Shown here: one piece after another, positions 1 through 64,000 of the stretch | Position numbering within the stretch: position 1 is the first letter of the stretch | Layout: each line of letters opens with the position of its first letter | Assembly (NCBI GenBank): GCA_963727525.1 | Contig: CAVSGO010000007.1 | Location: 480,001-544,000 of the forward strand | Direction: 5' to 3' | DNA from: an uncultured bacterium | GTDB taxonomy: Bacteria; Krumholzibacteriota; Krumholzibacteriia; LZORAL124-64-63 | Length of the DNA stretch: 64,000 nt | Notes under the pieces: model-generated | Told to the model about the DNA's origin: nothing | Databases searched by the model: none | What the model saw: only the letters and a program-made list of their open reading frames with translations | Program-made: the position numbers and the translations under genes

Positions 1-2721
1 CAGGTCGCTGTCATTGTCGCGCGCCACGTAGATGTCGAGGTCGCCGTCGTTGTCGAAATCGGCCAGGACGACGCCTTTGCTGTCGCCGACGGCGCTGAGA
101 TAGGCGCCGCCCTGGATCACGTAGACACCCGCGTAGTGGTAGAAGAGCCGATCCGGCGCGTGGTCGTTTGCCACGTAGAGGTCGAAGACCCCGTCCCCAT
201 CCAGGTCACCCCAGGCGGCGCTGCCGCCGCGGTGGGGATCGCCGAGTCCCCCTTGCGTGACGTTTTCGAATCCCGCAGCGCCCCGGTTGCGTGCGAGACG
301 ATTCCAGTTCCAGATGCTCGACATGTAGACATCGCGCCAGCCGTCGCCGTCGAAATCACACCAGGCCGCACAGCGACCTGACCGGCGGATCTGGAGGACC
401 TGGTCGTACTCGTCGGACAGGTGGACGAGTTGCTTGTGGTCGTCCGCCTCGGCCATGAGCAGGCGATTGCGGTCGGCGGAAATCACGACGAAGACATCGA
501 GGAGGCCATTGTTGTCGATGTCGGTGAACGACGCCGTCCAGCTTTGGTTGGTGTCGCTCGCCGCGAGCCCGGGATGCTCCGCGAAGCTGCCATCGGCAGC
601 CTGGATGAGGAGGCGGTCGGATTCGCCGTCGTTCGCGAGATAGACGTCCTGGTCACCATCGTTGTCGACATCGGCGAAGACACCTGCCTGATGCCGGCCA
701 GGCTGGGCGAGGGCGGCAGGTGTCGCGTCGACGAAGGTCCAGTCGCCATCGTTGCGCAGGAGCCGGTTCGAGCCGTCGTTCACGGCCAGGAAGAGATCCT
801 CATCGCCATCGGCATCGATGTCGACCACGCTCGCGCCCGTGCAGGTTCCCGGTTGCGTCACGGCGTCGGCGGCCACGGGGGTGAACGGCGGAAGCGTGTA
901 GGTGGCCGATACCGGTACGGCCGGTCCGTCGGGCGATGTGTCGGCCAGGACCTGGGTCGGCGGCGGCGCCGTCCAGCCCGGGATATCCTGCCATGTGATC
1001 GTGTACTCGATGGGGTTGGGAACGAAGACGAGGCGGCTGCCACTGCCGCGTTTGATATAGTCGTCGGGGCCGGTCAGCAGCCAGGGGGCGTGGAGCCCGG
1101 TCGGCAACACCTGCAGGTCGATTGGCAGCACGCCGATCCCGTCGCGGAAGTTGAAGCTGATCGTGTCACCGGGTGCCGAGATGTTCTCGATGTTTATCGG
1201 CGCATTGTCGAAGCGCCACCATACGGCCGCCGGATTCGTACTGGGTGTGAACGACGTGGCATCCGGCGCACCGAAGAGGTCGCCGGCATCGCCGTAGTTG
1301 TTCTTGTGTTCCAGATCCATGCGTCCATCGGCCTGGACGAGCGAGACCATGTAGTGATTGCGGACGTTGGCCTGCTCCTCGTTGTTGCTGCCGTGCCAGT
1401 CGACATGCCAGATGGCCAGGCCGGATGATGGTAGCGTCGCGTCGCGTCCCGTCGCCTCGCGATTCTCGAACATGTAGAGTTCGTAGGGGATCACCGCATG
1501 CGGCACGATGAGGACCTGGTTCGATCCGGCCGCCAGCTTCACGTTGCGGTGGACACCGTCGAGGATGAATGGCTCGGTCCAGCCGGCCTTGTATCGCAGC
1601 GGCGCGCACGGCCATTCCGGATTGCCCTGTGCGGCCGACGCGCTCATGAGGCAATACAGGCCGGCGCCGTAGGATTCGAATCCCACATCGTAGAGATCGG
1701 GCCAGAAGAAGAGCAGGTGGCCGGACTCGTGGACATAGGTGGCCAGCCGCAGGTGCGGACCGACGTAGCTGATCGAGAAATTGGCGCCGACTACACCGTC
1801 CGCCGCGAAGCCCAGGAAACTGGTCTGGGGCCAGAGACCGACCCCCCAGCCAAAGCTGGGAGTACCTGCGTAGATGCAGTGGATCGCGTCGATGAAGCCG
1901 TCGCCATTCGCGTCGAAGCTGCTGAAATCGAATCCACGCACCGCGAGGTAGTTGAGAGCCTCGAGAACGAGCTCGCGAGCGCGCCAGCCCGCGGACTGGG
2001 ACGGATCCTCGTAGTAGTCCATGGAATTGATTGCGCGGTAGTAGTAGTCGGGGACGACGTTCGAGAAATCCAGGCGGCCTCCGGAGACTTCCAGGTAATA
2101 ATCGCGCGCGGACCCATTGCAATTGTCGTCGTTGAAACCGGGCTGGTTGAGAAATGCGCGGACCTCGTCCGGCGTCTTGGTGGCGTGGCTGTCGAAGAAG
2201 TCGACGAGAATCGTCAGACCCTTCACGTCGCCCGACGTGACGGGCTGAGGATCGTTGATGCCCTTGTCCGGAAGGCTCTTGCGCAACGCCTCCATCTCGT
2301 CCGCGACGGCGCTGCTGCCCCATACCGGCGCCGCGGCGCGGGCCGCCTCGGCGCGGGCAGTGCGTACGGCTGGCGGCAGCCAGAGGTGCTTCGCGATTCC
2401 GAGTCTGGCGACCGCGGCATCGCCGGCGCGGATGCCGGTGGAGACGAGATCCTGGCCGTCGCTCGCGAGGCGAGCAAAGCATACCTCGTACGTGGCCGGA
2501 TCGCGCACCAGCGTGTAACCGTCGAGGCTCTCGACGTGCTGAAAGTACTCATCGCCCCAGACACGCACGGAGACCCGTTCCCCATCGGGTTGGCGGAACG
2601 CATACGTATCGCCGAGCGATGCGTCGGCGACGGCGGGTGCGGTCCTGAGGATGGGGAGCAGGAGCACGACCGCGGTCGTGGCGATGCCGAGCGCATGGCG
2701 CCCGGACCGGGCTGTCATCAT
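1..2721 (-). CDS. Secreted M6 (immune inhibitor A-like) metalloprotease with FG-GAP repeats; runs off the left window edge (3' partial)
   Basis: Absent from the ORF track because it has no stop in the window. Read by hand from ATG at 2721: MMTARSGRHALGIATTAVVLLLP...RVWGDEYFQHVESLDGYTLVRD...YVHESGHLLFFWPDLYD (HExxH). Reaches position 1 in frame as VLADFDNDGDLDIYV. Paralogue of 2875..6297. Confidence 0.9.
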   Translation of the reverse strand, partial: MMTARSGRHALGIATTAVVLLLPILRTAPAVADASLGDTYAFRQPDGERVSVRVWGDEYFQHVESLDGYTLVRDPATYEVCFARLASDGQDLVSTGIRAGDAAVARLGIAKHLWLPPAVRTARAEAARAAAPVWGSSAVADEMEALRKSLPDKGINDPQPVTSGDVKGLTILVDFFDSHATKTPDEVRAFLNQPGFNDDNCNGSARDYYLEVSGGRLDFSNVVPDYYYRAINSMDYYEDPSQSAGWRARELVLEALNYLAVRGFDFSSFDANGDGFIDAIHCIYAGTPSFGWGVGLWPQTSFLGFAADGVVGANFSISYVGPHLRLATYVHESGHLLFFWPDLYDVGFESYGAGLYCLMSASAAQGNPEWPCAPLRYKAGWTEPFILDGVHRNVKLAAGSNQVLIVPHAVIPYELYMFENREATGRDATLPSSGLAIWHVDWHGSNNEEQANVRNHYMVSLVQADGRMDLEHKNNYGDAGDLFGAPDATSFTPSTNPAAVWWRFDNAPINIENISAPGDTISFNFRDGIGVLPIDLQVLPTGLHAPWLLTGPDDYIKRGSGSRLVFVPNPIEYTITWQDIPGWTAPPPTQVLADTSPDGPAVPVSATYTLPPFTPVAADAVTQPGTCTGASVVDIDADGDEDLFLAVNDGSNRLLRNDGDWTFVDATPAALAQPGRHQAGVFADVDNDGDQDVYLANDGESDRLLIQAADGSFAEHPGLAASDTNQSWTASFTDIDNNGLLDVFVVISADRNRLLMAEADDHKQLVHLSDEYDQVLQIRRSGRCAAWCDFDGDGWRDVYMSSIWNWNRLARNRGAAGFENVTQGGLGDPHRGGSAAWGDLDGDGVFDLYVANDHAPDRLFYHYAGVYVIQGGAYLSAVGDSKGVVLADFDNDGDLDIYVARDNDSDL

Positions 2722-2874
2722 GGCCAGTCCTCGTGCCTCGGCACTACATGGTGCCGGTCCAGCGGGGGATACGAAGGTGGCGTCATGATCACGATAGGGA
2801 AAACAGGAGTACGATGCAATGGCTTCCGCACCGCTCAGGCCTGGCGACCGGAGCGGTGCGGACATGGCGCCCGA

Positions 2875-5800
2875 TCACTTGACGAGGGTCAGGCGATGGC
2901 TCCAGGTCCCCTCCGCGGTTCGGAGGCGGCAGAGGTAAGTGCCAGAGGCTACCGGGTGTCCGGAACCGTCGCATCCGGACCATGTCGCTTCGTGCTGGCC
3001 TGCGGCCAGCGATCCGGCCACGAGGGTGGCAAGGCACCGGCCGTCGAGCCCGTACACGGCCAGATCCACGGCACCACCGCGCGCCAGCGTGAACGCGATG
3101 GACGTGCGTGGATTGAACGGATTGGGATACGGGGCGGCCAGGGCGGTCACAGCCGGTGTGGCGTCCGCCACCACGTCGGTGCTGGTGCCCTCGTTCACCG
3201 TGACCACACGGTCTGCGAGCACGCGGGTGAGCGCCTTGACCGAGCCGTCCGGCCAGCGGACGACCACGCTGTCCGCCATCGTCGCAGAGCCGAGGCCGAA
3301 TGCGAGGCGTCGGGCATGCTGGGCGAGGCTCTCGCCGCCGGCCGCCACGTCACGGACCAGGGTCAGGCCGCCGGCGATCACCCGCACACGGGCGCCGATC
3401 GCGTCGCGATTCATGCCGTCGCCGCGGAGATCGATCTGCAACCAGTGGCCGCGGTCGACGATGGTGTTGTGGAGCAGGACGTTCGGCTGGCCGTCGCGCG
3501 ACACGTAGAGGTCGAGACCGCCGTCACCGTCGACATCGCCGCAAGCCACCGCCATGCAGCCGGCCTCGGTCTCGGGGAGTTGCAGGTCCGAGGTGGCGAG
3601 ATCGCCGGACGACGTCCCGAACACGAGGCGATCCTCCTCGCCATTGCACGCGACGTACAGGTCGAGGTAGCCATCATTGTCGAAATCGGCGAGCACCACT
3701 CCACGGCCGTGGCTGGCCTCGTTCAGGGACGGTGAACTCACCTGCTGGAAATAGCCGACCTCCCGCCGATAGAGGATGTCCGGCTGTCCGTCGTTGATGA
3801 CGAGGAGGTCGAGATCACCGTCGTTGTCGACATCTCCCCAGGCGGCGGCGCGTCCGTTCAAGGTGCTGTTGGCGTCGCCCAGCACCTGGAAGGTACTGCC
3901 GTTCCAGTTCTGCACGAGCACGTTGGCCGTACCGAGATTCACGATGTAGAGGTCGCGGAATCCGTTGCCGTCGAAATCGCACCAGGGCGCTGCGGTGCCG
4001 GGGCCGGCCTGCGCCAGCTGGCTGATGCCCGCCGGATAGAGGACGACGTGGTCCCCGCCGAGGTTGCCGAACGACCGGAATAGCTGATTCGCGCTGCCCT
4101 GGTTGACGACGTAGAGGTCGAGGTGACCGTCGCGATCGTAGTCGCACCAGGAGGCGGCGCGCCCTGGACCCGGGTCGTCGATACCGTACTGGGCGATGTC
4201 CGAATACTGACCGCCAGCATCCCGCTCGAGCAAGAGATTCGCGACACCATCGCGAGAGAGGTAGACGTCCTCGTCGCCGTCGTCATCGATGTCGGCGAAG
4301 GCCGCGGCCATCGTCGGGCCGGTGTCGGCGAGGACGCCGTCGGCGATGTCGGTGAACGCGAGGCCGCCGTCGTTGCGCAGCAGGCGGTTGGCGGCGTTGG
4401 CGTTGCAAACGTAGATATCGAGATCGGCATCGCCGTCGATGTCCACCATGCTGACGCCGCGGCCAGGGCCGCTGTCGGCGAGCGGCCCGCTGCTCACGGC
4501 GGTGAACGGTGGATCGGTGTAGGTGCCTGTGAAGGTCAGGGGCGCGCCACCATTGACGATGTTGCCGCTGACCACGGCATTCGCAGGTTCCCTCCATCCC
4601 GGAAGGTCCAGCCAGGTGAGGGTGTATTCGCCCTCGTCCACGACCAGGAGGTTGCGGTCGCCGGTACCACTGATGTCGAATCCGCCAGGTCCGGCGAGAT
4701 GCCAGGGCGCGGGGACGTCGCCGGGTTCGGCGGTGATGACCACGGCCATCGTGCCCAGTCCCTCGCGATAGTTGAAGGTCATCGTCGGGCCGCTGGCGCT
4801 GATCGCGTCGACGTAGATCGGCGCGTTCCGGCCGTCCCACCAGGTGGCGGCTGGATTCGTGTCGGGATTGAATTCCACGTCGCCGGGCGCGGACCACAGG
4901 TCGAGGCTGTCACCGTTGTTGCGGTTGTTCTCCAGGTCCCAGCGCCCGTCCGCCTGCATGAGCGTGCAGAAGTAGTGTTGGCTCAACGTCTGTTGCTGGT
5001 CGTTGTTGCTCCCGTTCAGATCCACGTGCCAGATGGCGAGACCCGCGTCCGGGATGTTGGCGTCACGGCCCGTGCGCTGGCGGTTCTCGACCATGTAGTA
5101 CTCGTTGGCGTGCCCGGCGAACGGTACCTTGTAGACGAGATTCACGCCCGCCGTCGCCGTCAGGCCATCCATCAAGCCCTCGAGGACCACGGTGTCCGTC
5201 CAGCCCGCGAGGTCGCGCAGTGGCGCGCAGGGCTCGGTGGGATTGGTGCCCGCGCCCGTGCTGCACATGAGGCAGAACGCGCCCACGCCGGCCGAGTCGC
5301 CGTCGTAGTCGTAGAGGTCGGGCCAGAAGCAGAGCATGTGACCGTTCTCGTGGCAGAACGTCGCGAGGGAGAGTGACGAGCCGATATTGGTGATCTGGTA
5401 CCGGTAGGTGGTCACGCCGTCGGCCGACCAGGTGATGCCGCCGCTATGAGGCCACAGCCCCACCGACCAGCCGTGGTTCGGCACGCCGGCGTAGAAGATG
5501 TTCAGCGCGTCGATGTAGCCGTCGCGATTGGCGTCGTACTGGCTGAAATCGAAGCCCTGGCTCTCCAGATCCTGCAGGGCCTCGCGGACTAGTTCCCGCG
5601 CGCGCTGGCCGTACGGGACGTTCGGGTCGTCGTAGTACGTCTTCGGATTGACGGCCCGGTAGTAGGCATCTGACACGAAATTGGTGTATTCCAGCGCGCC
5701 GTCGGAGACGTCGAGGAAGAAGTCGCGCACGGAACCGTGATTGCCGAAGCCGTTGTAGCCGGGCAAGTTCAGATAATCGTCGAAACTGGCAGGCGGGACG

Positions 5801-6297
5801 GTCCCGACCTGATCACTGAAATCGACGATGAGGGTGATCCCGTGCACCTCGCCCAGGCATGACGGCTGAGGATCGCGCATGTCCTTGTCCTGCCGGGCGA
5901 TGAGATCGCTGTCGAGCAACGCGCGGGCGTCCCGCGCCCGATCGCGGCGCACCTGCGCCGGCAACGCGAGATGACGCGCCAGACCGAGCGTGGCGACGGC
6001 CGGGTCCCCGGCCGGTACGCCGGTGCTGACGAGGGTGTCGCCACCGCCGACGAGCGCGGCGTAGCAGATCACGCGGGTGGCCGAGTCCCGGACGAGGGTG
6101 TAGCCATCGAGGCTCTCGATGTGCTGGAAGTACTCGTCGCCCCAGACCTTCACCGGAACGCGGGTCCCGTCGGGCTGGGAGAGATCGAAACGCGCGCCGT
6201 CGTATGGTGCGGCGCCCGCGACGGCCGCGACGACGAGGCCCACGAAGACGCACGCGGCAAGCGGGCGCACAGCACGACGGCAAGGTACGGCAGGCAT
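2875..6297 (-). CDS. Secreted M6 metalloprotease + FG-GAP beta-propeller + ASPIC/UnbV + FlgD-Ig/T9SS-type C-terminal domain
   Basis: Signal peptide; FCHENGHMLCFWPDLYD zinc motif; repeated DxDxDGDxDLYV; NRDAIGARVRV (ASPIC/UnbV); C-terminal PYPNPFNPRT...ASGTYLCRL...LTLVK. ATG at 6297 follows a GGGGAG RBS; the ORF track starts at GTG 6303. Confidence 0.92.
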   Translation of the reverse strand: MPAVPCRRAVRPLAACVFVGLVVAAVAGAAPYDGARFDLSQPDGTRVPVKVWGDEYFQHIESLDGYTLVRDSATRVICYAALVGGGDTLVSTGVPAGDPAVATLGLARHLALPAQVRRDRARDARALLDSDLIARQDKDMRDPQPSCLGEVHGITLIVDFSDQVGTVPPASFDDYLNLPGYNGFGNHGSVRDFFLDVSDGALEYTNFVSDAYYRAVNPKTYYDDPNVPYGQRARELVREALQDLESQGFDFSQYDANRDGYIDALNIFYAGVPNHGWSVGLWPHSGGITWSADGVTTYRYQITNIGSSLSLATFCHENGHMLCFWPDLYDYDGDSAGVGAFCLMCSTGAGTNPTEPCAPLRDLAGWTDTVVLEGLMDGLTATAGVNLVYKVPFAGHANEYYMVENRQRTGRDANIPDAGLAIWHVDLNGSNNDQQQTLSQHYFCTLMQADGRWDLENNRNNGDSLDLWSAPGDVEFNPDTNPAATWWDGRNAPIYVDAISASGPTMTFNYREGLGTMAVVITAEPGDVPAPWHLAGPGGFDISGTGDRNLLVVDEGEYTLTWLDLPGWREPANAVVSGNIVNGGAPLTFTGTYTDPPFTAVSSGPLADSGPGRGVSMVDIDGDADLDIYVCNANAANRLLRNDGGLAFTDIADGVLADTGPTMAAAFADIDDDGDEDVYLSRDGVANLLLERDAGGQYSDIAQYGIDDPGPGRAASWCDYDRDGHLDLYVVNQGSANQLFRSFGNLGGDHVVLYPAGISQLAQAGPGTAAPWCDFDGNGFRDLYIVNLGTANVLVQNWNGSTFQVLGDANSTLNGRAAAWGDVDNDGDLDLLVINDGQPDILYRREVGYFQQVSSPSLNEASHGRGVVLADFDNDGYLDLYVACNGEEDRLVFGTSSGDLATSDLQLPETEAGCMAVACGDVDGDGGLDLYVSRDGQPNVLLHNTIVDRGHWLQIDLRGDGMNRDAIGARVRVIAGGLTLVRDVAAGGESLAQHARRLAFGLGSATMADSVVVRWPDGSVKALTRVLADRVVTVNEGTSTDVVADATPAVTALAAPYPNPFNPRTSIAFTLARGGAVDLAVYGLDGRCLATLVAGSLAAGQHEATWSGCDGSGHPVASGTYLCRLRTAEGTWSHRLTLVK

Positions 6298-6365
6298 CGG
6301 CACTCCCCTGAGAGATTCAGCGACGGTGACTCGCGGCCGCCGTCGCCAGGTTTTGATTCTTTGTC

Positions 6366-6393
6366 ATTATAACTGATCTGACAGGCGAATCAA
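6366..6393 (-). promoter_or_regulatory. sigma70-type promoter for the M6 protease pair
   Basis: Minus strand TTGATT-16 bp-TATAAT (perfect -10); the -35 overlaps the tdk stop codon. Confidence 0.65.
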
Positions 6394-6977
6394 TGCCCCG
6401 TGTTCTCGTCGTCCTCCGCCGGGGGCTCGAAATGGTGGCGGCACCGCGCCTCGTACATGCCCGCCGCGCCCACCTGGATCTGGTCGTGGCTGCTGGTGAG
6501 GCGCTGAGTGAAGCCGGCGGGGTCGCCGCAGACCATGCAGATCGCGAGCTGCTTGGTGACGTACTCAGCCCTACACATGATCTCAGGCATGGACCCGAAG
6601 GGGAGCCCGCGGTAGTCGAGATCGAGCCCGGCGACGATCACCCGTCGGCCCTGATCGGCAAGGGCCACGCATGCATCCACGAGGTCGTGCCCGAAGAACT
6701 GGCCCTCGTCGATCGCCACCAGCTCGGTCTTCGGCTCGACCTGGGCCAGCACCTCGGCCGCCGTCACCACCGCCACCGACGGCAAGCTCTGCTGGCTATG
6801 CGAGACGATGTTCGCCACGTCATAGCGCGCGTCCAGCGTGTGCTTGAAGATCTGGATGCGCTGTCGGGCGATCTCGGCGCGTCGCACACGGCGGATCAGC
6901 TCTTCGCTCTTGCCGCTGAACATGGGCCCGCAGATCACTTCGATCCAGCCGCTCTTGCCCTGGACGATTTGCATCAT
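6390..6977 (-). CDS. tdk: Thymidine kinase
   Basis: GPMFSGKSEELIRR P-loop, IDEGQFF, AGLDLDYRGLPFG, C-x2-C zinc site, YEARCR. Confidence 0.97.
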   Translation of the reverse strand: MMQIVQGKSGWIEVICGPMFSGKSEELIRRVRRAEIARQRIQIFKHTLDARYDVANIVSHSQQSLPSVAVVTAAEVLAQVEPKTELVAIDEGQFFGHDLVDACVALADQGRRVIVAGLDLDYRGLPFGSMPEIMCRAEYVTKQLAICMVCGDPAGFTQRLTSSHDQIQVGAAGMYEARCRHHFEPPAEDDENTGH

Positions 6978-7013
6978 GTCGTGGCGTCCTCGCTCGGGTT
7001 GCAGGAGTCGCCA

Positions 7014-7042
7014 ATAGTAGTGCCACCGGGCGCCGAGGCCAA
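7014..7042 (-). promoter_or_regulatory. sigma70-type promoter for tdk
   Basis: Minus strand TTGGCC-17 bp-TACTAT. Confidence 0.5.
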
Positions 7043-7135
7043 GCCAATCCCCGGCCGGCGCGACTCCGTCGCGCCCGATTTCCCCTCACACGAACCGCGT
7101 GCATCGGCCGCAACGGCGGGTTATCATTGCTTCCC

Positions 7136-7954
7136 ATGTGGAACCGACGCGATTTCCGAGAGGTCTGCGACCCTCCCCTTATCGGGATGGTCCACCTGGC
7201 GCCGCTGCCAGGGTCGCCGGGCTGGTCGGGCGATCTGGCGGAGGTCGAGATGGGGGCGCGGCGAGATCTGGATGGGCTCGTGGAGGGGGGACTCCGCGCG
7301 GTCATGGTGGAGAATTTCCACGATACGCCGTTCTACCCCGATCGCGTCCCGGCCGAGACGACGGCCGCGATGGCCGTGGTGATCGCGTCGCTGGTGCGCC
7401 GCCACCCCGATGTCGCGTTCGGCGTGAACGTATTGCGTAACGACGCGCGCGCCGCCCTCGGCATCGCGGCCGCGACGGGGGCGCATTTCGTACGCGTCAA
7501 TGTCCACGTGGGCGCGGCGGTCACGGATCAAGGGCTCATCCAGGGGCAGGCGCACCTCACGCTGCGCCAGCGGCGGCATCTCGGCCTGCACCGCGTCGGC
7601 ATCCTGGCGGACATCCGCGTGAAGCACGCGACGCCGATCGCGGAGCGGCCGCTCGCGGAAGAGGCGGTCGACCTGCGCGGGCGCGGCGGGGCCGACGCAA
7701 TCATCGTGTCGGGAGCCGCCACGGGTGCTGCAGCGGATTCTCGGCAGCTCGCCTGCCTGCGCGGCGTACTGGACGATGCGCCCTTGCTCGTCGGCAGCGG
7801 CGTGTCGACGGCGAACGCGTCCACGTTCGCATCCCTGGCCGACGGCGCCGTCGTCGGCACCTCGCTCAAGGAGAACGGCGCCATCAGTGCCGAGCGCACG
7901 GCGCGATTGCTGGCGGCCTGGCGCCAGGCGGCGCGCACGGGAGGGGACTCGTGA
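7136..7954 (+). CDS. BtpA/SgcQ family TIM-barrel protein
   Basis: IGMVHLAPLPGSP, VENFHDTPF, GVNVLRND, ADIRVKHA, GSGV motifs. Confidence 0.92.
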   Translation: MWNRRDFREVCDPPLIGMVHLAPLPGSPGWSGDLAEVEMGARRDLDGLVEGGLRAVMVENFHDTPFYPDRVPAETTAAMAVVIASLVRRHPDVAFGVNVLRNDARAALGIAAATGAHFVRVNVHVGAAVTDQGLIQGQAHLTLRQRRHLGLHRVGILADIRVKHATPIAERPLAEEAVDLRGRGGADAIIVSGAATGAAADSRQLACLRGVLDDAPLLVGSGVSTANASTFASLADGAVVGTSLKENGAISAERTARLLAAWRQAARTGGDS

Positions 7955-8002
7955 TGATGGGATCTCTCGCGAAGAAGGGCGTCAAGTGATGAAAGGTGTC
8001 AC

Positions 8003-8737
8003 GTGATGAAGGGCGTAATCCTGGCCGGCGGTCTCGGCACGCGCCTGTGGCCGTGCACGAAGATCACGAACAAGCACCTTCTGCCCGTCTACGATCGGCC
8101 GATGATCTTCTACCCGATCCGGGCCATGCTCAATGCGGGTATCGACGAGGTGCTCATCGTCACCGGCGGCAACTTCGCCGGCGACTTCCTGCAGCTACTC
8201 GGCAACGGCAAGGAGTTTGGCCTCAAGGATCTCCACTACACGTACCAGGATGGCGAGGGCGGCATCGCCGACGCGCTGCGGCTGGCCGAGGACTTCGCCG
8301 ACGGCGGCAGCCTCTGCGTCATCCTGGGCGACAACATCATCGAGCGGAACATCCGCGCCGTCGCCGACGCCTACCGGCAGCAGCACGACGGCGCGCGCAT
8401 CCTTCTCAAGCGCGTACCCGATCCCCACCGATTCGGGGTGCCCGTCTTCGAGGGGGAGCGCATCGTTCGCATCGAGGAGAAGCCCCGGGAGCCGCGCAGC
8501 GACCTCGCCGTCACGGGCATCTACTTCTTCGACAATACGGTTTTCGACATGATCCGCACGCTCAAGCCGAGCGACCGCGGCGAGTTCGAGATCAGCGATG
8601 TCAACAATTTGTACATCGACCGCAATGCCCTGCAATGGAGCGAGCTGGAAGGCTGGTGGACGGATGCCGGCACCTTCGAGAGCCTGCTGCGCGCCAGCAA
8701 CCTGGTCGCCGAGGGTGGGGCGAACCGCGTCGACTAG
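8003..8737 (+). CDS. rmlA: Glucose-1-phosphate thymidylyltransferase (short RmlA/SpsI type)
   Basis: KGVILAGGLGTRL, NKHLLPVYDRPMI, LGDNI, EEKP, RGEFEISD, WTDAGT. Confidence 0.9.
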   Translation: MMKGVILAGGLGTRLWPCTKITNKHLLPVYDRPMIFYPIRAMLNAGIDEVLIVTGGNFAGDFLQLLGNGKEFGLKDLHYTYQDGEGGIADALRLAEDFADGGSLCVILGDNIIERNIRAVADAYRQQHDGARILLKRVPDPHRFGVPVFEGERIVRIEEKPREPRSDLAVTGIYFFDNTVFDMIRTLKPSDRGEFEISDVNNLYIDRNALQWSELEGWWTDAGTFESLLRASNLVAEGGANRVD

Positions 8738-8765
8738 ACGCGCATACGACGACGGGAGAGGCGGT

Positions 8766-9803
8766 TTGAACATTCTCGTCACCGGCGGCGCCGGTTTCAT
8801 CGGCAGCAACTACGTGCGGCTCCTGCTCGACGAGGGGAGCGACCGAGTCGTCAACCTCGATGCCCTCACGTACGCGGGCAATCTCGAGAATCTGGCCGGC
8901 TGCGAGGACCACCCGCGCTATCGCTTCGTGAAGGGCGACATCCGCGACGCCGGGCTAGTCGGCCAGGTTCTCGCGGACGAGGCGATCGAGGCGATCGTCC
9001 ACTTTGCGGCCGAGAGCCACGTCGACCGCTCGATCGATGCGCCCCAGGAGTTTCTCGACACGAACACCCGTGGTACTCTCGTGCTCCTGCAGGCGGCGCT
9101 GGCGCATGGCATCGGGCGCTTCCTGCAGGTGTCGACCGACGAGGTCTACGGGTCGTTGCAAGCGGAAGACGCAGCCTTCCACGAGGCCACCCCGCTGGCT
9201 CCCAACTCGCCCTACGCCGCGAGCAAGGCCGCGGCCGACTGCCTGTGCCGGGCCTATCACCACACCTTCGGCCTACCGGTGCTCGTCACGAGATGCAGCA
9301 ACAACTATGGCCCGTACCAGTTTCCCGAGAAGCTGATCCCGCTGATGCTCGCCAACGCCCTCGACGAGCGCCCGCTTCCGGTCTATGGCGACGGCCAGAA
9401 CGTACGCGACTGGCTCTATGTCGAGGACCATTGCCGTGCCATCGATCTCGTGCTACGGCGTGGCCGGCCGGGCGAGGTCTACAACATCGGTGGTCGCAAC
9501 GAGTGGAAGAACCTCGATCTCGTGCGTCTCCTGCTCTCGCTCGTGGACCGGTCCGAGTCGCTCATAAACTTCGTGCCCGACCGGCCGGGTCATGATCGGC
9601 GATACGCGATGGATGCGCGCAAGATCGAGCGCGAGCTGGGTTGGGTGCCGGCTCATGACTTTCCCGCCGGGCTGCGCCTCACGGTCGATTGGTACCTGAC
9701 GCATCGCGACTGGTGGGAAAAGATCCGCAGCGGCGACTACCGGTCCTACTACGATCGGCTCTACGGTGCCGGTGGTCGCCACCACGAGGGCGGCGGCTCG
9801 TGA
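8766..9803 (+). CDS. rmlB: dTDP-glucose 4,6-dehydratase
   Basis: TTG start after GGAGAGG; VTGGAGFIGSN, HFAAESHVDRSI, VSTDEVYG, YAASK, NNYGPYQFPEKLIP, DRPGHDRRY. Confidence 0.96.
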   Translation: MNILVTGGAGFIGSNYVRLLLDEGSDRVVNLDALTYAGNLENLAGCEDHPRYRFVKGDIRDAGLVGQVLADEAIEAIVHFAAESHVDRSIDAPQEFLDTNTRGTLVLLQAALAHGIGRFLQVSTDEVYGSLQAEDAAFHEATPLAPNSPYAASKAAADCLCRAYHHTFGLPVLVTRCSNNYGPYQFPEKLIPLMLANALDERPLPVYGDGQNVRDWLYVEDHCRAIDLVLRRGRPGEVYNIGGRNEWKNLDLVRLLLSLVDRSESLINFVPDRPGHDRRYAMDARKIERELGWVPAHDFPAGLRLTVDWYLTHRDWWEKIRSGDYRSYYDRLYGAGGRHHEGGGS

Positions 9804-10489
9804 GCGACCGGCTCGCCCTGCCTGACGGACGCACCGTCGCCCTGGACGCATCCACCCGGTTGCGCGTGCGCAGTGGCGTTGTCGTGGCCGCGGACGTGGT
9901 CGTACGGGACGAACCGGCGGTATGGGACGAGATGGTCGCGCTGGCCGAGAATCTGCGCGGGCGGTATGCGGGCCGCCTGCCGAGCGAGATCGACGGGCTG
10001 CACGAGGCGCGTACGCTCTACAACGACTTCGGGATGGAGCCCACGCGCTACCGGCCCAGTAGCGAGGCGCTGCTGCGGCGAGTCCTGCAGGACCGGGATC
10101 TCTACCGCATCTCCAATGTGGTCGACTGCTGCAATCTGGCCAGTTTGAGCTTTTTGTTGCCGATCGGACTCTACGATCTCGACCGTGTCGACGGCGACGT
10201 GACCCTGCGGGCCGGCCACGCGGGGGAAGGGTACCCCGGAATCCGCAAGGGTACCATCAGCCTCGAGGGCCGGCTCGGACTGTTCGATGCCCAGGGGGGA
10301 TTCGGATCCCCCACCAGCGACAGTGCGCGGACGTCGGTAAGCGAGAGCACACGGCGTTTGCTCGGTGTGGTGATGGCGACCGGGAGCTACGACGGCGAGG
10401 CGACGCTTCGTCACGCCGGTTTCCTGGGCGAACTCTTCGTGCGCCATTGTGGCGGGCGAATCCTCTTCACTGGTACGCTCGGAGGTTGA
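9800..10489 (+). CDS. Free-standing B3/4 domain protein (PheRS beta-subunit editing-domain family)
   Basis: EPTRYRPSSEALLRR, ISNVVDCCNLASL, PIGLYDLD, FGSPTSDS; GTG start overlaps the rmlB stop. Confidence 0.85.
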   Translation: MSDRLALPDGRTVALDASTRLRVRSGVVVAADVVVRDEPAVWDEMVALAENLRGRYAGRLPSEIDGLHEARTLYNDFGMEPTRYRPSSEALLRRVLQDRDLYRISNVVDCCNLASLSFLLPIGLYDLDRVDGDVTLRAGHAGEGYPGIRKGTISLEGRLGLFDAQGGFGSPTSDSARTSVSESTRRLLGVVMATGSYDGEATLRHAGFLGELFVRHCGGRILFTGTLGG

Positions 10490-10494
10490 GAACG

Positions 10495-12192
10495 GTGCGT
10501 CCACATGCGCATGCCCTGATCGCGCCCGCAGCGATCGCGCTTTTCCTCGTCGGCGGGATCACGCAGGCCGTGGAGGCACCCGCCACAGGCGACTCGTGCA
10601 TGGTCGTCACGGCCCATCCGCTGGCGACGCAGGCGGCGGTCGCCGTCCTGCGTGATGGCGGCAATGCGGCCGACGCGGTCGTATGCGCCGCGTTCGCCCT
10701 CGCGGTCGTCGAGCCGTATGCCTCCGGCCTTGGTGGTGGCGGCTTCGTGGTGGGCTGGAACCGGTCGTCGGACGCCGGATTCGCGCTCGATTGCCGGGAG
10801 ACGGCGCCGGCTGCCGCGACCCATGGCATGTATCGCGCGCGGGACGGCGGCGTCGATCCTGCCGCCAGTCAGGATGGCCCGCGCGCGGTGGCCGTGCCCG
10901 GCCTCGTGCGCGGACTCTGGGACCTGCACGTACGCGAGGGACGCTTGCCGTGGGCGCGTTTGATCGCACCGGCCGCGGCGTACGCGCGCGACGGGTATCC
11001 GGCCAGTGCCATGCTGATCGCGCGCCTCGCCGAGGAAGCACCGCGTCTCGACGAGACCCTGCGGTCGGTATTCATACCCGGCGGAGTGCTCCCACAGGCG
11101 GGACAGCTCATCGTCCAGCCGGACCTCGCCGCGACGCTTTCCCTTCTCGCCGATCAGGGCCCCGATCCGTTCTACACGGGTGACCTGGCGGAGCGTATCG
11201 CTGCGGCCGTTGCCGGCGCGCGCGGCACACTCACCATGGCCGATCTCGCGAGCTATCGCACCGTGTGGCGCGCGCCGGTCACCGGCACGTATCGCGGCCT
11301 CACCGTCGTCTCGATGCCGCCCCCCAGCAGCGGTGGCGTGCACCTCATCGAGATGCTGCACGTCATCGAGGGCTTCGATCTGACCGCGGCCGGCTATGGC
11401 AGCGCCGCGGCGTGGCATCCCCTGCTGGAGGCGATGAAGTTCGCCTTCGCCGACCGCAGCCGTTTCCTCGGCGACCCGGACTTCGTGGCGGTGCCCGTGC
11501 GCCGCCTCACTTCCCGCGCCTACGCCGACTCCCTGCGCGCGCGCATTCCGGCGGAGCACGCGATCCCCTGCGCCGACATCGCCGGCGTCGGTGCGCCCGA
11601 TCACGCGGGGCACACGAGCCACATCAGCATCGTCGACAGTGACGGGAACGCGGTCGCCGCCACCTTCACGATCAACCTCACGTTCGGCTCCGGCGTGATG
11701 GCCGCGAGCACCGGGATCATCCTCAACGACGAGATGGACGACTTCGTCGCCGCGCCGGGAGTCGCCAACGCGTTCGGCCTCGTGGGCGGCGAGGCCAACA
11801 GCATCGCGCCGGGCAAGCGACCGCTGTCGAGCATGACGCCGACCATCGTCCTCGATGCCGACGGGGCCGTGTTCATGGTCACCGGCAGCCCCGGCGGTTC
11901 GCGCATCATCACGACGACCCTGCAAACGATCGTGCATGTGGTCGATTTCGGGATGGATGCGCTGCAGGCGGTGAGCGTACCGCGGATCCATCACCAGTGG
12001 TCGCCGCCGACGACGTTCCACGAGCCCTACGGCATCTCGCCCGACACGCGAGCGCGGCTCGCGGCGATGGGCTACGCGTTCACCGAGCGTCAGAAGATCG
12101 GACTCGCGCAAACGATCGTGCGCGACCGCGCGCGCGGTCTCTGGACGGGCGCGAGCGATCCGCGCGGCATGGGGCTGGCCGCTGGGTTCTGA
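10495..12192 (+). CDS. ggt: Gamma-glutamyltransferase
   Basis: GGNAADA, EPYASGLGGGGF, DCRE, HTSHISIVD (catalytic Thr), LNDEMDDF, PGKRPLSSMTPT, GSPGGSRI, SDPR. Start approximate. Confidence 0.95.
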   Translation: MRPHAHALIAPAAIALFLVGGITQAVEAPATGDSCMVVTAHPLATQAAVAVLRDGGNAADAVVCAAFALAVVEPYASGLGGGGFVVGWNRSSDAGFALDCRETAPAAATHGMYRARDGGVDPAASQDGPRAVAVPGLVRGLWDLHVREGRLPWARLIAPAAAYARDGYPASAMLIARLAEEAPRLDETLRSVFIPGGVLPQAGQLIVQPDLAATLSLLADQGPDPFYTGDLAERIAAAVAGARGTLTMADLASYRTVWRAPVTGTYRGLTVVSMPPPSSGGVHLIEMLHVIEGFDLTAAGYGSAAAWHPLLEAMKFAFADRSRFLGDPDFVAVPVRRLTSRAYADSLRARIPAEHAIPCADIAGVGAPDHAGHTSHISIVDSDGNAVAATFTINLTFGSGVMAASTGIILNDEMDDFVAAPGVANAFGLVGGEANSIAPGKRPLSSMTPTIVLDADGAVFMVTGSPGGSRIITTTLQTIVHVVDFGMDALQAVSVPRIHHQWSPPTTFHEPYGISPDTRARLAAMGYAFTERQKIGLAQTIVRDRARGLWTGASDPRGMGLAAGF

Positions 12193-12233
12193 CGGCGCTT
12201 ACTTGGCGGAACACCCTCGTCCCTGGAGGCGTC

Positions 12234-13505
12234 ATGTACCGCCGCTCCTTACTGTTGCCGTCGATCATTGCGCTGCTGACCACTGCGACCGGCGTCCTCG
12301 CCCAGGATGTTGGCGACCATCCCGACACCACGCGATTGCGCCGCATCGTCGTCGATCTCACGGCGCCCGCGCTGGCGGGACGTGAGGCCGGCACGCCGGG
12401 CGAGGTCGCGGCCGGCGATTCGCTCGCCCACTGGCTCGCCGCGGCTGGATTGCAACCGGCGTTTGCGGGTGACTGGTTCCAGCTCTTCCCCCTGCACGGC
12501 GACAGCCTTACGGGTCGCGAGTCGCGCAACACCGTGGGCGTGATTCCCGGGGTCGGAGATCTCGCGGGGCGTTGGGTCGTGATCGCCGCCCACGTCGATC
12601 ACCTGGGCCGGATGCCCGACGTGCCTGCCGATGCGGTGCCGGCGCCTGGACACTACTACCCTGGAGCCAACGACAATGCCGCCGGCGTTGCCGCGGTGGT
12701 GGCCGCCACGCGGGTCCTGGCCGCGAGCAAGGATGGTGGCCCACGGCGTGGCGTCCTCGTGGCCGGGTTCGGCGGAGAAGAGGCCGGTCTGCAGGGATCG
12801 GCCTGGTTCGTCGATCATCTGCCGGTTCCGCGCGACAGCCTCGACGTCATGCTCAATCTCGACACGATCGGTCGCCTGACGGGGGATGCTCTCTATGTCG
12901 GTGGCGTGGGCACGTCGCCGCCGCTCGCGGACATGGCGCGCGCAGCGTCCGGCGCGCTCCCTCTGCGGGAGTCCCGGGCGGGCTGGTCCGGCGGCGATCA
13001 CGTGAGCTTCTTGCTCCACCACATTCCGGCCGTCGCGCTCTTCGGCGGACCCTATGCCGAGTACAACTCGCCCGCAGACGACGTCGACGTGATCGACTTC
13101 GTCAGCGTGGCGCGCGTGTCCGGTTTCGCCGCCCAGCTAGCGGATAGCATGCGCCGCCATGACGGACCATTCCCGTACGTCGAAGTGGCGCCCGTCAACG
13201 AAGCGGTTTCCACGGACGGTAACCGCTCCACGTGGTTCGGAAGTGTTCCGGACTTCGGCGGCGATGCCGATGGCTACAGGATCGGTCAGGTCGTGGCGGG
13301 GGGGCCGGCGGCGCGCGCGGGCTTGCGCGACGGCGACATCCTCGTGCGCCTGGCCGACGACGCCGTCACCGACCTCGCGACATTCACCGAGGCCCTGCGA
13401 CGCCATGCGCCCGGCGATCCGGTCGATGTCACCGTCGAGCGCAGCGGACGCCCGATGCGCTTCACCGTGGTCCTCGGTGATCGCCACGACCGCGGCGCGC
13501 CGTGA
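12234..13505 (+). CDS. Exported M28 family peptidase with C-terminal PDZ domain
   Basis: Signal peptide; AHVDHLG, GANDNAAG, GEEAGLQGS, NLDTIG, GGDH; PDZ GGPAARAGLRDGDI. Confidence 0.88.
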   Translation: MYRRSLLLPSIIALLTTATGVLAQDVGDHPDTTRLRRIVVDLTAPALAGREAGTPGEVAAGDSLAHWLAAAGLQPAFAGDWFQLFPLHGDSLTGRESRNTVGVIPGVGDLAGRWVVIAAHVDHLGRMPDVPADAVPAPGHYYPGANDNAAGVAAVVAATRVLAASKDGGPRRGVLVAGFGGEEAGLQGSAWFVDHLPVPRDSLDVMLNLDTIGRLTGDALYVGGVGTSPPLADMARAASGALPLRESRAGWSGGDHVSFLLHHIPAVALFGGPYAEYNSPADDVDVIDFVSVARVSGFAAQLADSMRRHDGPFPYVEVAPVNEAVSTDGNRSTWFGSVPDFGGDADGYRIGQVVAGGPAARAGLRDGDILVRLADDAVTDLATFTEALRRHAPGDPVDVTVERSGRPMRFTVVLGDRHDRGAP

Positions 13506-14725
13506 GTGCCCGTGTCGTCCGCGCGGGCGGAACTCCGCCCGCAGACATGGCGTCTGACGCCGACCTGCCGATCGCGGACCTGCGTCGTGATCTGCTGGCC
13601 TGGTATGCCGTGCGGCGTCGCGCCCTGCCCTGGCGCGAACGTCCCTCGCTCTATGGTACCTGGATCTCGGAGATCATGTTGCAGCAGACCACGGTCGCTG
13701 CCGTCGTGCCGTACTGGGAGCGCTTCGTCGGGCGCTTTCCCGACGTGTCCACACTGGCCGCCGCGCCCCGGGACGACGTTCTCGCACTGTGGTCGGGGCT
13801 GGGCTACTACCGCCGTGGCCGCATGCTGCATGAAGCTGCGCGTCTCGTCGTGGCCGAGCGCAGCGGCGAATTGCCCGCCACGGCGGCGCAGTGGCGGGCA
13901 TTGCCGGGGGTGGGGGCGTACGCGGCGGGAGCCATCGCCAGTATCGGACTCGGTGAGGTGGTGCCGGCCGTCGATGCGAACGCGCGGCGGGTCATCCTGC
14001 GCTGGCTGGCCCCCGATCCGGCCGCGGCCCGCGCGGTGAGCGCCGCGGGATTGGGAGCCGTCGCGGCAGCGCTCGTCGATCCACAACGGCCCGGCGACTG
14101 GAACCAGGCCGTCATGGAACTCGGCGCCACCCATTGCCGGGCGCGCCAGGTCGACTGCGGGCGGTGCCCCGTGCAATGCCACTGCCGCGCCCGGGCGGCA
14201 GGCGATCCCGTGCATGTGGGCGAGGCGAAACGCCGCGCCCCGGCCATGCCAGTGCGCACCACGTGCCTGGCCGTCGTCCACCGCGGACGCGTGCTCCTCG
14301 TCCCGGCCGCGGCGGCGGGCGTGGCCGGTGAGCTCGCGCAGGGCGATGTCGTTCGCGACAATGTCGGATCGCTGCACGGGGGGTTGTTCGTGCTGCCGCA
14401 GACGGCATGGTACGGAGGGTCCACCGGCACCGCGCGGCCCGCGGACGTCGCCGCCATCTGGCGGACATGGCTCGACGCCCGTGGCATCCCGGCTGCGGCC
14501 GTGTTCTGCGCGGGGGAGGTGCGGCATGCCATCACGCGGTTCCGTCTGCAGGTGACGGTCGTGCGCATCGACTTACCGGGCGACCGACCCCGGCCTCCGC
14601 TCCTGGAAGAATGGCGGGAAGGGCGCTGGCCAACCCTCCGGGAGGGCGCCTCCGGGGTCGGCACCCTGCCCATCTCGGTCCTCGCCGCGCGCTGCCTGGG
14701 GCGCCTGACCGTTTCTGCACGATAG
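13502..14725 (+). CDS. mutY: A/G-specific adenine glycosylase
   Basis: WISEIMLQQT, WSGLGYY, LPGVGAY (HhH), VDAN, C-x6-C-x2-C-x5-C Fe-S motif, HAITRF in the NUDIX-like C-terminal domain. Confidence 0.9.
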   Translation: MSARVVRAGGTPPADMASDADLPIADLRRDLLAWYAVRRRALPWRERPSLYGTWISEIMLQQTTVAAVVPYWERFVGRFPDVSTLAAAPRDDVLALWSGLGYYRRGRMLHEAARLVVAERSGELPATAAQWRALPGVGAYAAGAIASIGLGEVVPAVDANARRVILRWLAPDPAAARAVSAAGLGAVAAALVDPQRPGDWNQAVMELGATHCRARQVDCGRCPVQCHCRARAAGDPVHVGEAKRRAPAMPVRTTCLAVVHRGRVLLVPAAAAGVAGELAQGDVVRDNVGSLHGGLFVLPQTAWYGGSTGTARPADVAAIWRTWLDARGIPAAAVFCAGEVRHAITRFRLQVTVVRIDLPGDRPRPPLLEEWREGRWPTLREGASGVGTLPISVLAARCLGRLTVSAR

Positions 14726-14914
14726 TGATAATGCCAGAGTATTTTTGGGTTTTCACAGGCTCCTGGCGTGCAACCTCTTAGGAGAAAACGCGGGAAGTCT
14801 ACGGGTATTCTTGATTACGTTTTGACAATGCGGAGTTCAATCACCAATTTTGCCCGCACTGGTGTTACCCTCAAGGCGCAAACGACCCCCAATCCACCCT
14901 GGAAGGTTACAACG

Positions 14915-15313
14915 ATGCTCCAGATCACCAGGCAAACGGAATACGCGATCCGCGGTCTGCAGGAACTGGCCCGCCGCAACGGCGATGCTCCCGTGCAGCT
15001 CAAGTCCATCGCGAAATCCTGCGATGTATCCGAGGCCTTCCTGGCCAAGATCTTCCAGATGCTCTCGCAGCAGCACATCGTCAAGAGCCATCGCGGCGTG
15101 AAGGGCGGCTTCAGCCTCGGTCGCAAGGCCGACGAGATCTCCCTGCGCGACATCGTCGAGGTGTGCGAGGGCGGGATCGCCCTCAACCACTGCCTGCGCC
15201 AGACGAATCGGTGCGAGAATGCGGACGATTGCAACATGAGTCAGGCCTGGTCCAAGGCCCAGAACGCTCTGGTCGGCGCGCTCGAGGAGACGTATCTCTC
15301 CGACCTGCTCTAG
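14915..15313 (+). CDS. Rrf2 family transcriptional regulator (three-Cys, Fe-S type)
   Basis: MLQITRQTEYAIRGL, FLAKIFQML, SHRGVKGGFSL, C-x6-C-x5-C near the C-terminus; AT-rich upstream region with TTGACA at 14822. Confidence 0.92.
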   Translation: MLQITRQTEYAIRGLQELARRNGDAPVQLKSIAKSCDVSEAFLAKIFQMLSQQHIVKSHRGVKGGFSLGRKADEISLRDIVEVCEGGIALNHCLRQTNRCENADDCNMSQAWSKAQNALVGALEETYLSDLL

Positions 15314-16449
15314 GTCGGTAAGCTCTCTGGCGGGCCCTCGTGCGGACGAGGGCCCCCGATCTCCTCGCCAACGCTCCGATTTCCCGCATCCAGATGCCGA
15401 CGGCGTAGCTGTCCGCATGCCGCCGCGATATCCCGTCCCCCGCTCACGCGAATCGTCACCGGCACATCGGCCCGCCGGAGCACGTCCTGGAACGCGAGGA
15501 TACGCTCGCTCTCCGGTGCCCTCAATGCGTCGTCGTCCAGCTCGTTCAACGGGATGAGATTGACCTTGAACGGACGGTTCGCCAGGTGCTGTACGAGCAG
15601 TTGCGCCTGCGCGGGATCGTCGGTGCGCCCTGCGATCAGGACCCAGGCCACCGTCACGCGCCGGTTCATGCGTTGCGCGTGCATCTCCGCGGCTCGCAGT
15701 ACGGTCGCGATGGCGGCCTTGCCCGATACCGGCATGATCTTGCGTCGGGCCTGGTCGTCGGCACCACCCAGGCTGATCGTGAGGCCGACGGCGTGCCGCA
15801 ACTCGTTGAGCCGCGCCAGGCCATGCGGCGGTGCCGAGGTCGAGATCTGGATCCTCCGGACGGACATTCCCAGGCCGCTCGGCGCCACGAACGTGTCGAT
15901 GGCTCCGCTGACGGCGGCGAAGTTGTCGAGTGGCTCTCCCATCCCCATGAAGACCACGTTGAACTGGCGGTCGCCATGCTGAGGATAGGGATCGTCCAGG
16001 AGATCGCGCGCAAGTCTCAGCACCTGCTCGACGATCTCTCCCCGGCTGAGGTCCCGCACACGCCCACCGCGCGCCGTGGCGCAGAACCGGCAGGCCATCG
16101 CACAGCCCACCTGGCTCGATATGCAGAACGTCGCATGCTCCTCCATCGGGATGATCACGCTCTCGACGGTGTTTCCGTCGCGCAGCTCGAACAGGAACTT
16201 CCGCGTCCCGTCGCGACCCACGAGGCGTTCGACGCGCGCCAGGCCACTGGCATCGTAGTCTGCCGCCAGTTCATCCTTGAGCGCTTGCGGGAGGTTGCGC
16301 ATCTCCGACCAGTTGAAGGCAGACCGGGCGTAGAGCCAGTGTGCGAGCTGGCGGCCTCGATAGGATGCGTGCCCCGCCGCCGCCAGCAGGTCTGGCCACG
16401 CGTGGGGGTCATGGTCGCGGAGCAATGGCTTCAACGTGGTCATTGGCAC
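15310..16449 (-). CDS. rlmN: Radical SAM RNA methyltransferase RlmN
   Basis: CISSQVGCAMACRFCATA, FMGMGEPL, NLIP, DIAAACGQL. Confidence 0.88.
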   Translation of the reverse strand: MPMTTLKPLLRDHDPHAWPDLLAAAGHASYRGRQLAHWLYARSAFNWSEMRNLPQALKDELAADYDASGLARVERLVGRDGTRKFLFELRDGNTVESVIIPMEEHATFCISSQVGCAMACRFCATARGGRVRDLSRGEIVEQVLRLARDLLDDPYPQHGDRQFNVVFMGMGEPLDNFAAVSGAIDTFVAPSGLGMSVRRIQISTSAPPHGLARLNELRHAVGLTISLGGADDQARRKIMPVSGKAAIATVLRAAEMHAQRMNRRVTVAWVLIAGRTDDPAQAQLLVQHLANRPFKVNLIPLNELDDDALRAPESERILAFQDVLRRADVPVTIRVSGGRDIAAACGQLRRRHLDAGNRSVGEEIGGPRPHEGPPESLPT

Positions 16450-16577
16450 GGTTCATCTCGCCTCGGCGGGGACGGCCGTCCCGCCCTTGACACGGCCCGG
16501 TGCCCCGGGCAAGTTGAGTCGCAACTCGGGCAAGGTCACCGCGGTCGCGCTGATCCGCAAGCCGAAGGAGTGCATCC

Positions 16578-17942
16578 GTGCAGACGATCCTGGTGGTCGA
16601 CGACGAGGTCGCGATCCGCGAAACACTTGCCCAGATCTTGTCCTACGAGGGGTACCGCGTCCGCACTGCCGCCGACGGTCCCCGGGCACTGGCCGACCTC
16701 CAGGACGAAACGGCCGACGTGGTGCTGCTCGATGTCAAGATGCCCGGCATGGACGGGTTCGAGGTCCTCGCGCGGCTGGGCCGCGACTGGCCCCGACTGC
16801 CGGTCATCGTCATCTCCGGTCACGGCGACATCAAGACCGCCGTCGATGCCGTCAAGCAGGGCGCATACGACTTCCTCGAGAAACCTCTCGACCGCAATCG
16901 CCTCCTGGTCACGCTACAGAATTGCCTCGCCCACAGCCGTGTGGAGCGCGATCGCGAACGGCTGGCGGCCAAGGCCGGGCGCCGCGCACCCCTGATCGGG
17001 GAGTGCCCGGCCATGCACCAGGTCCGCGCCTTCATCGAGCGCGCAGCTCCGGCCAGCGGCACCGTCCTCATCACGGGCGAGAACGGCACCGGCAAGGAAC
17101 TCGTCGTGGCTGCCATCCACGCCGCGAGCCAGCGTCGCAATGGTCCGCTGATCGAGGTCAACTGCGCGGCGATCCCGAAGGACCTCGTGGAGAGCGAACT
17201 GTTCGGGCACGAGAAGGGCGCGTTCACTGGCGCCGACAAGTTGCGGGTCGGCAAGTTTGAGCAGGCAGACGGGGGGACGCTCTTCCTGGACGAGATCGGC
17301 GACATGAACGAGCAGGCGCAGGCCAAGGTGCTGCGTGCCGTGGAGGAGGGGCGATTCCAGCGCGTGGGCGGGAACGAGACGCTGCGGGTCGACGTCCGGA
17401 TCGTCGCCGCCACCAACCGTGACCTCACGCTGCCGGAAACGGGTTTCCGGCGCGACCTCTACTTCCGACTCAACGTCCTGTCTACGCACCTGCCGCCCTT
17501 GCGCGAGCGCGGTCACGACATCGATCTACTGCTCGCGCATTTCATGGCAACCCTCTCCGCGAACCTCAAGGTCAAGGCGAAGACCTTCGCGCCCGAGACA
17601 CTGGCGATCCTGCGCGGGTATGCCTGGCCGGGAAACGTCCGGGAACTGCGCAACCTCGTCGAGCGACTACTCATCCTTACCCCGGGCGATACGGTGCGAC
17701 CGGGCGACCTGCCGCTGTTGCCGGGCGCCGGCGACGGAGGTAAGGGCGAGTGGGACCTGTTGCGTTGCGCGGATTTCCAGGAGTTCAAGTCACGATCGGA
17801 GGGGCTCTATCTCCAGCACAAGTTGCGTGAGTTTCACTACAACGTCAGCCGGACAGCGGAGGCTCTGGCCATGCAGAGAAGCAACCTCTACAAGAAGATC
17901 GCCAAGTATGGTTTGCAAACTCAACCAGAGGACGAGACATGA
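16578..17942 (+). CDS. sigma54-dependent response regulator (REC-AAA+-HTH, NtrX/NtrC-like)
   Basis: ILVVDDE, LLDVKMPGMDG, GENGTGKE, ESELFGHEKGAFTGA, FLDEIGD, WPGNVRELRN, Fis-type HTH; GAAGGAG RBS before GTG. Confidence 0.95.
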   Translation: MQTILVVDDEVAIRETLAQILSYEGYRVRTAADGPRALADLQDETADVVLLDVKMPGMDGFEVLARLGRDWPRLPVIVISGHGDIKTAVDAVKQGAYDFLEKPLDRNRLLVTLQNCLAHSRVERDRERLAAKAGRRAPLIGECPAMHQVRAFIERAAPASGTVLITGENGTGKELVVAAIHAASQRRNGPLIEVNCAAIPKDLVESELFGHEKGAFTGADKLRVGKFEQADGGTLFLDEIGDMNEQAQAKVLRAVEEGRFQRVGGNETLRVDVRIVAATNRDLTLPETGFRRDLYFRLNVLSTHLPPLRERGHDIDLLLAHFMATLSANLKVKAKTFAPETLAILRGYAWPGNVRELRNLVERLLILTPGDTVRPGDLPLLPGAGDGGKGEWDLLRCADFQEFKSRSEGLYLQHKLREFHYNVSRTAEALAMQRSNLYKKIAKYGLQTQPEDET

Positions 17943-17983
17943 CGTCCTGCGCACCATCCTTCAAATAATTATCGACGTACGTA

Positions 17984-18012
17984 TTGACGGCGAGGGGTCG
18001 TTCCAGTATGTT
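17984..18012 (+). promoter_or_regulatory. sigma70-type promoter for the small peptide gene and TPR activator
   Basis: TTGACG-17 bp-TATGTT preceded by an AT-rich tract. Confidence 0.65.
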
Positions 18013-18103
18013 CAAAGCAGAAAACGGCTTCTTGCAAGACTGCAAGAGGCATCCTCCCTCAAGCGGGCGGATTGCCCGCAAGCTCGTCGCTAAGGAGGAG
18101 GAC

Positions 18104-18427
18104 ATGAAGGGAGTCCTCACCGTCCTTGTCCTGACGGCCGCCCTGCTCGTTGCGGCTTCTCTGGACAGCGGCGTTGCTCTGGCCGTCGTCGATGATGCGC
18201 CGCAGGGACAACCTCAGGGTATCGAAGTCCCGCACGGCGTACCGATGGTCATGGGTGACATGTCGGGCGAAGGCAACGAGGGCGATCCGGACGACATCGG
18301 CGGTGGTTTCCGTTCGTCGGGTTCCGGGATCGTCCACGACGTTCCGGATCCGCCTCCCGGCGGGTACGATCTGATGGATCATCTGGTCACTGTCTTTGCA
18401 CGATACTGGTTCCTCTACGTGCGGTGA
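18104..18427 (+). CDS. Small exported protein (107 aa), candidate signalling-peptide precursor
   Basis: Perfect TAAGGAGG RBS; signal peptide MKGVLTVLVLTAALLVAASLDSGVALA; acidic Gly-rich core GEGNEGDPDDIGGG; aromatic C-terminus VTVFARYWFLYVR. Confidence 0.8.
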   Translation: MKGVLTVLVLTAALLVAASLDSGVALAVVDDAPQGQPQGIEVPHGVPMVMGDMSGEGNEGDPDDIGGGFRSSGSGIVHDVPDPPPGGYDLMDHLVTVFARYWFLYVR

Positions 18428-18463
18428 GCCGGCGCCCGAGAACGCCGGCTCTTCGCTTCATTT
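18426..18463 (+). terminator. Hairpin or weak intrinsic terminator between the peptide gene and the activator
   Basis: GAGCCGGCG (18426-34) pairs with CGCCGGCTC (18443-51), followed by TTCGCTTCATTT. Confidence 0.55.
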
Positions 18464-18493
18464 CACGATCTGCGATCCACCACTCGCCAGGGG

Positions 18494-21400
18494 ATGCAGG
18501 TTATGGGCGATCGGTTTGATGGATTCGATAGCTATCCGCCGGGGCGCGAAGGAATTCGACGTACCGACGGGATAAGCGAGTATGAGCGGCTCGAGGAGGT
18601 CGGGGATCTCCACTTCCAGGCCGCCGCGTACTCGACTGCGCTCGATTACTACCGTCAAATCCTGCCTGCCGCGGTTCTGGACCGCTTCTCTCCTGCCCGC
18701 GCACTCGCTATCCTGCGCAAGGCACTCAACGCGCATCTCAATCTCGGGCAGATGAAACAGGTGGACGTACTTCTCGTCCGCGCGCACGCCGTGCTGAAGA
18801 ACGGGGTCGATCTCGCGCCGGCCGAGCTGGCACGGGAGCGCGCCCTGTTCATGGTGCGGCAGGCCGTCCTGCTGATGCAACGGTCGGACCATCAGGCGGC
18901 ACTGGACGTCGCGAAGCGGGCCTTCGCGATTCTCGCTCTGACAGATTTCCATGCCGAGGTCGCAAACCTCCAGCTCATCATGGGCGGTTGCCACCAGCGT
19001 ATGGGGCGACTCGACAAGGCGGAGGAGTTCTATCTCGACAGCCTGAGTACATTCCGCCGCGTGGGCGACGAGGTCGGCGCCGCTTCGCTCTATGGCAACC
19101 TCGCCCTGCTCTACAAGGTCCGTTGCTGCTGGGGCAAGGCCCTCGATCTGATGGACAAGGCGATTGCGCTCGTGGAGAAGCACGGCGCGCCGCAGCTCCT
19201 GACGGGATTCTTTCTCAACCAGGGCCTCGTCTATCTGAAGGTGGGGCGGTTCGCCGAGGCGCAGCTCGTGTTCGACAAGAGTCTGCGGCTCTGCCGGAGC
19301 CTGGGCGACCAGATCCGCGAACCCAAGGTCCTGCTGGCCCTGGGGCGACTGGAATTCCTCGAGGGGCGCCTGGCGCGGGCCGAGGAGACGGTGCTGGCCG
19401 GCAAGGCGCTCGCCGAACGTCTGCGGATGCGCCGCGAGTCCGTGATCGCCGACGAGTACTTCGGCGATATCCAGCTCGGGCGTGCTGATCCGCAGCATGC
19501 GCTGGAAACCTACGGATTCGGACTGGAGAAGAACCGCGGACTCGCGCACGCGGGCGACCTCGAGGCCGAACTCCTGCGCCGGGTCGCCGAGGCTCAGCGT
19601 CAGCTCGGTCACCACGCCGACGCCATCGCAACGGCCCACGCGGCCATAGCGGCCTGCGAGGCGAGCGGGGAAGTCTACGAGTTCGGTTTCTGCCGTCTGA
19701 CCCTGGCGCATGCCTACGCGGCACAGGGTGACTGGGAGCAGGCCGACGCGCATTTCCGGGGGGCGATCGACATCTTCCGCGGGCAGCATCTCGATCGCGA
19801 ATGGTGCGACACCGTGCTGCAGTACCTCGAGACGCGCCTCGAGTCGGCCGACAAGCCGGTCCTGCTCCTTTTGCGCCGCTTTCTCATCGACGCCCAGGCC
19901 CAGGCCGCGGCCGAGATCGGCGATGTCACCCTGTACGACTGCTTGCGCGGGCTCGTTCGGGTGCAACTTCGACTCGGACTCTTCGACGATGCTCTGCTTA
20001 CCGTATTCGAACTCGAACGCCACGCGCGCGGGCTCGACGATCCCGAGCGCCTCACGCTCGCAGAGCGCCTGCGGCAGGTGGTCGAGGCCGGCATGGTCGG
20101 GGGCCTCGAGGAAGCTGGATCCCCGCTCGTCGCGCTCTCCGGAATTCCCGGGCTCTTCAGTGCCGCGGACGGTTCGTTGACCCGTAACCTCGGATCGGTC
20201 CTGACGGCGGTGCGCGAGAAGGTGGGCGCGGATGTGGGATTCCTCGCCCTCGGGGAGCCCGGCAAACCGGCCACGTGGGGTCCCGCCGCGCGTCAGGGCG
20301 TGACGGAAAATCTCGTCGGGCAATTGCTGCGCTGGTTCGCCGATGAACGCAACCGGGATGGCGGGGATCAGGCACTCCTCGTGTCCCGGGTTTCGCGGCA
20401 CGCTGCCCTCGGCCGCGCGGTTCCGGCGCTGGCGGAGAACGTGGCGAGCTGTGTGTTCATGCCGATCACGGTGCACGACCGCGTGTTTGGGTTCTTGTTT
20501 CTAGGGCGCACCGTGGCCGAAGACGTTGCTTGTTTCGACCAGCAGGCCCTCGACTTCCTCGCGACGTACATGGGATTCCTGGCCCTGTTCCTGACCGACA
20601 AGATGCACCCTGCGGCCGAACCTCTGACCGCCTCCGAAGCCGATACGTTCGGTAACGTGATCACCCGCAACGAGCAGATGCTCGATGTGCTCTTGCTCAT
20701 CCGCAAAGTCGCGCCGAGCGATCTGACCGTGCTTCTGCGCGGCGAGACGGGGACCGGCAAGGGGTTGCTCGCCTACGCCCTGCATGCGCTCAGCCGCCGC
20801 AGCGAGCGCCGGTTCGTGGCGATCAACTGCGCCGCGATTCCTGAGACGCTGCTGGAAAGCGAACTGTTCGGTCATCTCAAGGGCAGCTTCACGGGAGCGG
20901 ATGTCGACAAGAAGGGGCTTCTCGTAGAGGCCGAGGGCGGTACGGTGTTCCTCGACGAGATCGGGAAGATGCCCCTCACGATGCAGGGCAAGCTGCTGCA
21001 CTTCCTCGACACGAAGGTGGTGCGCCCGGTAGGCTCCGCCCAGGAACGGGCGGTGGACGTGCGCATCGTCTGCGCCTCGAAATCCGATCTGCGGCAGCTC
21101 GTCGAGTCGGGACGCTTCCTCGAGGATCTCTACTTCCGATTGCTCGATTTCCCGATCGTGGTACCACCTCTGCGCGAGCGACCGGACGACATCCCGCTTC
21201 TCGCTGGCCACTTCGTGCAGCGGTTCGCAGGCGAGCTCGCGACCGAGGCGCCCGAGATCGGCAACGCGTGCATGGATGCTCTCGTCCAGTTCGACTGGCG
21301 AGGCAACGTGCGAGAGCTGGAGAAATGCCTGAAACGCGCCATGATCCTGGCGCAAGGCGAACCCGTACTGCGCCCGGATCATCTGCCGCGCGAGATGGTG

Positions 21401-21595
21401 CCATATCTCGCCGGAGGCGGTGGGGCCGACGTGATGCCACTTCGCGATATGCTGGCTGCCGTCGAGTCGCGTGAGATTGCGCGAGCCTTGCGCATGACGG
21501 CCGGCAACAAGGCGGCTGCGGCGCGCCGTCTTCAGATTTCCTATCCGAACCTTCTCAAGAAGATCCGCTTCTTCGGCCTCGCGGACGAGACCTGA
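18494..21595 (+). CDS. TPR-repeat + GAF-like + sigma54 AAA+ enhancer-binding protein with C-terminal HTH
   Basis: N-terminal TPR-like helices (e.g. ASLYGNLALLY...ALDLMDKAIAL, NQGLVYLKVGRFAEA); GAF-like segment (CVFMPITVHDRVFGFLFL); GETGTGK, ESELFGHLKGSFTGA, FLDEIG, WRGNVRELE; HTH GNKAAAARRLQISY. No receiver domain. Confidence 0.93.
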   Translation: MQVMGDRFDGFDSYPPGREGIRRTDGISEYERLEEVGDLHFQAAAYSTALDYYRQILPAAVLDRFSPARALAILRKALNAHLNLGQMKQVDVLLVRAHAVLKNGVDLAPAELARERALFMVRQAVLLMQRSDHQAALDVAKRAFAILALTDFHAEVANLQLIMGGCHQRMGRLDKAEEFYLDSLSTFRRVGDEVGAASLYGNLALLYKVRCCWGKALDLMDKAIALVEKHGAPQLLTGFFLNQGLVYLKVGRFAEAQLVFDKSLRLCRSLGDQIREPKVLLALGRLEFLEGRLARAEETVLAGKALAERLRMRRESVIADEYFGDIQLGRADPQHALETYGFGLEKNRGLAHAGDLEAELLRRVAEAQRQLGHHADAIATAHAAIAACEASGEVYEFGFCRLTLAHAYAAQGDWEQADAHFRGAIDIFRGQHLDREWCDTVLQYLETRLESADKPVLLLLRRFLIDAQAQAAAEIGDVTLYDCLRGLVRVQLRLGLFDDALLTVFELERHARGLDDPERLTLAERLRQVVEAGMVGGLEEAGSPLVALSGIPGLFSAADGSLTRNLGSVLTAVREKVGADVGFLALGEPGKPATWGPAARQGVTENLVGQLLRWFADERNRDGGDQALLVSRVSRHAALGRAVPALAENVASCVFMPITVHDRVFGFLFLGRTVAEDVACFDQQALDFLATYMGFLALFLTDKMHPAAEPLTASEADTFGNVITRNEQMLDVLLLIRKVAPSDLTVLLRGETGTGKGLLAYALHALSRRSERRFVAINCAAIPETLLESELFGHLKGSFTGADVDKKGLLVEAEGGTVFLDEIGKMPLTMQGKLLHFLDTKVVRPVGSAQERAVDVRIVCASKSDLRQLVESGRFLEDLYFRLLDFPIVVPPLRERPDDIPLLAGHFVQRFAGELATEAPEIGNACMDALVQFDWRGNVRELEKCLKRAMILAQGEPVLRPDHLPREMVPYLAGGGGADVMPLRDMLAAVESREIARALRMTAGNKAAAARRLQISYPNLLKKIRFFGLADET

Positions 21596-21672
21596 TCCCT
21601 GGAATCAACGATCGACGCCCAGGCATTGCCTTGCTGCCGCATGGAACGGATTGCGCCGCGGGGCTCCCAGGG

Positions 21673-21826
21673 TATAAATCTTTTTGTCATCCCAACTCAT
21701 TGTATCCAAGCGAGTTACGATTCGTGCGGGCTGATTGTAAATTCGTTTTATAGTGCGGCCCGGACACTCGCGCGCCAAAGCACTTTTCTGCTCTGCAACG
21801 TATTTTATTGTAACGACTTATAAAAC
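21673..21826 (+). promoter_or_regulatory. AT-rich sigma54 enhancer region: candidate activator palindromes and IHF-like sites
   Basis: TATAAA-N5-TTGTCA (21673-89) and TGTAAA-N5-TTTATA (21736-52), 63 bp apart; IHF-like ATACAA-N4-TTG (minus, 21693-705) and TTGTAA-N4-TTA (21808-20). Confidence 0.5.
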
Positions 21827-21845
21827 AGAATAGGTCTGCTGTTTC

Positions 21846-21861
21846 CGGCATGACTTCTGCA
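21846..21861 (+). promoter_or_regulatory. sigma54 (-24/-12) promoter
   Basis: CGGCAT-GACTT-CTGCA with GG (21847-48) and GC (21859-60) at the canonical GG-N10-GC spacing; predicted +1 near 21872. Confidence 0.65.
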
Positions 21862-21871
21862 GATAGGGGAT

Positions 21872-22186
21872 CCGAAGGGGTGAGTAGTAGGGAACGAACC
21901 CACTTCATGGAATCAAGATCGTGACTTGGAGGCGCGGAGCGGAGACTCGCGCATACCGGCAAACGCGGGAGACGTTTTCATCATGTAGGTTCGCAACGAG
22001 GACTTAAAGAGGTGGGGTCTTTACATTCCTCGAGTGCGAACGTGGAGAACGACCGCAACACGACCTTCAAGCACGATCTTGGTCTACGTAAGAATTTTGT
22101 GAGCGAAGGGCCCTGGTTGGTTCTGAATTGGCGAGATTCAGAACCAAGATGCCGTTCTCGGCGGCGAGGGCTCTTCGCTATTCTTT
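21872..22186 (+). ncRNA. Unassigned highly structured non-coding RNA (~315 nt)
   Basis: Nested helices read by hand: 21914-32/22064-81 (18 bp, one bulge); 21973-79/22045-51; 21989-95/22035-41; 21997-22002/22027-32; 22005-10/22018-23; 22102-14/22167-79 (13 bp); 22117-28/22136-47 (12 bp perfect). Followed by ATTCTTTGT; no credible ORF. Confidence 0.6.
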
Positions 22187-22452
22187 GTCCCCTCCGTTTC
22201 GCCGTCACCGGACGTGTGTTCCCCGGGTTGATCCCGCCGTCTCCAAAGATGGACGCTGTCCTCCGATCCGCACAGCCGCGACCCGATCGGCGACCGCACA
22301 TCGCGACCGTGACCGAGTACCTCATGGCCCAAGTGTCCGGATCCGGGTGTCATGGCAAGATCTTGTCTTATAGTGTTTTATACCGCGTATGAGCTCGGGT
22401 TGGCCTCGCTAGAAGGGCCGCCCCGACCCGGTATGGCGGCATGGGCCGGCGC

Positions 22453-22468
22453 TGGCACGAAGCCTGCG
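22453..22468 (+). promoter_or_regulatory. sigma54 (-24/-12) promoter for the lipoprotein/DUF4384 operon
   Basis: TGGCAC-GAAGC-CTGCG, GG-N10-GC, about 40 nt upstream of the ATG at 22510. Confidence 0.6.
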
Positions 22469-22509
22469 ATATGGTCGAGAAACACGAGGCGCCCTCGAGG
22501 AGGGAGATC

Positions 22510-23469
22510 ATGACTCGATCCGCAAGAATCCGGCACCGCGACATCGGCCTGCTGCCTCTGGGGTTAGCCCTCGCGCTGGCGTGGGCGCTATCGGGCTGCA
22601 GCAGTGATGATTGCGCCACGTGCGTCGAACCGGCACCCGTCGCTCCGACCAGCGTGTACTCGGAGAGCGGCGACAACCAGATCACGCTCTACTGGAGCGA
22701 TTTCGCCGAGATCTACAGCACCGTCGATCGCTACCAGGTCTTCAGCCGTTTCTACCAGAACGGCGACGAGAACGACCCGAACCGAACGTTCTATCTTATC
22801 GACGAGGTGGCCGTCGGCCAGAACTATGATCCCGACCTCCACCAGTACTCGTATGTCGACAATGCTGCGGACGTGGAGAACGGCGTCGACCTCGAGTATG
22901 CCGTGCGGGCGGTGTCGGCCTCGGGGCAGGCGGGCGATCTGAGCTACGAGCTGGTCATCGACACGCCGCTGCCGATGAGCGCGAGCCCCGTCGAGCTGTT
23001 CGATGCGGGCGGCGCCAATGGCAACCTCGGCGGCTTCGATTTCAGCCGGCTCGACAACGGGCGGGTGGATCCCAATGCCGTCGGAACCTCGGCCGACGTG
23101 AGGGTCGTATTCCGTGACGGCGTGCCATACCTCGAGGCCGTGCGGACCGAGGTGCATCTGCAGGATTTCGGTGTTTTCTCGGGCGGCAACGGGCAGCTCG
23201 ATTTCGCGGGGGTGTCCTGGGCACCGACCGATGGATATTCTGCGGCTGGTGTCCTCGAGATGATCGCCGGACACATCTACGTGGTCGAGATCACGAATGA
23301 ACCGGCCGGGGAGACCCACTACGCAAAGCTGGGCGTGACGAGCATCGTGCCAGCGACCCAGTCGGTCGAGGTGATGTGGGCCTACCAGCTCGTCAATGGT
23401 TTGCAGGAACTGCGTGTTCCTGACGAGCCGTCGCCGCGAGTGGACGAGTACGTCCCGATCAAGCTCTAG
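22510..23469 (+). CDS. Lipoprotein with FN3-like N-terminal domain and possible HmuY-like C-terminal domain
   Basis: AGGGAG RBS; lipobox ALSG-C; PVAPTSVYSESGDNQITLYW...EYAVRAV (FN3-like); HYAKLGVTSI...WAYQ. Confidence 0.8.
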   Translation: MTRSARIRHRDIGLLPLGLALALAWALSGCSSDDCATCVEPAPVAPTSVYSESGDNQITLYWSDFAEIYSTVDRYQVFSRFYQNGDENDPNRTFYLIDEVAVGQNYDPDLHQYSYVDNAADVENGVDLEYAVRAVSASGQAGDLSYELVIDTPLPMSASPVELFDAGGANGNLGGFDFSRLDNGRVDPNAVGTSADVRVVFRDGVPYLEAVRTEVHLQDFGVFSGGNGQLDFAGVSWAPTDGYSAAGVLEMIAGHIYVVEITNEPAGETHYAKLGVTSIVPATQSVEVMWAYQLVNGLQELRVPDEPSPRVDEYVPIKL

Positions 23470-23505
23470 GGCCGCACGACGCGGTCACGACCAGGGAGGC
23501 ACGAC

Positions 23506-25365
23506 ATGACACACAGGAATGCGGACCAGCAACGACATCGCGCGTTGGTGCCCGGCCACTCGCCGGTACCTGGATTCGCGATGGTACGGGGCCTCGTGGT
23601 GATCGCCCTCCTGGTGGTTGCGGCCAGCGTGGCGGTCGGCCAGCCCGAAACGGACAAGAGTGCCCCGGCGAACACCGCCGACGCGGCTGCGCGCTATGCC
23701 GCGCAGGACCTGCGCGTCAACGTATGGGTCGACAAGGGCGGCGATGAGGTATATCGCCGCGGCGAGCTGATGAGCGTGTCGTTCCAGGCCAATGCGGACG
23801 CCTACATCGTCGTCTACCGGATCGACGCGGATGGCCGCGTGGAGATCCTCTGGCCGATCAGTCGCTACAACGATGGCTTCGCCTTCGGTGGGCACGAGTA
23901 CACGCTACCGACGAATGGTTCCGATCGGCTACGCACGGCGAGCGACGAGGGCGTGGGCTACGTGCAAGTGCTTGCCTCGCGCTATCCCTTCGATCTGCGC
24001 GCTCTCGACGTCGATTTCCACCAGGAGCCCTCGCAGCCGATCCACGACTACTACGTGACCGGTGATCCGTTCCTGGCCATGAACGAGGTCAACTTCGCCA
24101 TCACCGGGCTCGATGACCCGGGCGAGTTCGTGGTGAGCAACTACGCTTCCTACTACGTCCACCGTCAGGTCGATCATCCGCGTTACCTCTGTAGCCAGTG
24201 TCACCTCAATGACGGCTATGCGGATCGTCCGTACGATGCGGTCTGCACGATCGAGATCCACCACGACTACGGCTGGGCCAACGACTGGTGGGACACCTAC
24301 CGCTACTATCCCGTGTACTACTACCCGGCGTTCTACTACGTCGATCCGTGGTGGGGATCGCCCTGGGTGTCGTACTGGTACCGGCCGTGGTATCGCTGGC
24401 CTCTGGCCGTGGGCATCTACGACTGGTCGTACACGTGCTACGACTGGCGCTACTCGCCCTACTGGCGGGGCGACTGCTACACGGTGTCGCGCGATCTGCC
24501 GCATCGTTACCGGCCGCTCGACAAGACCCGCGTGGCCGGCGTCGACAAGCATGAAGGAAATGTCGGTTCGCGGCTGGTCACGGCGCGGCGACCGGGAAAT
24601 GACGTGGTCGCGGCCATGAAGTCTCGCGAGGCCGTGCGTAGCGATCGGGTGCGCGACGCTGTACGGAAGAACGATGTAGTGGCAGGCGGCCGGACATACC
24701 GGGACGTGAGCCCCGAGTCGCGGTCGCAGGGAAAGTTCACGCGTGACGGCCAGGGACGGACCTCCCCTGGCCTGCGCGTGCCGGAGAGGGGCGGGAGCGG
24801 TACGGCGCGTGCCGGCGACCGGGGTTCCCGCCCCACCGCCGACCGGCCGATCAGCCCCGCCGGCGGTCGAAAAGTCCTCGGCCCCCGCGTGGAACCGGGC
24901 ACGCCGGATCGCAGCGAGCGAGTCCAGGATACCCGTAGCGGGCGCGAGAGCGGTACGAATCGCCAGACCGGTGACCGCCGAACCATCAGGCCGGTCGAGC
25001 CTCGTCAAGGCTCGGTCTGGTCGGGCCGACGCGGGTCGAGCTCGCGGGGTTCCGAGCCTGCCCGCCCGGCGGAACCGGCGCGCGGCGGTAGCAGTGGCAA
25101 ATCTGGCAGCAGCGGCTCGTCTGGTCGCGTGGAACGCCCCTCCTCGCCGAGTCGCAGCGAAGGCACGTCGCAGAACCGCGAATCCTCGTCCAGTGGCCGA
25201 AGCAGCCACTCGAGCGGCAGCCGCGGCAGTTCCGTCAAGTCTTCGGGGTCGTCGCGCGGATCGTCGCCGGCGCAATCCTCGGGCGGTTCGGCGCGCTCCT
25301 CCTCGGGTACGAGCCGCGGGAGCTCGGGTCGCAGCAGCAGCCAGACCAGGGGAGGCCGGCGCTAG
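23506..25365 (+). CDS. Exported DUF4384-domain protein with Tyr/Trp-rich middle and Ser/Arg/Gly low-complexity tail
   Basis: GGGAGG RBS; signal-like hydrophobic stretch; VWVDKG...YRRGE...DAYIVVYRIDADGRVEILWP (DUF4384-like); WWDTYRYYPVYYYP region; SSGSSRGSS tail. Confidence 0.82.
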   Translation: MTHRNADQQRHRALVPGHSPVPGFAMVRGLVVIALLVVAASVAVGQPETDKSAPANTADAAARYAAQDLRVNVWVDKGGDEVYRRGELMSVSFQANADAYIVVYRIDADGRVEILWPISRYNDGFAFGGHEYTLPTNGSDRLRTASDEGVGYVQVLASRYPFDLRALDVDFHQEPSQPIHDYYVTGDPFLAMNEVNFAITGLDDPGEFVVSNYASYYVHRQVDHPRYLCSQCHLNDGYADRPYDAVCTIEIHHDYGWANDWWDTYRYYPVYYYPAFYYVDPWWGSPWVSYWYRPWYRWPLAVGIYDWSYTCYDWRYSPYWRGDCYTVSRDLPHRYRPLDKTRVAGVDKHEGNVGSRLVTARRPGNDVVAAMKSREAVRSDRVRDAVRKNDVVAGGRTYRDVSPESRSQGKFTRDGQGRTSPGLRVPERGGSGTARAGDRGSRPTADRPISPAGGRKVLGPRVEPGTPDRSERVQDTRSGRESGTNRQTGDRRTIRPVEPRQGSVWSGRRGSSSRGSEPARPAEPARGGSSGKSGSSGSSGRVERPSSPSRSEGTSQNRESSSSGRSSHSSGSRGSSVKSSGSSRGSSPAQSSGGSARSSSGTSRGSSGRSSSQTRGGRR

Positions 25366-25398
25366 GCATCGTCGGGAGTACATCGTCGTCATGGGTAT

Positions 25399-25585
25399 TG
25401 TGTTGGTGTCTTTTCCCCCCATCACCCGGCTGACCGGAAGGGACTCGGATCCTCGCAGAGGTTGGCAGCCAAGGAGAGGGAAGAGCACGGAAGGACGGTC
25501 GGGGACCACCAACACATGTGGAAGGGTCCGGAGCGAAGCTGTTGTCGATCAGGGGTGGCAATGTCGGAGCCCGGACCCTTCCCAG
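25399..25585. ncRNA. Second structured intergenic RNA element (3' UTR or sRNA)
   Basis: TGTGTTGGTG 25399-408 pairs with CACCAACACA 25507-16; CTTTTCCC 25410-17 with GGGAAGAG 25478-85; GGAAGGGTCCGG 25520-31 with CCGGACCCTTCC 25571-82. Confidence 0.45.
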
Positions 25586-25616
25586 ATTCTGAAGACTCGA
25601 GCCGCGGCGGGAGTGT

Positions 25617-25645
25617 TTGACCCCCGCCCGGCGTGTTCTTATCAT
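25617..25645 (+). promoter_or_regulatory. sigma70-type promoter
   Basis: TTGACC-17 bp-TATCAT upstream of the M6-like/porV pair. Confidence 0.65.
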
Positions 25646-25697
25646 GGCCGGCACCTCGCATCGGACGGAATCCGACATCCCCGAAAGGTCCAGGTCG

Positions 25698-28600
25698 ATG
25701 GCAACCTCCGACCGCCGCGCCCGTTGCCCGTTTTCCATTGCTGGTCGCGCGTTCCTCGTTCTCCTCATCGCCGCTATGGTGGCGACCACCCTGGCGCGCC
25801 CGGTGCGGCCCGCGCCGCCGTCCAGGCTCCCGGTCGACGCGGTTCCCCGCTATGTCGACAAGTTCCGCCCGCTGCAGGACGACGGTTCGACCGGTCTGCA
25901 GCAGCGGCGACTCGCCGGCGAAAAGGCGCCGGCGATGTTGCACGCCATCGTCCTGATGTGCGACTTCGCCGACAGCGCCTTCTACGGGCGTCCGGGTCTC
26001 TCGCCGGAGGCACCGGCGACATCGACTCAGAGCGATTTCTACTACGCCACGCACGATTCCCTGTACTACGCCCACCAGATGCGAGACGTCAGCGACTACT
26101 TCACGGCCGTCAGCGATGGGCAGTTCGCGCTGACGCGCGACGTCCTGGGCACCATCGTGCACCTTCCGCATCCGATGGCGTATTATGGTAACGACCCGAC
26201 CGAAGGTGAGCAGACGGTGCTGCTGGCGGCCGATGTGGTGGCCGCCGTCGATCCGCTCGTGGACTTCTCGCTCTATGACACAGTCGTGCTCATCCATGCC
26301 GGTGCCGGCGAGGAGACCGACATCCTCGACAACTCGCCCGAACAGATCTACAGCACCTATCTGGGCCCCGAAGACTTCGCGGGTGCAGTGGACGACTCGG
26401 TCCTCACCACTCCCTACATCCCGACCGACGATCAGCCGGCAGGTACCGGTGTACAGAACGTGCTCGTGCTGCCAGAGAACGAATTCCAGGATCCGTATGG
26501 CAGCTTCAAAGGCTACTTCGGATCGCTCGGTGTGTACTGCTTCGAGGTTGGGCTGCGCCTCGGCATGCTCTCGCTCAGCGACTTCACACCCTCTGGCCAT
26601 CCGGACAGCCAGGGGATCGGCGAGTTCGGCCTGATGGGCTATGGGCTCTTCGTCGGGGCCGGCTTCATTCCGCCACATCCCATTGCGTTCAACAAGCTGC
26701 TGATGGGGTGGCTCGACCCCTTCCCGGTCGACCCGACACCGGGAGCGACCTGGACCCTCGGACCAGCCGAACACACGCATGGCGCCGACGCCTGCGCGCG
26801 CGTGGACATCACGGGGCGCGAATACTGGCTGCTCGAGTATCGCCTCCAGGATCCCGATGCGAACGGCATCTTCAGCTTCACGGGAGACCTGAACGGCAAC
26901 AACGTACCCGACTTCTACGATGCGGACAGTGCCTACGGCGATGGTCGACCGACGAGTTATTTCGATCCGGCCACGGATCAACGGGAGTGGCTCACCGGAG
27001 CCGAGTGGGACTTCTTCATGAGCGAGAACACCGCGCGGCCGGACGGTGTCAAGGGTGCCGGTAGCGGTATCTACATCTGGCACGTCGACGAGGGCGTGAT
27101 CCAGGCGGCTTTCGGAGCGGCGAGCAATCTCTTCAACGCCGATGCTTCGCACAAGAGTGTGGATCTCGAGGAGGCCGACGGCATCCAGGACCTGGACACG
27201 CGGCAATCATCGCCGTGGCTCCTGGGCGGTGATTTCGACAGTTTCCGGGGCGAGGATGCGCCCGTTTTCGGGCCTGCGACGCGTCCGTCCACGGAGACGG
27301 CGAATGGTGCGCGCACCGGCATCGTGTTCGATGAGATCTCCGATGTCGCCGACTCCACCTATACCTATCACGCCGGGACGGACTCCGCCTACACCGGCCT
27401 GCACTACGCCGACGCGATGGCGTTCCGCTGCCGTCGCGCCGAAGCGTTGGTGGGCGCACCGACCCTGGCGATGACGGCGCTTCTCGACGGGATCGATCTG
27501 GGCGGATGCCAGCCTCTCGCCGCCGACCTCGATCAGGACGGGGCGGGCCAGGAGGTGCTGGCCGTGGCCGCCGATGGTGCTGTTGTGGTGCTCGATCCCC
27601 CGTCTCCAGTTCCTGTGGTGCAGTACGTCGTGGATAGCGGTGACACGGTGCGTTTCCGGCAGCCTGCCGCGGCGGGGCGTCTGGCCGGTACGCCGACGAC
27701 CGGCGGGCTCGATATCGTGGTCGCCAGCGATCGCGGCGTGCACTGGCTACGATACGAAGGTGGCGTCGTCAGCACACAGGGCACCGATCCGACGGGACTC
27801 GTCACGGCTGGCGTTTCTTGCCCGCAGCCGGCCGTGCTCTGGCCTGCCGACGGCGGGGACGGCGATGGATTCGCCGCCGAGCGCCCCGTACAGATTCGCG
27901 CCGTGGACCGCCGCGCCGATGCGGATCATCTCACGGTGGCCGACGCGACGAGCGTGATCGCGGATCTCGCCGTCCCGGGAGGGCGTATCCAGGGGCCGCT
28001 CGTGGTCGCTGGCGGCCACCTGTGGGCCGCTGCCGCGGACACGGCGGCGGGTACGGCGGTGCTCCTCGTGCAGCCGCTGACCGACCCGCAGGCCGCGCCG
28101 GCCGTGGTCCCATTGCCGCTCATGCCCGGCACGCTGCCGCTGGCCGTGACCAGGCTCGGCACCGATTTCGCGGTGGCCATCGTCGATACGGGCGGACGCG
28201 CGGCCACCGCCTGGCTGGACGAGACCACGTTGCGTGAGTCGCATCCGATTCAGCTATGGGGACGAGATCTCGAGGTGCGCTCGCCCATCGGATCGGAATT
28301 CGCGTTCGTGGGCGGGGCCGTTTGCGGGCGAGCGGCGCCGACGGGGGTCTGGTCGCTGGGCTGGCCGCTCTGGCTTGCCGACCCCGTCGAGGCGGCGACG
28401 CGAGTCGAGCGGGCCGCGGTGCCGCTGGCCTTGACGGTGAGCGGTGCCGCTGGACCGGATGTCCTCTTCGTCAGCCGCGATGGCCGCCTGTTCCGCTGTA
28501 CGGCAGGCGGCGAGGTGCGCGCGGGCTGGCCTCTCGCGGGACCGGGCGAATCGGCGGGCACACCCGTCGTGGCCGATGTGGTCGGCGATGGCGGGCTCGA

Positions 28601-29084
28601 TCTGATCACCTTCGGCGCCTTCGACCGCATCGCAGGAATCGAGGCGGGGCAACTCGTCACACGGCCGGTGTCGCGGATTGAGGTCTTCACGGGGCTGGCT
28701 GATGTGGGCGTCATTTCCGTGATGTGGTCCGGGAATCCGTGGCGGGCGGACGCCCTGCTGGCGAGCGGCGTGGCCGCCCCCGGCCCTTCGGGGGCCGCGC
28801 TCGTGGCCGGCACGCATTTCTGTTATCCGAACCCACTGCGAGCAGGCCCATTGCACGTGCGCGGTCAGGCCGGTCAGGATGGCCAGGCGCGGGCGTGGTT
28901 CTACAACCTCGAGGGGGAGGAGGTCGCCGTCTCGCCGTGGCAAGGCGTGGTGGCGGCAGCACCCTTCGAGATCACGCTGGATCTCGGTACGATCGCTTCA
29001 GGCCTGTACGTGTGCCGACTCGAGGTCGAGAGCGCGCGTGGCGGCAGCGAGACGAGTGTCAAGACCGTCGCCGTGGTGCGGTGA
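25698..29084 (+). CDS. Secreted M6-like protein with degenerate zinc site, FG-GAP-like repeats and T9SS-type C-terminal domain
   Basis: M6 scaffold (IVLMCDFAD, LIHAGAGEE, GIGEFGLMGYG, KLLMGW, EYWLLEYR, GIYIWHVDE, VDLEEADG) but YCFEVGLRLGMLSLSD where HExxH is expected; C-terminal YPNP...ASGLYVCRL...VAVVR. Start approximate. Confidence 0.85.
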   Translation: MATSDRRARCPFSIAGRAFLVLLIAAMVATTLARPVRPAPPSRLPVDAVPRYVDKFRPLQDDGSTGLQQRRLAGEKAPAMLHAIVLMCDFADSAFYGRPGLSPEAPATSTQSDFYYATHDSLYYAHQMRDVSDYFTAVSDGQFALTRDVLGTIVHLPHPMAYYGNDPTEGEQTVLLAADVVAAVDPLVDFSLYDTVVLIHAGAGEETDILDNSPEQIYSTYLGPEDFAGAVDDSVLTTPYIPTDDQPAGTGVQNVLVLPENEFQDPYGSFKGYFGSLGVYCFEVGLRLGMLSLSDFTPSGHPDSQGIGEFGLMGYGLFVGAGFIPPHPIAFNKLLMGWLDPFPVDPTPGATWTLGPAEHTHGADACARVDITGREYWLLEYRLQDPDANGIFSFTGDLNGNNVPDFYDADSAYGDGRPTSYFDPATDQREWLTGAEWDFFMSENTARPDGVKGAGSGIYIWHVDEGVIQAAFGAASNLFNADASHKSVDLEEADGIQDLDTRQSSPWLLGGDFDSFRGEDAPVFGPATRPSTETANGARTGIVFDEISDVADSTYTYHAGTDSAYTGLHYADAMAFRCRRAEALVGAPTLAMTALLDGIDLGGCQPLAADLDQDGAGQEVLAVAADGAVVVLDPPSPVPVVQYVVDSGDTVRFRQPAAAGRLAGTPTTGGLDIVVASDRGVHWLRYEGGVVSTQGTDPTGLVTAGVSCPQPAVLWPADGGDGDGFAAERPVQIRAVDRRADADHLTVADATSVIADLAVPGGRIQGPLVVAGGHLWAAAADTAAGTAVLLVQPLTDPQAAPAVVPLPLMPGTLPLAVTRLGTDFAVAIVDTGGRAATAWLDETTLRESHPIQLWGRDLEVRSPIGSEFAFVGGAVCGRAAPTGVWSLGWPLWLADPVEAATRVERAAVPLALTVSGAAGPDVLFVSRDGRLFRCTAGGEVRAGWPLAGPGESAGTPVVADVVGDGGLDLITFGAFDRIAGIEAGQLVTRPVSRIEVFTGLADVGVISVMWSGNPWRADALLASGVAAPGPSGAALVAGTHFCYPNPLRAGPLHVRGQAGQDGQARAWFYNLEGEEVAVSPWQGVVAAAPFEITLDLGTIASGLYVCRLEVESARGGSETSVKTVAVVR

Positions 29085-29188
29085 CGACCAAGGTTTGGTT
29101 GCCGCGCGATCCGTCGCGGCGTAGAGTTGGACGCGGGAGAATGACAACGGGCGGCGCGTTCCGACCCGGACGCGAGAGGAATGGAACC

Positions 29189-30121
29189 ATGCGGTACTCG
29201 AAGATGAAGACGCTGATGGCTAGCCTAGCTCTGGTAGTGCTAGCCGCCGGGCCGGCGCTGGCGGGACATCCCGGCGACGCGGGTTTCCTGTCCCTGCGAC
29301 TGGGTGTCGGGGCGCGTGAGGCGGCCATGGGCGGGGCTGGTGTGGCCACGACCGAGGGAGCGTCGGCGGCCTACTGGAACCCGTCGAACCTGGCCTTCCT
29401 CGATCACGGCACCTCGCTGATGCTGCAGCACCATCGCTGGCTGGGGCTGTTCGACCACAACGCGGCGGCGGTGACTCACGTGACGCCTTCGGGTGTGTTC
29501 GGCGTGCTGTTCAGCGGCCTCTATGCCGACAACATCGATCGCTACGGCACGGAGCCCGTCGGCATCCCCGAGGGGACATTCGCGCCCTACGATGTGGTGC
29601 TGGGGGTGAGCTACTCGCGTCGGATCGGTGACGATCTGGCGGTGGGGCTGCAGGCGAAGATGCTCTACGAGAAGATCGATGTTTACAGCGATACGGGCTG
29701 GGCGTTCGACCTCTTCGTCACGCACAGGGCACCGATGATCCCGGGTCTCACGTTCGCGGCCAGCGCCACGAACCTGGGAGGCCAGATGACGCTGATCGAC
29801 GTGCCGTTCGATCTGCCGCGGACGATCACGGTCGGACTCGGCTACTCGCCCGAAACGGGAATTCTCGCGCAGCGCCTCACAGTGACCGGCGAGGCGGCGT
29901 TCCTGAACGACACGAACGAGAAGGCCCACCTCGGTCTCGAGGTGAAGGTGGTGCCGGAGCTCGCGCTGCGTGCCGGCTATCGTGTGAACTACACCTCGCA
30001 GGGGCTCACGGCCGGCGCCGGTTTCCGCTACAGCAACGTGGGCGTGAACTATGCCTACGAGGACATCACCGAGAATGGTCTCGACCCCGGCCACAAGTTC
30101 TCGCTGGAGTTCCTCTTCTAG
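29189..30121 (+). CDS. PorV/PorQ (UPF0164/FadL-like) outer-membrane beta-barrel
   Basis: Signal peptide; FLSLRLGVGAREAAMGGA...AAYWNPSNLA signature; LALRAGY; C-terminal HKFSLEFLF ending in Phe. Confidence 0.87.
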   Translation: MRYSKMKTLMASLALVVLAAGPALAGHPGDAGFLSLRLGVGAREAAMGGAGVATTEGASAAYWNPSNLAFLDHGTSLMLQHHRWLGLFDHNAAAVTHVTPSGVFGVLFSGLYADNIDRYGTEPVGIPEGTFAPYDVVLGVSYSRRIGDDLAVGLQAKMLYEKIDVYSDTGWAFDLFVTHRAPMIPGLTFAASATNLGGQMTLIDVPFDLPRTITVGLGYSPETGILAQRLTVTGEAAFLNDTNEKAHLGLEVKVVPELALRAGYRVNYTSQGLTAGAGFRYSNVGVNYAYEDITENGLDPGHKFSLEFLF

Positions 30122-30133
30122 AAGGCTCGGCGC

Positions 30134-30931
30134 TTATACGAGTGGGCGCGACACGGGCGGCGCCTGCGACCTTATCCCGGCCGGCTCGAAGACACGGCGT
30201 TCGAGCCGGCCGTTCTCGTAGATCGCATAGGTGGGCGACTCGAGCCACCCGCCCAGACCCATGAGCGAGTGCGCGCCGTGCGTGATCGTGAATGCGTGGT
30301 GGACGTGGCCCATGAGGAGCACATCCCACGGCGCGTGGCGTGCCGCGGCCTGGCGGAGGAAGCGAGTGGCCTTGGCCTCGATTCCCCGGGCCTCGTCGCG
30401 ATCGGCCATGCGGCTGTGTCCGCTGAGCCAGGTGCTGAGCGCGAAGAGCAGTTCCGGATGGATGGTCTTGGCGAGGCGGATGATCAGCGGATGGCGCACC
30501 AGCGCCCGGAACGTCCGGTAGAGCCACTCCTTGCCCAGCATCCCGTCGCCGTGCTGGCAGCGGATCCGCGTGCCGTCGACGTCGAGCGTGAAAGCCGCCC
30601 CACGCGGGTCGCAGCCATACCGGCGGGCCAGGTAGCCGGCGGCCCAGATGTCGTGATTGCCTCCCACGAAGTGGATCCGGGTGCCCGCCGCGTGGACGCG
30701 ATCGAGGGCGGAAAGAACTTTCTCGTAGCCTTTGAGCAGGAAGTGCGGATAATCGAACCAGAAGTCGAAAATGTCGCCGAGGAGCACGAGGTGCTCGGCG
30801 TGCTCGGCCATGGTGAGTAAAGCTATGAAGGCCTCCTGGCTGTCGCGTTCCCTGACGTCGGGGGTGACGTGGAAATGCGAGTCGGCCACGAAGAGAGCGC
30901 GGATCCCAATGCCATTGCTGTTGCGCGTCAT
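30134..30931 (-). CDS. lpxH: UDP-2,3-diacylglucosamine diphosphatase (LpxH-like calcineurin-type phosphoesterase)
   Basis: ADSH, LLGDIFDFW, GGNHD, HGD, MGHVH motifs. Confidence 0.8.
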   Translation of the reverse strand: MTRNSNGIGIRALFVADSHFHVTPDVRERDSQEAFIALLTMAEHAEHLVLLGDIFDFWFDYPHFLLKGYEKVLSALDRVHAAGTRIHFVGGNHDIWAAGYLARRYGCDPRGAAFTLDVDGTRIRCQHGDGMLGKEWLYRTFRALVRHPLIIRLAKTIHPELLFALSTWLSGHSRMADRDEARGIEAKATRFLRQAAARHAPWDVLLMGHVHHAFTITHGAHSLMGLGGWLESPTYAIYENGRLERRVFEPAGIRSQAPPVSRPLV

Positions 30932-31002
30932 GGAGCTAGATTCTTAGGGTAGTCGGCGCCATGCAGCAACCGGATTCTGGACAGAGGAAGAAGGACCAGC
31001 CC

Positions 31003-31446
31003 ATGTCACTCATGAACCGGGTGCGCAAGAACCTTCGCGAGTGGTACACGCTGGCCGCCGACCGTACAGGTGAGATGGCCAAGGTCTCTTCGCGCCGGTA
31101 TGACAAGTTCGGCCTCAGTCGCGAGATCGAGCGGCAGTTCTCGGAACTCGGGAGCTACGTGTACCACGCGATCGGCGAGGGGCGGGCGGCTTTCGCCGAT
31201 GATCCGGCCGTTGCCGGAATCGTGGCGCGTATCCAGGGGCTGGAGCGGGACCTCGAGGTGAAGGACCGCGAGATCGAGGTGATCCGGCAGACCCGGCAGC
31301 ATCGCGCTCCGGAGCCGGCCGGCGAGGGCGAGGCCCGGCCGACGGCTCCTGCGGCGGACGCCCCTTCCGCAGCACCATCGGCCGAGCCGATGGACGCGCC
31401 CGGACCGGCCGCCGATGATGATCTCGGGTCCGGGACCAAGGATTGA
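31003..31446 (+). CDS. Hypothetical coiled-coil protein
   Basis: AAGGA RBS; amphipathic helices (REIERQFSELGSYVY...RIQGLERDLEVKDREIE); Pro/Ala tail. Confidence 0.75.
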   Translation: MSLMNRVRKNLREWYTLAADRTGEMAKVSSRRYDKFGLSREIERQFSELGSYVYHAIGEGRAAFADDPAVAGIVARIQGLERDLEVKDREIEVIRQTRQHRAPEPAGEGEARPTAPAADAPSAAPSAEPMDAPGPAADDDLGSGTKD

Positions 31447-31471
31447 CATGGTCGGCTATCCCCTCTAAGAT
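31443..31471 (+). promoter_or_regulatory. sigma70-type promoter for degQ
   Basis: TTGACA-17 bp-TAAGAT. Confidence 0.7.
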
Positions 31472-31569
31472 GATCTCACCCCTACACGGTCGGGATGCGC
31501 CGGAAACCCACCCGACCGATACTCACCGCTTCGAGTGTGCTCCCCCACCCCACTCGCGATCGAGGATGT

Positions 31570-33078
31570 ATGCGCTCGTTTCAGCCTGGCATTGGCAGGA
31601 ACCGTCCGGCGACGCCATCGCGCATCGCGGTGCGCTCGCGCACCGGCGGGATCCTCGCGATCGCCTACGCGGCGACCCTGGTCGCCGTGATGCTGGTGCT
31701 GATTGCGAGCCAGGCCCGAGCGGCGGAACGGGCGCGGCCGGAGTCGCCGTTCGTGAGCGTGGGGCGTACGGTGCGCCCCGCAGTCGTCAACATCCGCATC
31801 ACCCGCGCCGTCAACGCCGCCGGTGTGGATCAGACGCCGTTGCAGGAGATGTACCGACGATTTTTTCCAGACAAGGCCGGTGAGGGGGGACGATTCGAGA
31901 ATCCCGGCACGGGGTCCGGCTTCGTGATCGATCCGGCGGGCGACATCCTGACGAACAACCACGTCATCGCCGGAGCTGATCGTATCTTCGTCCGCTTCTC
32001 GGGCTCCCGGCGCGAGTACCAGGCCACGCTCGTGGGCACCGATGCGAGCACCGACGTCGCCCTGTTGCACATCGATCCGGACGGCGCAAGCCTACCCACT
32101 CTCAAGTTCGGCGACTCGCAGACGCTGGCCGTGGGCGACTGGGCCATCGCCGTCGGCAACCCCTTCGGCAACCTGGAGGGGACGATGACCGTGGGCATCG
32201 TGAGTGCTGAGGGACGCGGCGATCTGGTCATCCAGGGCCTGACGCCGCGGTACCAGGATTTCATCCAGACCGATGCGAGCATCAATTTCGGCAATAGTGG
32301 CGGCCCCCTTGTCGACATCGAGGGCCACGTGATCGGCGTGAACACGGCGATCAACGCGGAGGGGCAGGGTATCGGGTTCGCGGTGCCGAGCCGGCTGGTG
32401 AAGCGCATCTACGAGCAGCTACGGGATCACGGTCGGGTGATCCGTGGATTCCTGGGTGTGAAGACCATCGATGCCGTGACCGCATTGGAAGCGACAGGTG
32501 ACGATGATGGCGCCCGGGTGGAATCGGTGGTCGCCGGGTCGCCGGCGGCCGCGGCCGGGTTGAAGCCGGGCGACGTGATCGTGCAGCTGGGCGACGAGAC
32601 CATCGAGTCGCGCCGACAGCTCGATTTCGTGGTCGCCGAAGCGCCGGTCGGGCAGGCCCTACCATGCCGGATCGTGCGAGGCGGCGATCGCCAGGATCTC
32701 TCGGTCACCCTCGTGGAACTCGACGCGGCGAGTATGCCGCCGCCGGCCGCGGACGAGACCTGGCTGGGGCTCACGGTCGCCGATCTTGCGGAAACAGACC
32801 ATCGCGTCGATCGTATAAAGGAAACACTAGGGATCGAGGCCACCAGAGGAGTGATCGTGGTGGCGGTGGAGAGCGGCCAACCCGCAGCGCAGGCCGGACT
32901 GCGCCCGGGCGATATCGTGGTCGCCGTCGAGGGTCAAGAAATTGCCGACCTGGCTGCCTACACGCGAGCGCGTGATGCGCTGCGGAGCCAGCGGGAACCA
33001 TTGACCTTTCTCGTGCGCACGGGAACCCGGGAGAATTTCGTGGAGGTCACTCCCCGGGAATCGGGATCCGTGCAATGA
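31570..33078 (+). CDS. Do/DegQ (HtrA) family serine endoprotease with two PDZ domains
   Basis: GTGSGFVI, TNNHV, DVALL, IQTDASINFGNSGGPL, two PDZ domains. Start approximate. Confidence 0.95.
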   Translation: MRSFQPGIGRNRPATPSRIAVRSRTGGILAIAYAATLVAVMLVLIASQARAAERARPESPFVSVGRTVRPAVVNIRITRAVNAAGVDQTPLQEMYRRFFPDKAGEGGRFENPGTGSGFVIDPAGDILTNNHVIAGADRIFVRFSGSRREYQATLVGTDASTDVALLHIDPDGASLPTLKFGDSQTLAVGDWAIAVGNPFGNLEGTMTVGIVSAEGRGDLVIQGLTPRYQDFIQTDASINFGNSGGPLVDIEGHVIGVNTAINAEGQGIGFAVPSRLVKRIYEQLRDHGRVIRGFLGVKTIDAVTALEATGDDDGARVESVVAGSPAAAAGLKPGDVIVQLGDETIESRRQLDFVVAEAPVGQALPCRIVRGGDRQDLSVTLVELDAASMPPPAADETWLGLTVADLAETDHRVDRIKETLGIEATRGVIVVAVESGQPAAQAGLRPGDIVVAVEGQEIADLAAYTRARDALRSQREPLTFLVRTGTRENFVEVTPRESGSVQ

Positions 33079-33118
33079 TGCGGAAGCGCTAGCGCCCCAC
33101 TGAGACGGGAGCACAGTC

Positions 33119-33985
33119 ATGGCCAGTCGACGTAACATCTTTCCGCCGACTCACGAGAAGGGACTCGAGGTCTACTTCCGCGACATCAACCGGTATGCGC
33201 TTCTGACCCGCGAGGATGAGGCTGATCTCGCGCAGCGTATCCGTCAGGGCCAAGAGGATGCTCTGAAGACGCTCGTGCGGGCGAATCTGCGCTTCGTGGT
33301 CTCGGTGGCGAAACGATATACCGGCCAGGGGCTCCAGCTCTCGGACCTGATCAACGAGGGCAATCTCGGTCTCCTGAAGGCGGCGGGTCGTTTCGACGAA
33401 ACTCGCGGATACCGCTTCATCTCTTACGCCGTGTGGTGGATCCGCCAGGCCATCATGCAGGCGTTGCTCGACAAGTCGCGTACGGTGCGGCTCCCGCAGA
33501 ACCAGACGGCGTTGCTGATCAAGATCCATCGCACGCGCGCCGTGCTGCAGGGCGAAGGCGTCTTGAACCCGGATCCCGAACGCATCGCGCAACGTCTCGA
33601 AGTCGCGGTGGAGGACGTGCGGTACGCGCTGGGGGCCGATCGCACGGAACTCTGCTTCGACGATTTCGGCCGCGAGGGCGACGAGCGGCCGCTGCGCGAC
33701 ACATTGCCCGATGATTCGCAGAATCCCCCGGACCGGCAGGTACTCACGCGTGGGCTGCAGGAGGACGTGCAACGCGCGCTGGCCGTGCTCGGCGAGCGCG
33801 AGGCGAGGATCGTGGTCCTCTACTTCGGACTCGGCTTCGAGGAGGCGCTCACCTTGCAAGAAATCGGCGAACGACTCGGGCTGACGCGTGAGCGGATCCG
33901 CCAGATCAAGGAGCGTGCACTCGCCAAGATGCGCGGTACGCTCGGCAAGGAACTGTTGTTCGACTACTATGAGTCGGGACTCTAG
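33119..33985 (+). CDS. RNA polymerase sigma70 factor, short RpoD/SigA-family member (no region 1.1)
   Basis: ANLRFVVSVAKRY, DLINEGNLGL, RFISYAVWWIRQAI, TLQEIGERLGLTRERIRQI. Confidence 0.93.
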   Translation: MASRRNIFPPTHEKGLEVYFRDINRYALLTREDEADLAQRIRQGQEDALKTLVRANLRFVVSVAKRYTGQGLQLSDLINEGNLGLLKAAGRFDETRGYRFISYAVWWIRQAIMQALLDKSRTVRLPQNQTALLIKIHRTRAVLQGEGVLNPDPERIAQRLEVAVEDVRYALGADRTELCFDDFGREGDERPLRDTLPDDSQNPPDRQVLTRGLQEDVQRALAVLGEREARIVVLYFGLGFEEALTLQEIGERLGLTRERIRQIKERALAKMRGTLGKELLFDYYESGL

Positions 33986-34085
33986 CACTGGAATCTCTGC
34001 CGTCCGGTCTCCGCTTACCGCGGATCGCCGCTGCGGGGTTTCCAGAGGCCGGACTCGCCATTTTCCGCCGCAATCAGGCAATTTC

Positions 34086-34101
34086 TGGCGTGAATCTTGC
34101 C
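34086..34101 (+). promoter_or_regulatory. sigma54 (-24/-12) promoter upstream of the M23 peptidase
   Basis: TGGCGT-GAATC-TTGCC, GG-N10-GC, near consensus; a TTGACA-17-GATTCT sigma70-like site also lies at 34154-82. Confidence 0.55.
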
Positions 34102-34235
34102 TATGGCCCCGTTGCGACCAGCGGTCGGTACGGGGCGGAATGTCCATGGACGGTTGACACTCGCCCCGGTCCTGACGATTCTGACTGGCCCCCCGTACAC
34201 CATGGAGGGGTCCGGGACCCGAAAGACATGGTCAC

Positions 34236-35162
34236 ATGAGCCTGCATCGACGCTATTCCCTGCTGGTCGTGCCCGAGGACGAAGGGGCCATCCGCCAGGT
34301 CAAGGTTGCGCGCTGGACGCTGCTTGCCGCAGCGCTCGCCGTGGCATTTTGCCTGGCGTTGGCGGGGCTGTATGCCTACGACCTCGTCGCGGGCGTCGCG
34401 TGGCGACCCGGCGGGGCGCCGCTGGCGCGGGAAAACGCCGTGCTGAGGGGCCACGTCGCCGAGTTCGAGACCCAGATGGCTCGGCTGGAGTCGAGCCTCG
34501 GTGATGTTCTGGATCTGCAGGAGCGGGTTGCCCGGGCGGTAGATCTGCCCGTGATGCCCGCCGACGCCCTGGCGGCCGGCGTGGGCGGGCGCGAGCCCCT
34601 TCTCGGGACCGACCCCCGGGCTCCGGAAATCACCGTCGAGACCCGTTCGCTGGCGACCGGCCTCGACCAGCTCGTTCGCCAGGCCCGCTTGCAGCGGCAC
34701 GGCCTGACGGCAATTCTCGACAGCTTGCAGGCGCGGGCCGAGGTCCGCGACCACATGCCGTCGGTACGTCCGTGCGATATCGGCTGGCTCAGCTCCCGAT
34801 TTGGCATGCGTCGCGATCCGTTCACCGGAAGGCAGGCCTTTCACCGGGGTCTCGACTACTGCCTGCCGCTGGGGTCTCCCGTGCGGGTCACCGCGGATGG
34901 GGTGGTGACCACGGTGGAGAAGCAACGCGGCCTGGGGCTCGTCGTGAAGGTGAACCATGGCAACGGCGTCATGACCGTGTACGGCCACCTGAAGAGCGCG
35001 TCCGTCAAGAAGGGGCAGACTGTCAGCCGCGGGGACGTCATCGCGGCATCGGGCAACACCGGCCGGTCCACGGGGCCGCACCTGCACTACGAGGTGCGGG
35101 TGGACGGCCGTTCCGTCAATCCCATCAGCTACATCCTCGATAGGTTCGCCAACGGACGCTGA
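34236..35162 (+). CDS. M23 family metallopeptidase (membrane anchor + coiled coil)
   Basis: SSRFGMRRDPFTG, HRGLD (HxxxD), YGHL, GNTGRSTGPHLHYEV (HxH). Confidence 0.94.
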   Translation: MSLHRRYSLLVVPEDEGAIRQVKVARWTLLAAALAVAFCLALAGLYAYDLVAGVAWRPGGAPLARENAVLRGHVAEFETQMARLESSLGDVLDLQERVARAVDLPVMPADALAAGVGGREPLLGTDPRAPEITVETRSLATGLDQLVRQARLQRHGLTAILDSLQARAEVRDHMPSVRPCDIGWLSSRFGMRRDPFTGRQAFHRGLDYCLPLGSPVRVTADGVVTTVEKQRGLGLVVKVNHGNGVMTVYGHLKSASVKKGQTVSRGDVIAASGNTGRSTGPHLHYEVRVDGRSVNPISYILDRFANGR

Positions 35163-35182
35163 CGGCAATCTCCTGTCCGTGC

Positions 35183-35211
35183 TTGGCAGTCCGCCCGTGG
35201 TGTGATAGCTT
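35183..35211 (+). promoter_or_regulatory. sigma70-type promoter with extended -10
   Basis: TTGGCA-17 bp-TAGCTT with TG at 35203-04. Confidence 0.5.
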
Positions 35212-35268
35212 GTTCTTCGCACCGCGGTGGACGGATCCCCGCGGCCGTGATGGGAGCGACTCCGGGGC

Positions 35269-36618
35269 ATGAGGCCGACCTTCCGCCATTCTGCGCCGAC
35301 TCTGGCGACAGCTACCCTCGTGCTGGTATGCCTTGCGGTGCCTGCTCGTCAGGCTGCCGCCGGGCGGACTAACACGCCGCAGGTGCTGCGCATACGCCAC
35401 TTCTCCGCGCCCGATCATACCCGCATCGTGCTGGATCTGAGCGCGCCGGCGACCTTCGAGGTCCGCCCGGTGCATGAACCAGAACGTCTCGCGATCAACG
35501 TGCAGGGGGCGGGTTTCGTGGCCGCCGACGCGATCGCGATCAGGGACGGACTGGTCGAGCGCGTGCGTTGCAACCCAGGCCATTCGCGGGCGCAGGTGGT
35601 GCTGGATCTCGCCTACCGGACCCATCACCGGGCATTCAAGCTCGCCGCGGAAGATGGTCTCAACGATCGCATCGTCATCGATATCTTCCGGGCCAGCGGC
35701 GATGCCTCGCAGAAGGAGCCGCAGCCTCCCACGCCACCGGCGCAGGCGATCCGACCCTTCCGCGTGGTCCTCGATCCCGGCCATGGCGGTCTCGATCCGG
35801 GTGCTGTGCGCGCCGGCATCCGCGAGAAGGACATCGCGCTCGCCGTGAGCCTCGAGGTCGCGAAATTCCTGGGCGATCTTCCAGGGTACGAGGTCGTGTT
35901 GACGCGCTCGCGCGACTACTATCCGAGCCTGGGTCGACGCGTGGAGATCGCCCGGGAGCAGAAGGGCGATCTGTTCCTGTCGATCCACTGCAATACCCAT
36001 GCACGCGCCTCGGTGGGGGGCATGGAGGTCTATTTCCTCTCGCTTCAAGGCGCGACCGATCGCGAGGCTCAGGAACTGGCCGATCAGGAGAACGCGGCCG
36101 ACCTCGTGGGCCTCGCCCCCGGGGATGCGCGCGAGGATGCGGTGCTCTCGATCCTGATGGATCTGCGCATGACCCAGGTGCTCCAGCAATCGAGCCGTCT
36201 CGCCGAGAGCATGCTAGGCGCGGCGTCGCGCGCGGGTTTGCCGACGCGCAAGGTGAAGCAGGCGCGGTTCCAGGTGCTGCGCACGCTGGCCATGCCGGCG
36301 GCGCTGGTGGAGATGGCGTACCTCACCAATACCACGGATCGCCGGCTCCTGGCCGGCGCCGACGGACAGCACCGGATGGCCGCGGCGATCGTGGCGGGGG
36401 TGCTCGACTATCGGCGCGATCGCGACACGCTGGCGGGTCTGTTCCCGGCGTCGACCTGGTCGCAGCGCTACCGGGTCCAGCGCGGCGACAATCTCTGGGT
36501 CCTCGCGAAACGTCACGGGACGACGGTGGCGGAGATCACGAAGCACAACAACCTTGCGTCCACGTCGCTGCGCGTGGGGCAGCATCTGCAACTCCCGCAA
36601 GAGCGACCCGCGCCATGA
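35269..36618 (+). CDS. N-acetylmuramoyl-L-alanine amidase (AMIN + Amidase_3 + LysM)
   Basis: HTRIVLDL (AMIN), LDPGHGG.DPGA, REKDI, LSIHCN, ALVEMAY, YRVQRGDNLWVLAKRHG (LysM). Confidence 0.93.
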   Translation: MRPTFRHSAPTLATATLVLVCLAVPARQAAAGRTNTPQVLRIRHFSAPDHTRIVLDLSAPATFEVRPVHEPERLAINVQGAGFVAADAIAIRDGLVERVRCNPGHSRAQVVLDLAYRTHHRAFKLAAEDGLNDRIVIDIFRASGDASQKEPQPPTPPAQAIRPFRVVLDPGHGGLDPGAVRAGIREKDIALAVSLEVAKFLGDLPGYEVVLTRSRDYYPSLGRRVEIAREQKGDLFLSIHCNTHARASVGGMEVYFLSLQGATDREAQELADQENAADLVGLAPGDAREDAVLSILMDLRMTQVLQQSSRLAESMLGAASRAGLPTRKVKQARFQVLRTLAMPAALVEMAYLTNTTDRRLLAGADGQHRMAAAIVAGVLDYRRDRDTLAGLFPASTWSQRYRVQRGDNLWVLAKRHGTTVAEITKHNNLASTSLRVGQHLQLPQERPAP

Positions 36619-37559
36619 AGAACCTGGGCCTGAGGATCGCGTGCCTCGTCGCTGCCGTGATCATCTGGGTGCAGGTTGCCTCGACCACGATCATCGAAGC
36701 CGATGTGGCCTTGCCGCTGGAGGTCGCGAACCTTGGTACGGGCCTCACCGTGGCCGGCAATGCCCTACCCGCCCAGGCGGAGGTACGGCTGCGGGCAAGC
36801 AAGCTGCGGGTGTTCGCCCACAAGTATCTGCACCGGCCACTCGGGAGCGTTCAGCTCGATCTGGCGGACCGCCAGCCCGGGCCGCCGTTCCTCTACGAGA
36901 TCCACCCCCGCGACGCGCACACGGAACAGGAGGTCGTGGGCATCCTGGCTCCCATGCGCCTGCCGATCCGACTCGACCACCAGCTCGCCCGTCGCCTCGT
37001 CGTGCAGGTCGCGACGTCGGGGGCCGTGGCAGCGGGGCGGACCCTGCTGGACCAGCCAACCGCCCAGCCCGACTCGGTGACGGTGACCGGACCGGAGCGT
37101 TTCTTCCGCGGTGTGGAGGAGGTGCGCACCGTGGCGCTGTCGCTGAACCAGATCAACGGCCGTGAGACACGAATGCTTGCCCTCGTTCCGCCGCATGCGA
37201 GCCTCGTGCCGGAGGTGAGCAAGGTACAAGTCTCCGTCACCGTGGCCACGCTCGAGGAGCGGATCCTGGCGAACGTGCCGGTCATTCCCCTGGTCGACGC
37301 GGGGCAGGCGGACGTCGCCGTGTCGCCACCGGTGTGCGACGTGCTGGTGGAAGGTCCCGCCGACTCGGTGAAGGCCCTCGTGCCGGCCGATCTGGCGGTG
37401 ACCATCCCGTTGAACGGGCTGGAGCACGGCATGCACAACATCCGTGGCGACGTGGATCATCCGGCATGGGTCACCAAGATCTCCCTCGATCCTGCCACGT
37501 TCCTCGTGATCATCGGCGATGCCGATGCCGCCAACGTGTCCGGGGGCAAGAGAGAATGA
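36615..37559 (+). CDS. YbbR/CdaR-like membrane protein
   Basis: MKNLGLRIACLVAAVIIWVQV N-terminal anchor; PDSVTVTGP and PPVCDVLVEGP YbbR-repeat motifs; overlaps the amidase stop (ATGA). Confidence 0.8.
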   Translation: MKNLGLRIACLVAAVIIWVQVASTTIIEADVALPLEVANLGTGLTVAGNALPAQAEVRLRASKLRVFAHKYLHRPLGSVQLDLADRQPGPPFLYEIHPRDAHTEQEVVGILAPMRLPIRLDHQLARRLVVQVATSGAVAAGRTLLDQPTAQPDSVTVTGPERFFRGVEEVRTVALSLNQINGRETRMLALVPPHASLVPEVSKVQVSVTVATLEERILANVPVIPLVDAGQADVAVSPPVCDVLVEGPADSVKALVPADLAVTIPLNGLEHGMHNIRGDVDHPAWVTKISLDPATFLVIIGDADAANVSGGKRE

Positions 37560-38491
37560 CGCAGGCACCTGCTCCGCGGGAGCCGTCGCGGCGCATGCCC
37601 CGGGCGACATCGGCGTTGCTGGCCGCGGCGGCCGTGCTCTTGCTCGCCATCCTGGCCCTGGTCTGGCCGCCGCAAGGGGCCCGGGACGGGGGGACCCTGC
37701 TCGTACTCGACGGTACGGCCGGGCCCCGGCTACGCCAGGTCTACCAGCCGCTGGCGCAGTACTGCGGCGAGTTGCTCGGCGAGGATCTGGACGTTGATGT
37801 GGTGACGACGCGTGACGCATTCGTCACCGCGGCGCCGCGCGCGGTCGTACTCCTGTGTCCCGACGCCGTGGCCTTCGCCGTGAGTGCGGCTCAGTTCGAA
37901 CCACTGGCCGTGGGGCGTCGGCGCGCGCCGCAGAACCTGAGGCCGTGCTCGGTGCTGGTCAGTCGTCGGGCGGCCGGGCTCGTGAAGCAACCCTGGCTCG
38001 CCGCTCCCCGGCGCACCGTCTTCGGCGACTCGCTCTCCCTCGTGTGCCTGGTTCCGCTGTGTGTGGACGGCGGCCGTGCGCGCCTGCCGGCCGGCGTGGT
38101 CTGCGGCGACGACCCTTACGATCATCGTGCCGTCTTGCAGGCGTTGGTCCTTGGCGCCTTCGACTACGCCGTCGTGCGCCAGTGGACGGCGGAGACCTAC
38201 CAGGAGGCCGGGCGCCTGCCGGTGTCCGAGTGGGAGGTGCGCCGCCTCAGCGAGCCGTTGCCCGACATCGTCCTGCTGGCCAATCGCGAGGTGCCGGCCG
38301 GTCGACGGCTGGCGTTGCGGGAGGGGTTGGTGACGCTCGGGCGACGTCCGGGGGAGACAACAGTTGCGGCGCAGGTGGCACGAGCGGCGCTCGTCGGGAT
38401 GGACCTGGACGGCTTCAATCTCCTGATGGAGCCCGACTTCGAGGCCAATCGCCGTCGATTCGGCTCCTGCTGGCCCCGGACCGGCGAATAG
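37556..38491 (+). CDS. PhnD/phosphonate-binding-like periplasmic substrate-binding protein
   Basis: Signal/anchor; YQPLAQYCGELLGE, SVLVSRR, HRAVLQALVLGAFDYAVV, SEPLPD resemble the PhnD/SsuA-type fold. Confidence 0.6.
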   Translation: MTQAPAPREPSRRMPRATSALLAAAAVLLLAILALVWPPQGARDGGTLLVLDGTAGPRLRQVYQPLAQYCGELLGEDLDVDVVTTRDAFVTAAPRAVVLLCPDAVAFAVSAAQFEPLAVGRRRAPQNLRPCSVLVSRRAAGLVKQPWLAAPRRTVFGDSLSLVCLVPLCVDGGRARLPAGVVCGDDPYDHRAVLQALVLGAFDYAVVRQWTAETYQEAGRLPVSEWEVRRLSEPLPDIVLLANREVPAGRRLALREGLVTLGRRPGETTVAAQVARAALVGMDLDGFNLLMEPDFEANRRRFGSCWPRTGE

Positions 38492-38615
38492 TCCATATTG
38501 TGCGGTCCCGTAGGTCCCGTAGGTCGCGCGGTGCTGGGCGGATGGTGGCTCGTCCGCCGCGGTTGTGGTAGGGTGCGGCCGTATGGGAGCGGCTACGCCG
38601 CGAGGAAGGACCGCC

Positions 38616-39890
38616 ATGCAGCTGAAGTACCGCCGGCTCAAGGGAACTCGCGACATCATGCTCGAGGAGGTCGAGCGCTGGCGCTGGTGCGAGGAGCGCT
38701 GGCAGGAAACTCTCTCTCGATACGGATTCGGTGAGATTCGCACGCCGGTGATCGAACCCGTGGATCTGTTCCTGCGGTCCGTGGGTGAGGGCACCGATAT
38801 CGTCGACAAAGAGATGTACGCGTTCGAGACCAAGGGCGGCGAGCAACTCGTGATCCGCCCCGAGATGACGGCCTCTGTGGTGCGGGCGTACCTGGAGAAT
38901 GGATTGACCCGTCAGCCTGGCACGGTGAAGTTCTGGTACATCGCACCGATGTTCCGGCATGATCGACCGCAGGCCGGACGCCTGCGCCAGTTCCACCAGG
39001 TGGGCGTGGAGGCGATCGGTTCGGCGAGTCCGGTCCTGGACGTCGAGGTGATCCAGACGCTGCTGGCGCTCTTCGATGCCGTGGACGCGCCACCGTTGAC
39101 CTTGCTGCTCAACAGCATCGGCTGTCCCGCCTGCCGCCCAGCCTACGTCGACGGACTGCGCAGGTTTCTCGAGGCGCATCTGGCCGAGATCCCGGGCGGG
39201 TTCCAGGCGCGTATCGCGACGAATCCGCTGCGTCTGTACGACGCGAAGGACGATGCGGTGCAGGCCTTGCTGTCGCAGTATCCGCCCATCGTGGCGCACC
39301 TGTGCGATGCCTGCCGCACCCATCACGAGATCGTGAAAGCCACGCTCGCGGGCATGGAGATCGCGTTCGAGGAGGATCCCACCCTGGTACGAGGCCTCGA
39401 TTACTACACGCGCACGACCTTCGAGGTGACGACCCGCACCGACCGCAAGCAGAGCAGCCTCGCTGGCGGCGGACGCTACGACGGCCTCGTCGAGCAATGC
39501 GGGGGGCCGCCCACGCCCGCCATCGGCTTCTCCCTGGGCATCGAGCGCACCCTGCTCTGCCTCGGCGACGAGCCGGTGGACCTGCAACGCAGCCGGCAGT
39601 CGGTGGTGGACGTGTACGTGGCCTGCCATGACGAGGCTGCGCAACGGTACGCCATGGTGGAAGCGGATATCCTGCGCGACATCTGTCGTGTGGAGATCGA
39701 TACGAGTAGCCGCTCGTTGAAGGCGCAGGCCAAGGCTGCGGATCAACGGTGCGCGCGCTTGCTGCTCGTCGCCGGTGAAGCGGAGATCGCGGCCGGCGAG
39801 TTCCAGATGAAGAACCTGGCGACGGGCGAACAGAAGCCCATCGCGAAGGACGAGATCCTGACCGCGGTGCGGGAGGTGCTGGGTCTGTGA
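38616..39890 (+). CDS. hisS: Histidine--tRNA ligase
   Basis: [49 protein letters not shown]. Confidence 0.97.
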
Positions 39891-41677
39891 CCGGGATGAA
39901 TGAAGCGTCGTTGCGAACCCACCGGTGCGGAGAAATCGCCAAGGGGCACGTCGGGCAGGAGGTGAAGCTGGCCGGCTGGGCGGCGCGGGTGCGCAATCTT
40001 GGCGGTGTGCTCTTCGTGGACCTGCGCGATCGCTGGGGCGAGGTGCAGGTCGTCTTCGAGAGCGGCGAGCCGCTGGAGGCGGGCAAGGACATCAAGCTGG
40101 AAGCGGTGCTGGCGGTCCGCGGCACGGTGAGGCCGCGACCCGAGGGCATGGTGAACACCGACAAGGTGACCGGTGCCGTGGAAGTGGTGGTGCACGAGCT
40201 GACCATCCTGAACACGTGCGCGCCGTTGCCGTTCCAGGTGGACCAGGCCGACCGCGCCGGCGAAGAGCTTCGCCTGCGGTACCGGTACATCCAGCTTCGC
40301 CACCCGACGCTCGCGCACAATTTCCAGGTGCGCCACCGGGCCGCGCAGGCGGCGCGTCGGTTCCTGTCGGGTCGCGATTTCCTGGAAGTGGAAACGCCTC
40401 TGCTGATCAAGACCACGCCGGAAGGGGCGCGCGACTACGTCGTGCCCAGTCGGATCCATCCCGGGCAGTTCTACGCGCTACCGCAGTCACCGCAGCTCTA
40501 CAAGCAGATCCTGATGGCCGGCGGTTTCGATCGCTACTTCCAGCTCGCGCGGTGTCTGCGCGACGAGGACCTGCGCAAGGACCGGCAGCCCGAGCATACC
40601 CAGATCGACCTGGAGATGAGCTTCATCAGCGAGCAGGACGTGTACGGCCTGGTCGAGGAGATGATGGTGGCGATCTTCGCCGAGGCGGCAGGCGTCAATC
40701 TGAGCATCCCGTTCCCACGCATCCGCTACGACGAGGCGATGGACCTCTATGGCTCCGACAAGCCCGACCTGCGCTTCGGGTGCCCGATCGAGAATCTCGA
40801 CGAGCTGGTGCCGGGTTGCGGGTTCGGCGTCTTCGAGAACGCCCTCGCCGGCGGCGGCACGGTGCGCTGCTTGCGCGCAGCGGGTCTCGGCGGTTACAGC
40901 CGCAAGCAGGTGGATGAGCTGGAGGCCTTCGTGAAGGCGCGCGGCCTTGCGGGCCTGGCCCGCACCAAGGCCACGACCGAAGGCTTCGATGGCGGTGTCG
41001 CCAAGTTCTTCAGCGCTGACTTCTCGCGCCGTCTCCACGCGCGCCTCGGGTGCCACGATGGTGATCTGATCCTCTTCGGGGCGGGGCCTGTCGCGGTGGT
41101 GAGATCGGCCCTCGGCGACCTGCGACTCGAACTGGCGCGCCAGGCCGGGTGGATCCCGGCCGGCACCTGGGCTCTGGCCTGGGTGCACGACTTTCCGCTC
41201 TTCGAGCAGGATCCGCAGACGGGCGGCTGGGCGGCCTGCCATCACATGTTCACCATGCCGCAAGCGCAGTACGTGGACGTGCTCGAGAAGGATCCCGGCG
41301 CCGTCCGTGCGCAGCTCTACGACCTGGTCTGCAACGGCGTGGAGCTGGGTTCGGGAAGCATCCGTATCCACCGCCGCGACCTGCAAGAGCGCATCTTCCG
41401 CATCGTGGGCATGGCGGAGAGCGAGTATCTGGCGAAGTTCGGCTTCTTCCTGGAGGCCCTCGGCTACGGCGCGCCGCCTCACGGCGGCATCGCACTCGGT
41501 CTCGATCGCATCATCATGCTGCTGACGGGGGCGCCCAGTCTGCGCGAGGTGATCGCGTTCCCGAAGACCACGCTGGCAGCGTCACCTCTCGATGGTGCGC
41601 CGGGACCGATCAGCGAGGACCAGCTGCGCGAGCTGTCCCTCAAGCTCGACCTGCCACCGGAGGACGGCACGGCATGA
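39887..41677 (+). CDS. aspS: Aspartate--tRNA ligase
   Basis: [64 protein letters not shown]. Confidence 0.97.
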
Positions 41678-42735
41678 GCCGTTCGGGCGGCGACACTCCC
41701 GGGACCAGCGAGGTGCGTTTCGACCTGCACGGTATCGACCAGCTCCGGCTTTGCGGACCGGGCGATGCGCACCTGCGGTACCTGGAGAACCGATTCGACG
41801 GCACGATCTCGGCGCGAGGCGAGCAACTGCGCATCAGCGGACCCCCGGACCAGGTGGCCCGGATGCGCGACCTCGTGAGCGATCTGATGGAGCGCGTACG
41901 GCGCGGTCAGCGCATCGACGAGGTGACGCTAGACTACCTCTGGGCCAGCCACGCTCGCGGCGGCGCGCGCGACACCGATCTCGAGGCCGAGCCGGAGCCT
42001 CTGTTGTTCACGAGCGAGAGCCGTCGCCCGGTGCGCGTGAAGTCGCCGGGGCAGCGACGTTACGTGCAGGCCGTGCGCGATCATGACGTGGTCTTCGCGA
42101 TCGGGCCCGCCGGGACGGGCAAGACCTATCTGGCCGTCGTCCTGGCGCTGGACTATCTCAAGCGCAACCTCGTCGAGCGCGTCCTGCTGGTGCGGCCGGC
42201 GGTGGAGGCCGGCGAACAGCTCGGCTACTTGCCCGGCGACCTCCAGGAGAAGATCAATCCCTACCTGCGACCGCTCTACGACGCCCTCGCCGACATTCTC
42301 GGACCGACGCGGGTCGCGCGTTACGTGGAGGGCGGCGTGGTCGAGGCGTCGCCGCTGGCGTACATGCGCGGGCGTACGCTCAGCAACGCTTTCGTCATCC
42401 TCGACGAGGCGCAGAACACGACGATCGGTCAGATGAAGATGTTCCTGACGCGTCTTGGCTACCAGTCCAAGGCCGTGATCACCGGCGACGTCACGCAGAT
42501 CGATCTGGCGGATCCCGATCGTTCGGGGCTGGTGCGCGCGCAGGAGATCCTGCGCGAGACCGAGGGCGTGGCCATCGTCCGACTGGGCAGTGCCGACACG
42601 CAGCGGCATCCGCTGGTGCGCCGCATCGTCGACGCCTTCGCCGACGCCGAGCAGGCAGCGAACGGCCGGTCGGCGCATGCCCACACGGCGAACGAGCCGG
42701 CGGCCGAATTGCAGCCGGGCGACGAGAGGACGTGA
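41674..42735 (+). CDS. phoH: PhoH family ATPase
   Basis: [45 protein letters not shown]. Confidence 0.95.
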
Positions 42736-42739
42736 GACC

Positions 42740-45025
42740 ATGAGCTGGTGGCTGCGTGCGGTATCCCAGCCGCGCAAGCGTCGTGCGGGCAAGGGGAGCG
42801 GATTCGTTTTAAGCGCGTCGGCCCTTGTCGGCGCGCTCGAGGCCAATGAGAAGCGCCATCCCTGGCTATGGCCAGTGGTCGCAGCGGTCCTGGTGACGGC
42901 GCTGCACCTCGTGCTGTTCGCGCCCGTACCCCGGGCGACATCGTTCGGGTTCCCGGTGGCCGGCGGGATCGCGGAGGAGGACATCCGCGCACCCTTCCCG
43001 TTCACAGCGCAGCTCCTGCCACGTGACGTCGAGATGGTGCAGATCGAGAAGGTGCTGGTGGAGCCGCCGGTGCTGCGCCGGGTGGAGGGGCCGCGCGACC
43101 AGGGTGCGGCGTCGCGGCTGTCCGTATTCGGTGCGGCCCTGCGATCGGCCGCGGCGTTGCCGGCCACGGACACCAAGGAGAAAGTGAATCTCCTAGCCGC
43201 GCAGTTCCCATACCTCGACGACCGCGACCTCGAACGCGCCCTCGCCACACCGGATATGCCGCGGTTGCTGGCGGCCATGCAACGCACCGTCACGAGGGTC
43301 ATGCAGGACGGCGTGGCCGACATGCTGCCGCCGGGCAAGTACACGCGCGTGGTGGTGGCGGAACCCACGTCGGAAACGCTGCGCGACCTCTCCGAGGTGA
43401 CGCTGCAGAGCAGGCTGGTCGACCTGCTGCCGGCGAAGCTGCGACAGGAGGGGCTGGCGCCGACCGAGGCGGTATGGGCGGCGTCGCTCCTGCGACAGTT
43501 CACCACGCCCAACTTGATCTATGATCCGGACGAGACGCGTGCCAACCAGGAGCGTGCGCGGGCGTCCGTGTCGACGACCCAGGAGTTCGCGCGCGGCGAG
43601 CGCATCGTCAGCCAGGGCGAGCGCGTGACCGAGCAGGAGGCGGTTTTCCTCGACGCGTTGCGCGCCGCGCTCACCGCCAAGGGCGGTACGGCCAGCCTGG
43701 GCGTGCGCGTCCTGCGCGTGGTGAACCGGACGCTCCTGCTGGCGGTGCTGCTGGGGCTCTTCGGCTGGCTCGCGCGTAGTCATTTCCCCGTCACGTTGCT
43801 GCGCCTGCGCTTTCTGACCGCGCTCACGGCGATGCTCGCCGTGTTCCTGCTCGCTGCGGCTTTCGTGCTGGATCGGGCGGGTCTCGGCATCTTCACTGTC
43901 CCCATCGCCTTCCTCGCGCTCATCGCCACTGTCCTGTTCAAGGAGGGGGCGGGATACGGCATGACGCTCCTGGCCGTGGGGCTGCTTGGCCTGGTTCCGG
44001 AAACCGGCGTGCGCGAGTTGCTGGCGCTGTCCTGGCTGGGGTTGGTGACGGTGGTCGCGGTCCGGCGGATCCAAAAACGGAGCCAGTTCTACCAGATCGT
44101 CAGTCTCCTCTCGGTGCTCTCGGTGGTCTTGCTGGTGCTGGTACGCTGGTCGCAGGGCCACGCGCTCCTGCACCTCGGCGGCGAGTTCCTCGCGGCCGTA
44201 TTTACGCCGGGGCTATCGGTAGCCCTCGCGCTCTTCGTCCTGCCGCTGGTGGAACCGCTGGTCGGCGTGTCGAGCGATCTCACACTGCTCGAACTGTCCG
44301 ATCTCAATCACCCGCTGCTGCAGCGCATGGCCCTCGAGGCTCCAGGAACGTACCATCACAGTCAGGTCGTGAGCCAGCTCGCGGAACAGGCGGCCCGTGC
44401 CATCGACGCAAACGCGCTGCAAGTGCGTGTCGGCGCTCTTTTCCACGACATCGGCAAGATGCAGAAGTCCGAGTACTACGTCGAGAACCAGCGGGCCGGA
44501 TCACACAGCAACAAGCACGATGAGCTGAGCCCCAGCATGAGCGCCCTGATCATCGCGTCGCATGTCAAGGACGGCATCGAACTGGCGCGACGCTGGCGGC
44601 TGCCACAGGACGTGATCGACTTCATTCCGCAGCACCACGGGACTCAGGTGATGGAGTACTTCTACCACAAGGCGCTGGAAGGTGACGGCAATGAGACGGT
44701 GAAGGTGGACGATTTCCGCTATCCTGGCCCGAAGCCGCAGCGGCGCGAGACGGCCGTACTCATGCTGGCCGATGCCGTGGAAGCCGCCACGCGCTCGCTG
44801 CCGAAGCCGACGCCGAGTCGGATCAAGGAGATCACCAAGCAACTCTGCGACAAACGCATGCTCAGCGGCGAGCTGGACGAATGCAATCTGACTCTGAGCG
44901 ATCTCGCGCGGATTCGCGAGGCGTTCATCCCGCTACTGACGGGTATCCACCACGCTCGCATCGCCTATCCTGGTCAGAAGGAGAAGGAAGCCGAGCGCAA
45001 GCCGGAGAGGACGGCCGACGCGTGA
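42740..45025 (+). CDS. 7TM-HD (HDIG) phosphohydrolase, PgpH-like
   Basis: Extracellular 7TMR-HDED region, multiple TM helices, APGTYHHS, HDIGK, HHGT, MLADAVEAA. Confidence 0.92.
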   Translation: MSWWLRAVSQPRKRRAGKGSGFVLSASALVGALEANEKRHPWLWPVVAAVLVTALHLVLFAPVPRATSFGFPVAGGIAEEDIRAPFPFTAQLLPRDVEMVQIEKVLVEPPVLRRVEGPRDQGAASRLSVFGAALRSAAALPATDTKEKVNLLAAQFPYLDDRDLERALATPDMPRLLAAMQRTVTRVMQDGVADMLPPGKYTRVVVAEPTSETLRDLSEVTLQSRLVDLLPAKLRQEGLAPTEAVWAASLLRQFTTPNLIYDPDETRANQERARASVSTTQEFARGERIVSQGERVTEQEAVFLDALRAALTAKGGTASLGVRVLRVVNRTLLLAVLLGLFGWLARSHFPVTLLRLRFLTALTAMLAVFLLAAAFVLDRAGLGIFTVPIAFLALIATVLFKEGAGYGMTLLAVGLLGLVPETGVRELLALSWLGLVTVVAVRRIQKRSQFYQIVSLLSVLSVVLLVLVRWSQGHALLHLGGEFLAAVFTPGLSVALALFVLPLVEPLVGVSSDLTLLELSDLNHPLLQRMALEAPGTYHHSQVVSQLAEQAARAIDANALQVRVGALFHDIGKMQKSEYYVENQRAGSHSNKHDELSPSMSALIIASHVKDGIELARRWRLPQDVIDFIPQHHGTQVMEYFYHKALEGDGNETVKVDDFRYPGPKPQRRETAVLMLADAVEAATRSLPKPTPSRIKEITKQLCDKRMLSGELDECNLTLSDLARIREAFIPLLTGIHHARIAYPGQKEKEAERKPERTADA

Positions 45026-45537
45026 AGTTGCGCCTCGTGGATCGCCGACAGGTCGTGACACCGCCGCCCGTGACCGTGGCACTGCTTGCGGATCTCGTGG
45101 CGCCGACGGGACGCGCGCAGTGGTGGCTCGACCTCGTGCTCGTCGACGACGAGGCGATGGTCGCGCTGAATCGCGAGTACTACGGCGGCGAGGGGCCGAC
45201 CGACGTGCTTTCGTTCAGCTACCTCGAAGCCGTGCTGCCCGACTCGGCGGCGCTGCGGCGAGGCGAAGGCGAGGCGGCCGTCGACCTGGATCTCGGCGAC
45301 GACGCCACGCTGCTGCTCGCGGGCGAGGTCGTCCTGGCCCCGCGTTACATTGCCGAACGCTGCGCGGAGATGGGCTGGGACCTGCCGCGGGAATGGGGGC
45401 TGCTCTTGGTGCACGGCGCTCTGCATGTGCTCGGCTGGGATCACGACGACGACGACGCGCGGGCGCGCATGCGCGCCCGGGAAGCCGCGCTGCTGGCCCG
45501 GCAGGGACTGCCGCACCCGCTGGCGGCGGAGGCATGA
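45022..45537 (+). CDS. ybeY: rRNA maturation endoribonuclease YbeY
   Basis: LNREY, PTDVLSF, HGALHVLGWDH. Confidence 0.9.
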   Translation: MKLRLVDRRQVVTPPPVTVALLADLVAPTGRAQWWLDLVLVDDEAMVALNREYYGGEGPTDVLSFSYLEAVLPDSAALRRGEGEAAVDLDLGDDATLLLAGEVVLAPRYIAERCAEMGWDLPREWGLLLVHGALHVLGWDHDDDDARARMRAREAALLARQGLPHPLAAEA

Positions 45538-46889
45538 CGATCATACCGGCGAACCTGGCAGAAGCGACGAACCTGGCAACCCCGACGAGCCTGGGTACGG
45601 TGGGGCTGGCGGTGGGCGCCTACATCGGCGCAATGCTCATGGCGGGGTTGCTGACGGCCTATTTCCGCGTCAACGGTCTGCACCACAACGGCCTGCTCGA
45701 GGAGGAGCGGCTCGGCAAGGTGTTGCGGGAGTACCTGACGATCTCGCGGCGGTTCCAGATCACCGTTGCGAGCCTCTATCTCCTGTTCACGGTGCTCGGA
45801 CTGCAGGCGGCCGGTCGACTCTACGCCGCGGCCTGGGACGGGCCGTCGGGCTGGCGTTACTACGCGGTGTTCACGCTGCTGGCTCTGGTGGCCTGGACCT
45901 TCGGCGGCGTGCTCTTCAAGCTCATGGCGGCGGGAGTCGCGCTCGGCTACGCCAAGCTCGTCGGCGCGCTGATCTTTCCGCTCACCTGGCTGCTGCGGCC
46001 ATGGGCGGCGTTACTCCTGGGCGTGATGGACCGTCTCGACGACACGCTGTGGGTCGGCGAGGCACAACCGATGCTCTCCGAAGGCGAGATCCGCAGCCTC
46101 ATGCGCCGGGACGAGAACACGGTGGATCTCGATCCGGAAGAGCGCGAGATGATCCACAGCATCTTCGCGTTCCACGATACGGCGGTGCGCGAGATCATGG
46201 TGCCGCGTATCGATGTGGTCGTCTGCGACGTCACCACGCCGCTGGGCGACATCGTCGCCACCGTGAACGACTGTCAGCACTCGCGTATCCCGGTGTACGA
46301 GGGCAGCGTGGACCGCGTGGTCGGCATCCTCTATGCCAAGGATCTCCTCAGCCTCGTCCACGACGGACGCCTCGATCCTGCCGGGCGGACCCTGGCGGAC
46401 CTCGTCCGACCCGCCTATTTCGTACCCGAGAGCAAGAAGATCGACGAGGTGCTCGACGAGTTCCGGTCCAAGCGCATCCACATGGCCGTGGTGATCGACG
46501 AGTACGGCGGCACGGCCGGCCTGGTGACGCTAGAGGACGTGATCGAGGAGATCGTCGGGGAGATCGAGGACGAGTTCGACGAGGAGGAGCGCCTCTACGA
46601 GTGGCTCGATGCGCAGCGGTTGCGCGTGGACGCCAAGATCGACCTCGAGGATCTCGCCGACGTGCTCGGCCTACCGTTGAGCGAGGAAGACGACGAGATC
46701 GCGGAGACGCTCGGCGGCCTCATCTACGAGGCCGCCGGCAACGTGCCGGAACCCGGCGACCGCATCGATCTCGGGCATCTGCAGGTCACAGTGGAATCGG
46801 TGGCCGAGAACCGGATCCGCCAGGTCGTGCTCGAGGCAGCCGCGCCGCTGCCGGGGTACGCGCGACGGACCGAGGCCGGGGGCGATTGA
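45534..46889 (+). CDS. Hemolysin/CNNM (TlyC/CorC) family transporter with CBS pair
   Basis: TM region, VREIMVPR, HSRIPVY, VIDEYGGTAGLVTLEDVIEEIVGEI, CorC_HlyC C-terminal domain. Confidence 0.92.
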   Translation: MTIIPANLAEATNLATPTSLGTVGLAVGAYIGAMLMAGLLTAYFRVNGLHHNGLLEEERLGKVLREYLTISRRFQITVASLYLLFTVLGLQAAGRLYAAAWDGPSGWRYYAVFTLLALVAWTFGGVLFKLMAAGVALGYAKLVGALIFPLTWLLRPWAALLLGVMDRLDDTLWVGEAQPMLSEGEIRSLMRRDENTVDLDPEEREMIHSIFAFHDTAVREIMVPRIDVVVCDVTTPLGDIVATVNDCQHSRIPVYEGSVDRVVGILYAKDLLSLVHDGRLDPAGRTLADLVRPAYFVPESKKIDEVLDEFRSKRIHMAVVIDEYGGTAGLVTLEDVIEEIVGEIEDEFDEEERLYEWLDAQRLRVDAKIDLEDLADVLGLPLSEEDDEIAETLGGLIYEAAGNVPEPGDRIDLGHLQVTVESVAENRIRQVVLEAAAPLPGYARRTEAGGD

Positions 46890-46892
46890 GCC

Positions 46893-47549
46893 ATGTGGAA
46901 GCGCCTGCAACGTCATTTCTTCACCGGCCTGCTCGCCCTGTCGCCGCTGGCCATCACGCTGTGGATCCTGGTCAAGTTCTACGAGCAGATCGACAACACG
47001 ATGCGCCCCTGGTTGCAGCGCATCCCGCACCTCACGGATATGTATCCGGACTTCTTCCTGACGATCATCGCCTTCTTCTGTTTTCTCGGGCTGATCGTCG
47101 CCGTCGGCATGCTGGCGCGCAACGTGGCCGGGCGCGCGTTCTTCTCGGCCGTCGAACAGGCCATGAATCGCATCCCCGTGGTCAAGAGCGTGTTCGCGGC
47201 GATCAAGCAGATCGCCGAGGTCTTCCTGTCGGATCGCCGCTCGGCGTTCCAGGAGGTCGTTCTCTTCGAGTATCCCCGGCCTGGCATCTACTCGCTGGGC
47301 TTCGTGACGCGTGACGATCCGGGGACGGAGCTTCTAAACGTCTTCCTGCCCACCACGCCGAATCCGACGAGCGGCTACCTGCTGATGATTCCGCGCCACC
47401 AGGCCGCGATCCTGTCGCTGACCGTGGAAGAGGGGATCCGACTCATCATCTCCGGTGGTTCGGTCATGAGTCCCACGCAGGCGCAGCTGGTCGGTCGCGA
47501 GGCCGGCGAGCTTCTGGGCGCCCCGCGCGCCTCGAAGGAGGTGCCGTGA
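46893..47549 (+). CDS. DUF502 domain membrane protein
   Basis: FFTGLL..PLAIT, RIPVVKSVF, EYPRPG, VFLPTTPNPTSG. Confidence 0.9.
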   Translation: MWKRLQRHFFTGLLALSPLAITLWILVKFYEQIDNTMRPWLQRIPHLTDMYPDFFLTIIAFFCFLGLIVAVGMLARNVAGRAFFSAVEQAMNRIPVVKSVFAAIKQIAEVFLSDRRSAFQEVVLFEYPRPGIYSLGFVTRDDPGTELLNVFLPTTPNPTSGYLLMIPRHQAAILSLTVEEGIRLIISGGSVMSPTQAQLVGREAGELLGAPRASKEVP

Positions 47550-48997
47550 ACGAGAACACGCGCGACGAGAACGACCGAGACGGGAACGCGGCCGCGCGGG
47601 AGCCCGAACGGGTACTGGATCCGTCGAACCTCGAGGTCGAGCGGTATGTGGTGGCGCAGCAGTTCCAGGAGTACCTGGAGCATGCCGACGAGCCGGCCAT
47701 CGCCGAGCTGGCTCGCCGGCTGCAGCCGGGCGATCTGGCCGAGGTCCTGCGTCCGCTCACCGTCGAGGACACGGTGAAGATCCTGCGCCAGCTGACACCC
47801 GAACCGTTGGCCGAGGTGCTCAGCGAGATCGACAACCGGAGCCAGGCTGCCCTGTTCACCCTGCTCGATCATGACGAGATCGCGGACATCCTCGAGGAGA
47901 TGCCCTCCGATGACGCCACCGACCTGCTGGCCGAGATGGATAATGATCAGCAACGCCTCGTGCTCGCGGCCATGGAGGCCGACGAGCGTGACGACGTCGA
48001 GGAATTGCTGCGCTACGGTCCGGAGACGGCCGGCGGCATCATGGCCAAGGAGGTGCTCACCTGCCGCGAAGACCAGACCTGCGGCGAGGCCGTGGAGGTA
48101 CTGCGCACCTGGGAAGAGGACGAGCTGGAGGAGATGCACTTCGTCTTCGTGGTGGACGATCGGGAGCATCTCGTCGGCCGTCTGCCGCTGTTCCGGCTAC
48201 TCCTCGCCAAGCCGACCACGCTGGTGCGCCAGGCGATGGAGGTGGACCCGCTCTACGTCGATGTCGATCTCGACCAGGAAGAGGTCGCCCAGTACATCAT
48301 GACGCACGACCTGGTCAGCTTGCCGGTCGTGGATCATCGGCATCGCCTCGTGGGGCGCATCTCGGTGGATGACGTCATGGACGTCGTCGAGGAGGAGGCG
48401 ACCGAGGACATCTCGCGGATGGCCGGTGTCAGCGTGCAGGAATTCGGGGAGCAGTCGTCGCTGCGCATCGCGCGGTCGCGCATCCCGTGGCTCCTGGGTG
48501 CGCTGGCGGGCGAGATGGGGAGTATACTCGTGCTGCGCGGGTTCACGCATAGCCTCGAGGCGATGGTCGCACTCTCGTTCTTCATTCCCGCGATCATGGC
48601 GATGGGTGGCAACACCGGTATCCAGACCTCGAGCGTCGTGGTGCGAGGCCTGGCCACGGGCGAGGTGGGGTTCTATCAATTCGGACGCCATATCCTGAGG
48701 GAATTGCTCACTGCGCTGGTGACGGGTGCCTGTCTGGCGCTCTGTGTTGCGGGCATCTGCTGGGTGGTGGTCGGGAATCTCCACCTGGCGGCCGTACTGG
48801 CGCTGGCCATGATGTCGGTGGTCCTCATCGCCGCGCTCGTGGGGACGGGCATGCCGCTGCTGTTGCACCGTGCCGGCGTCGATCCCGCCGTGGCCACGGG
48901 GCCGTTCATCACCACGTTCAACGACGTGATCGGATTGCTCATCTATCTCAGCCTGGCGATGCTGCTCCTTGGCCTCGGTCACCAGGGTGCCGGATGA
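47546..48997 (+). CDS. mgtE: Magnesium transporter MgtE
   Basis: TAGGIM, CBS pair, RIPWL, MGGNTGIQ, DPAVATGPFITTFND. Confidence 0.95.
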   Translation: MNENTRDENDRDGNAAAREPERVLDPSNLEVERYVVAQQFQEYLEHADEPAIAELARRLQPGDLAEVLRPLTVEDTVKILRQLTPEPLAEVLSEIDNRSQAALFTLLDHDEIADILEEMPSDDATDLLAEMDNDQQRLVLAAMEADERDDVEELLRYGPETAGGIMAKEVLTCREDQTCGEAVEVLRTWEEDELEEMHFVFVVDDREHLVGRLPLFRLLLAKPTTLVRQAMEVDPLYVDVDLDQEEVAQYIMTHDLVSLPVVDHRHRLVGRISVDDVMDVVEEEATEDISRMAGVSVQEFGEQSSLRIARSRIPWLLGALAGEMGSILVLRGFTHSLEAMVALSFFIPAIMAMGGNTGIQTSSVVVRGLATGEVGFYQFGRHILRELLTALVTGACLALCVAGICWVVVGNLHLAAVLALAMMSVVLIAALVGTGMPLLLHRAGVDPAVATGPFITTFNDVIGLLIYLSLAMLLLGLGHQGAG

Positions 48998-49829
48998 GCC
49001 TGTTGCCGCAGCCTGCCGGAAGTGGGCGGGCTCTCGTCCTGCGCGCCTTCCCCACGGGTGAGACCAGCGTGATCGCCTCGCTCCTGACCGCCGAACACGG
49101 TCCGTTGCGGGTGGTGGCCAAGGGGGCCCGCCTGGGACGTTCGCGTCTGCAACCTCTCGTGCAGCCGGGGCGGCTGGTCGACATCGAATTTACGCTCACG
49201 CCCGGTCGCGAATTGCAGTACCTGCGCGCCGGCGATGTGCGGTTGGACCCGCTGGGCCTGGGCGCGACACTGGAACGGTCGGCCTATCTCCTGGCCGCGC
49301 TCGAGATCGTGGATCGGTGTCGTCCGGGGGAGATCCACGAGGCGGGGCTGTTCCAGCTTTGCGCCGAGTACGTGACGGTATTATCCTGCGCCGACGCGGG
49401 GCGGGAGGCGGCGCTGTTCTTCGCCTTCGAGCTGGCGCTGCTCGATCTGCACGGCATACGGCCCCATCTGGACGCGTGCGTCGAGTGCGGGGTATCGCGC
49501 GTGGCTGCCGGCGACGGCCCGACCTGGCTCGATTCCGCGGCCGGCGGGATGCTCTGCGGGGCGTGTCGCTCATGTGGCCATGGTGGTGGCAACCGGCTGC
49601 TGACGGAGGCGATGCTCGCTGCGTGGGCCGAACTCGGTGCGGCGCCGCAGCAATGGCCGTCGGCACTATCGCGGCCAGTGGCGCGGGAGTGGGGCATCGT
49701 ATTGCACCGATTCCTCGAGTACCACCTGCCGGGTTACCGGTTGCCTGCGGCGCTCGATCTCCTGAGAGCGGGCGCCGCCAGCGGGCGGTCGCCGCGAGAT
49801 CCGGATGATCCGGATGAGGAGGACCGGAG

Positions 49830-49833
<4 letters not shown>
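48994..49833 (+). CDS. recO: DNA repair protein RecO
   Basis: [13 protein letters not shown]...VAKGAR OB fold; C-x2-C...C-x2-C zinc finger; located before glyQ. Confidence 0.85.
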
Positions 49834-50709
<876 letters not shown>

Positions 50710-50723
<14 letters not shown>

Positions 50724-52902
50724 GCCCACCGCCGCGCGGGTGCCTCTGTTGCTGGAGATCGGATCGGAGGAGATCCCGGCCCGCTTCGTGCCCGACGCCA
50801 TGGCGTTCGTGGCGGAGCGCTGCGAGACGTTGCTCAACGAGGTCTATCTGGACCACGCCCCGTTGCGGGTGGTGGCCACGCCTCGGCGCCTTGCCGTGAT
50901 CTGCGACGCTGTGGCGACGTGCCAGCCGGACCGCGAGGTGGAACTGAAGGGGCCGCCGGTGAGTGTGGCCTTCGCGGCGAATGGCGCGCCGACCCGGGCG
51001 GGGGAGGCGTTCGCCAGCAAGGCGGGCATCCCTCTCGCCGATTGCGAGCGTGCCGTCGACAAGCGGGGCGAGTATCTCGTCGCGCGCATGCGTGTGGCGG
51101 GGCGTTCGACCGCGGAGGTGCTCGCGGAGGCGCTGCCGGGGGTGATCCTGGCGATCCCCTTCCGCAAGGTGATGCGCTGGGGTACCGGGACCATCGAGTA
51201 CGCCCGGCCCCTTCAGTGGATCGTGTGCCTGCTCGGGACCGCAGTCGTGGACTTCACCGTCGGCGACCTGGCCACCGGACGCGAGACACGCGGCCACCGG
51301 ACGCTTACCAGAGATCGGCGACGCGCCCTGGGCGCCGCGAGCGAGTATCTGCCGGCCATGGCCGAGCTCTCCGTGATCGTCGATCCCGCGGAGCGCCGCG
51401 GTCTGATCGAGGCTCAAGCGTCGGCGGCGATGGCCGCCCTTCCGGGGCCGGCGACCTGGCGGGCGGACGCCGAACTCATCGCTGAGGTCGTGCAACTCTG
51501 CGAGCATCCGACGGTATTCCGCGGCGATTACGCCGAGCACTACTTCGCCTTGCCGCGCGAGGTGATCGTGACCGCTCTCAAGGCGCACCAGCGATACTTC
51601 GCGGTGGAGGGGGCCGACGGATCGGCGCTGTTGCCGCACTTCCTGGCCGTGCGCGACGGAGGTGGCGAGCATCTGGACAAGGTCGTGGCCGGCAACGAGC
51701 GCGTGCTGCGCGCCCGCCTCGACGACGCCCTGTTCTACTGGCGTTTCGACCAGCAGAAGTCGCCGGACGAGCACACGCAGGGCCTGGCCACGGTCACGTG
51801 GCTCGAGGGTTTCGGCTCGGTGCTCGACAAGACGCACCGGGTGACGGACCTCGTCGCTTATCTCTGGGAGCGTGGTCTGGGCGATGGCGCGGCGGTGCCT
51901 GCAGCGCTGACGCGGGCGGCGACAATCGCCAAGTTCGACCTGGTCACCGAGATGATCAAGGACGGCAAGGAGTTCACGAAGCTCGAAGGTGTGATGGCCG
52001 CGCGGTACGCGGCGAAGGCGGGCGAGGATGCCGCCGTATGCCGGACCATCGAACGCTTCTATCTGCCAAGAGGGGCAGAGGGCGAACTCCCGGGCGACGG
52101 CCTCAGCAGCACCCTGTCCATCGCGGATCGTCTGGACACGCTGGCAGGATGCTGGCTAGCCGGGTTCGTGCCGACCGGCGCCAAGGATCCCTACGCTCTG
52201 CGGCGGCACACGCTCGCCATCATCCGCACGCTCCTGGACCGCGAGGCCCGGATCGATCTGCCCGCCGCGATCGCACGGGCACTGGCGCCCTATGCGTCTT
52301 TCGGGCCGAAGCGCGGGCTGGAAGAGGCGGCCGGGGAGATCGTGGATTTCGTCCGAGTGCGCCTCGAGGGTTTCGTCACGGAATCCCTGGGGGCGAATGC
52401 CCAGGTCGCGCGCGCGGTGCTGGGGGCCCGCCGTCTCGATCCCACGGACATCGCGGCCTGGATCCGCGCGCTGGAACGATTCCGTAACCGTGATGATTTT
52501 TTACTTCTGGCTACTGGCTTCAAGCGGTGCACGAACATCCTCGAGGGCCAGGCGTGGCCGCCGCACCTGCGGGCGGAGAGCCTCGAACGGTGGCGTGACG
52601 GCGGGCGGACGCCCGACGGTGGGGACTTCTCTGACCTGCCGGAACCGGAGGAGCGAGCGCTTACCGAGGCTGTGGCGGCGGCGGCAGCCGCGGTCGCAAC
52701 TGCCGAGACGGAAGGCGATTACGTGGCTGTGTTCGAACTGCTTTCGAGTCTCGGGCCGGCCATCGATCGCTTCTTCGAGAGCGTGCGAGTGAATGTCGAC
52801 GACGCGGTTCTGCGCGGGCGTCGCCACGATTTCCTGCGGGAGATCCATGCCGTTTTTTCGCGTTTCGCCGATTTTTCGTGGGTCGCGCCGGGAGAAGATT
52901 GA
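50710..52902 (+). CDS. glyS: Glycine--tRNA ligase beta subunit
   Basis: [55 protein letters not shown]-like C-terminus. Confidence 0.96.
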
Positions 52903-52958
52903 CGTCACGGCCGTTCCTCTTGAGATCGGTTCGACATACTTTTTTTTCAGATATGGTA

Positions 52959-52987
52959 TTGACTCGCTCTGGCCCCTACTGTAAGGT
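52959..52987 (+). promoter_or_regulatory. sigma70-type promoter with upstream T-tract (UP-like)
   Basis: TTGACT-17 bp-TAAGGT; T8 run at 52940-47. Confidence 0.6.
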
Positions 52988-53112
52988 AATCCTGCGACTC
53001 ACTGGGCAAAGAGTTCCCGATCCTGTGAGTTACGCGGTCCTAACTTTCCGCTCGTTCGTGCCAATCACTTGACACCTAGTGCACACGACAAATGTGGTCC
53101 GCGAAATAACCA

Positions 53113-53282
53113 TAAGGAGGTCTCTTCCGCGATTCGCGCCGTGGCCCCAGCCACCAAGCCCAAAGCCGGGAACGCTTTGTCTGACCATGACTCTAACCGA
53201 GGCTTGTCTTCGGGGGCTACGTAGCGGCGCGGGGAGAGTACGCCTAAAAACCATGTGTTGGCCCTTGGTCAACGATGGGGGG
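53113..53282 (+). promoter_or_regulatory. Structured 5' leader of the large surface-protein gene
   Basis: Nested helices 53122-31/53228-38, 53140-48/53213-21, 53155-60/53201-06 and 53161-66/53174-79, then hairpin 53251-63/53267-78 abutting the G-rich RBS. Confidence 0.5.
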
Positions 53283-53288
53283 AAAAGC

Positions 53289-56200
53289 ATGAAGCGATTT
53301 GTTCTGTTCGCCACGCTGTCCCTGGCTCTTGTGTTTGCGATGAGCGCCATGGCCGATACCAACCATCACCAGGCGGTGAAGGGTGGATACGGGATGATCT
53401 ATGGTGCCCCCGCAAACACGGCCAAGGCCGTGGGAGATACCACGTACTTGCTGGGTGGGCCCGGTTCCTTCAATGGCCGGTTCGAGGATGCCTCTGGCAA
53501 CCCCGACTGGCAGGGCTGGACTCACGACGATATCACCTTCGCAGGTATTCAGCGCTGGAACGTGTCCACGTACAACGTACCCACCGGCGGCGGCACCTAT
53601 GCGGCCTGGTGCGGTGCGGTGTTCGCGAACGCCTGCGCTGAGGGTTATGGCAACGACTGGAACGAGAACCTCGTGTATGCGTACACGGTTCCCAATCCCG
53701 GCGTTTCCACGATCGTGAACCTGTCCTGCGTCTTCAATTCCGACTCCGAGCCGGGCTTCGACTACTTCATGGTGCAGTACAACCGCGGTGGCGTTTGGCA
53801 GACCGTGGGCGTGCCGTACGATGGGGCCAACGTCGACGTCGCGTTCTCGGCGCCGATCTCCTTCACCCCTGCCGACTACGTCGGTTCCGGCGGCAACCAG
53901 CTGCAGATTCGCTTCCACAGCGACTCTGACGGCGCTTGGTCCGATGAGGACTGCCTCTGGGACACCAGTGGTCACGCGCAGGTTGACAACATCGTGTTCG
54001 CCATCACCGGTGTTCCGTCCGTCACGTTCAACTTCGAGGACGGCAACACGAATACGTTCGATGACGGAGACCTGACCAACCTCGAGCAGGTGTTCGATGT
54101 CGGCGTGGGCGACTTCAGCAAGATCTGGGTCGGCCTCAATGACATCGACGTGTGCCGCACGAACTACTCCGCTCAGGTCGCCTTCATCGACGACGGCGAC
54201 GTCGTGCCGGGCACCGGCGGCTACCAGTGCACCACCTGGTGCTATGGCCCTGGCGGTTACATCGTGAACCCCGAGGGTGGTCTGGCCGGTCCCGACCAGC
54301 ACATCAACAACCTGCTCATCTCGCCGGTCCTGACCTGGCCGGCCGGTGCCGATGCCGCGTACCTGGAGTACGAGGCCTACCGTCACGAGACGCGCATCGC
54401 CTCGATGAGCGGTATTTTCTACCAGTGGCATGTCCGGTCGACCACCGGCGATGCGCAGGACCTCGCCGCGTCCGCGTGGCAGGACCGCAACTTCGTGTAC
54501 TACGGTGGTCCGGACTACCTGCGTGATCATCAGGTCGTAACCGATCTCCTCGAGCCGGGTCGCGCGCTCGTGCAGATGTCTCTGCGCTGCATCGAGTACG
54601 GCTGGGTCTGGGGCGAGGTTGGAGTCGACGGCACGCCGGCTCCGTACTTCGACAACGTTGCGTTCGTGGCCTTCCCGTACGCGGGTCCTGGCATCACGGC
54701 GCGCGAAATCGACATCGCGCAGGACAGCTTCCCCGAGCGCGGTGTGCTCGATACCGGCACCCTTGCCAACAACTGGATCCGTTTCGACATGGCACGGAGC
54801 ATCTCTCCGAGCGCCGACCTGCGAAACGATCCGGGCGACTCGCTGCTCTTCGACATCGGCTTGCCGCGTGCGAATTCGACGCTCAACCAGATGCCGAAGA
54901 TCGTCGTGAAGATGAAGGCCAACCCGCTGTTCGACACGGCTCGCGTCCTGCCGCCGAACTTCACCCAGACCGGCGACGTGGTCGACGGTTGGGCGTATGG
55001 CGACTCGACGTTCCAGTCGAATGGCACCGTGGTGGAGAACCGGTACAACTTCGACCTGCCGGACTCCAACCTCTTCTTCCCCGGCGACGTGATTCACTAC
55101 TACATCGAGGCCGAGGACAACGTTCCTGGTGGCAACCCGGTCGTCGGAACGTCGACGATCCCTGCCGACCTCACTGGCTTCGATAACTTCACCACCCCGC
55201 TCGCGTACAACAGCAGCTTCGTGGTTCATGGCCTGCCGACGATGTTCGATGTGGCGGGCAATCAGCCGCGGATCCTGTTCTGGAACGACTTCGCGAACCG
55301 TGGTGGCGAGAACGAGTGGTTGCTGTCCCTGAACAACCTGGGCTACAACGAGGGCAACGACTACGACCAGTACTACACCAACGGTCCGAGCTCGGGCGTT
55401 GGCGACGGTCTGGGTGGCCGTGCCACGACGGCCGTCATCGACGGATACGACGTGTTGCTCTACACCGCTGGCGACCTGTCGGTCGAGACGATCTCCAACG
55501 GTGACTTCAACGACGATCCGGGCAACGATGTCGGCCTGCTCGATCTCTGGTTCCAGCAGGGTGGCAAGAAAGCCTTCTTCACCGGCGACAACCTGGTCTA
55601 CAGCATGACCCAGGCTGGCGGCTCGACGCAGGCCTTCTTTGCCAACTACTTCGGCGTGCAGTTCATCCAGAAGGATCTGTCCGGCCTGATCGGCAACCAG
55701 ATCGCTCCGCACGTCCACACCATCCAGAACAACAGCGTGTTCTCGTCCATCGACGAGTGGATCGCGTTTGGTGGCTGCCTTGGCATCAATCAGTTCGATG
55801 CCGTCCAGACCATCGGCGCGACCGAGCGTGTGGCCGAGTTCCTGAGCCCGTCCGGTACGGGGGGCCAGTATCCGTATGCGGCGACCACGCGCAAGACGGC
55901 CACCGCAGACGTGATCACGATGCCCTACGACCTCATGTTCATCTACAACGCGCCAGGCTACGTGCCGCCGACGCCCGCGTTGCCGGCTCGCGCGGCTGTC
56001 CTCCAGGACATCCTCGTCGAGTTCGGTGTCGCGCCGACGGGCTCGATCATCGGTGTGCCCGACAACGGTGTGTTCGCGGTGAGCAACTACCCGAACCCGT
56101 TCAACCCGCAGACGACCATCAAGCTGAACCTCCCGAAGGCGGGGCATGTCAGCCTGAAGGTCTTCAACGTCCGCGGTGAACTGGTCAAGACCCTCGTGAA

Positions 56201-56342
56201 CGGCAATCTGGAAGCTGGCGAGCAGTCCATCGTCTGGGACGGCTCCAACGACCAGGGCGCCAAGGTTGCCTCGGGTGTCTACTTCTACGAGACCCGTGCC
56301 AACGGCGAGGTGAAGGTCAACAAGATGGCGCTGGTGAAGTAA
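53289..56342 (+). CDS. Large secreted acidic protein with FlgD-Ig/T9SS-type C-terminal domain (candidate major surface protein)
   Basis: Signal peptide MKRFVLFATLSLALVFAMSAMA; beta-sandwich segments (DSEPGFDY...QIRFHSDSD); NYPNPFNPQT...VASGVYFY...KMALVK; no catalytic motif recognised. Confidence 0.88.
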   Translation: MKRFVLFATLSLALVFAMSAMADTNHHQAVKGGYGMIYGAPANTAKAVGDTTYLLGGPGSFNGRFEDASGNPDWQGWTHDDITFAGIQRWNVSTYNVPTGGGTYAAWCGAVFANACAEGYGNDWNENLVYAYTVPNPGVSTIVNLSCVFNSDSEPGFDYFMVQYNRGGVWQTVGVPYDGANVDVAFSAPISFTPADYVGSGGNQLQIRFHSDSDGAWSDEDCLWDTSGHAQVDNIVFAITGVPSVTFNFEDGNTNTFDDGDLTNLEQVFDVGVGDFSKIWVGLNDIDVCRTNYSAQVAFIDDGDVVPGTGGYQCTTWCYGPGGYIVNPEGGLAGPDQHINNLLISPVLTWPAGADAAYLEYEAYRHETRIASMSGIFYQWHVRSTTGDAQDLAASAWQDRNFVYYGGPDYLRDHQVVTDLLEPGRALVQMSLRCIEYGWVWGEVGVDGTPAPYFDNVAFVAFPYAGPGITAREIDIAQDSFPERGVLDTGTLANNWIRFDMARSISPSADLRNDPGDSLLFDIGLPRANSTLNQMPKIVVKMKANPLFDTARVLPPNFTQTGDVVDGWAYGDSTFQSNGTVVENRYNFDLPDSNLFFPGDVIHYYIEAEDNVPGGNPVVGTSTIPADLTGFDNFTTPLAYNSSFVVHGLPTMFDVAGNQPRILFWNDFANRGGENEWLLSLNNLGYNEGNDYDQYYTNGPSSGVGDGLGGRATTAVIDGYDVLLYTAGDLSVETISNGDFNDDPGNDVGLLDLWFQQGGKKAFFTGDNLVYSMTQAGGSTQAFFANYFGVQFIQKDLSGLIGNQIAPHVHTIQNNSVFSSIDEWIAFGGCLGINQFDAVQTIGATERVAEFLSPSGTGGQYPYAATTRKTATADVITMPYDLMFIYNAPGYVPPTPALPARAAVLQDILVEFGVAPTGSIIGVPDNGVFAVSNYPNPFNPQTTIKLNLPKAGHVSLKVFNVRGELVKTLVNGNLEAGEQSIVWDGSNDQGAKVASGVYFYETRANGEVKVNKMALVK

Positions 56343-56362
56343 TTCACCGTTTCGTCTGACCT

Positions 56363-56397
56363 GGCAGCGGCCCCCCCGGGGGCCGCTGCTGCTTTAT
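56363..56397 (+). terminator. Intrinsic terminator
   Basis: GGCAGCGGCCCC/GGGGCCGCTGCT GC-rich stem followed by GCTTTAT, 20 nt after the stop codon. Confidence 0.8.
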
Positions 56398-56450
56398 GAG
56401 CGGGAGATTTCCCCCGAGTGGGCCGGGCGAAGCCATCCGGGATGCGGAAG

Positions 56451-56480
56451 TTGACACGGCACGGGCGTAATCCCTATATT
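56451..56480 (+). promoter_or_regulatory. sigma70-type promoter
   Basis: TTGACA-18 bp-TATATT. Confidence 0.65.
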
Positions 56481-56555
56481 TCACTTGGTTTCTCGGGATC
56501 TAGCCCCGCCGCCCGAGTTTTGGGACTCATGCGCGAATAGGGAGTACGGACCGAC

Positions 56556-58991
56556 ATGTGGAGTCCTCGGCATGCAATCGTCAGCTTCTTCCTGGCCGTC
56601 CTCGCCGCCACGGTGCTCTTCGGCTGCCGTGCCTTCCAGCCGGAGGCGGTGATCGTCAATCGTCCGCCGGAGACCTACATCATCGGATCGCCGGCGGAGA
56701 CGTCGGGCGCTTACTTCCATTTCCACGTGTACTGGTACGGTACCGACTCGGATGGATTCGTCGAGCGGTACGTGTGGGCACTGACGGATACGTCGATCCA
56801 GAAACCTGAAACCGACACGGACGAGGAAGACCAGAACTTCAATCCGGCCACCAATATCGGAACCCTGGCCATCGGGCGCTACACGACGAAGACCGACTCG
56901 ATCTTCGACTTCCAGATCAACCAGGGTTCGAATCTGAGCTACGACATGACGCTGCACATGGTGGCGATCGATGACCGCGGCGATTTCGACCGCACGCCGG
57001 CGCGGCTGCACTTCTTCAGCAATGCGCTCGGGCAGCCCGACATCACGTTCTATCGCAACGATATCGCGCCCGATCACGTGTTCGCCTATAGCGACACGAT
57101 CGCATACGGCGAGCCCCTGGTCCTGCGCTGGGCTGGTTCCACGCCCAACACCGCCTATTACGAGCCCGACCTGCTCGCGATGCGCGATACCGTACCCGAA
57201 GTGCTGCCGCCCGGACAGGCGCCCGACGGGCTGCTGGGCTTCAAGTGGTTCGTCGTGGGCGAGGGCGACTGCGACCCCTCGACCGCGGATTGCTGGAATC
57301 CCCGGCGCCTGAACGAAGCGACGGGCGATAGCTTCAGCGTTTTTGGCGACGTCAATCGGCTCGTGTTCCTGAACGACGGCTCGGCAAGCGGCGTCTTCGG
57401 ACGCAAGCTCAGGAGCGGCGTGCTCCAGGTGATGGTCAACACCATCGACATCGCCGGCGTCCAGGTGCCTCTCACCAGCCAGACGCTGAACATCGTCGTG
57501 AACTACGATCCCGATACCTACATGCTGCGCGGCGAGATGGATCCGGCATACAACGATACCTCGGTCTACCCCTACTACGTCGTGTTCCACGGCAACGATG
57601 CCGGCCGGCACATCGCCTTCGCGGAAGGGGATACGGTGCCGGACAATGCGTACGTCGTCTTCAAGGCGCTCGGCTGGGATGATCGCCGCGACGAGCGGGT
57701 GAGCGCGCAGAACCTCCTCAGCTTCCAGGGTCTCTACGAGGCCGTCGGGCTGTTCAACGGCACGAGCCCGTTCCCCTTCTCGGCGACCGCGAGCGATACG
57801 CACCGAACGCAGGAATGGACGGCCGCGGATCCCACGGAAGTCTCCTCGGACACCATCGGCTTCCTCGTTGGCCCCTTCGAGTACTCGATGATCATGCGTT
57901 CGGTCGACGAGCATGGACGCCGCGACGGCACCCCCGATACGCTCAGATTCGTCGGCAACTACCCGCCGTGCGTGCAGTGTATCGAGCTCTCGAATACGGC
58001 GAACCGGCCCACGTTCCAGTACCAGGGCGATTGCTACGATCATGCCTGCCTCGACCAGGAGACGGTGCTGCACGTCTATTTCGCGCCGAACACGACCGAT
58101 CCGACCCAGCTGACCAGGTCGGACAACCTGAGCAAGGTGTACTGGAACCGGGACACGGGAGACGTCACCTTCAATTCGCCGAGCGTGCCGGCTGGCTATG
58201 ATTCCACGCTGGCCTACAAGTATACCTACCGGGTCTACCTGCATGGCAAGGATCCGGAGCAGGAGCACTGGGCGCCCGGGCAGGCCATTCGCCGGATCGG
58301 CTCCTGGCGTTACCGGATCGACTACGCCGCGGACACCGGCAATGCCATCTCCGACGGCAGTGGCGGCGCTTCCGACAACCTCGATGCGCTCTCAGGGTTC
58401 AACCTCGCGGGAAATGACACCACGGCGGCCAGCGACCTGTTCATCTACCCGTCGACGGGAGTCTGGGGTGTGCGGGTGGCGGTGGGCGTGCCGTCCAGTC
58501 TGCTGTTCTCGGGGCCGGCCGGCTTGTGGGCGACCTTGCTGGACACGGCCAACGCGCCCGTCCCCGCCGGGACGACCCACGCGGATACCCTGGCCTGGCA
58601 GGCGCTGCCGGAGGTGCAGGATGCCTACGTATCCTGGCATCTCACGACGATGCAGTTCTCGCCGGGTACCGTTCGGGCCGTGGCCAACGATGCCGCGGTG
58701 ACGTGTGCGTACCGCCCGTCGTGGAACATGTATCACTATTTCGCGGGCGTGCGCCCGCCGGCGAACCATGGTCGGGCCTGCACCCGAGGTGTTTACGATC
58801 AACCCGGCGGCATCGTCGAGGACGGCGCGTTCGACCTCAAGGTCTTCGCTGCCGAAAGCAACCGGGGGGAACCGGTGGGCAAGCCGTTCCAGATCGTGGT
58901 CCACACCGGGGCGGGCGACTTCGTGGGAGGCGGCGATCCGCCGGGCTGGATTCCCGACGGCAAGTCTTCGGGGCGAGTCGCCTGGCGCTGA
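56556..58991 (+). CDS. Large lipoprotein with Ig-like 'NxPPET...WxGxDxDG...DxTP' repeats
   Basis: Lipobox VLFG-C; NRPPETYI, WYGTDSDGFVERYVW, VAIDDRGDFDRTPA, RSVDEHGRRDGTPD. Confidence 0.8.
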   Translation: MWSPRHAIVSFFLAVLAATVLFGCRAFQPEAVIVNRPPETYIIGSPAETSGAYFHFHVYWYGTDSDGFVERYVWALTDTSIQKPETDTDEEDQNFNPATNIGTLAIGRYTTKTDSIFDFQINQGSNLSYDMTLHMVAIDDRGDFDRTPARLHFFSNALGQPDITFYRNDIAPDHVFAYSDTIAYGEPLVLRWAGSTPNTAYYEPDLLAMRDTVPEVLPPGQAPDGLLGFKWFVVGEGDCDPSTADCWNPRRLNEATGDSFSVFGDVNRLVFLNDGSASGVFGRKLRSGVLQVMVNTIDIAGVQVPLTSQTLNIVVNYDPDTYMLRGEMDPAYNDTSVYPYYVVFHGNDAGRHIAFAEGDTVPDNAYVVFKALGWDDRRDERVSAQNLLSFQGLYEAVGLFNGTSPFPFSATASDTHRTQEWTAADPTEVSSDTIGFLVGPFEYSMIMRSVDEHGRRDGTPDTLRFVGNYPPCVQCIELSNTANRPTFQYQGDCYDHACLDQETVLHVYFAPNTTDPTQLTRSDNLSKVYWNRDTGDVTFNSPSVPAGYDSTLAYKYTYRVYLHGKDPEQEHWAPGQAIRRIGSWRYRIDYAADTGNAISDGSGGASDNLDALSGFNLAGNDTTAASDLFIYPSTGVWGVRVAVGVPSSLLFSGPAGLWATLLDTANAPVPAGTTHADTLAWQALPEVQDAYVSWHLTTMQFSPGTVRAVANDAAVTCAYRPSWNMYHYFAGVRPPANHGRACTRGVYDQPGGIVEDGAFDLKVFAAESNRGEPVGKPFQIVVHTGAGDFVGGGDPPGWIPDGKSSGRVAWR

Positions 58992-59081
58992 TGGTGTCGA
59001 CCACCGAGTCACGAGACGAATTTACGATGCGATAGACACGTCCGGATCCGCGTGAGAGCGGGTGCGGGAAGGAGCGAGGGG

Positions 59082-61604
59082 ATGAGCAAGCGAATCTTGG
59101 CCGGCAGCCTGGTGATCGCACTGGGAAGTCTGGGATTGCTATCCGTGGGGTGTAGCCCCGACTCCAATCTCGGTGGCGCGCCGGTGCCCAACGTGTCGCC
59201 CGATACGCAGATCACGGCGCGTCCGCCGGACCTGCTTGAGGGCTCATACTTGGTCGAGTTCTTCTGGACGGGATACGATCCCGAGGGCCGGGTCAAGGGA
59301 TACCAGTGGAAGCTGAGCACTAACGGCACCGACGGGATCAGCGTCCAGGATACGCTGACCTTCGATCCGGTCACAGGGGACACCCTCAATCCCTGGCACT
59401 TCACGGTGGCCACGGATACCACGTTGCTGGTGTCGGCGGACATCAACGATCTCCCGAGCGACGAGGACGGTCTGCACCGCGGTTACCAGACGCACACCTT
59501 CTTCGTGCGCGCGCTGGATGATCGGGGCGCCGTCGACAGTACTCCGGCCTACGTGAGCTTCACGGCGACGACGCTTCTGCCGCAGGTCACGATCGACGGG
59601 CCGACCGTCCTCGTCGACCAGGGCGAACCGAAGTTGCTCCCGCGGACGGTGACCATCTCCTACACTGGATCGGATCCTGATTTCAGCCTCGGGATCCCGA
59701 CGAAGATCCGGTTCCTGTGGAAGAAGGCGCTCCTGCCGAACGGAAGCTATGCCCAGGGCAGAGTCCAGGTGCAGGAGAACATCGACTATCTTGCATCCTT
59801 CGACGATTCGCTCTGGTCGAACTGGGAGCCGTTCCCGCGGATCGAGGACAATCGCCAGCATTCGTGGCCCGGCCAGGTTCGATTGGACGGTTTGGACATC
59901 ATCCGCTACATCATGGTGGCTCAAGTCCAGGACACGGCCGGCGCCGTCAGTATCGACCGCAGCTACGGCATCAACGTCGCCCATATCCAGATCAAAGACG
60001 ATTTCTCTCCTGCCCTGACGATCCAGGAGACGTATCTGCCGTCGATCATCGCGACGGGTCTCGATTTCCGACGCGACTTCGATATCGCCGCGGGGCAGCC
60101 CGTGACGTTCGAGTGGGGTGCGTCGGCGGAAGACTACCTTGGCAGGATCGTGTCTTACCGCTATGGCTGGGACCTCACCGACCCTGATGACCCGGACGAC
60201 CCGGGGTGGGCCGTGCTGCCCGGCAACGCGCCTCAGCATCGCCGGGCGCCGACGCGTGCGTTCGCCAGTGGCACGCACTCGCTGACCGTTCAGGTGAAGG
60301 ACAACTCGGATCAGACCACGCGGGCCACGATCAACCTGATTGTGGTTCCGGTGCCGGACCCGGCGTCCCAGAACCCGCTGCTACTGATCGACGATGTGTA
60401 CGACAAGGATTCCGGTAGCTGGCCGGGCCACGAGTCGCCTCCGATCCCGTATGACAACGACACGTACCGCGACCAGTTCTGGCTGCAGGCGCTGGACGGT
60501 CACGTGACGAACTTCGATCACCAGCGCGACATCTTCGATCTCGAAGAAGTCGGCCTCGCTTACCGGGACGTCGTGAAGTACAAGACGATCATCTGGGCGA
60601 GCAAGACGAACAGCACCAATTACGTCGTCCAGAATTTTCGTCCGTCGTCCTGGAACCAGGATCGCTTCAACTGGCTCACCTCTTACCAGGATCGCGTGGG
60701 CAACCTGCTCATTTGCGGCGCGCGCTCGATGATGAACTTCTTCTACGGCGTGGGCTCGGGCGCCTATGCGTTGCCCGTCATCTTCGAGTCCCGCGAGGGC
60801 TCGCCCGATGGTGGCTACACCGGGGCGGCGCCGGGTTATCGGGTCGGCTGGGGCCAGAAGGAACAGCCCGACGGCACGTTCATCCAGATCGGGCCGACAA
60901 GGTACGGAGCTGCGACGTGGGGCCTGAGTGTGGTCGACGTGATGGCGCCCTCGACGACGGACGTGATCTACGGTACGGATCCCCTCACGATCGCGAGGAT
61001 CGGCCGCAAGACGGCGTGCGTGGGGATCAAGGCGCTGGTGCTGGATCCGGACTTCAAGGCGCGCCACATGCCCGAGGGCGTGAACTTCCCCGACACGATC
61101 CCCACGGAGCCGTTGATCGACTGGCGCGACCTCGATCCCGCGTACTACAACAATCTCGTGCGTCCGTACAACTGGGGTGACGAGGAGTTCTACGATTCGA
61201 ACGTCGCGATCGCCCGGTCGACGTACTACCAGCTCCAGCAGTGCGAGAACAGCGAGATCGACTCGACGAAATTCTGCGTCGAACCCATGTTCCGGGGCCT
61301 GGCGCGGATCGACTGGATCCGTAAGAAGCACCTCGATGTCGATCCCAACGACACCTGGCCCCAGGGTTACTACTCGACGCCGATGGACGAGCTGTGCGGA
61401 CGGTACGCGCTCAACGACGTGAAGAACTCGGCGCGCACGAACAATCAGCCGATCGGCTTCCTGTCATACAAGACGTCCGTCAACAAGCCCAGCCAGGTTC
61501 CCGACATCTGCTGGGGCTTCGACCCCCACAGGTACGAACACACGGAGATGGCGAAGGCGATCCGGTGGGTGCTGGGTAGCCACTTCCGCCTCCAGGTGAA
61601 CTAG
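59082..61604 (+). CDS. Large lipoprotein, paralogous N-terminal Ig-like domain plus C-terminal alpha/beta domain
   Basis: GAGGGG RBS; lipobox SVG-C; NVSPDTQI, WTGYDPEGRVKGYQW, VRALDDRGAVDSTPA; PLLLIDD...YKTIIW...GNLLICG. Confidence 0.8.
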   Translation: MSKRILAGSLVIALGSLGLLSVGCSPDSNLGGAPVPNVSPDTQITARPPDLLEGSYLVEFFWTGYDPEGRVKGYQWKLSTNGTDGISVQDTLTFDPVTGDTLNPWHFTVATDTTLLVSADINDLPSDEDGLHRGYQTHTFFVRALDDRGAVDSTPAYVSFTATTLLPQVTIDGPTVLVDQGEPKLLPRTVTISYTGSDPDFSLGIPTKIRFLWKKALLPNGSYAQGRVQVQENIDYLASFDDSLWSNWEPFPRIEDNRQHSWPGQVRLDGLDIIRYIMVAQVQDTAGAVSIDRSYGINVAHIQIKDDFSPALTIQETYLPSIIATGLDFRRDFDIAAGQPVTFEWGASAEDYLGRIVSYRYGWDLTDPDDPDDPGWAVLPGNAPQHRRAPTRAFASGTHSLTVQVKDNSDQTTRATINLIVVPVPDPASQNPLLLIDDVYDKDSGSWPGHESPPIPYDNDTYRDQFWLQALDGHVTNFDHQRDIFDLEEVGLAYRDVVKYKTIIWASKTNSTNYVVQNFRPSSWNQDRFNWLTSYQDRVGNLLICGARSMMNFFYGVGSGAYALPVIFESREGSPDGGYTGAAPGYRVGWGQKEQPDGTFIQIGPTRYGAATWGLSVVDVMAPSTTDVIYGTDPLTIARIGRKTACVGIKALVLDPDFKARHMPEGVNFPDTIPTEPLIDWRDLDPAYYNNLVRPYNWGDEEFYDSNVAIARSTYYQLQQCENSEIDSTKFCVEPMFRGLARIDWIRKKHLDVDPNDTWPQGYYSTPMDELCGRYALNDVKNSARTNNQPIGFLSYKTSVNKPSQVPDICWGFDPHRYEHTEMAKAIRWVLGSHFRLQVN

Positions 61605-61617
61605 TCGTATGCAGGCA

Positions 61618-61652
61618 GGGTGCCGCGATCGCTCGGGCTGATCGCGGCACCC
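61618..61652 (+). terminator. 13-bp hairpin after the lipoprotein pair (terminator or stabiliser; no U-tract)
   Basis: GGGTGCCGCGATC/GATCGCGGCACCC perfect stem. Confidence 0.55.
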
Positions 61653-61670
61653 GTCGGACCGCCGCAACCC

Positions 61671-61699
61671 TTGACCCTCGTGACGTCAAAAGGTAGGCT
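61671..61699 (+). promoter_or_regulatory. sigma70-type promoter directly ahead of the ATG (possibly leaderless)
   Basis: TTGACC-17 bp-TAGGCT; ATG at 61705. Confidence 0.6.
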
Positions 61700-61704
61700 C
61701 TAGC

Positions 61705-64000
61705 ATGGTTTTCGGGATCTCAGGCAACCGGAGTATGGTGGGGTTTCTCGTGGCGTTGGGCTTGCTGGTGGCGGTTCCCGCAGCCGCGCAGGTCGATACT
61801 CTGTGCACCCTGCCGATGCCCGTTCCCCCGGCGAGCGACGTGTCGATCCAGCTGACCAACGGCCACAACGGCATGGGGGCCGTGCTCACGTGGCCGAACC
61901 TGCCGGACAATGCGTCCACCTGCGTGTCCGTGCTCGGCGTGGATTCCCTCGACATCGAGGTGACGGTGACGGGCGACTACGCGGATGAATTCGATCGTAT
62001 GCTCCAGTTCTCGTTCATGAATACGGGCGAGATCGGGTCGACGACGAATAACCGGGTCATTTGCAGGTGGCTGAACGTCAACTCCTCGCTCTCGGGACAT
62101 GTGGGCGGTGAGGTCAATCTCAGCAATACCGGCGGGCTCTGGCGCCGCGATCACGTGACCGGCGATTGGTCGCGGTTGGACGCCGGCTTCCCGCAGTACT
62201 TTGCCTATTTCAACATGGATGCCTTCGCGATGCTTCCGGACGGTTCGCGGCTGGCCGCGCTGAGCGCCGGCACGAATCCCGGAGTTTTCCCCAGGGGCCT
62301 GTACCGCGCCGTCGGCGACGGTGGCTGGCAGCCGATCGGGGCGAGCGTGTTCGGGCGCGCGCGGACGATCACGGCCGTGGCATTCGGCCCCGGAAGCAGC
62401 GACGCGATCGCCGTCGGCACGCAGAACTCGGGTCTGTTCATCTCGACGGATGGCGGCCAGACCTTCATCCAGTATCGCCGGGAACTCGCCCCCGGGTCGA
62501 CGGATTTCCCGCAGAACGGAGTCTACCGCATCCCAACGTTGACCTGGGAGGGGAACCGGCTGTGGGTCGCGGTAACCGCGTGGGACCTCTTCAGCACTGG
62601 CGACATGGGGCAGACCTGGACCCGCCATAGCGCACTGCGCGTGATCAGCGATCTCGAGGCGAATCCGCCGGTGACGGTTTTCCCATCGGTGAATCGGATC
62701 ACCGTCGATCCCGAGGACGCCTCGCACGTCTACGTGGGCCTCGAAAATCATGGTGTCTACGAGAGCGCCGACGGTGGCACGAGCTGGACTTCGCTGGGCG
62801 GCGACTGGATTGTCGTGGATCCCGATAATCCCGGAAGCTGGCGGCACAGCGTGCAGACGATCGCCGTGGATCCTGCAGACAGCCAGCATCTGGTGGTCGG
62901 AACCAAGCAGCAGGGGATCTGGTACACCCAAGACGGTGCGGCGCACTGGGCGCTGGCCACGACACCCGTGGACTCGTTGCGAGGCGCGGTGGTGAAGGTC
63001 GCCCGGCTTTCCGACGGCACCTACCGCGCCTTGAGGAACGGCGCTTACTTGGTGCGATCGGATGATGGTGGCGCCTCCTGGACGCAGATATCGACCCAGC
63101 TCGCCGACCGCAATGCTCTCGCCATGATCGTCGATGCCAGCGACAATCTGTTCGTGCCCACCTACGGCGCCGGCATCTACGCTTCGAACACGCCGATCGA
63201 GATCAGCAAGTCGATCCTTTCGACGGAAACGGATGCGGATCTGCTCGACCTCGATCTGGGGCTCTTCATCGCATTCGGCCCCGGACTGGTCCAGGGTCCC
63301 ACCGCGACGTCGCCGGGCCAGGATTTCCGCGTCAACGCCCAGGACTACCAGGGCTGGATCGTATGGCGGGCCAACGGCGGCGATCCCGACCGCATGGAGA
63401 TGATCGGTCGATACGACAAGACGAACCCCGAAACCTGCATCGTCGGATACTGCGGCGACGATAACTACTACCTCGAGCCGAATTGCTTCGCCGAACGCCG
63501 CGCCGCGTGTTTCGATTTCTCGCACCCGGGTACCGTGTCGTTCTATGACGGGGACGTCTTCAATGGCTTCTCGTATTACTACGCCGTCACGCCGTTCGAC
63601 TACGGGGACGTGTCGATGGTCTTCGACCCCGTGTCGATCAGCTCGCCGCTGCTGTTCCCTTCGCGCTTCCCGAACGATCCGTATGCCAGCGTCGCCGGCG
63701 ATGGTAACCGAAAGAGTTTGCAGGTGAACGCAACCGCGGCATTGCCCACGGAAGGCGGCGAGATCTACGTGTATCCGAATCCGCTACGGCGCAGCGCGGG
63801 CATCGCGGGATCCGAGGGTGAGGAGGTCGTCTGGACCAACCTGCCGCCTGATTCCCATATCGAGGTCTTCACGCTCGCGGGCGACCGCGTCGTGGATCTG
63901 CTGGGCGAGGCGCAGGTGGCCGGCAACATGTACTGGAACACCCGCAACGATACGGGCGAACTGATCGCATCGGGCGTCTACATGTGGCGATGCATCATGC
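61705..64000 (+). CDS. Secreted BNR/Asp-box beta-propeller protein with T9SS-type C-terminal domain (3' partial)
   Basis: Absent from the ORF track because it has no stop in the window. Read by hand: MVFGISGNRSMVGFLVALGLLVAVPAAAQ signal; Asp-boxes STDGGQTF, STGDMGQTW, SADGGTSW, SDDGGASW; YYYAVTPFDYG; IYVYPNP...IASGVYMWRCIM at the edge. Confidence 0.87.
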   Translation, partial: MVFGISGNRSMVGFLVALGLLVAVPAAAQVDTLCTLPMPVPPASDVSIQLTNGHNGMGAVLTWPNLPDNASTCVSVLGVDSLDIEVTVTGDYADEFDRMLQFSFMNTGEIGSTTNNRVICRWLNVNSSLSGHVGGEVNLSNTGGLWRRDHVTGDWSRLDAGFPQYFAYFNMDAFAMLPDGSRLAALSAGTNPGVFPRGLYRAVGDGGWQPIGASVFGRARTITAVAFGPGSSDAIAVGTQNSGLFISTDGGQTFIQYRRELAPGSTDFPQNGVYRIPTLTWEGNRLWVAVTAWDLFSTGDMGQTWTRHSALRVISDLEANPPVTVFPSVNRITVDPEDASHVYVGLENHGVYESADGGTSWTSLGGDWIVVDPDNPGSWRHSVQTIAVDPADSQHLVVGTKQQGIWYTQDGAAHWALATTPVDSLRGAVVKVARLSDGTYRALRNGAYLVRSDDGGASWTQISTQLADRNALAMIVDASDNLFVPTYGAGIYASNTPIEISKSILSTETDADLLDLDLGLFIAFGPGLVQGPTATSPGQDFRVNAQDYQGWIVWRANGGDPDRMEMIGRYDKTNPETCIVGYCGDDNYYLEPNCFAERRAACFDFSHPGTVSFYDGDVFNGFSYYYAVTPFDYGDVSMVFDPVSISSPLLFPSRFPNDPYASVAGDGNRKSLQVNATAALPTEGGEIYVYPNPLRRSAGIAGSEGEEVVWTNLPPDSHIEVFTLAGDRVVDLLGEAQVAGNMYWNTRNDTGELIASGVYMWRCIM

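What the first reader, a model, noticed from the sequence alone, without database searches (positions are those of the whole stretch)
17984..22186. Candidate undescribed signalling circuit: secreted peptide -> TPR/GAF sigma54 activator -> large structured ncRNA
Seen: a sigma70 promoter, a 107-aa exported peptide gene with a perfect RBS, a hairpin, and a 1033-aa activator with N-terminal TPR-like repeats, a GAF-like domain, an intact AAA+ core (GSFTGA) and an HTH but no receiver domain. Immediately downstream are an enhancer, a -24/-12 promoter and a non-coding structured transcript. Established: TPR domains bind re-imported peptides in RRNPP quorum-sensing regulators (Rap/NprR/PlcR), whose peptide genes are adjacent; sigma54 activators drive sRNAs in LuxO-Qrr and CbrB-CrcZ. 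Inference: the locus joins RRNPP-style peptide sensing to a sigma54/sRNA output in a diderm lineage. I do not recognise this combination as described.
Basis: partly seen in the sequence, partly recalled or inferred. Interest (0 to 1): 0.92.

Follow-up and report, generated by a model that had tools for sequence, protein, structure and literature searches.

The report
Sigma-54 switch driving a new RNA
An uncultured bacterial phylum keeps a small secreted protein gene, an unusual sigma-54 activator with a repeat-helix sensor, and a previously undescribed 317-base folded RNA side by side, which looks like a new regulatory circuit whose input signal is still unknown.

Summary

**What is there (Candidatus Krumholzibacteriota MAG):**
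- A TTGACG-17-TATGTT promoter.
- A 107-aa signal-peptide ORF, followed by a hairpin.
- A 1033-aa TPR / GAF-like / AAA+ / HTH activator with no receiver domain.
- Two TGTWAA-N6-TTWACA enhancer palindromes, an IHF-like site and a -24/-12 promoter.
- A ~317-nt non-coding RNA that ends in a terminator.

**Conservation:**
- The small ORF lies upstream of 73 of 74 orthologous activators.
- The RNA lies downstream in 67 of 80 loci; 11 of the 13 misses are contig ends.
- The RNA is present as one copy in 80 of 91 family genomes.
- Its fold has 87 pairs, 72 of them with compensatory changes. It matches no Rfam family and shows no coding signal.

**Beyond the finding:**
- A second sigma-54 promoter (22453) drives a lipoprotein/DUF4384 operon and uses a different enhancer.
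- A second activator, an NtrC-type response regulator, always lies upstream. Which activator fires which promoter is therefore unresolved.

**The peptide-to-TPR (RRNPP-style) step** rests on co-conservation alone. The TPR domain resembles LGN and kinesin-light-chain peptide binders, not Rap/NprR/PlcR.

**Closest analogue:** cbrB-crcZ. I rate this a new variant of a known kind.

The parts
16578..17942 (+). NtrC-type sigma-54 response regulator (receiver + AAA+ with GAFTGA + HTH_8). It is always found upstream of the module and is the candidate second activator of the locus.
   Evidence: Pfam Response_reg 115 bits and Sigma54_activat 218.8 bits. It is 64-72% identical and syntenic in 20 of 20 family loci. 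It is also present upstream in family f2, about 2.7 kb away.
17984..18012 (+). Sigma-70-type promoter of the small ORF (TTGACG, 17 nt, TATGTT).
   Evidence: Consensus scan. A TTGAC box at the same relative place is seen in the relatives printed (read by eye).
18104..18427 (+). Small secreted protein, 107 aa: signal peptide, acidic Gly/Pro-rich middle, an invariant G-D-P...G motif (GDPDDxIxGN in most relatives) and a C-terminal amphipathic helix.
   Evidence: ORF and RBS. Alignment A3 has M1, G60, D61, P62 and G68 invariant. Found upstream of the activator in 73 of 74 loci. The database holds 29 clusters, all hypothetical proteins.
18426..18451 (+). G+C-rich 9-bp hairpin directly after the small ORF. 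It has no clear T-run, so it may be a partial terminator or an mRNA-stabilising hairpin.
   Evidence: Sequence and RNAfold. By my reading, a hairpin at this place is present in roughly 12 of 21 family loci.
18483..18488 (+). Conserved CTCGCC immediately 5' of the activator's Shine-Dalgarno sequence. It is complementary to the RNA loop GGCGAG. This is a lead only.
   Evidence: Present in 62 of 68 loci. The duplex test did not support pairing.
18494..21595 (+). Sigma-54 enhancer-binding protein, 1033 aa: TPR superhelix (27-540), GAF-like domain (561-700), AAA+ with GSFTGA, and HTH_8. No receiver domain.
   Evidence: Pfam and AlphaFold2 model. Orthologues in 23 of 24 family genomes at E <= 1e-130, and relatives at about 30% identity in all 16 other genomes of the class. 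The database holds 113 clusters.
21672..21688 (+). Distal enhancer palindrome (TATAAA-N6-TTGTCA) for P1.
   Evidence: The Gibbs motif TGTWAA-N6-TTWACA falls at fixed offsets of about -130 or about -193 from the -24 element in 67 loci. The window copy was read.
21736..21752 (+). Proximal enhancer palindrome (TGTAAATTCGTTTTATA) for P1.
   Evidence: It is the best genome-wide match to the motif, at 24.4 bits.
21806..21829 (+). A/T-rich IHF-like bending site between the enhancer and the promoter.
   Evidence: A conserved CAAnnnnTTA + A-tract block lies at -60..-35 in the loci printed (read by eye; the IHF consensus is recalled, not tested).
21846..21862 (+). P1, the sigma-54 -24/-12 promoter (CGGCATGACTTCTGCAG). 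The inferred start is near 21872.
   Evidence: GG-N10-GC lies directly upstream of the RNA in 21 of 21 family loci, one of which has GA at -12, and in 66 of 67 genome-contig loci.
21872..22188 (+). Structured non-coding RNA of about 317 nt. It has 13 helices and two conserved loops (GAGGUGGGGUC and UGGCGAGA). Its 3' domain ends in an intrinsic terminator (22163-22179 plus a T-run).
   Evidence: MFE z = -8.96. Of 87 pairs, 72 show compensatory changes; covariation is 0.414 against 0.219 for shuffles (0 of 500 reached it). No Rfam hit. No coding signal. One copy in 80 of 91 family genomes.
22239..22260 (+). Second, different enhancer (GTCTCCAAAGATGGACGCTGTC; family consensus GTCCCCTTTTGGGGAAnnTGTC) serving P2.
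   Evidence: A Gibbs motif was placed in all 65 loci, at -134..-250 from P2. It is absent upstream of P1: best scores have median -2.1 bits there against 23.0 at P2.
22453..22469 (+). P2, a second sigma-54 promoter (TGGCACGAAGCCTGCGA) for the lipoprotein operon.
   Evidence: A good match was found in 64 of 65 loci that reach that far.
22510..23469 (+). Lipoprotein, 319 aa from ATG 22510, with an LSGC lipobox and no known family. It is the first gene of the P2 operon.
   Evidence: ORF. No Pfam or NCBIfam hit. Lipoprotein-like ORFs lie at the same place in relatives.
23506..25365 (+). DUF4384 protein, the second gene of the P2 operon.
   Evidence: Pfam DUF4384 48.8 bits. Syntenic in 17 of the 20 family loci; two of the other three stretches end at or near a contig end, and L048 carries an insertion.

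Best explanation
This is a lineage-wide regulatory module of Candidatus Krumholzibacteriota.

**Proposed mechanism**
1. A sigma-70-type promoter transcribes a small secreted protein. Read-through past a hairpin also transcribes a receiver-less sigma-54 enhancer-binding protein, whose sensor is a long TPR superhelix plus a GAF-like domain.
2. When its still unknown signal is present, the activator assembles on two TGTWAA-N6-TTWACA palindromes just beyond its own stop codon.
3. An IHF-type bend loops the activator to the -24/-12 promoter P1, where it opens the promoter.
4. P1 produces a ~317-nt, highly structured, terminator-ended non-coding RNA, present once per genome. This RNA is the circuit's output and most likely acts in trans.
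5. A second sigma-54 promoter (P2), with a different enhancer, drives a cell-surface operon (lipoprotein, DUF4384, M6-like protein). P2 is probably served by the neighbouring NtrC-type response regulator.

**Shown**
- All the sequence parts are present.
- They are conserved together.
- The RNA's fold is supported by covariation.
- The RNA region is non-coding.

**Inferred**
- P1 depends on sigma-54.
- Which activator binds which enhancer.
- The RNA acts in trans.
- Any role of the small protein.
For: **Activator**
- Domain set. Model. One rpoN copy in the genome.
- Synteny of response regulator, small ORF, activator and DUF4384 (the RNA lies in the gap before DUF4384): response regulator and activator in 20 of 20 family loci; DUF4384 in 17 of 20, with two of the other three stretches ending at or near a contig end and L048 carrying an insertion.

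**P1 promoter and its enhancer**
- P1 is present in 21 of 21 family loci and 66 of 67 further loci.
- Two palindromes sit at fixed offsets of about -130 and -193.
- An A/T-rich IHF-like block lies between the palindromes and the promoter.

**RNA**
- nhmmer finds it in 67 of 80 loci; 11 of the 13 misses are contig ends.
- It is a single copy in the window's own genome.
- The covariance model of its 3' domain matches 80 of 91 family genomes, one match each, and 53 of 55 high-quality genomes.
- Of 87 pairs, 82.8% of cells are paired against 70.8% in shuffles. Covariation is 0.414 against 0.219 (0 of 500 shuffles reach it), and slid controls are <= 0.184.
- Lengths run from 281 to 368 nt with no mod-3 bias and no codon periodicity.

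**Other families of the class**
- In the seven loci printed (L131-L133, L135-L137, L143), each keeps a -24/-12 element and RNA core motifs after the activator.

**Separate control of P2**
- P2's enhancer motif is absent upstream of P1.
Against: - No lineage separates the two activators. The response regulator stays nearby even in family f2. The pairing of the TPR-GAF activator with P1 therefore rests only on the enhancers lying directly after its gene.
- P1 in this window has C instead of T before GG, and it is a weak single-sequence match. It is not among the 26 hits.
- The GAF hit is below Pfam's gathering score.
- The RNA covariance model does not reach other families of the class. Only weak hairpin hits were found, so class-wide RNA conservation rests on motifs read by eye and by regex: 14 of 17 loci have at least one core motif.
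- The GSFTGA loop differs from the canonical GAFTGA. Its activity is untested.
Confidence: 0.6

Rival explanations
1. The small secreted protein, or a fragment cut from it, is a cell-cell signal. It is re-imported and bound in the groove of the TPR superhelix, which switches the activator on. That would be an RRNPP-style quorum sensor with a sigma-54/ncRNA output in a diderm. It adds an input to the best explanation and does not exclude it.
For: - The small ORF is co-conserved with the activator in 73 of 74 loci and in 15 of 17 loci from more distant relatives.
- It keeps a signal peptide and an invariant GDP..G motif.
- The family occurs nowhere else: 29 clusters, all hypothetical proteins.
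- The sensor is a long TPR superhelix. Its nearest solved relatives (LGN/Pins, kinesin light chain, APPBP2) bind extended peptides.
- The activator has no receiver domain.
Against: - The activator has no membrane segment, and the small protein carries a Sec signal, so the two are in different compartments unless there is uptake. Uptake was not tested.
- The mature protein is about 80 aa, not the 5-10 aa product of a 40-60 aa pro-peptide (RRNPP sizes are recalled).
- Rap proteins match only at E 0.003 and 0.008, and no RRNPP protein is among the Foldseek rows listed up to rank 50.
- Adjacency alone also fits co-regulation or a role as an output.
Confidence: 0.17
2. The wiring is swapped or shared. 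The highly conserved NtrC-type response regulator (16578-17942) is the activator of P1 and the RNA. The TPR-GAF protein serves P2, or both proteins act on P1.
For: - The response regulator is always in the locus.
- It is more conserved than the TPR-GAF protein: 64-72% against 46-60% identity.
- Two distinct enhancers exist for two activators.
- A paper title and abstract start seen in a search listing report two enhancer-binding proteins activating one sigma-54-dependent regulatory RNA in Vibrio fischeri (PMC10162802).
Against: - The P1 enhancers lie directly after the stop codon of the TPR-GAF gene. This is the arrangement recalled for cbrB-crcZ and ntrC-nrsZ.
- The response regulator is separated from P1 by two genes.
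- No computational test separated the two possibilities.
Confidence: 0.2
3. The small protein is not an extracellular signal but a reporter of export or envelope state. When export falters, its unexported precursor or its amphipathic C-terminal helix is caught by the cytoplasmic TPR domain. The RNA and the surface-protein operon are then the stress response, following a Psp-like logic.
For: - The small protein has a signal peptide and a Trp/Leu-rich amphipathic C-terminal helix, conserved across the class.
- The neighbouring P2 operon encodes a lipoprotein, a DUF4384 protein and a protein resembling a T9SS-dependent M6-like protease, although that last match is below cut-off.
- A DegP/HtrA-type protease gene lies at 31495-33078.
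Against: This is pure inference and no test was run. No PspA-like partner was looked for. The acidic middle region and the GDP..G motif have no role in this model.
Confidence: 0.08
4. The structured RNA is not a free-standing regulator. It is a cis-acting leader of the downstream lipoprotein operon, or it encodes a small protein.
For: - It has the same orientation as the lipoprotein gene and lies next to it in the family.
- Stop-free stretches of 42-115 codons exist in the G+C-rich sequence.
Against: - A conserved hairpin plus T-run ends the RNA in all 20 aligned family sequences.
- The operon has its own enhancer and -24/-12 promoter between that terminator and the gene.
- There is no mod-3 bias in lengths (18/27/22) or gap runs, and no codon periodicity. 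The longest ATG ORF ranges from 0 to 101 aa.
Confidence: 0.04

Closest known systems
cbrB-crcZ of Pseudomonas and ntrC-nrsZ (sigma-54 activator gene followed by its sigma-54-dependent ncRNA). The arrangement is recalled. CrcZ/CrcY and RpoN appear in the listing of PMC6292655.
   Same: - The activator gene is followed at once by upstream activating sites, a -24/-12 promoter and a several-hundred-nt ncRNA with its own terminator.
- There is one RNA copy per genome.
   Different: - The activator here has a TPR + GAF-like sensor instead of a receiver domain.
- The RNA shares no Rfam family.
- It shows no repeated protein-binding motif.
- Hfq was not found in a genome that is 96.7% complete.
- A second activator and a second promoter share the locus.
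LuxO-Qrr quorum-sensing circuit of Vibrio. Its abstract start was seen (10.1101/2021.07.01.450815).
   Same: A sigma-54 activator drives regulatory RNA as the output of a signalling pathway. A conserved CTCGCC at the activator's ribosome-binding region is complementary to an RNA loop. This recalls the feedback of Qrr on luxO (recalled).
   Different: - LuxO is a response regulator fed by a phosphorelay.
- Qrr RNAs are about 100 nt, Hfq-dependent and often multi-copy.
- Here the RNA is 317 nt and single-copy.
- The feedback pairing was not supported by a duplex-energy test.
RRNPP regulators (Rap, NprR, PlcR, PrgX) with adjacent pro-peptide genes (family features recalled).
   Same: A cytoplasmic TPR-type sensor is encoded next to a small gene whose product carries a Sec signal peptide.
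   Different: - The output domain is AAA+/sigma-54, not an HTH alone or a phosphatase.
- The organism is a diderm of the FCB group.
- The small protein is 100-125 aa.
- Rap proteins match only marginally, and no RRNPP protein is among the Foldseek rows listed up to rank 50.
NifA / NorR / FhlA-type activators (GAF-AAA+-HTH).
   Same: - A GAF-like domain sits directly before the AAA+ core.
- The best NCBIfam alignment is to NorR, starting at residue 649.
- There is no receiver domain.
   Different: - All NCBIfam equivalogs score far below their cut-offs (NorR 306 against 476 bits).
- About 540 residues of TPR superhelix precede the GAF-like domain.
LGN/Pins and kinesin-light-chain TPR domains (nearest solved structures).
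   Same: The fold is a TPR_12-type superhelix. Foldseek gives E 1.4e-9 to LGN, and the profile gives E 9e-12 to a bacterial kinesin-light-chain-like protein.
   Different: These are eukaryotic or stand-alone scaffolds with no link to transcription. The likeness says only that the domain is of a peptide-binding type.

Membership tests
Bacterial enhancer-binding proteins (sigma-54 activators) | AAA+ sigma-54 interaction domain with Walker A/B and the GAFTGA loop | tested here: met
   Pfam Sigma54_activat 212.7 bits against a cut-off of 20.2. GETGTGKG, DEIG and GSFTGA (A to S variant) were read in the translation.
Bacterial enhancer-binding proteins (sigma-54 activators) | C-terminal Fis-type HTH, and sigma-54 encoded in the genome | tested here: met
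   HTH_8 30.3 bits against a cut-off of 22. One Sigma54_DBD match of 211.8 bits in the own genome.
Bacterial enhancer-binding proteins (sigma-54 activators) | ATP-dependent activation of a -24/-12 promoter from upstream sites | not testable with these tools
   Only the conserved sites are seen. This needs a reporter or an in-vitro transcription assay.
RRNPP peptide-sensing regulators | TPR-type sensor homologous to Rap/NprR/PlcR/PrgX | tested here: not met
   - Profile against PDB: Rap105 E 0.003 and RapI E 0.008, against 9e-12 for a kinesin-light-chain-like protein.
- No RRNPP chain is among the Foldseek rows listed up to rank 50.
RRNPP peptide-sensing regulators | Adjacent gene for an exported pro-peptide | tested here: met
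   A signal-peptide ORF lies upstream in 73 of 74 loci. However, it is 100-125 aa long.
RRNPP peptide-sensing regulators | Output by an HTH DNA-binding domain or a phosphatase domain fused to the TPR | tested here: not met
   The output is GAF-like + AAA+ + HTH_8.
RRNPP peptide-sensing regulators | The processed peptide is re-imported (Opp) and binds the TPR groove | not tested
   No uptake system was searched for. Binding needs a bench test.
cbrB-crcZ-type unit (activator gene + its sigma-54-dependent ncRNA) | The ncRNA gene with upstream sites and a -24/-12 promoter lies directly downstream of the activator gene and ends in a terminator | tested here: met
cbrB-crcZ-type unit (activator gene + its sigma-54-dependent ncRNA) | The RNA is a sponge with repeated binding motifs for an RNA-binding protein (Hfq/Crc) | tested here: not met
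   No repeated motif was found. Hfq was not found. GGA motifs number 9.2 per RNA against 7.4 expected, and only one conserved copy is unpaired.
CsrB/RsmZ-type CsrA sponges | Many GGA motifs in hairpin loops | tested here: not met
   One conserved unpaired ACAGGGAU in 66 of 67 sequences. The other conserved GGA motifs are in helices. CsrA itself is present.
Any Rfam 15 RNA family | Score at or above the family's gathering threshold | tested here: not met
   There were 0 matches in the whole window. Only three chance-level hits (E 0.79-5.6) were found in 21400-22700, and none lies on the RNA.

The most novel reading that the evidence does not exclude
This would be a diderm, sigma-54-coupled counterpart of Gram-positive RRNPP quorum sensing. 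The co-conserved secreted mini-protein, or a fragment released at its invariant GDP..G motif, returns to the cytoplasm. There it is read by the LGN/kinesin-light-chain-like TPR superhelix of a receiver-less enhancer-binding protein. That protein then switches on a previously unknown ~317-nt regulatory RNA.
Probability: 0.15. Interest if true: 0.85.

Novelty: new variant of a known kind. Interest (0 to 1): 0.62.

Why it matters
- **A new RNA family.** This is a large structured RNA with strong covariation support, one copy per genome, and near-universal in a family of a candidate phylum that has no cultured member. It matches none of the 4227 Rfam models.
- **A testable handle.** The RNA comes with a dedicated promoter architecture and a candidate activator, so it could be studied in a heterologous rpoN+ host without growing the organism.
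- **An undescribed sensor design.** The activator joins a ~500-residue TPR superhelix and a GAF-like domain to a sigma-54 AAA+ core.
  - A full-text search for 'enhancer-binding protein', 'tetratricopeptide', 'GAF domain' and 'sigma54', asking for 3 of the 4 terms, listed 15 of 37 papers. None combined the tetratricopeptide and GAF-domain terms.
  - A search for Krumholzibacteriota or sigma-54 (either term) listed no paper holding both terms among the 15 of 916 shown.
  - Subscription journals and supplements are outside that library.
- **If the small protein is the signal.** Peptide sensing through a TPR domain would then be joined to sigma-54 control in a diderm.

Tried and rejected
1. **Complex prediction.** TPR domain (residues 1-560, 21-row alignment) with the mature small protein (28-107, 20-row alignment). 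Scores were 0.29 and 0.06 against a mark of 0.32, and the controls were not run. The tool gave no verdict, so this is not evidence either way.
2. **Expression data.** No RNA holder was listed for window 21500-22700.
3. **'Family f2 lacks the response regulator'.** I first read this from loci that were cut too short. Whole-genome searches showed the regulator about 2.7 kb upstream in 4 of 4 f2 genomes, and DUF4384 downstream in 2 of 4. I withdrew the argument.
4. **Shared enhancer for P1 and P2.** The P2 motif does not occur upstream of P1: median best score -2.1 bits, maximum 9.8, against a median of 23.0 at P2.
5. **Genome-wide regulon from the two enhancer matrices.**
   - The A/T-rich P1 motif mostly hit an A/T-rich island.
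   - The P2 matrix found nothing at >= 16 bits, not even the window's own diverged copy.
6. **Exact palindrome enumeration.** It gave only TAAA-N5-TTTA, in 18 of 67 loci. A Gibbs search was needed instead.
7. **Feedback pairing of the RNA loop GGCGAG with CTCGCC at the activator's ribosome-binding site.**
   - The hexamers are co-conserved (62 and 67 of 68).
   - The flanking positions do not covary.
   - Families f3 and f7 keep the loop but not the CTCGCC.
   - Duplex energies were no better than controls: mean z -0.50 against -0.26. Only 17 of 68 best duplexes used the loop.
8. **CsrA-sponge reading.** Rejected on motif counts.
9. **Covariance model R1 beyond the family.** There were only weak hairpin hits in 4 of the 18 other loci searched (L129, L130, L132, L133); a fifth weak hit, in L141, lies inside the activator gene. 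RNAalifold gave the model only one 11-bp helix.
10. **NCBIfam.** No equivalog reached its cut-off for the activator, and there were no hits for the small protein, the lipoprotein or the DUF4384 protein.
11. **Earlier scan notes.** Nothing turned up by place or by sequence.

Full report
**Where the window lies.** The window is G000:C7:480001-544000 of a 4.66-Mb assembly that is 96.7% complete. Record titles of orthologous loci name the lineage as Candidatus Krumholzibacteriota/Krumholzibacteriia. A few MAGs are labelled 'uncultured Fibrobacteraceae', Gemmatimonadales or Latescibacterota.

**Checking the observation.**
- *Promoter and small ORF.* The ORF table and raw sequence show a TTGACG-17-TATGTT promoter-like site at 17984-18012. 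A 107-aa ORF follows at 18104-18427, preceded by AAGGAGGAGG.
- *Hairpin.* A 9-bp G+C-rich hairpin at 18426-18451 overlaps the stop codon.
- *Activator.* A 1033-aa ORF lies at 18494-21595.
  - Pfam gives TPR_12 (4 stretches, E 2e-21), Sigma54_activat (212.7 bits), AAA_lid_14 and HTH_8.
  - Three GAF models match residues 568-699, all below their gathering scores. There is no receiver domain.
  - An AlphaFold2 model of the first 700 residues (pLDDT 85.8) has about 24 helices from 27 to 540, a disordered linker, and an alpha/beta GAF-like domain at 561-700.
- *Downstream gap.* About 915 bases of lower G+C sequence follow the stop codon (47-53% against about 65%). This stretch has no convincing ORF, no tRNA or tmRNA, and no Rfam match at gathering score or at E <= 10 on the relevant stretch.

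**The module is conserved.**
- *Activator orthologues.* Orthologues of about 1030-1070 aa occur in 23 of 24 same-family genomes at E <= 1e-130. Relatives at about 30% identity occur in all 16 other genomes of the class.
- *Gene order.* In 20 family loci fetched with flanks, the order is NtrC-type response regulator, a gap of about 550 nt, the activator, a gap of about 2 kb, then the DUF4384 protein. DUF4384 was found in 17 of the 20; two of the other three stretches end at or near a contig end, and L048 carries an insertion.
- *Small ORF.*
  - The first gap always holds a 100-125-aa ORF. It has a signal peptide, an acidic Gly/Pro-rich middle, a GDPDDxIxGN-type motif and a hydrophobic or amphipathic C-terminus.
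  - A profile of it finds the ORF upstream of the activator in 73 of 74 further loci that have enough upstream sequence. The one miss (L053) keeps a fragment.
  - Fifteen of 17 loci from more distant relatives also have it, with motif variants GDGDD, GDADD and PGDDD. The two misses are the 869-aa activators of family f5.
  - In a 5.8-billion-protein collection the family has 29 clusters. All are 'hypothetical protein', and where named they are Krumholzibacteriia.

**The RNA.**
- *Promoter P1.* A GG-N10-GC element sits 200-315 nt after the activator's stop codon in 21 of 21 family loci; one has GA at -12. The window's copy is CGGCATGACTTCTGCAG, 21846-21862. The conserved sequence GAAGGGGTGAGTTRCAGGGA follows at once.
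- *3' end.* The conserved region ends about 300-350 nt later in AAAGAGCC...GGCTCTTT plus a T-run. In the window this is the terminator-like site 22163-22179.
- *Fold of the window's copy.* It folds at -143.1 kcal/mol, z = -8.96.
- *Occurrence.*
  - A profile of 20 copies finds the RNA in 67 of 80 loci from genome contigs.
  - Eleven of the 13 misses are loci that end before the site. The other two, L121 and L128, still carry the core motifs.
  - It occurs once in the window's own genome.
- *Covariation.* On a 67-sequence alignment, a 13-helix, 87-pair structure has 82.8% of cells paired against 70.8% in shuffles.
  - Of the 87 pairs, 72 show changes on both sides.
  - The covariation score is 0.414 against 0.219 (0 of 500 shuffles reach it).
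  - Sliding the partners by 1-3 columns drops the score to 0.09-0.18.
- *Non-coding.* Lengths run 281-368 nt with no mod-3 preference (18/27/22). Gap runs are not in threes, variability has no 3-base period, and the longest ATG ORF ranges from 0 to 101 aa.
- *Family-wide count.* A covariance model of the 3' domain matches 80 of 91 genomes of the family, exactly once each, and 53 of 55 high-quality genomes.
- *Other families of the class.* That model is too narrow for them. In the seven such loci I printed, a -24/-12 element follows the activator gene. After it come RNA core motifs such as GAGGUGGGGUC or the GGCGAG hairpin, and a terminator. By regex, at least one core motif is found in 14 of 17 such loci.

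**Promoter architecture.**
- *P1.* Upstream of P1, a Gibbs search over intergenic sequence only finds a palindrome, TGTWAA-N6-TTWACA. It sits at one of two fixed offsets, about -130 or about -193 from the -24 element. Both copies are visible in the printed sequences.
  - In the window they lie at 21736-21752 and 21672-21688.
  - Between them and the promoter lies an A/T-rich CAAnnnnTTA block that resembles an IHF site (the consensus is recalled, not tested).
  - A hairpin plus T-run that probably terminates the activator gene lies between the two palindromes in many relatives.
- *P2.* After the RNA's terminator comes a different conserved motif, GTCCCCTTTTGGGGAAnnTGTC. It was placed in all 65 loci and lies at window 22239-22260.
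  - A very well conserved TGGCACGAAGCCTGCGA-type promoter follows at 22453-22469. A good match is present in 64 of 65 loci.
  - It lies 40 nt before the lipoprotein gene.
- *Two enhancers, two activators.* The P2 motif is absent upstream of P1. The locus therefore holds two enhancers, two sigma-54 promoters and two activators. I could not separate the two activators phylogenetically. My first impression that family f2 lacks the response regulator was an artefact of short loci.

**What the sensor resembles.**
- Foldseek ranks LGN/Pins, TONSOKU, OGT and APPBP2 first, with E down to 1.4e-9.
- A sequence profile ranks a bacterial kinesin-light-chain-like protein (9e-12), KLC1/2 and LGN first. Rap105 and RapI match at 0.003 and 0.008.
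- These are peptide-binding superhelices, so a protein or peptide ligand is plausible. Membership in RRNPP is not supported.
- The activator family has 113 clusters at E <= 1e-112 (a 114th, unrelated TPR protein matched at 1e-21). Nearly all are 1010-1070 aa, with three shorter and one of 986 aa, and they are named only as sigma-54-interacting regulators of Krumholzibacteria-type MAGs or of unnamed bacteria, or by JGI's generic labels; one is labelled Gemmatimonadales.
- No NCBIfam equivalog reaches its cut-off.

**What the RNA might do.**
- The genome encodes sigma-54 and CsrA. No Hfq was found.
- GGA motifs are not enriched (9.2 against 7.4 expected). Only one conserved copy, ACAGGGAU in the 5' hairpin loop, is unpaired. 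A CsrB-like sponge is therefore unlikely.
- The conserved loop GGCGAG is complementary to a conserved CTCGCC next to the activator's Shine-Dalgarno sequence. Flanks do not covary, two families break the pattern, and duplex energies match controls. I keep this as a lead only.

**Verdict.**
- The best reading is a cbrB-crcZ-like unit with a new sensor and a new RNA, embedded in a two-activator, two-promoter locus that also controls surface proteins.
- The peptide-sensing input is possible but unshown.
It is an AI note, not independent evidence. Its claims were re-derived here on this window.

Noticed in passing
window 18476-18496 and 22130-22135: A conserved CACTYCCTCGCCRRGGGA block lies at the activator's translation start in most of the family loci printed. 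Its CTCGCC (present in 62 of 68 loci) is the exact complement of the RNA's conserved hairpin loop GGCGAG (present in 67 of 68).
   Followed up: partly
L060, L064-L067, L069 and others, about 20-30 nt before the small ORF's start: A conserved AGACGGGGTG element lies in the small ORF's 5' leader in many relatives. It is not obvious in the window itself and resembles the RNA's GAGGTGGGGTC loop rather than complementing it.
   Followed up: no
own genome, G000:C5:759000-817000: Many hits of the A/T-rich enhancer matrix cluster here. This suggests a roughly 60-kb A/T-rich island in a genome that is otherwise 67% G+C, possibly acquired DNA.
   Followed up: no
own genome: There were 26 matches to the activator in the 4.66-Mb genome, about 22 of them to the AAA+ core. 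They include three further genes that combine TPR and AAA+ matches (C5:48866-50677, C7:331439-333229, C3:131874-133700). The sigma-54 system is unusually large.
   Followed up: no
L140, L141 (family f5): The f5 orthologues are 869 aa with a different N-terminus. No small signal-peptide ORF and no RNA core motif was found next to them.
   Followed up: partly
L053, upstream of the activator: The small ORF appears broken here. Only a short frame with GDPDELGGGF and the C-terminal helix remains.
   Followed up: no
window 25617-29084 and 31495-33078: Downstream of the P2 operon lie a 1155-aa protein that resembles a T9SS-dependent M6-like inactivated metalloprotease (177 bits, below the 600 cut-off) and a DegP/HtrA-type protease with two PDZ domains.
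   Followed up: no
window 22371-22462: There is a weak Rfam hit to Termite-flg (16.6 bits against a gathering score of 40, E 5.6). It ends at the start of P2, overlapping it by about 10 bases, and I read it as chance.
   Followed up: no
L048 (G007), between the RNA and the lipoprotein gene: The gap after the activator is about 1.2 kb longer than in other loci. It holds extra ORFs on the opposite strand, one of them Cys-rich, which may be an insertion.
   Followed up: no

What the first reader, a model, noticed from the sequence alone, without database searches (positions are those of the whole stretch)
21872..22186. ~315-nt multi-domain non-coding RNA starting at the sigma54 +1
Seen: a 5' hairpin (GAAG-GGGT/ACCC-CTTC, 21874-906); an 18-bp helix (21914-32/22064-81) closing a junction that holds a small hairpin (loop CGGAGA) and a ~90-nt five-segment rod (loop GGTGGGG); then a second domain closed by a 13-bp helix containing a perfect 12-bp hairpin and a 4-bp hairpin, ending in a U-rich tail. 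G-U pairs favour the + strand. I count 9 GGA trinucleotides in 21868-22046, which hints at CsrA/RsmA-type protein sequestration (inference; many lie in stems). It does not match tRNA, tmRNA, RNase P, SRP or the riboswitch cores I can recall.
Basis: partly seen in the sequence, partly recalled or inferred. Interest (0 to 1): 0.85.

Follow-up and report, generated by a model that had tools for sequence, protein, structure and literature searches.

The report
Sigma-54 structured RNA beside its activator
This is a real, previously undescribed folded RNA of about 315 bases, made from its own sigma-54 promoter next to the gene of its likely activator protein in uncultured Krumholzibacteria, and it probably feeds back on that activator's messenger RNA.

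Summary
Window 21872-22186 (+) folds far better than shuffles (z -7.97), starts about 12 nt after a conserved -24/-12 sigma-54 promoter and ends in a terminator-like three-way junction. No Rfam family matches it.

A covariance model of the central domain finds one copy in 72 of 91 genomes of the order, and in two families of the class Krumholzibacteriia. Divergent versions lie at the same place in six further families.

Covariation is strong: 47 of 51 pairs in the central domain and 28 of 33 in the 3' domain show changes on both sides.

The gene always sits between a TPR-GAF sigma-54 activator gene and a separately promoted surface-protein operon (lipoprotein, DUF4384, M6-like, PorV/PorQ).

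The CsrA-sponge idea fails: GGA is not enriched, and CsrA was not found in several RNA-bearing lineages.

The best mechanism, inferred only, is that the invariant loop GGCGAGA pairs with a conserved CUCGCC. That motif lies in the loop of a hairpin that hides the activator mRNA's ribosome-binding site. No transcript data were available.

It is a new family of a known kind (Qrr/LuxO, CrcZ/CbrB).

The parts
16578..17942 (+). NtrC-type response-regulator sigma-54 activator (second EBP of the locus)
   Evidence: Pfam Response_reg, Sigma54_activat and HTH_8. A second EBP match lies upstream of the large EBP in many related loci.
18474..18505 (+). Leader of the large EBP mRNA. A hairpin pairs the Shine-Dalgarno GGGG (18490-18493) with AUCCACC and shows CUCGCC (18483-18488) in its loop. 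The likely start codon is ATG 18503.
   Evidence: Sequence. The block YCCRCY-N-CUCGCC-RGGGG is the only conserved part of the leader. CTCGCC is present in 32 of 32 f1/f6/f2 loci examined.
18494..21595 (+). Large sigma-54 enhancer-binding protein (TPR repeats, GAF, AAA+ sigma-54 interaction domain, Fis-type HTH)
   Evidence: Pfam. It lies directly upstream of the RNA in every related locus with enough flank.
21736..21752 (.). Imperfect palindrome TGTAAA-N5-TTTATA about 100 bp upstream of the RNA promoter; candidate activator site
   Evidence: Conserved block T(G/A)TAAA..TTTA(C/T)A in 17 aligned f1 loci. Its function is inferred.
21794..21828 (.). A/T-rich block between that palindrome and the promoter, IHF-site-like
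   Evidence: Conserved TAAC..TT..AAAA block. IHF binding is inferred from the usual architecture of sigma-54 promoters.
21846..21860 (+). Sigma-54 promoter of the RNA (GG 21847-48, GC 21859-60)
   Evidence: The GG and the TG of the TGC element are invariant, and its C nearly so, in 49 of 49 aligned upstream regions. RpoN is present in G000.
21872..22190 (+). The structured RNA, about 315 nt
21874..21906 (+). P1, the 5' hairpin, with AGGGA in its loop
   Evidence: In the MFE fold. AGGG is invariant and the following A nearly so in the P1 loop of 49 f1 sequences. P1 differs in f6.
21918..22077 (+). Central domain: closing helix P2/P2b, hairpin P3 (ACCGGC 21955-21960) and rod P4 (21973-22051, apical loop GGUGGGG 22011-22017)
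   Evidence: Model R1 hit at 89.1 bits, E 1.7e-17. 47 of 51 pairs show changes on both sides.
22101..22179 (+). 3' domain: helix P6 (22101-13 with 22167-79) enclosing hairpin P7 (22115-22145, loop GGCGAGA 22130-22136) and hairpin P8 (22150-22161)
   Evidence: 28 of 33 pairs show changes on both sides in 46 sequences. GGCGAGA is invariant.
22180..22190 (+). U-rich tail after P6 (weak in this genome, a run of 5-9 T in most relatives)
   Evidence: Terminator scan; alignment.
22257..22274 (.). Palindrome TGTCC-N8-GCACA, candidate enhancer of the downstream promoter
   Evidence: TGTCC-N8-GGACA with 0-2 mismatches lies about 160-220 bp upstream of the second promoter in most of the 52 loci scanned. 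Binding is inferred.
22453..22467 (+). Second sigma-54 promoter TGGCACGAAGCCTGC, serving the surface-protein operon
   Evidence: TGGCAC-N5-TGC is conserved in all 20 aligned loci, about 45-60 nt before the start codon.
22510..23469 (+). Lipoprotein-like protein of 319 aa with no Pfam or NCBIfam family
   Evidence: Start fixed by alignment. Homologues in 134 of 151 genomes of the class. No family match.
23506..25365 (+). DUF4384 protein
   Evidence: Pfam; syntenic.
25617..29084 (+). M6-metalloprotease-like protein
   Evidence: NCBIfam T9SS-dependent M6-like inactivated metalloprotease, 177 bits, below its cut-off of 600.
28724..30121 (+). PorV/PorQ-family outer-membrane protein (ORF as listed; the real start is probably after 29084)
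   Evidence: NCBIfam PorV_fam, 157.9 bits against a cut-off of 90.

Best explanation
A discrete, trans-acting regulatory RNA. An enhancer-binding protein of the locus switches on the sigma-54 promoter at 21846-21860. The transcript folds into a 5' hairpin, a three-way central domain and a three-way 3' domain, and ends at its own terminator. The same signal also switches on the separately promoted surface-protein operon downstream.

The RNA then acts back on the mRNA of the large activator. Its invariant P7 loop GGCGAGA kisses the loop CUCGCC of a leader hairpin that hides the activator's ribosome-binding site. The G-rich P4 loop (GGUGGGG) can pair with the anti-Shine-Dalgarno arm of that hairpin. 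The more likely outcome is opening of the hairpin and more activator (positive feedback). Blocking of the ribosome (negative feedback) is not excluded.

Shown: the RNA gene, its structure, its promoter and terminator signals, the synteny and the complementarities. Inferred: which activator drives it, that the pairing happens, and its direction.
For: RNA gene:
- Fold z -7.97.
- No Rfam match at gathering score in 64 kb, and none inside the element at E up to 10.
- One copy in G000.
- Model R1 finds one copy in 72 of 91 genomes of the order, which is 48 of 55 good-quality genomes and 24 of 28 genera.
- In the class sample it finds f1 37 of 43 and f6 9 of 10.
- 34 of 35 metagenome loci found by a loop-motif pattern match R1.

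Structure:
- Central domain: 47 of 51 pairs changed on both sides, 92.7% of cells paired against 42-57% when partners are slid, and 0 of 500 shuffles as high (on an alignment fitted to the model).
- On the plain MAFFT alignment of 20 sequences: 28 of 51 pairs.
- 3' domain on MAFFT: 28 of 33 pairs.

Own transcription unit:
- The promoter GG and TG are invariant, and the following C nearly so, in 49 of 49 sequences.
- The T-run follows P6.
- A second conserved sigma-54 promoter and a palindrome upstream of it lie between the RNA and the next gene.
- The activator gene ends in its own hairpin plus T-run in several relatives.

Synteny of activator, RNA and operon holds in all loci with enough flank.

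Feedback:
- CTCGCC lies just 5' of the Shine-Dalgarno of the activator gene in 32 of 32 f1/f6/f2 loci and in 2 of 3 further f1 loci.
- It is the only conserved leader block.
- It is mostly unpaired in 22 of 33 predicted leader folds, while the Shine-Dalgarno is paired in 27 of 33.
- Loop-masked duplex energies against the activator leader give a mean z of -2.03 (n = 27) and use the P4 or P7 loop in 26 of 27 loci.
- The same test against the operon's start region gives a mean z of -0.14 (n = 26).
- In families f4 and f8 both GGCGAGA and CUCGCC are missing. There the 5' hairpin loop UCCCGUGCGU is complementary over 9-10 nt to codons 3-6 of the activator gene in 15 of 15 loci.
Against: - No transcript evidence: no RNA run was listed. 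The start, the end and expression itself are read from sequence signals only.
- The complementarity is short (6-7 nt). CTCGCC occurs about once per 830 nt per strand in this window, so in one genome a hit in a 25-nt leader has about a 3% chance, and several loops and two targets were tried.
- Both partners are invariant, so no compensatory change tests the pairing.
- In G000 itself the duplex score is not better than shuffles (z 0.05).
- Three A+T-rich lineages (g22 of f1, f7, f9) keep the GGCGAGA loop but have no CUCGCC in the leader.
- The P4 core GUGGGGU is kept across the whole class, while its proposed partner is a low-information Y-rich arm that must pair with the Shine-Dalgarno anyway.
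- In the 10-nt match of f4/f8, 10-mers turn up in shuffled controls (maximum 10-13 in 200 shuffles). The mRNA side is also coding sequence.
- A 315-nt multi-junction fold is much more than a two-loop antisense RNA needs.
- The palindrome upstream of the RNA promoter differs from the one upstream of the operon promoter, so the two promoters may answer to different activators.
Confidence: 0.4

Rival explanations
1. A protein-binding or ribonucleoprotein RNA. The invariant loops (GGUGGGG, GGCGAGA, ACCGGC) and the multi-junction fold serve to bind or sequester a conserved protein other than CsrA, or to form a tertiary fold with its own activity. The match to the activator leader is incidental.
For: The size and the two three-way junctions exceed what antisense RNAs need. 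The P4 core GUGGGGU is kept in all nine families even where the rest has diverged beyond the model. The loops are kept in lineages without the leader motif. No Hfq was found in G000.
Against: No candidate partner was identified. The neighbouring proteins are exported or membrane proteins. Only 12 of 80 unpaired columns of the central domain are at least 90% conserved, so there is no broad conserved core of junction nucleotides.
Confidence: 0.25
2. A base-pairing small RNA whose real targets are other mRNAs, for example of envelope proteins. It would be the repressing arm of the regulon and would not feed back on the activator.
For: This is the general pattern of envelope regulons with a small-RNA arm (recalled: the sigma-E small RNAs MicA and RybB). 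The RNA is co-located with a surface-protein, PorV/PorQ and DegP cluster. The loops are single-stranded and invariant.
Against: No genome-wide target search was done. The one other target tested, the start region of the adjacent operon, shows nothing (mean z -0.14, n = 26).
Confidence: 0.15
3. A cis-acting leader or attenuator. The structured RNA with its terminator controls read-through from the first promoter into the operon.
For: It has the same strand and order as the operon. The terminator T-run in G000 is weak (ATTCTTTGTCC).
Against: A conserved palindrome, an A/T-rich block and a second sigma-54 promoter lie between the terminator and the first gene in the aligned loci. The distance to the start codon is 250-400 nt. 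Most relatives have a strong T-run. No Rfam riboswitch matched.
Confidence: 0.07
4. A CsrA/RsmA sponge.
For: The P1 loop of most f1 members reads UUACAGGGAU. This resembles the high-affinity CsrA site as I recall it (RUACARGGAUGU, from memory). CsrA is present in G000 and in 43 of 43 f1 genomes sampled.
Against: There are 8 GGA against 7.3 +/- 2.2 expected. Only one GGA is conserved in a loop, and it is missing from the f6 form. csrA is paired with fliW. CsrA was not found in g32 (0 of 5) or in f4 and f8 (0 of 36), which have the RNA or its variant.
Confidence: 0.04
5. Not an RNA gene: the conservation reflects DNA-level sites or a small protein-coding gene.
For: The region lies between two enhancer-dependent promoters. 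Both strands fold well.
Against: Helices keep pairing through changes on both sides, and G-U pairs work on the + strand only. Lengths differ by indels that are not multiples of three. The listed ORFs over the region are long alternative-frame ORFs of the kind common in G+C-rich DNA.
Confidence: 0.02

Closest known systems
Qrr small RNAs and LuxO (Vibrio)
   Same: These are small RNAs controlled by a sigma-54 activator, and they pair with the activator's own mRNA (luxO) as well as other targets. Passages read in PMC3262071 say that phospho-LuxO regulates all qrr genes, and that Qrr pairs with luxO mRNA. That qrr1 lies next to luxO and that the promoters are sigma-54 type is recalled.
   Different: Qrr RNAs are roughly 100 nt (recalled), depend on Hfq and use linear seed regions. 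This RNA is about 315 nt with two three-way junctions, and it would use hairpin loops. No Hfq gene was found in G000. There is no Rfam similarity.
CrcZ/CrcY and CbrB (Pseudomonas)
   Same: The small-RNA gene lies immediately downstream of the gene of its sigma-54 activator and is transcribed from an RpoN- and CbrB-dependent promoter (abstract of PMC5113210). Its size is similar (about 400 nt, recalled).
   Different: CrcZ works by sequestering Hfq/Crc through repeated A-rich motifs (abstract; the motif is recalled). Here there is no repeated motif, the conserved loops all differ, and Hfq was not found.
Anti-antisense activators (DsrA, RprA, ArcZ on rpoS; Qrr on aphA)
   Same: The proposed action is pairing to the upstream arm or loop of a leader hairpin that hides the ribosome-binding site. 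This mechanism is listed in the Discussion of PMC3262071.
   Different: Those RNAs are Hfq-dependent and use linear pairing. Here two separate hairpin loops would contact adjacent sites, and the target is the RNA's own activator. Nothing is tested.
Earlier findings of this scan (e1-888516 in a Candidatus Eisenbacteria genome; e1-1501466 in a T9SS-cargo locus)
   Same: These are AI notes, used as leads only. They describe a structured RNA of about 340 nt with a sigma-54 promoter after an activator gene, a second promoter for surface proteins and a PorV-like barrel, and G-rich loops that match the start of the activator mRNA.
   Different: They concern other genomes. No sequence was shown, so homology with this family could not be checked.

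Membership tests
Sigma-54/EBP-dependent regulatory small RNA encoded beside its activator (a kind, not a sequence family) | -24/-12 promoter at the right distance from the first structured element | tested here: met
   GG-N10-GC at 21847-21860. GG and TG are invariant, and the C of TGC nearly so, in 49 of 49 aligned sequences, about 12 nt before P1.
Sigma-54/EBP-dependent regulatory small RNA encoded beside its activator (a kind, not a sequence family) | Adjacent gene for a sigma-54 enhancer-binding protein, and rpoN in the genome | tested here: met
   Pfam on 18494-21595; synteny; RpoN.
Sigma-54/EBP-dependent regulatory small RNA encoded beside its activator (a kind, not a sequence family) | Discrete transcript ended by its own terminator | tested here: inconclusive
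   A stem plus T-run is conserved and a separate promoter follows. No RNA reads could be obtained.
Sigma-54/EBP-dependent regulatory small RNA encoded beside its activator (a kind, not a sequence family) | Transcription depends on the activator and on sigma-54 | not testable with these tools
   Needs genetics or in vitro transcription.
Qrr, CrcZ, GlmY/GlmZ and every other Rfam family | Match to the family's covariance model | tested here: not met
   0 matches at gathering score in the whole window. At E up to 10 over 21550-22500 there were only 2 weak matches, both outside the element.
CsrB/RsmY/RsmZ-type CsrA sponge | Many GGA motifs, mostly in hairpin loops | tested here: not met
   8 GGA against 7.3 +/- 2.2 in shuffles. 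Only the P1 loop carries a conserved GGA.
CsrB/RsmY/RsmZ-type CsrA sponge | CsrA present wherever the RNA is | tested here: not met
   g32 has the RNA in 5 of 5 genomes and CsrA in 0 of 5. CsrA is in 0 of 23 f4 genomes and 0 of 13 f8 genomes, although those loci hold the variant RNA.
Riboswitch or cis-acting leader | Continuous with the regulated coding region, with no promoter in between | tested here: not met
   A conserved palindrome and a second sigma-54 promoter lie between the terminator and the first gene.
Riboswitch or cis-acting leader | Conserved alternative terminator/antiterminator pairing | not tested
   No search for alternative pairings was made.
6S RNA | Single long rod with a central bubble; match to the 6S models | tested here: not met
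   The consensus has two three-way junctions. No Rfam match.

The most novel reading that the evidence does not exclude
An Hfq-independent, two-loop anti-antisense RNA that closes a positive-feedback, all-or-none switch. A Shine-Dalgarno-like loop (GGUGGGG) and a second loop (GGCGAGA) together invade the hairpin that silences the mRNA of the RNA's own sigma-54 activator. This commits the cell to making a PorV/PorQ-linked surface module. The link between RNA and activator mRNA has been kept across a whole phylum, but the contact has been rewired: P7 loop to leader loop in f1, f6, f2 and probably f3, and 5' hairpin loop to codons 3-6 in f4 and f8. The rest of the elaborate fold may add a sensing or protein-binding function.
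Probability: 0.2. Interest if true: 0.75.

Novelty: new member of a known kind. Interest (0 to 1): 0.6.

Why it matters
Krumholzibacteriota are known only from metagenomes, and I found no paper that treats their non-coding RNAs. One full-text search for 'Krumholzibacteria' with 'noncoding RNA' returned 0 papers. The listing for 'Krumholzibacteriota' or 'sigma-54' showed nothing relevant among the 15 listed of 916.

This RNA is one of the best conserved non-coding features of the group. It is single-copy, fixed in place and supported by dozens of compensatory changes. It is tied to a sigma-54 switch for a surface and secretion-related operon.

It adds a large, Hfq-independent example to the small set of sigma-54-dependent small RNAs. 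If the feedback reading holds, it offers a natural series in which the same RNA-to-activator link is made through different contacts. That series would make the evolution of such interfaces testable.

It is also ready material for a new Rfam family: alignments A2-A6 and model R1.

Tried and rejected
- **RNA runs:** no RNA holder was listed for window 21700-22700.
- **Earlier notes:** notes near this place and by sequence gave nothing.
- **Pairing with the adjacent operon's start region:** mean z -0.14 over 26 loci. Only a weak P1-loop match (-9.5 kcal/mol) appeared in one genus, so this was rejected.
- **CsrA sponge:** rejected.
- **Kissing contact inside the RNA between the P3 loop (UACC) and the P4 loop (GGUG):** dropped. 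Genus g2 and two metagenome variants replace P3 by hairpins without ACC, and P4 does not change (read by eye).
- **Apparent compensatory insertion in f4:** it seemed to link the activator leader loop (CUAG/CUUAG) to an RNA segment (CUAG/CUAAG) in two loci. It did not hold in six further f4 loci (read by eye).
- **Small ORF after the Shine-Dalgarno-like P4 loop:** no start codon lies at a consistent distance (by eye).
- **Structure-aware MAFFT (Q-INS-i):** not installed. The covariance model was used instead.
- **Pattern hits that proved false:** L012 and L030 (3-mismatch hits), L041 and L083 did not match R1.
- **Not done:** a model of the full length (only the 163-position central domain was modelled), a genome-wide target search, and a search outside the phylum.
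- **Supplements:** no supplementary files of papers were consulted.
Full report
**Observation**

Window 21872-22186 on the + strand folds to -144.1 kcal/mol. The mean of 100 dinucleotide-preserving shuffles is -101.7 (sd 5.3), so z is -7.97 and no shuffle does as well. The reverse strand also folds well (z -9.26).

- a 5' hairpin (21874-21906)
- a long helix closing a junction
- a rod of about 80 nt with apical loop GGUGGGG
- a second domain closed by a 13-bp helix with a long perfect hairpin and a 4-bp hairpin
- a U-rich tail

A -24/-12 element CGGCATGACTTCTGC lies at 21846-21860, which puts +1 at about 21872. The simple terminator scan marks the last stem and tail.

Rfam gives no match at gathering score in the whole window. 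At E up to 10 over 21550-22500 it gives two weak matches, both outside the element.

**Surroundings**

The gene upstream (18494-21595) encodes a 1033-aa sigma-54 enhancer-binding protein with TPR repeats, a GAF domain, the AAA+ sigma-54 interaction domain and a Fis-type HTH. Further upstream lies an NtrC-type response-regulator activator (16578-17942).

Downstream genes:
- a 319-aa lipoprotein-like protein with no family (22510-23469)
- a DUF4384 protein
- an M6-metalloprotease-like protein (below the NCBIfam cut-off)
- a PorV/PorQ-family protein (above the cut-off)
- a DegP/HtrA protease

G000 has rpoN and one csrA. No Hfq match was found in this 96.7% complete genome.

**Relatives**

The element is single-copy in its genome. 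BLAST found weak collinear matches in two other genera. A 22-nt motif of the 5' hairpin with up to 3 mismatches hit 23 of 91 genomes of the order, against 1 hit of the reversed control pattern.

Record titles of the 17 exact matches in the species-representative collection name most of them as Candidatus Krumholzibacteriota or Krumholzibacteriia MAGs. A three-part loop pattern found 35 metagenome loci.

I aligned 20 full-length copies (A2) and their central domains (A3). I then built covariance model R1 (163 positions, 51 pairs).
- R1 matched 54 of 58 sources searched. The four misses were the suspected false pattern hits.
- In whole genomes R1 found exactly one copy in 72 of 91 genomes of the order, which is 48 of 55 good-quality genomes and 24 of 28 genera.
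- In an even sample of 151 genomes of the class it matched f1 37 of 43 and f6 9 of 10, and none of 97 genomes of seven other families.
- Three f1 genomes that R1 missed under its stricter filters do carry the RNA, with small changes in the P4 loop.

**Structure**

| Region | Alignment | Pairs changed on both sides | Cells paired | Paired when 3' partners are slid | Shuffles reaching observed |
|---|---|---|---|---|---|
| Central domain | plain MAFFT, 20 sequences | 28 of 51 | 89.1% | 41-56% | 0 of 500 |
| Central domain | model-fitted, 49 distinct sequences | 47 of 51 | 92.7% | 42-57% | 0 of 500 |
| 3' domain | MAFFT, 46 sequences | 28 of 33 | 85.7% | 32-58% | 0 of 500 |

The model-fitted alignment leans towards the structure.

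Independent MFE folds of the 20 sequences give the same architecture. Frequent G-U pairs fix the strand.

The consensus has these elements:
- P1, a 5' hairpin
- a variable linker
- P2/P2b, closing a three-way junction
- P3, with ACCGGC in its loop
- the P4 rod, with apex GAGGUGGGGUC
- a variable hairpin P5, which is absent in G000
- P6, closing a second three-way junction
- P7, with loop GGCGAGA
- P8
- a T-run

It is not the conserved one.

**A transcription unit of its own**

In 49 aligned upstream regions the promoter GG and TG are invariant and the following C nearly so. An A/T-rich block lies upstream at about -40 to -80. An imperfect palindrome T(G/A)TAAA-N5-TTTA(C/T)A lies at about -100.

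In several relatives the activator gene ends in its own hairpin plus T-run.

After the RNA's terminator comes a palindrome TGTCC-N8-GGACA. It has 0-2 mismatches and lies about 160-220 bp before the next promoter in most of the 52 loci scanned. Then follow an A/T-rich block and a second strongly conserved sigma-54 promoter (TGGCAC-N5-TGC), 45-60 nt before the lipoprotein start codon.

The RNA is therefore not a simple leader of the operon.

**Synteny and wider distribution**

The order activator, RNA, lipoprotein, DUF4384, M6-like holds in all loci with enough flank. The lipoprotein has homologues in 134 of 151 genomes, in all nine families.

I fetched 13 loci from the seven families without an R1 match. 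In 8 of them the full-length activator gene is followed by a gap of 700-1100 nt before the lipoprotein gene. These gaps are in f2, f3, f4, f7, f8 and f9.
- 7 of the 8 gaps keep the GGUGGGG loop motif. The f2 gap has none.
- 7 of the 8 gaps have a sigma-54 promoter for the RNA: 5 by the strict pattern, and 2 more (f7, f9) as TGGAAC-N5-TTGC read by eye. The f3 gap of L138 has TTGA in place of TTGC.
- GGCGAGA is kept in f3, f7 and f9, and as GGCGAG in f2. It is not kept in f4 or f8.

NCBI taxonomy lists one class in the phylum. The locus with an RNA in it thus looks phylum-wide, in at least three structural forms.

**Function: what was excluded**

- CsrA sponge. GGA is not enriched (8 against 7.3 +/- 2.2). 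Only the P1 loop holds a conserved GGA, and only in f1. csrA is next to fliW. CsrA was found in 0 of 5 g32 genomes and in 0 of 36 f4 and f8 genomes, which have the RNA or its variant.
- Pairing with the adjacent operon's start region. Mean z is -0.14 over 26 loci.

**Function: the feedback lead**

I tested this here.

- Leader motif. The leader of the large activator gene has one conserved block, YCCRCY-N-CUCGCC-RGGGG, directly before the start codon. CTCGCC is present in 32 of 32 f1, f6 and f2 loci and in 2 of 3 further f1 loci.
- Leader fold. The Shine-Dalgarno is mostly paired in 27 of 33 predicted folds, and CUCGCC is mostly unpaired in 22 of 33. CUCGCC is the complement of GGCGAG in the invariant P7 loop. 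The Y-rich arm can pair with GGUGGG of the P4 loop.
- Duplex scores. With the RNA masked to its unpaired bases, scores against the activator leader have a mean z of -2.03 (n = 27) and use the P4 or P7 loop in 26 of 27 loci.
- f4 and f8. These families lack both GGCGAGA and CUCGCC. Another contact appears instead: the loop of the 5' hairpin (UCCCGUGCGU) is complementary over 9-10 nt to codons 3-6 of the activator gene (ACGCACGGGA) in 15 of 15 loci.
- f3. Both leaders show UCGCC in or at a hairpin loop (read by eye).

**Limits of the feedback reading**

- The matches are short.
- CTCGCC is common in this G+C-rich DNA: 155 in the window on both strands.
- G000's own duplex z is 0.05.
- 10-mers arise in shuffled controls (maximum 10-13 in 200).
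- Both partners are invariant, so there is no covariation test.
- Three A+T-rich lineages keep the loop without the leader motif.
- No transcript data could be had.

I therefore give the feedback mechanism 0.4. I keep a protein-binding or otherwise more elaborate role as the main rival, because the fold is far larger than antisense action needs.

**Comparison with known systems**

The kind is known. Qrr small RNAs are controlled by LuxO and pair with luxO mRNA (passages in PMC3262071). CrcZ lies just downstream of cbrB and needs CbrB and RpoN (abstract of PMC5113210). This RNA shares the promoter type, the position beside the activator gene and the terminator.

It differs in sequence and structure (no Rfam match), in size and complexity, and in the absence of a detectable Hfq. 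It would also use hairpin loops.

I found nothing in print. A search for 'Krumholzibacteria' with 'noncoding RNA' gave 0 papers. The listings showed nothing on such an RNA.

**Verdict**

This is a real and strongly supported new RNA family of a known regulatory kind. Its function is untested.

Noticed in passing
L135, L136, L140, L148-L160 (families f4 and f8), RNA just after the first sigma-54 promoter: A distinct variant RNA of about 270-330 nt. It begins with hairpin GGAAGU..ACUUCC, whose loop UCCCGUGCGU is complementary to codons 3-6 (ACGCACGGGA) of the adjacent activator gene in 15 of 15 loci. The Ala (GCA) and Arg (CGG) codons are identical in all 15.
   Followed up: partly
window 22257-22274, and the same position in related loci: Palindrome TGTCC-N8-GGACA, about 160-220 bp upstream of the operon's sigma-54 promoter in most of the 52 loci scanned. 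It differs from the T(G/A)TAAA-N5-TTTA(C/T)A palindrome about 100 bp upstream of the RNA promoter (window 21736-21752). The two promoters may answer to the two different activators of the locus.
   Followed up: partly
window 18105-18427 (+): A small ORF (about 107 aa) with a signal-peptide-like start lies between the two activator genes. It is followed by a terminator-like hairpin (about 18428-18455) only about 45 nt before the large activator's start, so the promoter of that gene is not obvious.
   Followed up: no
window 22371-22462 (+): A weak Rfam match to Termite-flg RNA (16.6 bits against a gathering score of 40, E 4.1) overlaps the second sigma-54 promoter. It is probably just promoter-like sequence.
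   Followed up: no
window 25617-33078 (+): The operon continues with an M6-like protein resembling NCBIfam's 'T9SS-dependent inactivated metalloprotease', a PorV/PorQ-family barrel and a DegP/HtrA protease. Together these suggest a type-IX-secretion-linked surface module under sigma-54 control.
   Followed up: partly
L048 (G000:C7:1011164-1014316): The genome's only csrA lies directly downstream of fliW, the flagellar FliW-CsrA pairing.
   Followed up: yes
L162 (G021) and L164 (G007), apex of P4: The otherwise invariant GAGGUGGGGUC reads GAUGUGGGGUC and AAUGUGGGGUU there. The conserved core is therefore GUGGGGU, not the Shine-Dalgarno-like GAGG.
   Followed up: partly
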